Part shown: in pieces, positions 1 through 22,774 of the stretch | Position numbering within the stretch: position 1 is the stretch's first letter | How the letters are laid out: each line of letters opens with the position of its first letter | From: a virus | Virus record (IMG/VR): IMGVR_UViG_3300028888_004798 | DNA: 22,774 nt | Strand: one strand, 5' to 3' | Notes under the pieces: generated by a model | The model's input: the letters and a program-made list of their open reading frames with translations, nothing else | Databases searched by the model: none | Told to the model about the DNA's origin: nothing | Translations under genes and position numbers: made by a program

Positions 1-1
1 T

Positions 2-869
<868 letters not shown>

Positions 870-889
870 AGTAATATTAAGTGATTATA

Positions 890-1156
890 ATGGAATTATC
901 AGATGAGATGTTAACAGAGATCAGCTATGTACAAATCTCGAAATATAGAGAAAAAGTAATGAAGTCTTTAGAGGGAGAGGTAAAGATACCTTCTCAAATA
1001 GCTAAAGACTCAGACATTAGAGTAAATCATATTTCAAAAGTATTATCTGAATTAAAAGCACATGAACTTATTGAATGCATTAATCCTGAAGTTAGAAAAG
1101 GTAGATTGTACAGGCATACTGATAAAGGTGAGGAAGTAGTTAAAAATTTAGAATAA
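890..1156 (+). CDS. Winged helix-turn-helix transcriptional regulator (MarR/ArsR-like)
   Basis: YREKVMKSL...PSQIAKDSDIRVNHISKVLSELKAHELIECINPEVRKGRLYRHTDKG fits a wHTH pattern. ATG at 890 preferred over GTG 881, since AAGTGA upstream looks like the RBS. Confidence 0.85.
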   Translation: MELSDEMLTEISYVQISKYREKVMKSLEGEVKIPSQIAKDSDIRVNHISKVLSELKAHELIECINPEVRKGRLYRHTDKGEEVVKNLE

Positions 1157-1185
1157 AGCTATATTAAAATAATATAGCTATTCAA

Positions 1186-4100
1186 TTATCTTACAATTAT
1201 TTTTTCAATAAAATCTTGCTCTTCAGGACTTAAATTATATTTTTCATATAACTGTTCACTCACTGAATTATTCCAATCAATATCTGAAGATTCAGTAAAA
1301 TCTTGCATAGGAACAAAACTATACACTCTTTTAGGAGCATCTTGAGTTGTTTTATTAGTGCCGACTAATAATTTGAAGAATTTAGTTTCCATATATTTTA
1401 AAGCATTTTGAGCTTCTATTTCACTTTCAAAAGAACCTATTTGTAAAAAGGTTTCAGTACATAATTCACCAGGTTTTCCTATCACAGGAGTAGGCCTATT
1501 ATCTTGTCCTAACTTTCCATTTCCATATGTACGATTAACGAACAATTTATATTTATATAATCCATCTTTTTTAGGAAGTGGATAATCTTGAGGAACATAT
1601 TTAAAAACTCTTATCCTGTTTTCAAGACCAAATATAGATAAATCAGTTGAATTATTTTTATTATTAAAAATTTCGGGCAAATCGTATTTTTTAGGATTTT
1701 TAAAGAAATCTCCTGTAAGTCCATAAGGTTTACGGCTAGAGACAATAGAGTCAAAAGATTCAAAATCATTATCCATTATTTTATGAAGTATGGAAATAAT
1801 TCTTTCATCCCTAATATAAATATCACCTAAGTCATGTAAATATCTAGTGGAATATTGTATTTCTCCATTATTATGGAATACAATTTCACAAGGCCTTTCT
1901 TCATTTTCACTTCTTAAGAAATAACATATTCCGCCTTTTATTTCAACAGTTGGGAAAATATCCTTAGAACTAACGTAATCAAATAATTTAATTATATGTT
2001 TATCTTTAAGCATATCTTCTCTAAAATCATCTAAGTTTTTACCACTAGTGTACCATCTAGCAGGTATAATTAATGATATGTAATTAGGTTGTAATTTTTT
2101 AGATACATCAACAAAATGCTGAAAAACATTTTTTGCACTAGCACTAGCGCCCCCATCCATCTCTTGATAAGGGGGATTTCCTACAATAGCATCAAATTTC
2201 ATTTTACCATCACCTTTAATCTGCCAGAAATTTGGATCTGAAATATTAGTTATTAGTTCATCATCATTATTTTTAAATTGATTTAACATGTCATCAAAAT
2301 AACAAGCATTAAATTTACCCTCTCTAAAACCTAATAAAGTTCTTCTTGCTATATCTTTAGCCATTGGAGTTTTACAAATAATAAAAATATTGTTTTCTAT
2401 AATGTCAAACCAGATATCCCATTGGCTATCTATTGATAACACCATAGAATAAGAATCAACTTTATTTTTATAAATATTATATGACGTGTATAATTGATAT
2501 AAACCTGTTTTAGAATTAATCTCTAAAATTTTACTGTTTTCATTAAATACATTAGATGTGAGAAATCCACGAGAAACAAAACGAGGTTCATCTAAAAGAC
2601 CATCTACAAAATCAAATGAATCATCATAGAAACACCATCCACCAAAACAATCACTTAAATGCATATTTACTACTCGCCATGGTGTTAAAACTGTTTCTTT
2701 ATCTGGATTTTTAAAATAAGAATGTATTTCTGTAATTCTTTGAATACGTTCCTCAATAGGCAAGTTATCAGCATCTTTTATCGTACGTCTGATTTTATTT
2801 CCTGCAGCTACAAATACTTCTTCATCATAATATTTGATAAATTTTTCAAATAGTTCTTTAGTCACACCAACAGGCATAAACTCTTCCCAAGATTCTTGAT
2901 CAACAATATCATCATTTAAGAAGTCTCTAAGTTTAAAATCATAATCAATAGGAATATCTGCTCCAAATATTAAAAGAGGCATCCTAATAGATATTTCTTT
3001 CAAAATTAATATTGCATCTTTTTTTTGTTTTTCTAATTCATCTTCTTTATCTACTAATGCTTCTTCTTCAGGAGTTCTTTCATCTTCTGGTTTTGTTTTA
3101 ATTTCCCCGACTTTTTCTATATCTTCCTCTGTTAATCCAGTTATATTAATATCAATATTTTTTATATCTGAATTGGTTTTAGAACTTACAATAGCTTTTT
3201 TAAGTTCATTAAAATCTAATAAATCAACATCTGTTAAAGTCAGAAGATTATTATTGTATAAATTACTATCATTAAAACCATTTATAACAGCTTTATCAGC
3301 ATAAGCTCTTTTAAGTTGCTGAAGCATTTTAGGTACATTATATGGTTTCATTCCAGTATTGTCTATTGAAATTACAGGGCAAAAGTTTAAAAATTTCTTA
3401 AGAGCTTTCCTTTGACTATCAGTTGATTCTCCTGCTTTCGTAGAAAGATGAACCGCTTCAGCAACAACTTTTAAAGTTCTGTCTGGAGCAAAATCAAATA
3501 CATAACAATCAGTTTTAATTTTTCCGAATTTATTGCAAGGGGATTGTGCTCTAAAAATAGTCTGAAGATAATTTGAAGCTGAAACTAAATTAGAACCTGA
3601 TAAATACATAACTGATGTCCATTCTCTAACTGTGACTCCAGTAGTTAATTTTCCACATGATAATGTAATTGTGTATCCATCTTCTCCAGCATCATCAATA
3701 GCATCCATAACTAGTTTTAAAGCTTCATCATTAGGATCTTCATCATCACCATCACCGGCAACATTTACAATATCAAAACCACTAAAAACCGGATGCCCCC
3801 TTAATAATTTACTAAGTGCTTTAGCCTCGGCAACTCCAGGAAGTAACCAAAATGAGTGTTTAAATAAATCCCTATATTTCTTACTTGCAAAAGGATAATT
3901 ATTATTTTCATCTTCCCGAGATATCAAATTTAAAAAACTGATTACATCATCTTCATAGACAAAATCACCAATTTGTTTATCAGGAGGTACCTCCATAGAA
4001 TCCTTTTCAATATTTCCTGTCCATGTTCTAAAAAATTCTTTAAAATTAAATGCTTTGTCAATTATGTCATTATACTGGACAGTATTTAACAATTCGCCTA

Positions 4101-5205
4101 AATCATATGTGAAGATGTGCATTTTAGGTAATTCTGCATAAGGATTAGAATCCCCCCAATGTTCTATATCCCACTTTCTTTTAGCTTCTTGTTCCATCAT
4201 ATAATCCCAAGTATAAATTTCATCATCTTCATACTCGTCTTTAATATTAAATGGAGTCCCAGATAATTCCAAACGTTTTGTATTATCTTTAATTAAAGCT
4301 TCATAAACACTTTGACCTAATTCAGTTCTTGTTCCTTCATGTGCTTCATCAATAATTACTAAATCCCAATCCAAATCGAAAATTTCATCATTTTTATCAA
4401 AAGTTCCACCAACAGTCGTAGAACCTCTTAAATCTTGGATAGAAGCAAAATAAACAAAATTCCTTCCAGAATCTATTAAGTCTTTTAATGAATTATAACC
4501 TGTTCCTTTAGAACCATATTCATAACCATCCCCATCAAAAAATATTTTATTAAAATCATCATACCAACTTTTATCAACAACCGGGCGATGAGTTATAATA
4601 ATACTTTTTTCAAATTTTTCACGTTTAATAACTTCTAAGGCAGCTAATGTTTTACCAAAACGCATTTTTGCATTCCATAACATGCGTGGATATTTCTCAA
4701 ATCTTTTAACAGTTTTTTCAATAGCCTCTATTTGTTCTGGCCTAAATATAATTGGATTATAATCCTCTGAAGTAGTAGTGCCTGAAAGATTATGTTTTCC
4801 ATCTTTTTTAGCTTTAATTGCTTCTATAGCTATATTAAGTCCCACTTCAAACCATTCTTTAGCATTACCTATTTCTTTTCTAGGATATCCTGAATTGATT
4901 AAAATGTTATGAACATCATGATCTCTAAAAGATTCTGATTTAGATTTATCATCAGATTCAGTAATAGCTAGTTCAGTATGTAAAAGAATATATTCAATAC
5001 CTGCTGTTTGAGTATAATGATTTATTCTGTTTTTAGCTGAGGCATTCAAATCGTCACAGTTAGGGGGTAACTGATTAGGAGTTTTACTAGTATTAATAGT
5101 TGTGTCTCCTATTTTTAACAGATTTTTATGTGCTTCATCATTTATAGTAAAAATATAAATGAGTTTGTACTTAAAAGTTTTTTCAAATTCGATTGAACTA
5201 GGCAT
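1186..5205 (-). CDS. Restriction-modification fusion: N-terminal putative GIY-YIG/T5orf172-like nuclease, SF2 helicase/ATPase, Eco57I-like N6-adenine methyltransferase and TRD
   Basis: Walker A-like NAKMRFGKT, IIDEAH, helicase-C motifs LSCGKLTTGVTV and YLQTIFRAQSP; ETVLTPWRVV; catalytic motif IV FDAIVGNPPYQE; C-terminal TRD-like region. Confidence 0.85.
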   Translation of the reverse strand: MPSSIEFEKTFKYKLIYIFTINDEAHKNLLKIGDTTINTSKTPNQLPPNCDDLNASAKNRINHYTQTAGIEYILLHTELAITESDDKSKSESFRDHDVHNILINSGYPRKEIGNAKEWFEVGLNIAIEAIKAKKDGKHNLSGTTTSEDYNPIIFRPEQIEAIEKTVKRFEKYPRMLWNAKMRFGKTLAALEVIKREKFEKSIIITHRPVVDKSWYDDFNKIFFDGDGYEYGSKGTGYNSLKDLIDSGRNFVYFASIQDLRGSTTVGGTFDKNDEIFDLDWDLVIIDEAHEGTRTELGQSVYEALIKDNTKRLELSGTPFNIKDEYEDDEIYTWDYMMEQEAKRKWDIEHWGDSNPYAELPKMHIFTYDLGELLNTVQYNDIIDKAFNFKEFFRTWTGNIEKDSMEVPPDKQIGDFVYEDDVISFLNLISREDENNNYPFASKKYRDLFKHSFWLLPGVAEAKALSKLLRGHPVFSGFDIVNVAGDGDDEDPNDEALKLVMDAIDDAGEDGYTITLSCGKLTTGVTVREWTSVMYLSGSNLVSASNYLQTIFRAQSPCNKFGKIKTDCYVFDFAPDRTLKVVAEAVHLSTKAGESTDSQRKALKKFLNFCPVISIDNTGMKPYNVPKMLQQLKRAYADKAVINGFNDSNLYNNNLLTLTDVDLLDFNELKKAIVSSKTNSDIKNIDINITGLTEEDIEKVGEIKTKPEDERTPEEEALVDKEDELEKQKKDAILILKEISIRMPLLIFGADIPIDYDFKLRDFLNDDIVDQESWEEFMPVGVTKELFEKFIKYYDEEVFVAAGNKIRRTIKDADNLPIEERIQRITEIHSYFKNPDKETVLTPWRVVNMHLSDCFGGWCFYDDSFDFVDGLLDEPRFVSRGFLTSNVFNENSKILEINSKTGLYQLYTSYNIYKNKVDSYSMVLSIDSQWDIWFDIIENNIFIICKTPMAKDIARRTLLGFREGKFNACYFDDMLNQFKNNDDELITNISDPNFWQIKGDGKMKFDAIVGNPPYQEMDGGASASAKNVFQHFVDVSKKLQPNYISLIIPARWYTSGKNLDDFREDMLKDKHIIKLFDYVSSKDIFPTVEIKGGICYFLRSENEERPCEIVFHNNGEIQYSTRYLHDLGDIYIRDERIISILHKIMDNDFESFDSIVSSRKPYGLTGDFFKNPKKYDLPEIFNNKNNSTDLSIFGLENRIRVFKYVPQDYPLPKKDGLYKYKLFVNRTYGNGKLGQDNRPTPVIGKPGELCTETFLQIGSFESEIEAQNALKYMETKFFKLLVGTNKTTQDAPKRVYSFVPMQDFTESSDIDWNNSVSEQLYEKYNLSPEEQDFIEKIIVR

Positions 5206-6178
5206 TATTTTTCCCTTCTTTGATTAAATCTATAAATTTAATTGTTTTTCCACTATCCCAATCTTTAATTTTACAATAAGTTCCATTATGTTTAGTTATT
5301 TGATTTTTCTTACATCCAATACATTCAATTTCTGTTTCTTCAGGACCCATTAATGTATTAATAATTTTTTTACCATTTTGACATGAAAATGGAACCACAT
5401 ATTTTAAAGCATCCATTTGAAAGATATTCCAAGAAATAATCTCCGCAATATCATATAAAAAATCATATTCTGGATTCTTATCAAATTTTTCAATGAAATA
5501 ATCAACAAAAGTAAATAAAATATTTTCTCTTGCTAAAAGAAGACTGTCTCCTTGAAATTCAAAAGCATAAATATTTTCAAAAGATTTTTTAGCCCAATAT
5601 AACCAATCATCTTGATTATTTGTATTTTCAGAAACAACTCTTAATTTTCTATCTAAAAGACCAATTCTGTTTTTTACTTTGATAAATTCTCCTGTGACCG
5701 CATCATACCTACTTACAAGATAAGGTGCTTCACCGCAAGTTATTTCTAATCTAGTGTCAAGTATATAATCTTGCCAGGTTTTTCCTTTAGGGAATTTTAT
5801 TTTATTAATATTTGGTTCCCATGTCTCCCCATTCTCTTGATTGAAAACGTTTTTACAATTGAACCATTTTTCATCAATTAGATTATTCTGTTTATTACAT
5901 ATCCAAGAAGGAGTAAAAACTTCTCCACTATCTCGGCTTCTTGTTGTTTGTTGATCATCTGTTTTTTTAATTCTAGGTTTAATAACATCTCCATTGTCCC
6001 CAGTGATTAATTCAGGACATATTCTTGAAGTTATTTCATAACCTTCACCATAATCTTCATAATCACTTGTTGCCCAAATGATATTTTTATTGGAGGAACG
6101 GTCTTTTAAAAGAATTTGCAATAATTCTGGATTGGATTTTTTTATAAAATTTTCTTTAATATCAATTCCCTGTTGCAT
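5198..6178 (-). CDS. Methyltransferase-like partner subunit of the RM locus (SAM-binding half, no NPPY motif seen)
   Basis: GEVFTPSWIC, LEITCGEAPYL (motif I-like), IYAFEFQGDSLLLARENI, WNIFQMDAL. Overlaps the start of the 1339-aa gene by 8 bp. ATG 6178 has a GGAGAATAGG RBS; alternative start 6193. Confidence 0.75.
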   Translation of the reverse strand: MQQGIDIKENFIKKSNPELLQILLKDRSSNKNIIWATSDYEDYGEGYEITSRICPELITGDNGDVIKPRIKKTDDQQTTRSRDSGEVFTPSWICNKQNNLIDEKWFNCKNVFNQENGETWEPNINKIKFPKGKTWQDYILDTRLEITCGEAPYLVSRYDAVTGEFIKVKNRIGLLDRKLRVVSENTNNQDDWLYWAKKSFENIYAFEFQGDSLLLARENILFTFVDYFIEKFDKNPEYDFLYDIAEIISWNIFQMDALKYVVPFSCQNGKKIINTLMGPEETEIECIGCKKNQITKHNGTYCKIKDWDSGKTIKFIDLIKEGKNNA

Positions 6179-6404
6179 TATCCTATTCTCCATTAATTTA
6201 TTAGGAAGTAAATAAGTATTTTAGATAGACATTACTAGGCTTTCACAGTCAATTTAATCATCTTAACAATAGTATAAACTTGTTACTATGTATATTATGA
6301 AAACAATATATATTTTTATATTACATACAACATTACATATCGTCATTTCTTTAAGCTAGTTAAATTGAAGAAAATATATAGTAGTGGTTATAAATAATAT
6401 AATA

Positions 6405-6543
6405 ATGAAAACAATACTTTCACTCCAATATTGTTTTCATGAGGGGAATAGGTCGCAAACACGTTACTAAAATAAATTTAAATTTAAGCTTAATTTAGTA
6501 CAGATAACTTTATTACTATACTACGGACGGCTTATTTCCCTTC
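6405..6543 (+). ncRNA. Candidate structured RNA upstream of the capsid operon
   Basis: Perfect 12-bp hairpin 6405-6416/6429-6440. 15-bp stem 6441-6455/6528-6543 with three G-U wobbles and one bulge encloses the TACTAAA/TTTAGTA stem. TATA-like TTATAAAT upstream, T-rich tract downstream. Confidence 0.35.
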
Positions 6544-6689
6544 TATCCTTTAGTTCTATTTTTAAATAACAATTTAATTATTATATCCTCTTTTCAAAAT
6601 TTTTTTAAAAGTAGCTATTATATAGAGATATTTATATAATATAAATAATAAATTAAGTAATAGTAAAATATTAGTGGAGGACATATATA

Positions 6690-7193
6690 ATGGCAGATTC
6701 TATTATCTTATTAGAAGAGCGTAAAGAAGTCACAACTTTCTTATTAGATGAAGGTGCGATTACTGCAACTACTGTAACAACTCCTACTGGTGAAACTCCA
6801 GGATATGAGTATGCAGGCAATAAAATTAAAGTCGATGATGTCGTAACATTATCAGCTAACTCAGATATCGGAAAACCTACAGTTAAAAAATATACTGCAG
6901 CTGAAGGCGAAATCATTTTAGGTATTGCAGTTAACGATCCAGTTACCATGACCGGAGGCAGAAGAAAAACTTCCATCCTTGTATTAGGTCATTTATTCAG
7001 ATTGAAATTAGCTAGCGGTTTATCCAACATTGCCGTTAATGATCATATTGCTTTAACATCCACTGGAGCTATTAAGTCTGATGACGGCGAATATATTGCA
7101 ATGCACCCTGTAGCAAGTTCTGACGATTACAAATACATTGAAGTATTCAGACCATATGATATTGGCGCCACTGGCGAAAGTGGTCAAACATAA
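6690..7193 (+). CDS. Probable capsid decoration/cement protein (beta-tulip, DUF2190-like)
   Basis: Position directly before the capsid genes; pattern DDVVTLS...ILGIAVND...SILVLG...IAVNDHIALTSTGAI...YIAM...IEV resembles cement proteins. GGAGG RBS. Confidence 0.6.
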   Translation: MADSIILLEERKEVTTFLLDEGAITATTVTTPTGETPGYEYAGNKIKVDDVVTLSANSDIGKPTVKKYTAAEGEIILGIAVNDPVTMTGGRRKTSILVLGHLFRLKLASGLSNIAVNDHIALTSTGAIKSDDGEYIAMHPVASSDDYKYIEVFRPYDIGATGESGQT

Positions 7194-7205
7194 AGGTGAT
7201 AATGA

Positions 7206-8144
7206 ATGATTACAAAAGGAAATAATACTAAAGTTCAAAACGAGGTAATAGCTCAAACTATTACTGATGAAACTGCAAAAAGGTTAAAGTTGGCCAGATT
7301 GTTTCCTAAGCAAGAAATTAAAGAGAACTCAGATTATTATACTTACTTTAGACAAAACATTAATCTTGATGAAGCTATTAAAAAAGGATTGCTCGGTGAG
7401 GCCAAAGACATTGCCCCAGGTGCAAGCCTTCAAGAATTAAACATAAGAAAACCAGTAACAGACACTATCAGCATAGATACTGTTGGTGGAGTCTTGAATG
7501 TCAATAAAGATGTGTTTGATTCAGACATTGTTTCATTTGAGGATTTATTAGGTGATGTAGCTACCGTTATTGCAAATCGTATTGAATACAACATTTACGA
7601 TACAATAATCAGCTCACCAAATGTTCCTGCATACAATACCACCCAAACGGATGACACTATGGATGCATTCGGTAAATTCGTTATCAGTGCACAGGAGGCA
7701 TTCAAAGGTAACGCTGGAGCAGGTGCAGACTTAACAATAATGGCAGAGTCTTACAAAACATTATCATACGTTAAACAATTAGCGTACAGTTCTAACAAGT
7801 TAGTTCAACCGGTAGAAGCTATTAAAGAATACTACGGTATTGACAACATTGATCTTTTAGGAACAACCCAAGCTGACGGCGGATCATTAATAGGTGAAAA
7901 ACAATATATCGGTTTTGATCTCCGTAATGCACCGTTAACAGTATTGTATTCTAAATCTTCAGGAACTACTGTTGCGCCTATTACATCCGATGAAAACATT
8001 GCAGACTTCTATCCACTCATTGAAATCATGAGAAAAGATATTTACGATGAATTACCTCAATACACCAAATTATTTATACAAAGTAAAGTAGGAATATTAT
8101 TAAATAAACCAGGTCTTGCTTTGAAAGGTACTTGCAGACCATAG
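7206..8144 (+). CDS. HK97-fold major capsid protein, paralog 1
   Basis: 312 aa. E-loop/spine-helix pattern IAPGASLQELNIRKPVTDTISIDTVGGVLNVNKDVFDSDIVSFEDLLGDVATVIANRIEYNI. GGTGA RBS; follows the decoration-like gene. Confidence 0.75.
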   Translation: MITKGNNTKVQNEVIAQTITDETAKRLKLARLFPKQEIKENSDYYTYFRQNINLDEAIKKGLLGEAKDIAPGASLQELNIRKPVTDTISIDTVGGVLNVNKDVFDSDIVSFEDLLGDVATVIANRIEYNIYDTIISSPNVPAYNTTQTDDTMDAFGKFVISAQEAFKGNAGAGADLTIMAESYKTLSYVKQLAYSSNKLVQPVEAIKEYYGIDNIDLLGTTQADGGSLIGEKQYIGFDLRNAPLTVLYSKSSGTTVAPITSDENIADFYPLIEIMRKDIYDELPQYTKLFIQSKVGILLNKPGLALKGTCRP

Positions 8145-8157
8145 GAGGCGATAGTTA

Positions 8158-9084
8158 ATGTTAACCAAAGGAAATGATGCAAAAGTACAAAATGAAGTCA
8201 TGGCACAGATAGTGGCCGATACTTCAGCCAAATGGATGAAATTCACCAGATTACTTCCAAAGCAAGAGATAGAAGAAAACTCACAATACTATACCTATAT
8301 GTCTCAAAGAGTCAACATCGAGGAAGCTATTCAAAGCGGCGTACTCGGTGAGGCCAAAGACATTGCTCCTGGCGCAACCCTTCAGGAATTAAACGTTAGA
8401 AAACCAATCAGCGAAACCGTATCCATTGACACTATCGGTGGAGTCTTAAACGTTTCAGCTCAAATGCTGGATTCCAATTTAATCAGCGTTAATGACATGT
8501 TACAGGATGTAGGTATCCTCATCGGTAGAAGTATTGAAAAGGCAGCTATTGATATGATAATGAATTCATCCAAAGTAGCTACCTACAACTTCGAATCTGG
8601 CGATGACACTGGTATGACCATCCTTAAAGCACAGGAAAAATTCAAAGAAGGTGCCGGAAGCTATGCCAACTTAAACAGTATGGCTGTTAGTTACAAATCT
8701 CTCACTACATTAAAATCTGACATATTCTCAAGTAACAGACAAGTTGAACCGGTAGAATTAATCAAAAGCTATTACGGCGTTGATAATATTGATATCCTTG
8801 GAACTGCTGTTTGCGATGGTGGTTCTGAGATGGGTGACAAAACATATATTGGTATGGACTACATTAACCCAGGAATGAAATTGTTATACTCCAGGACTAC
8901 AGGAACAACCGTTGCACCTTTAGGACCTGACGGTGAAATGTACGATTTCTATCCATTAATCGAATTCATGCGCAAAGACATACGTGACGAATTGCCTATG
9001 TATACAAAACTATTCATACTTTCCTCCGTCGGTGTGTTAATGAACGCACCTAATAGAATAATCAAAGGACAATTCAGAGCATAG
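8158..9084 (+). CDS. HK97-fold major capsid protein, paralog 2
   Basis: 308 aa, colinear paralog of 7206..8144 (about 67 of the first 100 residues identical by manual alignment; shared DFYPLIE.MRKDI.DELP.YTKLFI). GGAGG RBS. Confidence 0.75.
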   Translation: MLTKGNDAKVQNEVMAQIVADTSAKWMKFTRLLPKQEIEENSQYYTYMSQRVNIEEAIQSGVLGEAKDIAPGATLQELNVRKPISETVSIDTIGGVLNVSAQMLDSNLISVNDMLQDVGILIGRSIEKAAIDMIMNSSKVATYNFESGDDTGMTILKAQEKFKEGAGSYANLNSMAVSYKSLTTLKSDIFSSNRQVEPVELIKSYYGVDNIDILGTAVCDGGSEMGDKTYIGMDYINPGMKLLYSRTTGTTVAPLGPDGEMYDFYPLIEFMRKDIRDELPMYTKLFILSSVGVLMNAPNRIIKGQFRA

Positions 9085-9239
9085 AGCCATAGTAAAAAAT
9101 CTCCTAAATATATTCCTTTCGTTTGAGAGCGTGTAGGAACAAAAGAATATTAAATCTCAATAAAGATTATGTTCGTGGAGTTTTAATTGTTTTTCTTCAC
9201 TGACATCTTCTGCTAAGAGTATTTAACTCCGAATCTTCA

Positions 9240-9272
9240 ATAAGCTGGGAATCAGACCCTCTCCCAGCTTAT
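9240..9272 (+). terminator. GC-rich hairpin, probable terminator or processing site after the capsid operon
   Basis: Perfect 11-bp inverted repeat ATAAGCTGGGA / TCCCAGCTTAT with an 11-nt loop, followed by CTATTTCT. Confidence 0.5.
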
Positions 9273-9332
9273 CTATTTCTAAAAAAAATATATGTAATAT
9301 TAATAGCTATAATATATACCAGAGGATATAAG

Positions 9333-9731
9333 ATGAAATTATTTTTAGATAATAAAAATTCGTATGCAACAACAATAACAGTCAAAGGTAAGGAAATCAA
9401 ATTGCTATTAATAGAATCAAGCATATTAATAGACAGTTCACAAATAGCAACACTATTCGACAGAAAAGAAAGAACAGTTGCAGCCAAAGTCCAGAAATCC
9501 AAACTGGAGAAATACGAAACCACCAACGTTAAGCTATTGAAAAGCTACGGCCTAATGAATCCTAATGCAGTTAAACCAAAACCATTCTACGATTTAAGAC
9601 AAATCATGGAAGGCCCCGGCAGGTACTATTTCAAACAAGCTGACGAACTTGATCTCATAGACGTTATTGTTAATGTGGCCATTGGAAAACATCGTGAGTG
9701 GATCCATAACAGGGACATTGACAAATTTTAA
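9333..9731 (+). CDS. Hypothetical protein, possibly Bro-N/ORF6N-like DNA-binding
   Basis: 132-aa ORF; ITVKGKEIKLL...ILIDSSQIATLFDRKERTV resembles antirepressor-type N-terminal domains. Stop codon abuts repeat copy A. Confidence 0.55.
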   Translation: MKLFLDNKNSYATTITVKGKEIKLLLIESSILIDSSQIATLFDRKERTVAAKVQKSKLEKYETTNVKLLKSYGLMNPNAVKPKPFYDLRQIMEGPGRYYFKQADELDLIDVIVNVAIGKHREWIHNRDIDKF

Positions 9732-9843
9732 TCCACATTAACATCGGCCATTAGCTATTGAAAACTTATTTTTTGAAACCCTTTCATATATATCACGGTT
9801 TAAATTCAGAATTGAATTGTGAAAACCCTTCCGTTAACGTTAA
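9732..9843 (+). repeat. 112-bp dispersed repeat, copy A
   Basis: TCCACATTAAC...GCTATTGAAAACTTATTTTTTGAAACCCTTTCATATATATCAC...CCGTTAACGTTAA; same register as copies B-D. Confidence 0.85.
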
Positions 9844-10011
9844 TGTTGAATCAATAAATTAATAGCTATTGATTGCACCTATAGATTATCTCATCCGGAA
9901 CTTCAAATATTCATTCTAGTAAGAAATATATTTTTCCAGTAATGAAATATCAAACGTTAATGTTAATGTCATAATCATCCAACCATTACTTACTATTTCT
10001 CTATATACCTA

Positions 10012-10058
10012 TTGCGACTCGTTTCACTCGTCGCAACCTGTCCAACTTCGTTGGACAG
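10012..10058. other. Twin GC-rich hairpins, both with TTC loops
   Basis: TTGCGAC-TC-GT-TTC-AC-TC-GTCGCAA immediately followed by CTGTCCAAC-TTC-GTTGGACAG (perfect 9-bp stem). Confidence 0.7.
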
Positions 10059-10177
10059 CTTATTTTTTAAATATCAAAATGTTTATATACATCGAATTAC
10101 AGAGTAAGTATATACATTAATAATGTAATTACATTTATTAAGTAACTACATTAATTAATATCAAGGAGGAATTTAAC

Positions 10178-10735
10178 ATGACTGACGACCAGGACAATTA
10201 TGAAGCGTTAATTGAAAAACATGCTCAACGCCAAATGAACCTTAAAGAAGCAAAAGAAGATTACATTCAAGAAGAACAGACACCACGAAAACAGATAACA
10301 GTTAAAATATTCCCGAATACTCACAAAGCTTTAAAATTAATAGCAACTGCCAAAGACACCAGTTTAGAAAAGATTGCAACATCCATTATCGAAGCTAAAA
10401 CAAAAGACTTAGATATTGTTGAATATGTAAGAGAAGCAGTTGAAAACACTGAAGCATTTGAAGATGGCTTTGATTGGTTACATAGAGAAGACATTGACAA
10501 TTCAGCTTATGATTTAAACGATAAGTTATTGAATAAAGGCAATCCACGAAAAAGAATCAATGTTAAAGTTGATTTAGAAACTCACAGAAAATTAAGGATA
10601 GTCTCAGCTATTCAAGACAGATCACTTGATAAGATTGTCTGCTCCATCATTGAATATGAAGTTGGAGAGAAAACTCATATTGACACATCCAAATTAATGG
10701 ATGAAATACTAGAATCAATTAAAGATAAAGAATAG
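10178..10735 (+). CDS. Protein with two tandem ribbon-helix-helix (CopG/Arc-like) domains
   Basis: Internal duplication PRKQITVKIFPNTHKALKLIATAKDTSLEKIATSIIE / PRKRINVKVDLETHRKLRIVSAIQDRSLDKIVCSIIE. GGAGG RBS. Confidence 0.75.
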   Translation: MTDDQDNYEALIEKHAQRQMNLKEAKEDYIQEEQTPRKQITVKIFPNTHKALKLIATAKDTSLEKIATSIIEAKTKDLDIVEYVREAVENTEAFEDGFDWLHREDIDNSAYDLNDKLLNKGNPRKRINVKVDLETHRKLRIVSAIQDRSLDKIVCSIIEYEVGEKTHIDTSKLMDEILESIKDKE

Positions 10736-10766
10736 CTAACGTTAATGTTAGTGTTGGACTTGGAGA

Positions 10767-11927
10767 TTAAATTAAAGTAACCTTATCCTTCGGAACATAT
10801 TCTATTGTTTCGGTAGGTTCTTTTTCCACCTCTATCTCTTCAAGTTCAACAGGTTCTTTATCTTTAACAATAGTATTATGCCTACCACTTATTAAAGTGT
10901 TTACACGGGTTAATGACTTTGTATCTCCAAGTAAGTGATTATAATCTTTAGCTAATTCATTGTATTTCAATTTATTAGCATTTACTTCCTGAGTATAAGC
11001 TATTAGCATTTGTGCTTTTTCTTCAGTATGCTTAACTTCCATTTCAGATTTTTGTTTGGAAAGTTTCATATCAACTTCAGCACTTAATTTATCTAATTCA
11101 AGTTTAGCATCTTTAACTTTATCTTTCAGGTTATCAATTTCTTCATAATGTTCTTTTGGAGGAATATAATCTTTTAACATTGATAGAGATTCAACTTTTT
11201 CAGTTAATTCATCTATATGTGTTTGTTGCTTTTGGATGGTTTCTTTTAACTCTTTTTCTTTATTAAGAAAACTGGACTGGAGTTCGTCCTTAGTTTCCTT
11301 ATAGTTATCGTTAATGCCAATAATATTTTGATTCAGTAACTTATTGGTTTCATTAATGTGAATATTTGCGGTCTTCAGCTGTTCGTTGTCTTTGATCAAT
11401 TCTTCATTTCTGTTTGCAAGATCATCTGAAGATTCCATAAGATTTTCAAATGCATTCTTCCAATATTCAACTTCGCTCTCCTTGGTTTTCAATTCTTCTT
11501 TTAAAGTTTCAATATCATCTACGGATTCAACTTTAACATCCTTGGAGGATTCAAGTTCTTTAGCTAGTGAATCAACTCTTGTTACAAGTTCTTTAATTGT
11601 ATTGTCCTTTTCTGAATTCTCATTGGTTAATTCAGTAATGGTTTTATCCTTTTCCTGAAGCTGTGCTTTTAAATCTTCAGCGTCAGTGTCAGTTGTTCCT
11701 TTAGCTATTATGCCTTCAAGTTCTTTTATTCTGGCTTTGTATTCATCTACATTGTCTAATTCTTTCATTACATCAAAGCGTTGCTCTTCTGATAAAACAT
11801 AGACTTTTTCGCCAACATCAAAAATAGTATTGCTGAATCCTATCCTGTTTGCATTTGCAGTATTTTTCTTTACTTCAAATTCCAGGCCGATTCCTTTATC
11901 ACTTTTTTCAAGAGTTTTTTCATCCAT
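10767..11927 (-). CDS. Long coiled-coil protein with a small N-terminal beta domain (possibly AbrB/SpoVT-like)
   Basis: 386 aa with about 280 residues of E/K/L heptad-rich sequence; N-terminal LEFEVKKNTANANRIGFSNTIFDVGEKVYVLS. GGAGTG RBS. Confidence 0.65.
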   Translation of the reverse strand: MDEKTLEKSDKGIGLEFEVKKNTANANRIGFSNTIFDVGEKVYVLSEEQRFDVMKELDNVDEYKARIKELEGIIAKGTTDTDAEDLKAQLQEKDKTITELTNENSEKDNTIKELVTRVDSLAKELESSKDVKVESVDDIETLKEELKTKESEVEYWKNAFENLMESSDDLANRNEELIKDNEQLKTANIHINETNKLLNQNIIGINDNYKETKDELQSSFLNKEKELKETIQKQQTHIDELTEKVESLSMLKDYIPPKEHYEEIDNLKDKVKDAKLELDKLSAEVDMKLSKQKSEMEVKHTEEKAQMLIAYTQEVNANKLKYNELAKDYNHLLGDTKSLTRVNTLISGRHNTIVKDKEPVELEEIEVEKEPTETIEYVPKDKVTLI

Positions 11928-11986
11928 CCATTTTCACTCCAAATCCTTAACATACATATCTTTATAACAACTATATTTTATAGCTA

Positions 11987-12686
11987 TTGCAATTAATTGC
12001 AATTTTATTGCAACAAAAATTGCAACAGTTGCAACTGGAATTGCAACTCGATTTTGAAAATTGCAACTTTTGAACAATGTTGAATACTGTTTAATTTGGC
12101 CCCTATTCGGAAAAATAGAAACGACAATTGCAGTTTTTGGGGGTAGGTTGTTTGCTTGCAGGAAGGTGCAAGTATTGTAATACATATATCGTAATATATA
12201 CATTTCCTTGGTATGCCAGAAAACCCACCCCAGACGGGTGTTTTTGGACATCCATCTGTCCCAGTAGCTGTTCGGCACTTTCGTAATATACTACAATAAT
12301 TTATATACATTCGTGTAAACATTCACAATTGCAACTGTTGCAACTTTTAAATACTGAATTGCAACTTGCATTAAAATGGGGTCAAAAACGGATATGCGGG
12401 GTTTTTCGATTTTTGGAATTGCAATTAATTGCAATAAAATTGCAATTCTTAGGGGGAAAATTGCAACTAAATTGCAATTTCTCATTGACGTTAAATTTAA
12501 CATTCTTAAAATTACACTTGTTCAGTTATCAATAACTTTTTTAATAAAATATTGAACAAACTAATAATTAAAAATTGCAATTAATTGCAACTCTGATTCT
12601 GGTTTTCAGGGTGAAAATTTCAGGAGTTGCAACTGAGTTGCAATAAAGTTGCAACAAAATTGCAATAGTTGCAACTGGAATTGCAA
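11987..12686. repeat. Array of 23 TTGCAA palindromes in five clusters around a GC-richer core
   Basis: Counted at 11987, 11997, 12008, 12020, 12029, 12041, 12061; 12329, 12338, 12359; 12419, 12429, 12440, 12461, 12472; 12575, 12585; 12627, 12638, 12649, 12660, 12669, 12681. Confidence 0.95.
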
Positions 12687-12816
12687 CACCAAAAACTGTC
12701 ATGACATATAGACTAACTAATACAAAAACTAACAATTGAAGTAATAAAATATTGTATTACAAAAATTAGTTACGCTATATAAAATTAATAATACTATGAT
12801 ATATAAATAATATAAT

Positions 12817-13626
12817 ATGTCAAGTAATAGTATAAGCTGGACTCAATTCTGCCAGGGCATGAACTCAATATGTTACTGGCTCATCCAGAACAAAAAGAAA
12901 TATAAGAAACGTGACTACTACCAAATACTAAAACTGAAAGGTAGTTGTGCAGATGTTGAAAAGAAAGCAAAGAAACTAGGAAACAATAAGCTAGTGGCAA
13001 TGTATACAATGGCGGTGATTAAAGACAATAAGTCATTGGATTTCCTTCCAAACTACGTGACATTAAAAAACGGCCTTCAGATAGATAAAGCTGAATACAT
13101 TGACATGGCCATAAGGACTGAAGCATACATTACAGCCAACAAAAGACTTCCAGCTATTGTATATAGGATGTCCAAACTTCCTGACTATAAAGACACCACA
13201 ATGAATTTCTTTATCAAAACCTTCAACTATAAAGGCAATACCATAGATGAGGCTTTAGCTATTATATCCAAAAAGGAATTATATAGCAAGTACTTTGATT
13301 CACAAAAAACAGACAAACAAACCATTAATGATGCAAGTAAAGGTAAAGGCTCCAACTGTGTGGACTGGGGACAAGTATATTACCGTATCGCCAAATCATT
13401 AGGCTATGAGGTTCAATTCGTACATGTTAAATGTCGTGTAAGTGGTACTGGCCATATCAGATTAAGGCTCAGGCACAAGAAACATACTGAAGGAAACTGG
13501 ATCAACCGTGACCCTGCAGCAGTTGCAGATACAACATCCGGAAATGTTAGATCCCTCTGGTGTGAAGACGGATATGTTATAGCTATTGATCCAAGTTGGA
13601 TATTTACAGATTTATATTCCATTTAA
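12817..13626 (+). CDS. peiW: Pseudomurein endoisopeptidase (PeiW/PeiP-like endolysin, peptidase C71)
   Basis: Pseudomurein-binding repeat LPNYVTLKNG..IDKAEYIDMAIRTEAYITANKRLPAIV; catalytic triad motifs SNCVDW (Cys), GTGHIRL (His), NRDPAA (Asp). Confidence 0.85.
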   Translation: MSSNSISWTQFCQGMNSICYWLIQNKKKYKKRDYYQILKLKGSCADVEKKAKKLGNNKLVAMYTMAVIKDNKSLDFLPNYVTLKNGLQIDKAEYIDMAIRTEAYITANKRLPAIVYRMSKLPDYKDTTMNFFIKTFNYKGNTIDEALAIISKKELYSKYFDSQKTDKQTINDASKGKGSNCVDWGQVYYRIAKSLGYEVQFVHVKCRVSGTGHIRLRLRHKKHTEGNWINRDPAAVADTTSGNVRSLWCEDGYVIAIDPSWIFTDLYSI

Positions 13627-13635
13627 GGTGATAAC

Positions 13636-13863
13636 ATGAATTGTGGCGAAGCAATTGAAGTTTTAAAAAAATTTCCAAAAGATAAACCATTAATGATAAT
13701 GGGATGGTATAGTATTGCAGAAACAGATGAACCTGAAGGCATTAACAGTATATGTTATCTCAAAGAAGTAGACATAGACACTTTAGAAGTCACAGGTGAA
13801 ATAAAAGACTTTGTAGCTATTGTTAGTGACAAGTATCACGAAATAGCAAGCGAATTTCCATAA
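13636..13863 (+). CDS. Small acidic hypothetical protein
   Basis: 75-aa ORF with AAGGTGA RBS, 9 bp after the pei stop; ends 8 bp before repeat copy B. Confidence 0.7.
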   Translation: MNCGEAIEVLKKFPKDKPLMIMGWYSIAETDEPEGINSICYLKEVDIDTLEVTGEIKDFVAIVSDKYHEIASEFP

Positions 13864-13871
13864 TTAACCAA

Positions 13872-13981
13872 TTGACATTAACGGCTGGGGTTGGCTATTC
13901 AAAACTCACTTTCTGAAACCCTTTCATATATATCACAGGGGAAACAAGATTGATTTGAGAAATCGTGGCCGTTAATGTTAA
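13872..13981 (+). repeat. 110-bp dispersed repeat, copy B
   Basis: TTGACATTAAC...GCTATTCAAAACTCACTTTCTGAAACCCTTTCATATATATCAC...CCGTTAATGTTAA. Confidence 0.9.
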
Positions 13982-14110
13982 TGTCCATTTAAGTAAATTA
14001 AAAGAAAAAAAGTAACTATTATAATTTTAACATTAATAATTCAATAGAGCAAATGCAGAATCACTTAATAAAATAAAAAAAAGAAGTTGTTAAAAATTTA
14101 ACAACAAAGT

Positions 14111-14431
14111 TTATACTACTTTAGATTGGATAAATTTACCTACAAATGCTCCAAATAATCCTAATATAATATTTAAAATGAATATTGAGAAATTTCCATA
14201 TAGTAATCCAATAAATAAACTAGCAATTATTCCAATTAAAGCACCATAAATAATAGCATATACAGTTGTGTTTTTACATAAAAATCCAGCAACTGCTGTA
14301 GCTAATACCAATCCTAAATAACTTACAATACTGCCTCCGCCAAGCATACAAATTATAACAAAAATTATTGATATAACTGCACCAACAGCGATAGGAAATA
14401 TTTCTATATTACCTGCAATATCTTCATCCAT
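14111..14431 (-). CDS. Small integral membrane protein (3-4 TM helices)
   Basis: 106 aa, almost entirely hydrophobic and Gly-rich; GAGGTGA RBS. Confidence 0.8.
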   Translation of the reverse strand: MDEDIAGNIEIFPIAVGAVISIIFVIICMLGGGSIVSYLGLVLATAVAGFLCKNTTVYAIIYGALIGIIASLFIGLLYGNFSIFILNIILGLFGAFVGKFIQSKVV

Positions 14432-14559
14432 TTTTTCACCTCATTTAATAAGCTAAAATTTTTTTATAATATTTCCTTCCATTATTAACTTAAAAAAATC
14501 TAAACTATATTTAAAAATATATATTTAATATATTATTATAATTTGTGTATACAAAGAGG

Positions 14560-14671
14560 TTAACATTAACATCCTGCATTAGCTATTCAAAACTAACTTT
14601 CTGAACCCCTTGCATATATATTGAGGTCGCAAATCAAAATCTATTTTCCAAAACACGACCGTTAATGTTAA
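14560..14671 (+). repeat. 112-bp dispersed repeat, copy C
   Basis: Perfect 11-bp terminal inverted repeat TTAACATTAAC (14560-14570) / GTTAATGTTAA (14661-14671); core GCTATTCAAAACTAACTTTCTGAACCCCTTGCATATATAT. Confidence 0.9.
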
Positions 14672-14681
14672 AGTAGGCTAA

Positions 14682-15380
14682 TTAAATTTCAAAAGTAAGT
14701 GGCATGTGGTCACTTATTTTCAACCATTTATCAGCATTTCCAATTAGTAAATCTTTAACTTTATCAGGTGCAGAAAATATGTGGTCCAAGTGAAATGGGC
14801 TATTAATATTTCTACGCCAGTAAAATGTAGGTATTGATTCCTTTCCTTCTTGCTCTCCAGTCAAATAATGATATATATCTACAAGCCCTTTCTCAGATAA
14901 CTTATCTATCATTTCATAAACATTCATACCATGCTGTTTATTAACTAATCTTACATCACAATTAAAATCTCCACAGATAATCATCTCTTCATTGAAAAAT
15001 CCTGAATCCCTGTGTTCTTCATAATATCGAGTAATTTCTTTAGGATAATAAATTTCTTTACGTCCTTCAATGTTAGGATTAGTCCAAACACCTAAAAGAT
15101 TAAAATCATCATTAACACGAACAGGTATGAAATATCTAAGCCCTTTATCATCTAAATCCACTAATTCTATTTTAACATTATCTTTAGCAAATATTCCAAG
15201 ACCATACTTTTGATTATCCCCAACCCAAAAATAATTAGAAGCAAATTCAGTATAATCCTCTGAATCCATTACTACTGGATTCTCACATTCTTGAATAACG
15301 TAAATATCCGCTCTTTCTTCAAGAATTGCAGGAAATCTTTCACTAAAGTAGCCATTAGAATTCCATGAAACTATTTTCAT
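14682..15380 (-). CDS. Endonuclease/exonuclease/phosphatase (ExoIII/DNase I-like) family protein
   Basis: Motifs MKIVSWNSNG, IYVIQE, IICGDFN, HLDHIF and SDHMPL in canonical order. Confidence 0.9.
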   Translation of the reverse strand: MKIVSWNSNGYFSERFPAILEERADIYVIQECENPVVMDSEDYTEFASNYFWVGDNQKYGLGIFAKDNVKIELVDLDDKGLRYFIPVRVNDDFNLLGVWTNPNIEGRKEIYYPKEITRYYEEHRDSGFFNEEMIICGDFNCDVRLVNKQHGMNVYEMIDKLSEKGLVDIYHYLTGEQEGKESIPTFYWRRNINSPFHLDHIFSAPDKVKDLLIGNADKWLKISDHMPLTFEI

Positions 15381-15436
15381 CTTATTTCCCCAATTAATTG
15401 ATATTTATACATATGTTACTATCATTATATAATTAG

Positions 15437-15548
15437 TTAACATTAACACCCGCCATCACCAATTCAAAACTTACTTTCTGAAACCCTTTCATATATATAC
15501 AAGTCCACAATCAGATTTCAAATCCAAAAACCCTGCCGTTAATGTTAA
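15437..15548 (+). repeat. 112-bp dispersed repeat, copy D
   Basis: Perfect terminal inverted repeat TTAACATTAAC (15437-15447) / GTTAATGTTAA (15538-15548); core ATTCAAAACTTACTTTCTGAAACCCTTTCATATATAT. Confidence 0.9.
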
Positions 15549-15743
15549 TGTGCAGCTGTTAAAGTGAAAGTCAAAAATAGATACTGTTTATTTTAACAGT
15601 AACATTGCAGATTATGAAACTTACTCCAACTATTGAAAATCAGTTTTTATTACGATATTGTTTATATTTTATTATCTTATTATTGTCATTTATTAACAAT
15701 TTTTAAAATGAAGTATAGCGCTAGCTATCGAAAAAAATTTTTG

Positions 15744-16025
15744 CTATTTATATTGAAGTTCATAATATATTAGCAATCCAAGACGAGTTAGTTTATATAA
15801 CTTGCCGGTCTTTTCATTTTCATTAAGGCACACAACAATATCTTTGTCTTTTAATTCTCGTAGCACTCTTGATACAAGAGAGAATCTTACGTTCATTGTT
15901 TCTGTAATTTCCGATGGAGTCATTCTTGATTTTTCGATTATTTTGATAACCTTCTGACGGTTCTTGCTACGTTTGACATAGGCGAATGCGTCAATGTATG
16001 TCGGGCTATTAGTATCGGGTAACAT
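15744..16025 (-). CDS. Winged helix-turn-helix regulator, homologous to 890..1156
   Basis: YVKRSKNRQKVIKII...TPSEI...SLVSRVLRELKDKDIVVCLNENEKTGKLYKLTRLG aligns with YVQISKYREKVMKSL...PSQI...HISKVLSELKAHELIECINPEVRKGRLYRHTDKG. Confidence 0.85.
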   Translation of the reverse strand: MLPDTNSPTYIDAFAYVKRSKNRQKVIKIIEKSRMTPSEITETMNVRFSLVSRVLRELKDKDIVVCLNENEKTGKLYKLTRLGLLIYYELQYK

Positions 16026-16342
16026 GCTATTCTATATCAATTACGAATTACATATTATGCTATTTTTATTCTATTGTTATTCTATTAACATCGAACAATC
16101 TTTTATTAGATTTATGCATTATATTTAAAAATTTTTATTATATCTTAAATACGAAAAATAACCATAATTGATTAGTTATAATGTCAAATTGACTTTTATA
16201 TTAATTTAAATTTTATTCGGATAAGTTATTGATATATTGTGGTTAAATAAAGAAAAAATAAAAATCAAATCCTATACCTTTTTATATAAAAAAAATAATA
16301 TACTATTATATATATTACATTATATGTAGTAGGTGTAAAATT

Positions 16343-16534
16343 ATGGCGAATGTAAACAACACATCTTCATACATGGATGAGGATAAGAAAAAAATAATCA
16401 AAGAGTCAAATTATACATACAGAGATGCACTTGAAGTTGGAGCATATCTTATTGAAACAGGTAAATTTGAAAGAGTTTATAAAGAAATGCAAATTTACGA
16501 TTTACAAAAAGAATTAGAACAATTAGACGATTAA
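16343..16534 (+). CDS. Small RHH-like DNA-binding protein with a coiled-coil tail
   Basis: TSSYMDEDKKKIIKESNYTYRDALEVGAYLI, similar to the next gene; AGGTG RBS. Confidence 0.6.
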   Translation: MANVNNTSSYMDEDKKKIIKESNYTYRDALEVGAYLIETGKFERVYKEMQIYDLQKELEQLDD

Positions 16535-16766
16535 CCATCTTAAATTGTTTAATATAAATAAAATAGAACGTGCACATCTTAAAATAGTATAATATCAAAA
16601 TAAGACCTGACTAGTTTAACACTATTTCTAGCGTATGCACTCTTAAAAATTTAAATTGAATACGAAAAAAGTAATAATATTTTATTATTACTTAACTATT
16701 TTTTACCTAATAAAATTTTATATACACACCGTAATAGTAATAAATATAAAGAATATACATTATATT

Positions 16767-17015
16767 ATGAAAATCAGAAAAGAAAATATCAGTGCAAGAG
16801 TTCATTCTTCACTAAAAAAAATTGTTATCGATTCTGATTATTCTCATAGGGATGCATACGAACTTGGTGCAAAAATAATAGCTTCAGGTGATGCTCCAAA
16901 AGCAATTAGTCAGGTCGAGTCAAACGCAACTTCTAAAAAAACGATTAAAGAAGCAGAATGTAAAATAGTTGAAGAAAGAAAACAAAAACTTGAAGAAGAA
17001 TTGAGAAACTTATAG
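16767..17015 (+). CDS. Small RHH-like protein with a coiled-coil tail
   Basis: The track start (TTG 16656) runs through AT-rich promoter-like DNA; ATG 16767 gives ISARVHSSLKKIVIDSDYSHRDAYELGAKII... Confidence 0.6.
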   Translation: MKIRKENISARVHSSLKKIVIDSDYSHRDAYELGAKIIASGDAPKAISQVESNATSKKTIKEAECKIVEERKQKLEEELRNL

Positions 17016-17027
17016 GGGGTCTCTCCT

Positions 17028-17834
17028 ATGGGTCAGAAAAATTCAGACGTTAAATACTTTTTAGAGCAACATGAACAAGAAATAATAAACTGTTGCAAGA
17101 AAGGAATGAGTAACAATGAAGTCCGTAAACTACTAAAAACAAAATATGGAAGAGATGTCGCAGATAACACCTACAGAAAATTCAAAGCAAAACTGAAAAT
17201 TAAAAAAACTGATTTCCTGGAAACATTACTGGATGAAATAACAGTAATGAAAGAATCCGGTGCTACTGATGCTAACATTAGAAGATGGTTAGCAGAAGAT
17301 CATGATGTTGAAATAAGCCGCTCAACTTTCTCCAGATTCAAGAAAAAATATAACATAACAGATCAAGAAAAAACTCCACATGATAAAAAATCATTGACAA
17401 ACAGAGCTATCAGCCAAAAACAAATACTAGACAATAACGTTCATCAAGATAATATTGACATAGCTATTGACACCATATTGCAGCAACAGGTCACTGACAT
17501 TCAGACAGGACTGGACAATCTCGACAGGATAACCCGAAACGCTATAAGCATTGAAATTGATTTTGAAAAACTGGAAAGAGAAATAAGACTCAATGCTAGC
17601 GAAAAAAATATTGGAAGATATTTGCTTGATTTTACTGAATTAAAAATACGTTACTTGGAATTATCTGTTAGAACATTCGAAGCCAAAAACAAATTATTCA
17701 AAGATGAAATGGACAGACTATTTAAAAACAGAGTCCTTGAACTAGAAGATAAAAAAATTGAAATATCTCAAAAAGACATTATGGATGAAATAGAAGTTCT
17801 TGCAAAACAAATAGATGATAATAATGTACAATAA
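17028..17834 (+). CDS. Probable terminase small subunit (two tandem HTH-like repeats plus a helical oligomerisation region)
   Basis: Overlaps the terL start; repeats FLEQHEQEIINCCKKGMSNNEVRKLLKTKYGRDVADNTYRKFKAKL / FLETLLDEITVMKESGATDANIRRWLAEDHDVEISRSTFSRFKKKY. TerS call rests on position and architecture only. Confidence 0.55.
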   Translation: MGQKNSDVKYFLEQHEQEIINCCKKGMSNNEVRKLLKTKYGRDVADNTYRKFKAKLKIKKTDFLETLLDEITVMKESGATDANIRRWLAEDHDVEISRSTFSRFKKKYNITDQEKTPHDKKSLTNRAISQKQILDNNVHQDNIDIAIDTILQQQVTDIQTGLDNLDRITRNAISIEIDFEKLEREIRLNASEKNIGRYLLDFTELKIRYLELSVRTFEAKNKLFKDEMDRLFKNRVLELEDKKIEISQKDIMDEIEVLAKQIDDNNVQ

Positions 17835-19233
17835 AGATGGCCAATTCTATTTAGGTGCAAGAGACAAAGCTATTCTTCAAAAATGTGTATATGAAAATCC
17901 ATACATACCATTTAAACCATTTGTCAAACAAGCTGAGATGATTCTAGCAACAGAAAAGGAAGTTCTGATTGGTGGTGCCGCTGGAGGTAGTAAATCAACC
18001 AGCCTGTTAATGAGAGCCTTATTTTATGTTCAGGACGATGTTAATGAATACCATGCATTAATATTGCGTAGAACATTATCTGATTTGAAAAGGAAAGGTG
18101 CATTGATTCATAAAGCCAGCCAATGGCTTAACCGTAAAGAGATTCAAAGAGACCCAGCTATTCGGCCGAAGTGGGATGGTACTGAACATTCATGGACATT
18201 TCCAAACGGCAATAGTTTAACCTTTGGATATTTACGTAACATTAACGACCTCGATACTTATCAGGGTTCTGAATACCAGTTCATTGGCATTGATGAGTTA
18301 ACGCAACTGGAACGCTTTAAATATATTTATATGCGTTCACGTGTCCGAAAAACTAAGGACAATAAACTTCCAACACAGTTAATGTGCTCAAGTAATCCTG
18401 GTAAGCGTGGTAATAAATGGGTCAGGGAAAGATTCATCGAAAAGATAGATGCAGACATTCAGGACAAAGACCAGATAAGATTTATCAGCTCCAGTTATGT
18501 CGATAATGTTTATCTGGACAGACAGGACTATGAAGAATATCTTATGGGCTTGGATAGAGTTACACGTGAGCAGTTAATGAACGGTAACTGGTATGCTTCA
18601 GTTAAAGGTGAGCTATTTGATGAATCAGATTTCCACTTGATCTCTCATGACGAATTTTTGAAAATACCTATCATCCGGATCATCAGGTATTGGGATCTTG
18701 CTGCAACTGAAGTTCTCAACGATGACAAACTCAAAGGTAATGATCCAGATTATACCGCAGGAGTGTTACTGGCCAAAGATTTAAACGGCAATATTTACAT
18801 CCTTGATTCTTATGAGTTTCAATTGGAGTCACGGAATCTTATTAATGAAATCATTAACACTGCAGCGCGTGATAAAGCGGATGTGCAGTATATAGAACTT
18901 GACGGTTCCACTGGTAAGAACTTTGGCCTGTTAATTATTGATGAATTAAACCGAAGAGGATTTACTACAGGCACTGGAAATTCACGTGAGAATAAAGTTG
19001 ACCGTGCCAGAAGAGTTTCAGCTGACATCCAACTTAACGGAATTTTCCTGGTTGGGAAGGATAGAACAGGGTTTACTAAAAAATGGGCCATGGAATTTCT
19101 TGAAAAAATTACAGCATACCCTAACGAATCCATTCACGATGACTGTGTTGTTGCATTCACCGGTGCATATGAGAAACTGGCTACTGAAAAGCAACCTCAA
19201 AGAGTTGATGTTGATAAATGGTATTCTACATAA
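17815..19233 (+). CDS. terL: Terminase large subunit (Terminase_6/T4-like ATPase plus RNase H-fold nuclease)
   Basis: Walker A GGAAGGSKS, Walker B FIGIDELTQ, coupling motif SSNPG, nuclease YWDLAA...HDDCV. Alternative start 17824. Confidence 0.93.
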   Translation: MIIMYNKDGQFYLGARDKAILQKCVYENPYIPFKPFVKQAEMILATEKEVLIGGAAGGSKSTSLLMRALFYVQDDVNEYHALILRRTLSDLKRKGALIHKASQWLNRKEIQRDPAIRPKWDGTEHSWTFPNGNSLTFGYLRNINDLDTYQGSEYQFIGIDELTQLERFKYIYMRSRVRKTKDNKLPTQLMCSSNPGKRGNKWVRERFIEKIDADIQDKDQIRFISSSYVDNVYLDRQDYEEYLMGLDRVTREQLMNGNWYASVKGELFDESDFHLISHDEFLKIPIIRIIRYWDLAATEVLNDDKLKGNDPDYTAGVLLAKDLNGNIYILDSYEFQLESRNLINEIINTAARDKADVQYIELDGSTGKNFGLLIIDELNRRGFTTGTGNSRENKVDRARRVSADIQLNGIFLVGKDRTGFTKKWAMEFLEKITAYPNESIHDDCVVAFTGAYEKLATEKQPQRVDVDKWYST

Positions 19234-19250
19234 TAATAGCTATTTTGCTA

Positions 19251-19932
19251 TGGACATATTGATGGACATACTATGGACTATACTGTGGACTTTATGGACT
19301 GTCTTATGGACATATTATGGACTGCATCGTGGACTGTTTGTGGACTTGAAGTGGGACACCATGGACACCCAATGGGATTATCATATGGATTATCTGAGGG
19401 ACTAATTATGGACAAGGTAATGGACATATCGTGGACTATGTTATGGACTAACTATGGACTATACTATGGACTGGTTATGGACTACTTGATGGACATACTA
19501 TGGACTATGTTGTGGACTAACTATGGACTAACTAATGGACAAAGTGTGGACTATATCGTGGACTGTTTATGGACTAAGTTGTGGATGGACTGGATGATGG
19601 ACTGTTTATGGACTGATGGATGTATGGATGGACTAATGGACATACACGAATCAGGTATACCCCCCATGTATCAGAAATCTAAGGTCGATATGAACTTCTT
19701 TTTGTAGGGTGTCCATAACTATGGACTGATTATGGACTATACTATGGACTGATTATGGACTGGAGTATGGACTGATTTTTCATAAAATTGTTGTCTGCGA
19801 ACCTAGTCGAGCCGACATAACATTGTTATCTTTCCAAAATCAACGCAATTTTCAGGGGGTACACATTTTTTGGGGCAGTCCACGTGGATGGATGTATGGA
19901 CTACAGTCCACGTTATGGACTTCCGCGTGGAC
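19251..19932 (+). repeat. Phased array of TGGAC pentamers (38 forward, 3 reverse) starting 18 bp after the terL stop
   Basis: From 19409 to 19570 the starts alternate exactly 12 and 11 bp for 14 intervals; the 6-7 nt spacers vary in sequence. Confidence 0.95.
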
Positions 19933-20174
19933 TGTTTACCCGGCAACAATTCACATCGACCTCCATAAAAAAATCCCGCGAAAAAATCGATACAATAATT
20001 TTTCAATTAAAATTCAAATAAAATTATTTTAAAAAAATAATTAATAATAATAAATATAGGAAATAAAAAAATAAAATAAAATAAAATATTATTAAATTTA
20101 AAGATATTTTACAATTTATTTATATAGTAGTTTATCTAAATATAAATTTAACTTAATGGAGTGAGTGATAAATC

Positions 20175-20351
20175 ATGGCGATTCAGGAACCCACTAAGCA
20201 GAAATCATTTAAAATTTCAGAAGATTTAGCTATTGAATTTGAAATTCAAGCTAAGAGAAGTAGGACAAAAGAAGTTGACCTGATTACAAGGTATATTCAA
20301 GAAGGTTTAGAAAGAGATCAGAATGAAGATAAACAATCAACATTAGATTAA
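20175..20351 (+). CDS. 58-aa ribbon-helix-helix (CopG/Arc-like) protein, absent from the ORF track
   Basis: MAIQEPTKQKSFKISEDLAIEFEIQAKRSRTKEVDLITRYIQEGLERDQNEDKQSTLD has a strand-helix-helix pattern; GGAGTGAGTGA RBS upstream. Confidence 0.75.
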   Translation: MAIQEPTKQKSFKISEDLAIEFEIQAKRSRTKEVDLITRYIQEGLERDQNEDKQSTLD

Positions 20352-20538
20352 AATTATATTGAAAATGTGTTAAAAAAATAGCTATGAAAGAATTATGAAA
20401 TGACGGCAATCATTTCATAACCATAAGTTTAAACTTATAATTATTTATAGAAATGGTTATATATAAACTTATTTATGGATTTGTATATACAAAAGTGTAT
20501 TACAAAAAAAATTATTTTTTGCACATTTCCAATTCAAG

Positions 20539-20673
20539 ATGAATACGGAAGTGTTAAGTATGGAAAGTATTAATGAAGAATCTTCCATGAGATTTAGGGA
20601 AGATAAAGATATATTATTTGTATTAGCAAATGCTAGGAATGTTTTAAAGGCTTTTTATGGGAGGATGTTATAA
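20539..20673 (+). CDS. Possible 44-aa ORF translationally coupled to the next gene
   Basis: Its stop TAA (20671-20673) overlaps the next ATG (TAATG); no other support. Confidence 0.25.
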   Translation: MNTEVLSMESINEESSMRFREDKDILFVLANARNVLKAFYGRML

Positions 20674-21140
20674 TGGCTGAAAAGATTGATTTCCATATTA
20701 AAGCTGACAAGTCAAAGACTGTTAAAGCTAGAGAATTATCTGGTTTAACTAACAGGGAAATTTTTGAGTTAGGTTGTAAGGCTGCAATCGAACAGCATCA
20801 AAATGTTTTAGATACTGAAATTTTAGAACTTAATGAAGCAATGGATAAGGTTAATGAATTAACGGCATCAGTCAGATCCCGATTAAGAGATATGGAAGTT
20901 CCAACAAAACCTAGTGATGATTCTGATTCTGACAGTGAAGATATGATAAGAAATCACATACCGCTTGAACTATTCAAGGAAATGGTATTGTATTATATGG
21001 ATACTTTTGGAATAACTGATATTCAGGAACTCAGCAGCAAAAACAAAGAAGTCTTCAGATTCTTTTTAATTAACCTGGCATATCACGATATGAATATGGA
21101 TGATGTAAATAAGTTATATGAAGATATGAATTCAGAATAA
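20673..21140 (+). CDS. RHH-like N-terminus plus coiled coil and C-terminal helical domain
   Basis: FHIKADKSKTVKARELSGLTNREIFELGCKAAI resembles 16343 and 16767; GGGAGG RBS. Confidence 0.7.
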   Translation: MAEKIDFHIKADKSKTVKARELSGLTNREIFELGCKAAIEQHQNVLDTEILELNEAMDKVNELTASVRSRLRDMEVPTKPSDDSDSDSEDMIRNHIPLELFKEMVLYYMDTFGITDIQELSSKNKEVFRFFLINLAYHDMNMDDVNKLYEDMNSE

Positions 21141-21248
21141 CTTTATTTATATTATTTACTTTTTTTATTTTACTTATTTTTTTAATAGCAATTCTTTTAA
21201 TCTTTAGTTATTGATTTTAGTAGTGTTATTGATATTCTTTTTTTGGAA

Positions 21249-21275
21249 TTGCAATTTTTGCAACAGGAATTGCAA
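21249..21275. repeat. Remote cluster of three TTGCAA palindromes
   Basis: At 21249, 21258 and 21270; TTGCAACAGGAATTGCAAC differs by one base from TTGCAACTGGAATTGCAAC in the main array. Confidence 0.8.
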
Positions 21276-21352
21276 CTTTCTTGGAGTTAAGATTTAATCC
21301 ATTTTAAATTTGTTCCTGTTACTGTTTATAGGTATTATGATTTCACTATAAA

Positions 21353-22186
21353 TTATATTGACTTAACAGAATAATCTATAACTCTAAGGTCATGAATACA
21401 AGTATAATCTGTATCTGGAGCAATATTACAAACTATCATTATTACATCACTATAATTAAAGTTATACACAATTGTTGTTTTAAGTCGTCCCATGTCTGAA
21501 TTGATTGTTGCATCAAAACAATAAGGTAAACTTTTGTTTTGAACAATGTTTGTATATCCTTGCATTTTAAGATATTCTTTTAATAGTGGGATGTTCTTTC
21601 GTGCATTATTATCGAAATGGCTAGATTTATACTCCATAACATATATCTCACAGGCCCTATCACTTTTTGATAATGCAACAATGGACTTGTGGAATTCATC
21701 ACTATCCTGGTAACTACCAATGTCATAATATTTTGGATAATCAAAAGATAAACCATTCTTTTTAATATGTTTTGTATTTGATGTGCTATTTTTTATAAGA
21801 TCTTTTATTTCGTTTAATTTTTTTTCTGATAACTCTCTTTCTGCTTTAGGACTGAAATCATAACCACAAAAACTACATTTCTTGGCGCTTTCACTTAATT
21901 TGCGTCCACAATCAGGACAATATCTATTGAACTTATATGCTGCATCAGAAGAGTTATATCCTTCAAATTTATAATCACAGTATGGGCATTTTTTTGCTAC
22001 ATTATTTATTTTATGCCCGCAATCCGGACATTTTTTCCAGTTAACATTAGGTTTAGTGTTGTAATTTTTTCTACGTATTCTAGTCCGTTTATTTGTATAA
22101 GAATTGTTTGATTTGTCTCTGCTTCCTAATGCTGCACAACATACTCCTACAATTATGAGTACTAGCAAAATTAATAGTATTGACAT
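21353..22186 (-). CDS. Membrane-anchored double zinc-ribbon protein with a C-terminal PsbP-like domain
   Basis: N-terminal hydrophobic helix; CPDC..CPYC and CPDC..CSFC; GLSFDYPKYY. GAGGT RBS. Confidence 0.8.
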   Translation of the reverse strand: MSILLILLVLIIVGVCCAALGSRDKSNNSYTNKRTRIRRKNYNTKPNVNWKKCPDCGHKINNVAKKCPYCDYKFEGYNSSDAAYKFNRYCPDCGRKLSESAKKCSFCGYDFSPKAERELSEKKLNEIKDLIKNSTSNTKHIKKNGLSFDYPKYYDIGSYQDSDEFHKSIVALSKSDRACEIYVMEYKSSHFDNNARKNIPLLKEYLKMQGYTNIVQNKSLPYCFDATINSDMGRLKTTIVYNFNYSDVIMIVCNIAPDTDYTCIHDLRVIDYSVKSI

Positions 22187-22425
22187 TGTTTACCTCTATG
22201 ATTATTTTATTTATTTAAATTAAACACATCTTATTATATTCTAATAATTATATCTCAAATTAAATTTATTTATAAATATCTATTAAAATAATCCTCCCTT
22301 AATTTTATTACTTATTTTATATAAATTATATAATAGAAAATATAATAGAGGTATACTTCAAGTGAAAGTATTTACTGGAAATATGAAAATTTCTTAGAAT
22401 AAAAAAATTCTTCTGGTGATTGTTA

Positions 22426-22566
22426 ATGTATGAAATGATTGGTATTCTTGTTGGTTTGGTTTTAATAAATGCTATTGTTAGTTTATTGATGATTGACCTA
22501 TTATATAGGTGTTATTGCTTAATTAAAAAAGATGAATACGATATACGAGAAGTATTTGAAAGGTGA
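22426..22566 (+). CDS. 46-aa single-pass membrane peptide, absent from the track
   Basis: MYEMIGILVGLVLINAIVSLLMIDLLYRCYCLIKKDEYDIREVFER; GGTGA RBS. Confidence 0.5.
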   Translation: MYEMIGILVGLVLINAIVSLLMIDLLYRCYCLIKKDEYDIREVFER

Positions 22567-22568
22567 TA

Positions 22569-22733
22569 ATGATGAGAAGAATAATTATTGAACTGGACTA
22601 TGAAGGACATGATTCTGATTTAAGCGCATGCCACGAACTTGAAAACATTCTGGACTTAACTGATTTTAAACTCAGAAGATTCAACAGTGTCGATACTGAA
22701 AACTTATTCACAGTAACAATTGGAAATGGTTAA
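22569..22733 (+). CDS. 54-aa hypothetical protein, absent from the track
   Basis: MMRRIIIELDYEGHDSDLSACHELENILDLTDFKLRRFNSVDTENLFTVTIGNG; AGGTGA RBS overlapping the upstream stop. Confidence 0.55.
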   Translation: MMRRIIIELDYEGHDSDLSACHELENILDLTDFKLRRFNSVDTENLFTVTIGNG

Positions 22734-22734
22734 A

Positions 22735-22774
22735 ATGGGCGTTACTGATTTTATAAGAACAAGACTCCTGAACA
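22735..22774 (+). CDS. Start of an ORF running off the window (MGVTDFIRTRLLN...)
   Basis: ATG 1 bp after the previous stop; open to the window end. Too short to identify. Confidence 0.35.
   Translation, partial: MGVTDFIRTRLLN

What the first reader, a model, noticed from the sequence alone, without database searches (positions are those of the whole stretch)
6690..9084. Two tandem, diverged HK97-like major capsid genes in a stand-alone three-gene operon
Seen: two intact paralogs of 312 and 308 aa, each with its own RBS, about two-thirds identical over the first 100 residues and clearly more diverged centrally, behind one decoration-like gene. Knowledge: most tailed viruses have one MCP; T4 uses paralogs gp23/gp24 for hexamers and pentamers. 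Inference: a hetero-capsid (hexon/penton specialisation) or alternative capsid sizes in an archaeal virus.
Basis: partly seen in the sequence, partly recalled or inferred. Interest (0 to 1): 0.7.

Follow-up and report, generated by a model that had tools for sequence, protein, structure and literature searches.

The report
Two capsid-shell genes, Methanobrevibacter virus
A widespread group of viruses integrated in gut methanogens (Methanobrevibacter) carries two adjacent, old, selectively kept copies of its head-shell gene, so its capsid is probably built from two related proteins, which is rare among tailed viruses but not new in kind.

Summary
Window 6690-9084 (+) has three tightly spaced genes of 167, 312 and 308 aa. 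Each has a Shine-Dalgarno site. The last two are 56% identical.

An AlphaFold model of the 312-aa protein (pLDDT 84) matches HK97-fold capsid and encapsulin shells (Foldseek probability 1.0; VIA Z 15-17.6). The window is part of a pseudomurein-lysing tailed virus. It is about 83% identical in DNA to Caudoviricetes sp. vir323 (BK063679), where both genes are already annotated as HK97-like major head proteins.

In 251 genomes of the host family I found 24 complete pairs in 18 genomes, always adjacent. Both copies are under strong purifying selection (dN/dS about 0.03-0.05 at dS about 1.3) and are co-inherited. The only broken or chimeric copies lie in decayed provirus remnants. Distant relatives have a single capsid gene in the usual terminase-protease-capsid order, so the pair and its displaced operon are derived.

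A capsid built from both proteins is the best reading. Whether the split is hexon versus penton, as in T4, could not be tested. Equal codon bias and equal ribosome sites hint weakly at similar amounts of both.

The scan's first readers noted the same pair in about ten other windows. This is a new member of a known kind, of moderate interest.

The parts
6631..6650 (+). A/T-rich TATA-like box (TTTATATAATATAAATAAT) about 40-60 nt upstream of the first gene; a possible archaeal promoter of the operon
   Evidence: Read directly from the sequence. Inferred only: no archaeal promoter tool was available, and the sigma-70 scan does not apply to archaea.
6690..7193 (+). 167-aa all-beta protein, a putative capsid cement/decoration or head-fibre base protein. 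It ends in three G-X-Y triplets.
   Evidence: ORF and SD site. 250 homologs, all from Methanobrevibacter or its viruses; some are 280-291 aa with a C-terminal collagen repeat. It has a paralog, g12, in vir323 fused to a collagen-like fibre. ESM Atlas neighbours carry Phage_cement families at score 0.94-0.95. Pfam gives no hit. The AF2 model is poor (pLDDT 53.6).
7206..8144 (+). MCP-A, a 312-aa HK97-fold major capsid protein paralog
   Evidence: AF2 model with pLDDT 84.4 and pTM 0.81. Foldseek finds phage capsids and encapsulins at probability 1.0. VIA gives Z 15-17.6. The protein is 93% identical to vir323_00024 'major head protein, HK97-like fold'. dN/dS is 0.045. It has no Pfam hit of its own.
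8158..9084 (+). MCP-B, a 308-aa HK97-fold major capsid protein paralog
   Evidence: Pfam PF25209 Phage_capsid_4 at 31.8 bits, above the cut-off of 27. It is 56% identical to MCP-A and 96% identical to vir323_00025 'major head protein, HK97-like fold'. dN/dS is 0.032.
9243..9280 (+). Hairpin AGCTGGG(13 nt)CCCAGCT followed by a T-rich stretch; a possible end of the operon
   Evidence: Read from the sequence. The terminator scan did not call it because the loop exceeds 8 nt. Inferred only.

Best explanation
The three genes form the capsid-shell operon of a temperate tailed virus of Methanobrevibacter. MCP-A and MCP-B are both real HK97-fold shell subunits. They arose by tandem duplication of a single ancestral capsid gene and have been kept together ever since.

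The most likely mechanism is that both are made from one transcript and co-assemble into one head, each occupying positions the other no longer fills well.

The leading version, by precedent from T4 gp23/gp24, is that one paralog forms the hexamers and the other the eleven pentameric vertices. A version with mixed capsomers is nearly as likely. The 167-aa protein probably binds the outside of this shell as a trimeric cement or fibre-base protein.

Shown here: the fold, paralogy, adjacency, conservation, purifying selection, and derivation from single-copy relatives. Inferred: co-assembly and any positional assignment. I give about 0.6 to 'both are subunits of the same shell' and about 0.3 to the hexon/penton version specifically.
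For: - Fold: the AF2 model (pLDDT 84) matches HK97, PhiTE, HFTV1 and the P. furiosus particle at Foldseek probability 1.0, with VIA Z 15-17.6 over residues 5-312.
- No other capsid candidate: these two are the only ORFs of the complete 34-kb relative vir323 that match the capsid profile, even at E<=10. That record's annotators call both major head proteins.
- Conservation: 24 complete adjacent pairs in 18 of 251 genomes; 19 of 40 species genomes in the host genus have a match. All 28 pairs extracted have an SD site and a 6-17 nt gap before the second gene.
- Selection: median dN/dS is 0.045 for A and 0.032 for B, at dS about 1.3.
- Co-inheritance: A-A and B-B distances correlate at rho 0.85, with no discordant provirus.
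- Fixed divergence: 76 columns are fixed for different residues in A and B, against 139 invariant columns. In the diverged lineage the A-B pair has dN/dS about 0.44, roughly ten times the within-clade value. This fits functional divergence after duplication.
- Ancestry: distant relatives have one capsid gene in the TerL-protease-MCP order.
- Integrity: closed genomes G127 and G162 hold complete proviruses with portal, protease, TerL, lysin and both MCPs intact.
Against: - There is no virion proteomics or structure, so co-assembly is not shown.
- Codon bias is the same in both (ENC 44.2 and 44.1) and both have good SD sites in one operon. This suggests similar amounts, whereas a T4-like vertex protein would be needed at about one seventh of the hexamer protein. 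The argument is weak.
- Fixed differences are spread over the whole fold, with only a mild, uncorrected excess in the spine-helix region (14/35, p 0.035). No element points to a pentamer-specific adaptation.
- vir323 g05 (452 aa, in the canonical post-protease position) has no family match. I could not fold it, so another shell component is not excluded.
Confidence: 0.6

Rival explanations
1. Mixed capsomers. A and B are made in similar amounts and form heteromeric hexamers (for example alternating A3B3), giving a pseudo-symmetric HK97 lattice. Pentons would come from one of the two proteins.
For: The two genes share one operon, have SD sites of similar strength and the same codon bias. They are strictly co-inherited. 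Two-component HK97-fold shells of mixed composition exist among Family 2B encapsulins (PDB 9bix and 9bje appear among the fold matches; paper PMC11071501 listed).
Against: I know of no tailed virus with heteromeric capsomers. Codon bias and SD strength are poor predictors of protein ratio. No interface analysis was possible.
Confidence: 0.22
2. Two particle types. Each paralog can build a capsid alone, or their ratio sets the head size or shape (isometric versus prolate, or large versus small). One virus would then make two kinds of particle.
For: Capsid-protein homologs are known to redirect head size and shape (the SaPIbov5 Ccm protein, PMC8569155, listed). Lactococcus phage KSY1 has two MCP-related genes (PMC11476376).
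Against: There is no second protease, portal or scaffold copy, and no sign of alternative expression: one operon with no internal promoter or terminator signal found. Provirus sizes in closed genomes look uniform at about 35-40 kb.
Confidence: 0.08
3. Only one paralog is a shell subunit. The other is an assembly factor (a scaffold-like or nucleating protein at the portal vertex) or another non-virion protein that keeps the fold.
For: In rudiviruses the second MCP paralog is not incorporated into virions (bioRxiv 10.1101/2023.08.24.554615). No separate scaffolding gene has been identified in vir323.
Against: Both copies keep the complete fold length and 139 invariant columns. These include the motifs shared with single-copy relatives. 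Both are under equally strong constraint.
Confidence: 0.08
4. Redundant duplicates with no division of labour, or encapsulin-like compartment proteins unrelated to the virion.
For: The best VIA Z-scores are to encapsulins (17.6, against 16.1 for HK97). Scores within about 1 are ties.
Against: Redundant copies should decay or homogenise. These stay 53-57% identical and intact across dS above 1. The genes lie in complete proviruses that have no other capsid gene. No cargo or targeting-peptide gene is evident.
Confidence: 0.02

Closest known systems
Caudoviricetes sp. vir323 (BK063679.1 / NC_133304.1), genes vir323_00023 to 00025
   Same: It has the same three genes in the same order. Identities to the window are 89% (167-aa protein), 93% (MCP-A) and 96% (MCP-B). 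Both long genes are already annotated 'major head protein, HK97-like fold'.
   Different: The window's virus is a different strain or species: about 83% DNA identity over 44% of the window. It has a large restriction-modification fusion gene upstream in place of vir323's methyltransferase region. The source paper (Medvedeva et al. 2023, Nat Microbiol) was not held, so I could not check whether the pair is discussed there.
Phage T4 gp23 (hexamers) and gp24 (pentameric vertices)
   Same: One virus encodes two paralogous HK97-fold shell proteins, both needed for one head (established knowledge, not tested here).
   Different: The T4 paralogs are far more diverged, differ in size, carry an insertion domain and are made in very different amounts. 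Here the copies are 56% identical, of equal length, adjacent, in one operon and with equal codon bias. No sequence relation to gp23 or gp24 was shown.
Ekchuahviridae (ANME-1 archaeal tailed viruses GBV301 and GBV302)
   Same: These are archaeal Caudoviricetes with two MCP genes, described as unique among the archaeal tailed viruses then known (bioRxiv 10.1101/2022.07.04.498658).
   Different: In those viruses the second MCP is thought to have been acquired horizontally, and each MCP has its own maturation protease. Here the pair is a tandem duplication, with a single protease gene in the genome.
Lactococcus phage KSY1 and Clostridium phage CpV1 (phi29-related)
   Same: Their genomes have two genes related to the phi29 MCP. 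For KSY1 an origin by duplication is proposed (PMC11476376).
   Different: They are bacterial podoviruses with no detectable sequence relation to this family, and the roles of their two copies are likewise unknown.
Two-component Family 2B encapsulin (Streptomyces lydicus, PDB 9bix and 9bje)
   Same: Two paralogous HK97-fold proteins co-assemble into one shell of variable composition (PMC11071501, listed). They are fold matches at Z about 16.
   Different: It is a cellular compartment without portal, terminase or tail. The genes here lie in a complete provirus.

Membership tests
HK97-fold major capsid protein of Duplodnaviria | HK97 fold: N-arm, E-loop hairpin, P-domain with a long spine helix, and an A-domain | tested here: met
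   The MCP-A model (pLDDT 84.4) has helix 108-135 and the expected strand order. At least 397 PDB chains match at Foldseek E<=1e-3, led by phage capsids. VIA gives Z 16.1 and rmsd 3.8 over 236 residues to HK97 1ohg. MCP-B was not folded; its fold is inferred from 56% identity.
HK97-fold major capsid protein of Duplodnaviria | Match to a curated capsid sequence family | tested here: met
   MCP-B scores 31.8 bits against PF25209 Phage_capsid_4 (cut-off 27). Eleven of 25 family members match. MCP-A itself gives no Pfam hit and is linked only through MCP-B.
HK97-fold major capsid protein of Duplodnaviria | Encoded in a genome with portal, maturation protease and large terminase, and no other capsid gene | tested here: met
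   TerL is in the window at 17815-19233. Portal, protease and TerL are intact in vir323 and in the G127 and G162 proviruses. No other ORF matches the capsid profile at E<=10. vir323 g05 remains uncharacterised.
HK97-fold major capsid protein of Duplodnaviria | Presence in virions as the shell | not testable with these tools
   No isolate or proteome of this virus group was found in the literature searched.
T4-type hexamer/vertex paralog pair (gp23/gp24) | Two paralogous shell proteins in one genome, both maintained | tested here: met
T4-type hexamer/vertex paralog pair (gp23/gp24) | One paralog forms only pentamers at the vertices and the other forms hexamers | not testable with these tools
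T4-type hexamer/vertex paralog pair (gp23/gp24) | The vertex protein is made in much smaller amounts | tested here: inconclusive
   ENC is 44.2 against 44.1, both genes have SD sites, and they share one operon. These are proxies only.
Encapsulin shell protein | A cellular operon with a cargo protein carrying a targeting peptide, and no virion genes | tested here: not met
   The fold similarity is as high as to phage capsids (Z 17.6). However, the genes lie within complete proviruses that have portal, protease, terminase, tail fibres and a lysin.
Phage cement/decoration proteins (PF09956, PF22758, PF23968), for the 167-aa protein | Sequence or fold match to a cement family | tested here: inconclusive
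   No Pfam hit for it or for 17 relatives at E<=5. ESM Atlas neighbours with cement families score 0.94-0.95, which is a lead only. The AF2 model is all-beta but has pLDDT 53.6, so no fold search was made.

The most novel reading that the evidence does not exclude
A and B are obligate partners within each capsomer (for example A3B3 hexamers), so these archaeal viruses build a pseudo-symmetric HK97 lattice from a heterodimeric unit. As far as I know, this architecture has not been described for any tailed virus. It would be the HK97-lineage counterpart of the pseudo-T numbers reached by gene duplication in jelly-roll viruses.
Probability: 0.2. Interest if true: 0.8.

Novelty: new member of a known kind. 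Interest (0 to 1): 0.45.

Why it matters
Nearly all tailed viruses build their heads from one shell protein that adapts to both hexamer and pentamer positions. The few exceptions, such as T4, show how duplication can relieve that constraint.

This case is a recent-looking, cleanly tandem example. It is conserved across a virus group present in about half of the sampled species of the main gut methanogen genus. Single-copy relatives are available for comparison, and closed host genomes carry intact proviruses.

That makes the question 'what does a second capsid paralog do?' experimentally approachable in an archaeal system. Inducing a lysogen, doing virion proteomics and solving the capsid by cryo-EM would address it.

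It does not overturn any established view, and the genes are already annotated in one public record.

Tried and rejected
- **Literature.** The source paper for vir323 (Medvedeva et al. 2023) is not held by DOI or PubMed id. The only full-text hit for 'vir323' is an unrelated paper. I therefore cannot say whether the pair has been discussed in print.
- **Solved structures by sequence.** A profile search found nothing at E<=1.
- **Viral contigs.** With the narrow alignment it gave one locus, essentially vir323 again.
- **The window's own assembly** is not held, so G001 and its relatives were used instead.
- **Timing of the duplication.** The quick tree with long outgroups put both copies of the diverged lineage beside the B clade. 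The careful tree without outgroups gives a four-way near-polytomy. The AU test does not reject orthology of A with the diverged A (p 0.52). Signature residues do not decide either. One old duplication versus a second duplication or gene conversion stays open.
- **Recent gene conversion in this window.** None was found. The best DNA match between the two genes is 71% over 300 nt.
- **Codon bias as an expression proxy.** No difference.
- **Regional enrichment of fixed differences.** Only the spine-helix region stands out, at p 0.035 before correction.
- **167-aa protein.** The AF2 model was too poor for a fold search.
- **Structure jobs.** Both were used, so MCP-B and vir323 g05 were not folded.
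- **tRNA and Rfam scans** of the window were empty.

Full report
**1. What is there**

Window 6690-9084 (+) holds three ORFs of 167, 312 and 308 aa, separated by 12 and 13 nt. Each is preceded by a Shine-Dalgarno sequence. The two long proteins, here MCP-A (7206-8144) and MCP-B (8158-9084), are colinear and 56% identical (E 8e-128). Identity is 57-77% over the first 100 columns, drops to 37% at columns 106-165 and rises again towards the C-terminus. At the DNA level the best match between the genes is 71% over 300 nt, so there is no sign of recent gene conversion. An A/T-rich TATA-like box lies upstream of the first gene, and a hairpin with a T-rich tail follows the third. Both signals are read by eye only.

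**2. What the genes are**

- MCP-B passes the curated threshold of Pfam PF25209 Phage_capsid_4 (31.8 bits against 27). MCP-A has no Pfam hit.
- An AlphaFold2 model of MCP-A, built on 25 homologs, has pLDDT 84.4 and pTM 0.81.
- Foldseek finds at least 397 PDB chains at E<=1e-3. The list is led by phage PhiTE, HK97, the Pyrococcus furiosus virus-like particle and the archaeal virus HFTV1, all at probability 1.0.
- VIA-align gives Z 15-17.6 over residues 5-312 to encapsulins and phage capsids, for example HK97 1ohg at Z 16.1, rmsd 3.8 and 236 aligned residues.

The HK97 fold is therefore established for MCP-A, and for MCP-B by 56% identity.

The 167-aa protein is all-beta in a poor model (pLDDT 53.6) and has no Pfam or PHROG match. 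Its neighbours in the ESM Atlas carry capsid-cement families at scores of 0.94-0.95. Its relatives include 280-291 aa forms with a C-terminal collagen repeat. In vir323 it has a paralog, g12, fused to a collagen-like fibre, and a weaker paralog, g06. A trimeric shell-binding cement or fibre-base protein is a reasonable but unproven reading.

**3. Context**

The window also encodes:
- a collagen-repeat tail fibre (3-869);
- a helicase-methylase restriction fusion (1186-5205, - strand);
- a PeiW-type pseudomurein endoisopeptidase (12817-13626);
- a large terminase (17815-19233).

The window is about 83% identical over 44% of its length to the circular 34-kb genome Caudoviricetes sp. vir323 (BK063679, host Methanobacteriales). 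In that record the same triplet is annotated 'preneck appendage protein' plus two 'major head protein, HK97-like fold'. There the triplet lies after the tail and fibre genes, about 15 kb from portal and protease. The 'stand-alone operon' description is therefore accurate.

The existence of the two capsid genes is already in a public annotation. I could not read the source paper, and full-text searches found no discussion of this pair.

**4. Conservation**

The nearest held genome, G001, carries four copies of the pair. In 251 genomes of the host family, 27 have a match, and in the host genus 19 of 40 do. In that genus the matches come as adjacent pairs:
- 24 complete pairs in 18 genomes;
- two more that appear cut by contig ends;
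- one with a broken first copy.

All 28 pairs that I extracted have an SD site and a 6-17 nt gap before the second gene.

A more diverged lineage (loci L011-L014, with L015 partial) keeps the same arrangement of 167, 310 and 309 aa. Closed genomes G127 and G162 hold complete proviruses with portal, protease, TerL, lysin and both MCPs intact.

There are two exceptions, and both are remnants:
- G155 has a broken portal, lysin and MCP-A, and no protease or terminase within 40 kb.
- L010 has a single chimeric MCP (A-like N-terminal half, B-like C-terminal half) among restriction and abortive-infection genes.

**5. Selection and history**

Pairwise NG86 estimates give a median dN/dS of 0.045 within A and 0.032 within B, at a median dS of about 1.3. 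A-A and B-B distances correlate across proviruses (rho 0.85) with no discordant case, so the copies are co-inherited. Seventy-six columns are fixed for different residues in A and B, and 139 are invariant in both. The fixed differences are spread over the fold, with only a mild excess in the spine-helix region.

In the diverged lineage the A-B comparison has dN 0.38 at dS 0.85. That ratio is about ten times the within-clade value and fits accelerated protein change after duplication. NG86 is noisy at this depth, so this is suggestive only.

Six distant relatives in other genera have a single capsid gene even at E<=10. In three of them the order is TerL, protease, MCP. The duplication and the displaced operon are therefore derived.

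Whether the diverged lineage shares the same duplication is unresolved. The careful tree is a near-polytomy and the AU test does not reject orthology (p 0.52).

**6. Mechanism**

The data exclude decay and simple redundancy and fit two shell subunits with a division of labour.

By precedent from T4 gp23/gp24 (established knowledge), the leading version is hexamers from one paralog and pentameric vertices from the other. Against that version, weakly, both genes sit in one operon with comparable SD sites and identical codon bias (ENC 44.2 and 44.1). This hints at similar amounts and so at mixed capsomers.

Two capsid forms, or a non-virion role for one copy, are less likely but not excluded. None of these could be separated here.

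**7. Comparison and novelty**

Paired HK97-fold capsid genes are known in:
- T4;
- phi29-related KSY1 and CpV1 (PMC11476376);
- the archaeal Ekchuahviridae, where the second copy is thought to be horizontally acquired and has its own protease.

Two-component encapsulin shells also exist. The present pair differs in being a clean tandem duplication with one protease, in a methanogen virus group that is common in gut Methanobrevibacter.

First readers of this scan flagged the same pair in about ten other windows, none yet followed up. One of those notes also recorded the three decoration-domain paralogs that I found independently.

I class the finding as a new member of a known kind, of moderate interest.

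Noticed in passing
window 6690-7193; L001 7985-8617 and 5658-6428: The 167-aa protein's domain occurs three times in the relative vir323: free (next to the capsid genes), fused to a collagen-like fibre (g12, 53-56% identical) and in a longer protein (g06, about 26%). The window ORF itself ends in three G-X-Y triplets, like a vestigial collagen start.
   Followed up: partly
G001 contigs C4, C8, C22, C37 (loci L002-L009); G127:C1 at 415 kb and 1793 kb: Single host genomes carry two to four related copies of this capsid operon. In the closed genome G127, at least the copy at 415 kb is a complete provirus. This suggests polylysogeny by related viruses.
   Followed up: partly
L010 6217-7155: A single chimeric capsid gene (N-terminal half like MCP-A, C-terminal half like MCP-B) lies among HsdR, AbiTii, AbiJ and KAP NTPase genes. 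It looks like a provirus remnant collapsed by recombination between the two paralogs, inside a defence island.
   Followed up: partly
window 1186-6193 (-): A 1339-aa fusion of a ResIII/SNF2-type helicase with an Eco57I-type methylase, plus an overlapping 331-aa gene with no family match, lies between the tail fibre and the capsid operon. vir323 has a plain DNA methyltransferase and small genes at this position.
   Followed up: no
L011 11165-12172 (also L012-L014): In the diverged lineage, the gene after the capsid pair carries Peptidase_C39 domains rather than the PeiW-type Peptidase_C71 lysin of the window's lineage. It may be a different lysis enzyme.
   Followed up: no
L001 7381-7980 (vir323 g11) and its homologs in L011-L014: A conserved 199-aa protein next to the collagen-repeat genes gives weak glycosyltransferase matches (Anp1 at E 4e-5, GT2/GT21). 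This hints at glycosylation of virion fibres.
   Followed up: no
window 9732-15548, 11987-12687 and 19251-19772: Other first-reader notes on this window describe repeated 110-bp elements and phased TTGCAA and TGGAC arrays. I did not examine them.
   Followed up: no

Follow-up and report, generated by a model that had tools for sequence, protein, structure and literature searches.

The window, i.e. the whole 22,774-nucleotide stretch of viral DNA that was analyzed, carries four copies of a repeated element (A to D), whose places and common orientation were confirmed as given in an earlier note on this sequence (Table 1). Element A follows ORF132, for which an ORF6N-like, putatively DNA-binding product was taken as a lead only; cores within the coding end of ORF132 may stem from a pseudo-site insertion or from a 19-bp slippage deletion and were not counted as evidence. 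Elements B to D separate two cargo genes between a fixed left anchor and a right anchor. The gene order and the plus-strand stop codons 0 and 8 bp before A and B had been described correctly, and the arrangement of one gene per repeat holds in this window, to which it is limited because relatives carry 0 to 4 genes between copies.

Table 1 Features of the elements, their cargo and their anchors in the window.
Feature	Position	Strand	Remarks
ORF132	9333–9731	+	Conserved viral gene left of slot A
Element A	9735–9846	+	Runs from left core through second right hexamer; slot follows ORF132; core to core 9735–9840 (106 bp)
Tail of A	9847–9969	+	Ends with stand-alone right-type tandem hexamer, 9956–9969
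Stand-alone tandem hexamer	10735–10754	+	Right-type half-site between convergent RHH and coiled-coil genes
PeiW-type pseudomurein endoisopeptidase	12817–13626	+	In fixed left anchor of B–D slot
ORF75	13636–13863	+	Fixed left anchor of B–D slot
Element B	13875–13984	+	Chimera; core to core 13875–13978 (104 bp)
Tail of B	13985–14040	+	Third core, degenerate, at 14030–14037
Cargo 1	14111–14431	-	106-aa membrane protein; weak DUF5518 match, under the Pfam cut-off
Element C	14563–14674	+	Core to core 14563–14668 (106 bp)
Cargo 2	14682–15380	-	232-aa endonuclease/exonuclease/phosphatase-family protein
Element D	15440–15551	+	Closes array; right part travels with wHTH flank; core to core 15440–15545 (106 bp)
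Tail of D	15552–15655	+	Third core, degenerate, near 15596–15603
Small winged-helix gene	15744–16025	-	Right anchor of B–D slot in the virus group of the window; no cassette

Anatomy of the elements

Each element consists of a pair of inverted ACATTAAC cores with an AT run at the centre, usually 51 bp from one end (the length of one arm in most copies), and a tail of about 100 bp (extending about 50–105 bp to the right) that often contains a third core. In A to D the right end is lengthened by 6 bp through a second hexamer, and half-sites like that at 10735–10754 come after the PeiW stop codons in relatives. The four copies are 71–77% identical in pairs, and the end motif occurs eight times in the window against 0.16 expected from shuffled sequences. 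The reported 11-bp terminal repeat is perfect in C and D but reaches 10/11 in B and 8/11 in A; the invariant part of the ends is the 8-bp core, a conservation which is partly a product of the search patterns used, and the best-conserved bases sit inward of the ends rather than at the tips. In all four copies the GAAACC/GAACCC box proved to lie at a constant distance from the left core (40 bp start to start, 46 bp inclusive).

As the earlier note had held, the interior is not self-complementary: no hairpin was found, and the fold z-scores of -0.3 to -3.0 are due to the terminal stem. Covariation between the element ends did not extend beyond the core (mean perfect repeat 9.07 versus 9.09 with shuffled partners), a terminator-like hairpin was absent from all four window copies and an Rfam search returned no match. 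The idea of a perfect terminal repeat particular to each copy was not borne out. The sigma70 promoter scan was set aside, being inapplicable to archaea. Viral-type copies have a purine-rich box before a TATA-like run and an A4-N6-T-rich inverted repeat in the interior, which is not evident in the chromosomal-type consensus; the chromosomal-type centre is a symmetric AT run flanked by G/C. The A-tracts are symmetric about the element centre with mixed peaks at 6, 10 and 13.5 bp, and nucleosome-type 10-bp phasing was not supported (GC and WW period about 6.2 bp).

Distribution of the element family

The four repeats are members of a family of sites of about 106 bp in rumen Methanobrevibacter and its viruses that apparently has not been described before. 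Of the 93 genomes examined in one Methanobrevibacter genus, 64 matched the end pattern, with 0 to about 36 copies per genome and about 36 in the nearest one; matches in the rest of the order were at chance level only, and most of the pattern matches in IMG/VR were chance matches in coding DNA. For genome-level comparisons the genome G001 stood in for the window. The family, proposed as an archaeal-virus site, occurs in viruses, among them the RefSeq virus vir323 with four unannotated copies, and in chromosomes as well. Chromosomal slots common to different species retain the geometry with interiors diverged to 63–78%, and solo insertions of about 230 bp without cargo lie between chromosomal genes that are adjacent in most relatives. 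No elements were found in complete genomes such as G027, a plasmid collection gave no element match, and no description of the element was found in a literature search that covered mostly papers outside subscription.

Cassette gain, loss and exchange

Cassettes of accessory genes, whether at fixed slots of the viruses or in arrays on chromosomes, have the elements as their boundaries. Gene content between copies varies, even in comparison with a 96%-identical sister virus. The sister virus G001:C4 carries an extra 57-aa gene immediately left of element A. Across sister viruses the B–D slot holds many different cargoes: a protein identical to cargo 1 is found in L068 beside three other genes, and cargo 2 follows the element of ORF75 in L079, where cargo 1 is absent, and a SpoIIM and CAAX cassette in L084. 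The first ~22 bp of the chimeric element B match the long-spacer ORF75 allele family, and the rest matches the membrane-gene cassette of L068/L080 (99.5% identity over 556 bp).

An empty allele (L088) contains one element, and filled B–D slots usually contain n+1 elements per n cassettes, most complete alleles having one or two cassettes with two or three elements; as exceptions, the leading element is missing in some alleles or is reduced to 8–56 bp. Cassettes carry 0 to 4 genes in either orientation, so that single-gene cassettes are not the rule, and empty ones measure about 190–200 bp. One four-gene cassette occurs in two slots, i.e. the ORF75 slot (L382) and the integrase slot (L114). The cargo comprises defence genes (type II restriction-modification, GmrSD/HEC-05-like and UzuA-like) as well as adhesins, a metal pump with its repressor and a MarR unit. 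The sites of the elements are where genes for defence, adhesins and transporters are gained, lost or swapped. A group II intron interrupts one copy; intron targeting of the element was rejected, since this is a single case and related introns hit other targets.

Variable content, the empty allele and the lack of a target-site duplication support, at the level of sequence comparison, the suggestion that the elements mark previously undescribed gene-capture or shuffling sites. Since breakpoints behind stop codons may be plain divergence, weight was given only to breakpoint pairs of about 96% identity or more. In pairs of 96–100% identity breakpoints lie 2–11 bp from a core, namely at the left core (L070/L170, L068/L065), the tail core (L376/L377) and the right core (window D versus the sister virus C4), and the sole difference between L070 and L109 is a patch 3–8 bp past the core. 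Other breakpoints fall at 16–38, in the centre (41–61) and elsewhere in the tail, and were counted against a recombinase; with breakpoints near the cores but at the centre too, they do not single out one crossover point. The idea that a 7-bp spacer tracks neither flank was weakened once two ORF75 allele families were separated. The exact match shared by unrelated copies has a median of 13 bp and reaches at least 20 bp in 11% of pairs; exact matches of 13 bp are short for RadA.

Proposed mechanism and candidate recombinases

We give roughly an even chance to the reading that the elements form a tyrosine-recombinase cassette system acting in trans and blurred by homologous recombination. In its favour we count the n+1 arrays, the cassette found in two slots, the breakpoints close to cores, the short matches between unrelated copies, the geometry kept despite diverged interiors, the element near intA and the distribution of intB. 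Each element would be a composite site-specific recombination site: the recombinase, supplied in trans, would bind the cores, the seven GC-rich bases directly inside each core would form the overlap region, and the fixed arm length together with the central AT run would let the DNA form a defined complex by bending or wrapping. Recombination of two direct copies would release a circle of one element plus cargo, for which other elements or core-like pseudo-sites could serve as points of re-entry, and the centre breakpoints would arise from branch migration or from RadA recombination through the conserved left half. Against this reading, to our knowledge no tyrosine-recombinase site has single arms 90 bp apart; the alleles with a missing or shortened leading element also weigh against it.

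The window contains no recombinase, as had been noted before, and none was found in four sister viruses searched. Our guess for the enzyme is the host genus-specific Xer-like recombinase of 359 aa (intB; G001:C13, 8514–9590) or a provirus integrase of about 377 aa (intA; L069, 1102–2235), which integrase-free viruses of about 35 kb, including that of the window as far as the window reaches, might borrow. In two subfamilies only, intA has an element 102–109 bp from its 3' end; for the 24 closest chromosomal intA relatives no element was detected in the 0–1.5 kb available downstream. The intB gene is single-copy in 67 of 93 genomes of the genus and otherwise occurs only in 3/4 of one sister genus. 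At least two pattern matches were found in 37 of 67 genomes with intB and in 7 of 26 without it, a weak and non-independent link, and the presence of intB in one genome without any element was counted against the recombinase reading. Adjacent to intB is a unique inverted repeat (candidate dif) unlike the element core, upstream of which a weak match to model positions 27–61 (4–9 bits) was observed. In the comparison of the predicted intB structure IntI (2a3v) ranks 46th, after XerA, Cre and XerH. A third recombinase family (G124, G172) had no element nearby.

Alternative explanations

The main alternative, possible though rather unlikely, holds that the element persists because it has a regulatory or structural role at the ends of operons (as a boundary coated by protein, as a terminator or as a promoter module) and that homologous recombination between copies alone shuffles the cassettes, similar to the PeSL elements of T4-type phages. 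Gene gain and loss bounded by a module, as observed, would then be expected, and n+1 arrays also arise from single crossovers between direct repeats; the most conserved blocks are where the breakpoints cluster, with window B, D and A having exact matches of 20–26 bp around the centre in common. Several breakpoints, however, fall within 8–11 bp of shared sequence beside a core despite longer matches further in. A job at operon ends is consistent with cores that often abut stop codons, with divergent contexts being rarer than convergent ones (8 versus 19 of 72), with T-runs after the stand-alone tandem hexamers at PeiW ends and with the cargo-free solo copies between conserved chromosomal genes, but the element has no stem-loop, and the chromosomal-type centre, a symmetric AT run in G/C flanks, does not resemble the BRE-TATA layout of archaeal promoters. 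The solo insertions, the inverted ends and the uneven copy number would also suit a MITE-like selfish repeat that is mobilized by a transposase, its cargo travelling in translocatable units or through recombination of one copy with another. This is improbable in view of boundaries that lack a target-site duplication of 2–8 bp at every offset (no 3–8-bp excess at any offset and at most a weak 2-bp excess in 81 offset pairs), of conserved bases inside the ends instead of at the tips, of slots retained across species with their geometry, and of the loci examined, among which no transposase gene was bounded by cores.

The TATA-like run between inverted cores, preceded in the viral type by the purine-rich box, could point to a plain promoter or to a phase-variation switch, the 90-bp interior of which flips. 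Both are very improbable: the 77 viral-type copies include no convincing inverted allele, of six chromosomal slot pairs compared five have the higher score when taken in the same orientation (the sixth may be non-orthologous), the serine recombinase family PF00239, which an invertase switch or a resolvase res site would need, is absent from five element-bearing genomes, and the putative promoter in the window is directed away from the cargo starts. True integrons, with the elements as attC sites read on the minus strand, would account for the gene-then-site arrays and for stop codons at or in the core. As for the noted likeness to attC, the AAC and GTT ends fit but the consensus fails, with RYYYAAC in 1% and GTTRRRY in 0% of 101 copies, and there is no pairing beyond the core. 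The model TIGR02249 for IntI, an integrase with a specific extra domain, matched neither intA nor intB and stayed below the cut-off in five element-bearing genomes, which together with the rank of IntI in the intB comparison leaves this explanation hardly any credence. We attach just as little to an incidentally repeated replication, partition or packaging site: an AT-rich centre between inverted boxes of protein-binding type and the constant location of a tandem array in these viruses would fit, but number and position vary freely, elements are missing from complete genomes such as G027, and the cassette boundaries stay unexplained.

Significance

Rumen Methanobrevibacter are major producers of livestock methane, and their acquisition of adhesins and anti-virus defence is largely unexplained. 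The elements mark a route for such genes between chromosome and virus, and even under homologous recombination the element serves to locate accessory and defence genes of the genus. If a dedicated recombinase acts on this fixed-geometry, non-hairpin site, the cassette system would be independent of integrons and, if true, would also offer a possible integration tool for methanogens. Tentatively, and with the balance leaning against it, we consider an independent archaeal analogue of integrons, in which a host tyrosine recombinase acts on two half-sites separated by about 90 bp, on double-stranded DNA that is bent or wrapped by histones, and transfers cassettes between dozens of chromosomal sites and recombinase-free viruses; rumen methanogens would then hold in common a pool of genes for defence, adhesins and transporters that is open to shuffling.

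Comparison with known systems

Lambda-type attP sites and Tn916/Tn1549 circle junctions span about 200 bp; their middle is AT-rich, tandem arm-like boxes lie at a distance, and an overlap of 6–7 bp beside the binding box varies. The elements are similar in length, AT-rich centre, tandem boxes and variable bases next to a box; in contrast, the full site is present on both partners and in many copies, with no linked integrase-excisionase pair. IS26-type translocatable units consist of one element plus cargo and build direct arrays. Short inverted ends, solo insertions, patchy copy number and one-element-plus-cargo units in direct arrays are shared with MITEs and IS26, from which the elements differ in having no target-site duplication, no terminal conservation and no transposase seen with these ends.

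The sites of pdif modules alternate in orientation. As in Xer/dif and pdif systems, genes are bracketed by repeated sites and the recombinase is probably that of the host. The host has an Xer-like gene of about 360 aa with an adjacent unique inverted repeat, as in the single-recombinase systems XerS/difSL and XerH/difH (PMC5357621, PMC2958812), and the A4-N6-T-rich interior repeat of the viral type is loosely similar to difSL. However, dif sites measure 28–31 bp with arms 6–11 bp apart, whereas the element cores are about 90 bp apart, and dif-like closely spaced core pairs occurred at control level only.

In T4-type phages recombination between PeSL copies shuffles genes and yields mini-circles (PMC2839356). 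As with PeSLs (PMC2839356, PMC4122927), repeated intergenic modules lie in variable viral regions, recombination adds, removes and swaps genes, and the virus has no dedicated recombinase. PeSLs combine a sigma70 promoter with a stem-loop terminator, whereas the elements have no stem-loop, possess inverted 8-bp cores at a fixed distance and occupy many host chromosomal sites. A paper on circular DNA of M. smithii reported no flanking repeats and is unrelated to the elements (PMC12134362).

Integrons and CALINs occur in other archaea (10.1101/2022.02.06.479319). The likeness to them comprises same-orientation sites between accessory genes, the n+1 layout, stop codons at the site edge, AAC...GTT ends, defence genes in the cargo and a copy split by an intron, as attC sites can be. 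Unlike attC sites, the elements do not fold back, and interior and length are conserved instead of pairing; furthermore, cassettes of 0 to 4 genes lie either way round, and several classes of breakpoint take the place of one fixed crossover point.

Genomic context

The window derives from a rumen Methanobrevibacter virus or provirus of the head-tail kind. Among its genes are those for the large terminase subunit, a pair of capsid paralogues and a PeiW-type pseudomurein endoisopeptidase, along with restriction-modification genes. A sister virus 96% identical to the window lies on contig C4 of G001, the nearest genome; the RefSeq virus vir323, which is circular and 34,179 bp long, shows collinearity with the window at 72-84% identity. 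Sequences bearing the same repeat were Methanobrevibacter except for one short contig binned as Bacilli; the capsid family was present in 40 of 103 genomes of the genus.

Coordinates of the repeat copies and of further features in the window and in related loci
Feature	Location	Remarks
Element copy A	window 9735-9846	
Element copy B	window 13875-13984	
Element copy C	window 14563-14674	11-bp terminal repeat perfect
Element copy D	window 15440-15551	11-bp terminal repeat perfect
Right-type half-sites standing alone	window 9956 and 10735	
ORF132	window 9333..9731	left of slot A
ORF75	window 13636..13863	left anchor of B-D slot
Small wHTH gene	window 15744..16025	right anchor of B-D slot
Restriction-modification slot	window 1186-6193	type IIG-like enzyme and methyltransferase; contents vary between sister viruses
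Two capsid paralogues	window 7206-9084	both full-length, ~57% identity to each other
TTGCAA array, dense	window 11980-12690	adjoins coiled-coil and tandem RHH genes; kept among integrase-free ~35-kb viruses; may serve partition or replication
TATGGAC array	window 19250-19790	23-bp period; follows terminase gene
Group II intron	L025:4123-6358	RF00029, 499-aa reverse transcriptase
Tandem ~200-bp empty modules	L022:9480-10200	equivalents in L082, L085/L289, L117 and L283; fixed place before tail genes; 1 to at least 4 copies among viruses
intB	L024:3512-4591 = G001:C13 8514-9590	359 aa
Cluster of four diverged XerA-like tyrosine recombinase genes	L388/L389 (G124:C72 37.7-43.1 kb)	

Distribution and anatomy of the element

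The four repeat copies reported in the earlier note exist as described and their number lies far above chance. Of the 11-bp terminal repeat assigned to them, which is perfect in two copies only, the invariant part is an 8-bp core. The proposed scan of related genomes, carried out with two cores spaced 80-100 bp (single matches of this pattern may be due to chance), confined the family above control to the genus of G001, in which 64 of 93 genomes matched with 0-38 matches per genome; 208 other genomes sampled from the order stayed at about control level. By our own tally G001 carries ~36 distinct copies with a central AT run, on viral as well as on ordinary chromosomal contigs. In G280 and G195, both incomplete, ~20 matches were found and no capsid gene of this virus family was detected; the complete genome G027 gave no element.

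Based on 66-144 collected copies, the element reads from left to right as left core, 7 variable GC-rich bases, interior, central AT run and inverted right core, the latter often doubled by a second hexamer. The interior exhibits a GC register of ~6.2 bp and A-tracts lying symmetrically ~14, 27 and 34 bp from the centre. One centre-to-edge arm measures 51 bp in most copies; the other amounts to 55 bp in the viral type (106 bp in total) and ~51 bp in the more symmetric chromosomal type (101-102 bp). To the left of the left core, which often adjoins or overlaps a stop codon, conservation breaks off abruptly; on the right it extends into a tail, in which 18 of 66 copies possess a third core near +50. 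Among the collected copies neither covariation between the ends, consistent covariation of the centre flanks nor target-site duplication was found. Together with the anatomy, this argues for a double-stranded, protein-read site of fixed geometry and against a hairpin, an RNA-coding gene or the end of a typical transposon. A MITE is an improbable reading. Both cores of L124 and of L021 share a complementary change at position 3 (p about 0.01-0.02), weakly hinting that the ends are coupled.

In a single case (L025) a group II intron sits directly after the central AT run, and the element is full again once the intron sequence is taken out. Several related introns (L112, L200, L203, L204, L227) have another common target, a conserved intergenic sequence beginning GAGAGCATTTGA, possibly a repeat family in its own right; two others (L209, L214) are inserted in PeiW genes.

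Cassette arrays

The element is a real, widespread cassette-boundary element. The gene content between copies varies among sister viruses, the B-D slot holding 0, 1 or 2 cassettes: L088 contains one element and no cargo, two elements flank one cassette in L079 (nuclease only), L072 (methylase, MutH-type endonuclease and two small genes), L086 and L087, and three elements occur in the window, L068 and L382. Further cargoes at this slot comprise adhesins (C4, L083), a MarR-flavodoxin-esterase unit, a metal repressor with a P-type ATPase, and SpoIIM with a CAAX protease. Empty cassettes span ~190-200 bp, some forming tandem arrays upstream of tail genes. Other slots lie 3' of ORF132 and between a wHTH gene and the provirus integrase, the latter with cargo including GmrSD/HEC-05-like and UzuA-like genes. 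One and the same four-gene cassette occupies the ORF75 slot as well as the integrase slot, indicating that mobility goes with the element and not with the locus. Chromosomal arrays carry one or two genes between copies and differ from species to species; solo ~230-bp insertions between conserved genes also occur. As exceptions, the leading element is absent from L065 and reduced to its first 8, 22 or 56 bp in some alleles.

The variable cassettes, the empty L088 allele and the cassette shared by two slots support the earlier proposal of a gene-capture or shuffling site, and at the level of sequence comparison a role in gene exchange is well supported.

No element was detected at the restriction-modification slot of the window and its sister viruses. 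The methylase/MutH-type endonuclease pair of L072 recurs at 87-92% identity in this slot of L287, likewise with no element detected, possibly a snapshot of cassette birth.

Candidate recombinases and breakpoints

In line with the earlier note, neither the window nor C4, G219:C25, G124:C21 or vir323 yielded a tyrosine recombinase. Five element-bearing genomes examined for serine resolvases gave none, and integron integrases were equally absent from the five examined for these. A true integron is highly unlikely. Two candidate enzymes could act in trans. In two subfamilies of the provirus integrase intA (~377 aa) an element lies 102-109 bp from the gene's 3' end; none was detected in the 0-1.5 kb available downstream of its 24 closest chromosomal relatives. 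The Xer-like recombinase intB, single-copy and 78-95% conserved, occurs in 67 of 93 genomes of the same genus and in 3 of 4 of one sister genus. Its genus range corresponds to that of the element, but it is present also where elements were not found. Among Xer-like genes it ranks first in two complete genomes, where it is situated at half the coordinate length and no XerA exceeded the cut-off. Its fold resembles XerA, Cre and XerH. A unique, nearly invariant 24-bp inverted repeat lies ~95-120 bp upstream of intB, an arrangement also seen in XerS and XerH modules (PMC5357621); the pair is a candidate XerS/difSL-like gene-plus-site module in archaea.

The right half of the element goes with the right flank (identity 0.88 vs 0.55 background), and change-point analysis placed breakpoints at the left core, 16-38, 41-61, the right core and the tail. 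Among the closest pairs, which are few and partly related, L070/L170 diverge 2 bp past the left core, L068/L065 converge 8-11 bp past it, L376/L377 diverge 6 bp past the tail core, L070/L109 are identical over element and flanks except 3-8 bp past the core, and the switch between window D and C4 falls at 89-94, on the inner border of the right 7-bp spacer. These positions fit exchange at a core plus 7-bp overlap, the usual site geometry of tyrosine recombinases. Breakpoints of the SpoIIM-CAAX cassette (57-60) and of window B (34-60) lie at or are compatible with the centre, where exact matches of 20-26 bp may have allowed homologous recombination or branch migration. With breakpoints at both core and centre, no one fixed crossover point emerges.

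Mechanism and comparison with known systems

We favour, at about even odds, a mechanism in which a tyrosine recombinase supplied in trans would excise a circle carrying one element, the circle would re-integrate site-specifically, and homologous recombination would supply the breakpoints at the element centre. In the serious rival, a tentative but distinctly less probable reading, the element would be a PeSL-like module with a regulatory or structural role, and homologous recombination would suffice to shuffle it (PMC2839356). The remaining readings fit worse: an invertible or plain promoter is very doubtful, and an origin or partition site, like the integron, slightly more so.

No description of the element was found in the literature searched, which lacked most subscription papers, and none of its four copies in vir323 is annotated, so that it is apparently undescribed. 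On the features compared it falls outside attC, dif/pdif, PeSL and MITE, but it works in a manner similar to an integron array or a PeSL region.

Follow-up and report, generated by a model that had tools for sequence, protein, structure and literature searches.

Several plasmid centromeres are bound by ribbon-helix-helix (RHH) proteins, e.g. parC of R1 by ParR (10 iterons of 11 bp), the site of pSK41 ParR, parH of TP228 by ParG and the heptads of pSM19035 by omega. The RHH dimers of these type II and Ib systems bind cooperatively to repeats phased at about one helical turn, build a continuous helical complex and autoregulate their own operon. Viral episomes can also be kept through tandem sites: oriP of EBV has ~20 tandem EBNA1 sites, variable in copy number and close to a smaller dyad-symmetry element, and the dimeric EBNA1 tethers the episome to the host chromosomes without a motor. 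Repeated sites are used by terminases as well, namely the cosB R-sites of lambda and phage 21 with Nu1, pacL and pacR of SPP1 and the pac hexamers of P1. Each of these sites comprises 3-7 repeats, and no member of its lineage can do without it.

Segregation systems without an NTPase have been described in plasmids. The stbS site of R388 consists of two sets of five 9-bp repeats with 2-bp spacers, i.e. an 11-bp cycle, and its NTPase-less protein StbA binds as one dimer per two repeats; Par of pSK1 is another single-protein, NTPase-less segregation system (10.1101/2022.04.29.490116). In the extrachromosomal cluster A mycobacteriophages, such as RedRock and Miko, parABS replaces the integration cassette at the collinear position, parS-L and parS-R have eight direct 8-bp repeats each, and ParB diversifies, plausibly avoiding incompatibility (PMC7157519). 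Almost nothing is known about how the tailed viruses of archaea persist without integration. We found no published partition or episome-maintenance determinant for them, and the MSTV1 paper describes an integrated provirus.

We analysed a stretch of 22,774 nucleotides (IMG/VR record IMGVR_UViG_3300028888_004798, hereafter the window; G+C 31%) from a tailed virus of Methanobacteriales whose host genus is Methanobrevibacter. It carries a long array of TGGAC cores followed by the genes p58 and p155, and we refer to the array and the two genes as the cassette. The terL gene is the upstream neighbour of the array and lies outside the cassette. The features of the window that are used below are as follows.

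3-869: collagen-like tail fibre
11987-12687: second, lineage-specific array, of TTGCAA
12817-13626: pseudomurein endoisopeptidase
17815..19233, + strand: terL, large terminase, 472 aa (phrog_979, E 3e-83; Pfam Terminase_6N, Terminase_3 and Terminase_6C)
19251..19345, + strand: part 1 of the variable left block; 9 cores, separated by steps of 12,11,12,9,12,11,12,11
19346..19408, + strand: degenerate stretch with TGGGAC, TGGAC, TGGGAT, TGGAT and GGGAC variants
19409..19574, + strand: part 2 of the variable left block; 15 cores whose steps alternate 12/11 exactly
19586..19641, + strand: start of the fixed part, cores at 19586, 19598, 19609, 19629 and 19637 (steps 12,11,20,8)
19650..19710, no strand: conserved non-repeat centre, AATCAGGTATACCCCC, then GCTTCTTTTT.TAGGGT
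19711..19772, + strand: GTCCATA-AC-TATGGAC (inverted pair) and, after it, the right block; 5 cores at steps of 11,12,11,12
19815..19872, no strand: near-invariant non-repeat element with the palindrome ATAACATTGTTAT, CTTTCCA..ACGCAATTTTC, a G-run and TACACA
19878..19932, no strand: palindromic or convergent sites, GTCCACGTGGA at 19878-19888 and TGGACT-AC-AGTCCA at 19897-19910
within 19878..19932: two direct cores 12 bp apart, at 19916 and 19928
19973..20150, no strand: conserved ATCCCGCGAAAAAATCGATA, then a tract of ~160 bp with about 90% A+T
20119-20126, + strand: archaeal TATA-like box TTTATATA of the p58 operon, read from the sequence
20158-20169, + strand: RBS GGAGTGAGTGAT of the p58 operon, read from the sequence
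20175..20351, + strand: p58, predicted RHH protein of 58 aa (AF2 topology, atlas neighbours)
20539..20673, + strand: p44, small and weakly conserved ORF between p58 and p155
20673..21140, + strand: p155, 155 aa, proposed reader of the array (AF2 model; co-variation of strand and core)

The + strand has 38 TGGAC cores within 19251-19932 and 17 more in the other 22 kb, giving 55 in the whole window, for which the base composition predicts ~10 per strand over 22.8 kb. The number and the regularity of the cores are far beyond chance. The 12/11 alternation is exact over the 15 starts from 19409 to 19570, and the periods given by Tandem Repeats Finder are 11, 12 and 23. A previous sequence-only reading of this DNA had listed these starts, every one of which is correct and on the + strand, and had noted that the pattern recurs at 19251-19286, 19295-19341 and 19722-19768 and that the orientation flips at GTCCATA-AC-TATGGAC (19711-19726), both of which we found as described. 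Its two-step geometry is confirmed with a refinement: the 12-bp step is invariant, and the other step is mostly 11 bp and occasionally 9 bp here; the array covers the proposed extent of 19251-19772 and runs on to 19932, about 700 bp in all. Since the 12-bp step is invariant and the other one varies, the repeat unit consists of two sites with a 12-bp step between them.

The extended core reads (T)(A/G)TGGAC(T/A), the information at the spacer positions is 0.1-0.5 bit, and the flank is stricter (TATGGACT) at the sites before a 12-bp step than before an 11-bp step. There are three inverted or palindromic pairs, at 19711, 19878 and 19897/19906. No paired sites were found elsewhere in the window, which argues for one dedicated site rather than a regulon. 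All the direct cores lie on the terL-sense strand. An ORF of 144 aa (19273-19707) overlaps the array, and we rejected it as coding: it has no conservation even in a copy that is 98% identical, where the ORFs are 139 and 89 aa, and hence the array is taken to be non-coding.

This copy is in contig C4 of G001, the nearest genome. In the terL-proximal block the relatives keep the 12/11 register and vary in copy number, including that of part 2. The 9-bp hiccup after the fourth core is common to the window, C4, vir323 and G232, and the degenerate stretch 19346..19408 is missing in vir323. The fixed part is entered by a 16-bp step from the last core of the left block, at 19570, and the resulting series 16,12,11,20,8 is seen again in most of the TGGAC-type copies. 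The common distal order is this series, an 85-bp gap with GGTATACCCCC, the steps 11,12,11,12 of the right block, whose core number and spacing are kept in most relatives, a gap of 129-139 bp and the steps 19,12. The longer gap holds the near-invariant element with the palindrome ATAACATTGTTAT and the G-run; the G-run and TACAC form an imperfect inverted copy of GGTATACCCCC. In the non-repeat centre, AATCAGGTATACCCCC is the palindrome GGTATACC with a C-run. After the array the relatives have the AT-rich tract, the TATA-like box, p58 and p155. The TATA-like box and the RBS are conserved among them, and the former is probably the promoter of the p58 operon; the array lies 240-920 bp upstream of p58. 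A scan for consensus promoters and terminators gave nothing notable, the model being bacterial and the host archaeal. There is no terminator-like site 3' of terL on the terL-sense strand.

We found the lattice in 16 independent viral genomes or contigs, and it lies directly after terL in 15 of the 16. The exception is L080, in which the whole cassette follows the portal and scaffold-like genes. The array, p58 and p155 are syntenic at all 16 loci. Of 103 species genomes surveyed in the host genus, 5 had the lattice, against none of 211 genomes of the other genera of the family, and a reversed control pattern had no match in the same survey. It is also carried by many metagenome contigs and by the deposited genome NC_133304.1, which is the same virus as an IMG/VR contig. 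The total number of cores upstream of the gene ranges from 27 to 64, the maximum being in L153. Because independent assemblies, of six genomes and of many metagenomes, show the same architecture, the array is not an assembly artefact, a possibility that had been raised at the outset and is now ruled out.

Over the positionally homologous part of eight independent copies, 91 of 95 core columns are invariant, compared with 17 of 77 spacer columns and 120 of 268 other or flanking columns, which indicates selection on the cores and their phase and not on the spacers. The idea that spacer letters vary and the geometry is kept is thus borne out over the 16 copies, in which cores and phase are conserved and the copy number varies, and freely varying spacing was not found in the relatives, many independent copies of which share the spacing series. 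A nucleoprotein scaffold selected for its geometry, as opposed to a result of recent slippage, as was first suggested from the window, is strongly supported by the same conservation. We confirm that the array is genuine, that it is conserved and selected, and that public records carry no annotation of it; it had not been recognised from known archaeal viruses, and the deposited relative NC_133304.1 leaves the region unannotated.

The two proteins were compared with several databases. For p58, no match was found in Pfam, PHROG, NCBIfam or a PDB sequence-profile search, nor with Foldseek of its AF2 model against the PDB. The AF2 topology, an extended N-terminus and two helices, fits an RHH protein, and all ten of the named atlas clusters closest to it belong to RHH families, with scores of 0.92-0.94. 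The AF2 model of p155 has an extended N-terminal strand (DFHIKAD), a short helix and a long helix (27-73), followed in the C-terminal half by an acidic disordered linker and a four-helix domain. Its atlas leads to RHH families are weak (0.75-0.79) and the predicted topology fits, suggesting that its N-terminal part may have an RHH-type fold. VIA-align of the model gave generic long-helix matches only, with Z at most 5.1, which carry no information on a TerS-like or centromere-binding fold; no match was found in Pfam, PHROG, NCBIfam or PDB sequence profiles and no homologue in 72,556 plasmids. The p155 clusters number at least 123.

Through the most divergent p155 homologues we reached arrays of the same architecture with TGGGAC cores, in L080, L149, L176 and L177. 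They likewise keep the 12-bp step unchanged, with 9-11 bp for the alternate one, and the non-repeat centre (19650..19710) is present in L080 too. The palindromic sites of the TGGGAC-type relatives read GTCCCATGGGA, i.e. the core has switched together with the direct repeats, and hence the palindromic and the direct sites are sites for the same reader. Only three p155 columns separate the TGGAC from the TGGGAC type, all of them in the N-terminal strand (K4, I5 and K10 in the window). Position 10 is Arg in all four TGGGAC arrays, on which the rule rests, and Lys, Ile, Leu or Gln in 12 of 12 TGGAC arrays. We tabulated the residue at position 10 in 120 p155 homologues, which are of K, I, R, L, V, C and Q types, before the DNA was viewed. 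In this blind prediction both unseen R-type contigs with an array had TGGGAC, and the I-type and L-type ones had TGGAC. The p155 proteins of the TGGGAC type are not one clade: the tree needs three changes, branches with good support force at least two of these, and a single clade is disfavoured in the AU test (p=0.013). The rule that ties core to residue, as read from these sequences, is not explained by shared ancestry. An Arg that pairs with the extra guanine of TGGGAC would be chemically sensible.

As the RHH-like protein encoded nearer to the array, p58 was considered first as the reader of the cores and was rejected. No column of its alignment discriminates the core types, its N-terminal strands are identical in L149 (TGGGAC) and L151 (TGGAC), and each TGGGAC-type p58 has a TGGAC-type one as its nearest neighbour. 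Since p58 is located between the array and p155 and is unlinked to the core type, the coupling of array and p155 is best explained by function. Taken from comparative sequence data, the lattice is very probably a selected protein-binding array that is read by p155.

The same co-variation bears on the possibility that the array acts as RNA, in which a read-through transcript of terL, structured or a sponge, would titrate an RNA-binding factor with its ~38 AUGGAC motifs. The uniform terL sense of the direct cores and the missing terminator-like site after terL agree with such a transcript. Against it, the inverted copies change their core with the direct ones, as expected for sites in double-stranded DNA, and the topology predicted for the co-varying partner, p155, is that of an RHH protein that binds DNA. 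Rfam 15 gave no match, the one sub-threshold hit being outside the array, and the consensus fold is weak, with an alifold covariation term of -0.03. We regard this explanation as highly improbable.

The genomes with the array appear to be free circles. They are circularly permuted contigs of ~34-37 kb with no host flanks; G211:C25 has a terminal overlap of 141 bp, the two ends of G232:C24 fall at neighbouring positions, and the deposited record NC_133304.1 is a circular one. The free circular contigs in MAGs could alternatively come from virus in active replication, or from a chronic one, that ended up in the bin of its host. Past the array, C4 continues with the portal, capsid and tail genes and then round to the tail fibre, so the array is flanked, inside the viral genome, by terL on one side and the structural module on the other. 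The window also encodes capsid paralogues and an RM enzyme. No tyrosine integrase was found in the array-bearing genomes. Neither a partition NTPase nor a replicase came up when the larger ORFs of the window, the remainder of C4 and, for G211:C25, most ORFs of 90 aa or more were scanned with Pfam and PHROG.

The G001 genome has three integrated sister proviruses, whose terL is 80-82% identical and whose portal is 92-95% identical. They keep the p119-p268-TerL block and lack both the array and p155. These proviruses are opened at the terL/portal junction, or have cargo inserted there, and a tyrosine integrase is found 6-12 kb away, in the slot from terL to the portal. As the proviruses hold the integrase in this slot and have no cassette, the slot is occupied either by the cassette or by the integration module.

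The sister proviruses are the main evidence on packaging. If the array were a pac or cosB site, it would be wrapped around a small-terminase ring, made of p155 or of the upstream p268, and position the first cut of TerL, and the core types would be packaging specificities like those of the cosB/Nu1 pairs of lambda and phage 21. Several properties are in line with this: the array is directly after terL at 15 of 16 loci, short motifs are repeated near the terminase genes as in known terminase sites, direct repeats phased at about one helical turn suit the wrapping around an oligomeric ring, and the modelled outline of p155 (an N-terminal reader, a long oligomerising helix and a C-terminal domain) resembles small terminases. 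Co-variation of reader and site, as seen here, is known in terminases. However, the three sister proviruses share the terminase block and the portal and have neither the array nor p155, so packaging in this lineage is independent of the cassette; a pac or cos site would be present in all viruses that share the terminase. The lattice is unlike the known terminase sites in this respect. The p268 protein can serve as a positional TerS candidate, since its gene overlaps the start of terL and has a weak match to a transposase-type HTH; p119 gave nothing in Pfam, PHROG and NCBIfam. Furthermore, the cassette of L080 is not beside terL, no assembly ends at the array except for repeat-induced breaks, and the replacement of an integrase slot would be illogical for a pac site. 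Overall a packaging site seems quite unlikely.

The absence of the cassette from integrated relatives would also suit a plasmid-type origin, with the direct repeats as iterons and p155 as the initiator. The inverted pairs close to the promoter would then autoregulate p155, the AT tract at 19990-20150 would unwind, and the left block would control the copy number by titrating the initiator through handcuffing. The layout, i.e. direct repeats, inverted half-sites, an AT-rich tract and a downstream gene for a binding protein, is that of an origin, and iterons by an AT-rich tract with an autoregulated downstream gene fit an origin equally well. No recognisable replication initiator was found elsewhere in the virus, and yet an episome needs an origin. 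The two types of core and reader would also fit replicon incompatibility groups.

Other observations make an origin unlikely in our view. No Rep-family protein was found, and p155 has no features of an NTPase, a winged-helix Rep or a primase. Known iteron origins have 3-9 iterons of 17-22 bp, and neither the number of the sites here nor their 5-bp size is like them. The AT-rich tract is ordinary for intergenic promoter DNA at 31% G+C, and in the circular genome the GC skew merely tracks the coding strand, with no switch at the array. The array-less relatives must still replicate lytically without the cassette, and the TTGCAA array is an equally good candidate for an origin. We also considered an origin that uses the host ORB, prompted by the G-run and TACACA, and rejected it once the host mini-ORB, (G)TTACACTTGAAA(T), had been defined upstream of orc1/cdc6 (G001:C43). 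The array region has no match to the mini-ORB within 3 mismatches, except for low-complexity AT-rich hits, and the TACACA element differs from it at 6 of 13 positions. The absence of the mini-ORB from the array indicates that the host Orc1 is not recruited through a standard ORB.

We tentatively favour a third possibility, to which we give somewhat under half of our belief: judged from sequence and from analogy, the cassette may be a motor-less, centromere-like module for episome maintenance. This reading is preferred because of the slot swap with the integrase, which parABS also shows, and because NTPase-less precedents exist. The pac enhancer, the centromere and the origin were the options that had been named for the scaffold in advance; the centromere-like one is favoured, packaging is weighed against, and an origin of the host-ORB kind was tested and not found.

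In the proposed mechanism, the array would be the cis site that lets a virus without an integrase persist as a free circular episome, by partition or by tethering. Dimers of p155 would read each (A/G)TGGAC(T/A) through the N-terminal strand, for which the co-variation is direct evidence and the RHH-type fold is a prediction. The pairs 12 bp apart that repeat every ~23 bp suggest one p155 tetramer per pair, or two dimers joined through the long helix, and ~15-30 such units might polymerise along the variable left block. With a mean period of 11.5 bp, the protein track would spiral round the DNA or wrap it as a right-handed superhelix, and tracks of this sort are known from the ParR-parC and phi29 p6 complexes. 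The fixed distal part, with its palindromic sites, the inverted pair of G-run and C-run and the invariant 57-bp element, may nucleate or bound the complex and, being next to the p58 promoter, may autoregulate the p58-p155 operon. The p58 protein probably binds the core-independent elements, and the C-terminal domain of p155 might link the complex to a host structure or pair the sister episomes, so that the copies would be shared out when the cell divides.

The likeness to StbA/stbS of R388 and to Par of pSK1 is in the short direct-repeat blocks, the ~11-bp cycle and the position upstream of the gene for the binding protein. StbA and Par use an HTH, whereas p155 by its model looks RHH-like with a long helix; the lattice has 27-64 cores compared with 10 in stbS; and the cassette has in addition the alternating 12/11 step, a second small RHH gene and an archaeal tailed virus as its carrier. 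No sequence or fold match of p155 to StbA or Par was found in Pfam, NCBIfam, the PDB or the plasmids, so that the resemblance to NTPase-less segregation systems would be one of architecture only. Like the type II and Ib centromeres, the array has tandem short direct and inverted repeats upstream of an RHH operon, but those systems use ParM or ParA motors, none of which is encoded here, and p58 and p155 do not match the ParR, ParG or omega families. Centromere-like repeats beside the gene of a predicted DNA-binding protein are present, as in partition types I-III, to which the cassette does not belong because there is no NTPase. The 27-64 sites exceed those of known centromeres, which counts against the centromere reading, and so does the lack of a motor that would supply the force for segregation.

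The comparison with viruses shows likewise both sides. As in the cluster A phages, the cassette alternates with the integrase, here in the slot from terL to the portal, and there are two types of core and reader; the cluster A cassettes differ in having a ParA ATPase and an HTH ParB, much shorter arrays and bacterial hosts. EBV oriP is similar as the element of a viral episome with many tandem sites for one virus-encoded protein. It belongs to a eukaryotic virus, with unrelated proteins and a 30-bp unit, and tethering by p155 is our hypothesis. It is possible, if rather doubtful, that this virus lineage has swapped integration for a motor-less tethering like that of EBNA1/oriP, with the Lys or Arg residue setting the core and the compatibility groups and with the TTGCAA array as the origin or a switch.

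The location of the array between terL and the string of p58, p155 and portal genes, upstream of a conserved TATA-like promoter, raises the question of whether it could be a silencer or operator and nothing else, with a filament of p155 and p58 repressing the late structural operon, and possibly the read-through from terL, during carriage. RHH proteins are typically repressors, and omega, ParR and ParG are centromere-binding proteins that double as repressors. The centromere-binding StbA doubles as a repressor too (10.1101/2022.04.29.490116). Nevertheless, the nearest core is ~190 bp upstream of the TATA box and most are 400-870 bp upstream, ~38 sites are excessive for an operator, the array-less relatives regulate the same structural genes, and the association with the loss of the integrase would be left unexplained. 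As a sole function silencing has little probability; a secondary role in silencing is possible.

Compared with the known repeat centromeres, a centromere-like cassette of this kind would be novel in its archaeal virus, its lack of a motor, its very long two-step lattice and its apparent switch of one residue and one base. If the maintenance reading is true, the viruses of Methanobrevibacter, which is the chief source of methane in rumen and gut, include a widespread lineage similar to phage-plasmids that has a compact cassette for maintenance without an NTPase. If the tethering reading with both arrays holds, the two together would be the first apparatus of plasmid-prophage maintenance described in archaeal Caudoviricetes, and their way of segregating without an NTPase would be new. 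Motor-less segregation as in StbA and pSK1 Par is mechanistically unsolved, and the regular archaeal lattice would be a good structural target. The pairing of Lys/Arg with TGGAC/TGGGAC offers a natural specificity switch, which could be a model for how an RHH strand reads DNA and for incompatibility groups, and the cassette could stabilise the scarce genetic tools in Methanobacteriales.

Several further repeats were examined and set aside. Where an IMG/VR contig matched the TGGAC lattice only once, the contig is unrelated and the match is due to chance; the scans of IMG/VR and JGI metagenomes with the TGGGAC lattice returned only unrelated repeats, mostly of higher GC, and the iteron set of L173, with five copies of CTTGGGACA, is unrelated to the lattice. 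Beyond the known arrays, the central element CAGGTATACCCCC has only chance or host matches in the host genus; they include metal-transporter loci and a conserved host element, CAGGTATAACCCC.

The TTGCAA array is found in all the genomes that bear the TGGAC array and is missing from the corresponding location in the integrated relatives. Of these two arrays, either may be an origin or a switch and the other a centromere. The TTGCAA array is accompanied by a coiled-coil protein of 386 aa and a double-RHH protein.

A second phased array, built from TTGCAA palindromes, lies in the window.

Window 11987-12687: phased array of 23 TTGCAA palindromes in 700 bp.

Each genome carrying the TGGAC array, the lattice of cores after terL, has 23-24 copies of the TTGCAA palindrome, and the array is missing from the homologous site upstream of the pseudomurein endoisopeptidase (Pei) gene in the integrated sister proviruses. 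Genes for an SMC-like coiled-coil protein (386 aa) and a double ribbon-helix-helix (RHH) protein flank it on one side (10178-11927), with Pei on the other. The TTGCAA array is a candidate origin, lysogeny switch or real centromere. A single inverted TGGAC pair, GTCCA-N7-TGGAC, was also observed at window 10040-10056, upstream of the double-RHH gene (10178-10735); it may have no significance, since ~0.3 pairs of this type are expected by chance.

Further genes and repeats of possible interest for replication lie in a relative and in G001, the nearest genome.

L073:11733-12740, circular array-bearing relative G211:C25: gene for a 336-aa protein that joins an HNH nuclease to MCM N-terminal and OB domains.
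L043 (G001:C8 57227-58726), integrated sister provirus: different repeat set, AAAACCAT / ATGGTTTTT, upstream of portal.
L181 (G001:C43) 3400-3730: mini-ORB (G)TTACACTTGAAA(T) present three times, in both orientations, intergenic, upstream of orc1/cdc6.

The MCM/OB-HNH protein is without the AAA+ helicase core, its gene adjoins a type III RM system, and we regard it as an odd cargo gene. The sister-provirus repeats, which include a G-run followed by TTTACACAAAAAA, adjoin a possible replication-type gene, with an integrase 7 kb further left. The mini-ORB region is a candidate host oriC.

The largest TGGAC array among those seen has 64 cores in 1.3 kb upstream of p58, the gene for a small predicted RHH protein, at about 5060-6330 of L153 (ENA ERZ15610059 contig), and gene callers placed two spurious ORFs inside it. 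A homologue of p155, the proposed array reader, was found as an orphan.

L175 (Logan SRR14000560 contig) 5649-12274: R-type p155 homologue (Arg at strand position 10), without array or p58, in a chromosomal island.

Adjoining this homologue are a gene resembling a transposase, an OLD/TOPRIM ATPase and a UvrD helicase that form a Gabija-like pair, and an RM system of the HpaII type.

The stretch from p155 to portal is a hypervariable cargo slot. Relative to the 98% identical copy on G001:C4, the window has a 1-kb insertion here (21281-22296).

Window 21353-22186, minus strand: double zinc-ribbon membrane protein gene, inside the insertion.

The same slot holds an IS with a DDE_3 transposase in L176 and other small genes in L153, L177 and L179.

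Two further features concern the layout of the window.

Window 7206-9084: a pair of capsid-like paralogues in tandem (312 and 308 aa), Phage_capsid_4.
Window 9753-9846, 13883-14036, 14581-14674 and G001:C4 1-155: ~110-bp repeat, core CCGTTAATGTTAATGT, between accessory genes.

The capsid-like pair is kept in all relatives. The portal and other structural genes fall past the window end; the head module is therefore not scrambled, and the window is a circular permutation. Both ends of C4 fall in copies of the ~110-bp element, which therefore breaks assemblies.
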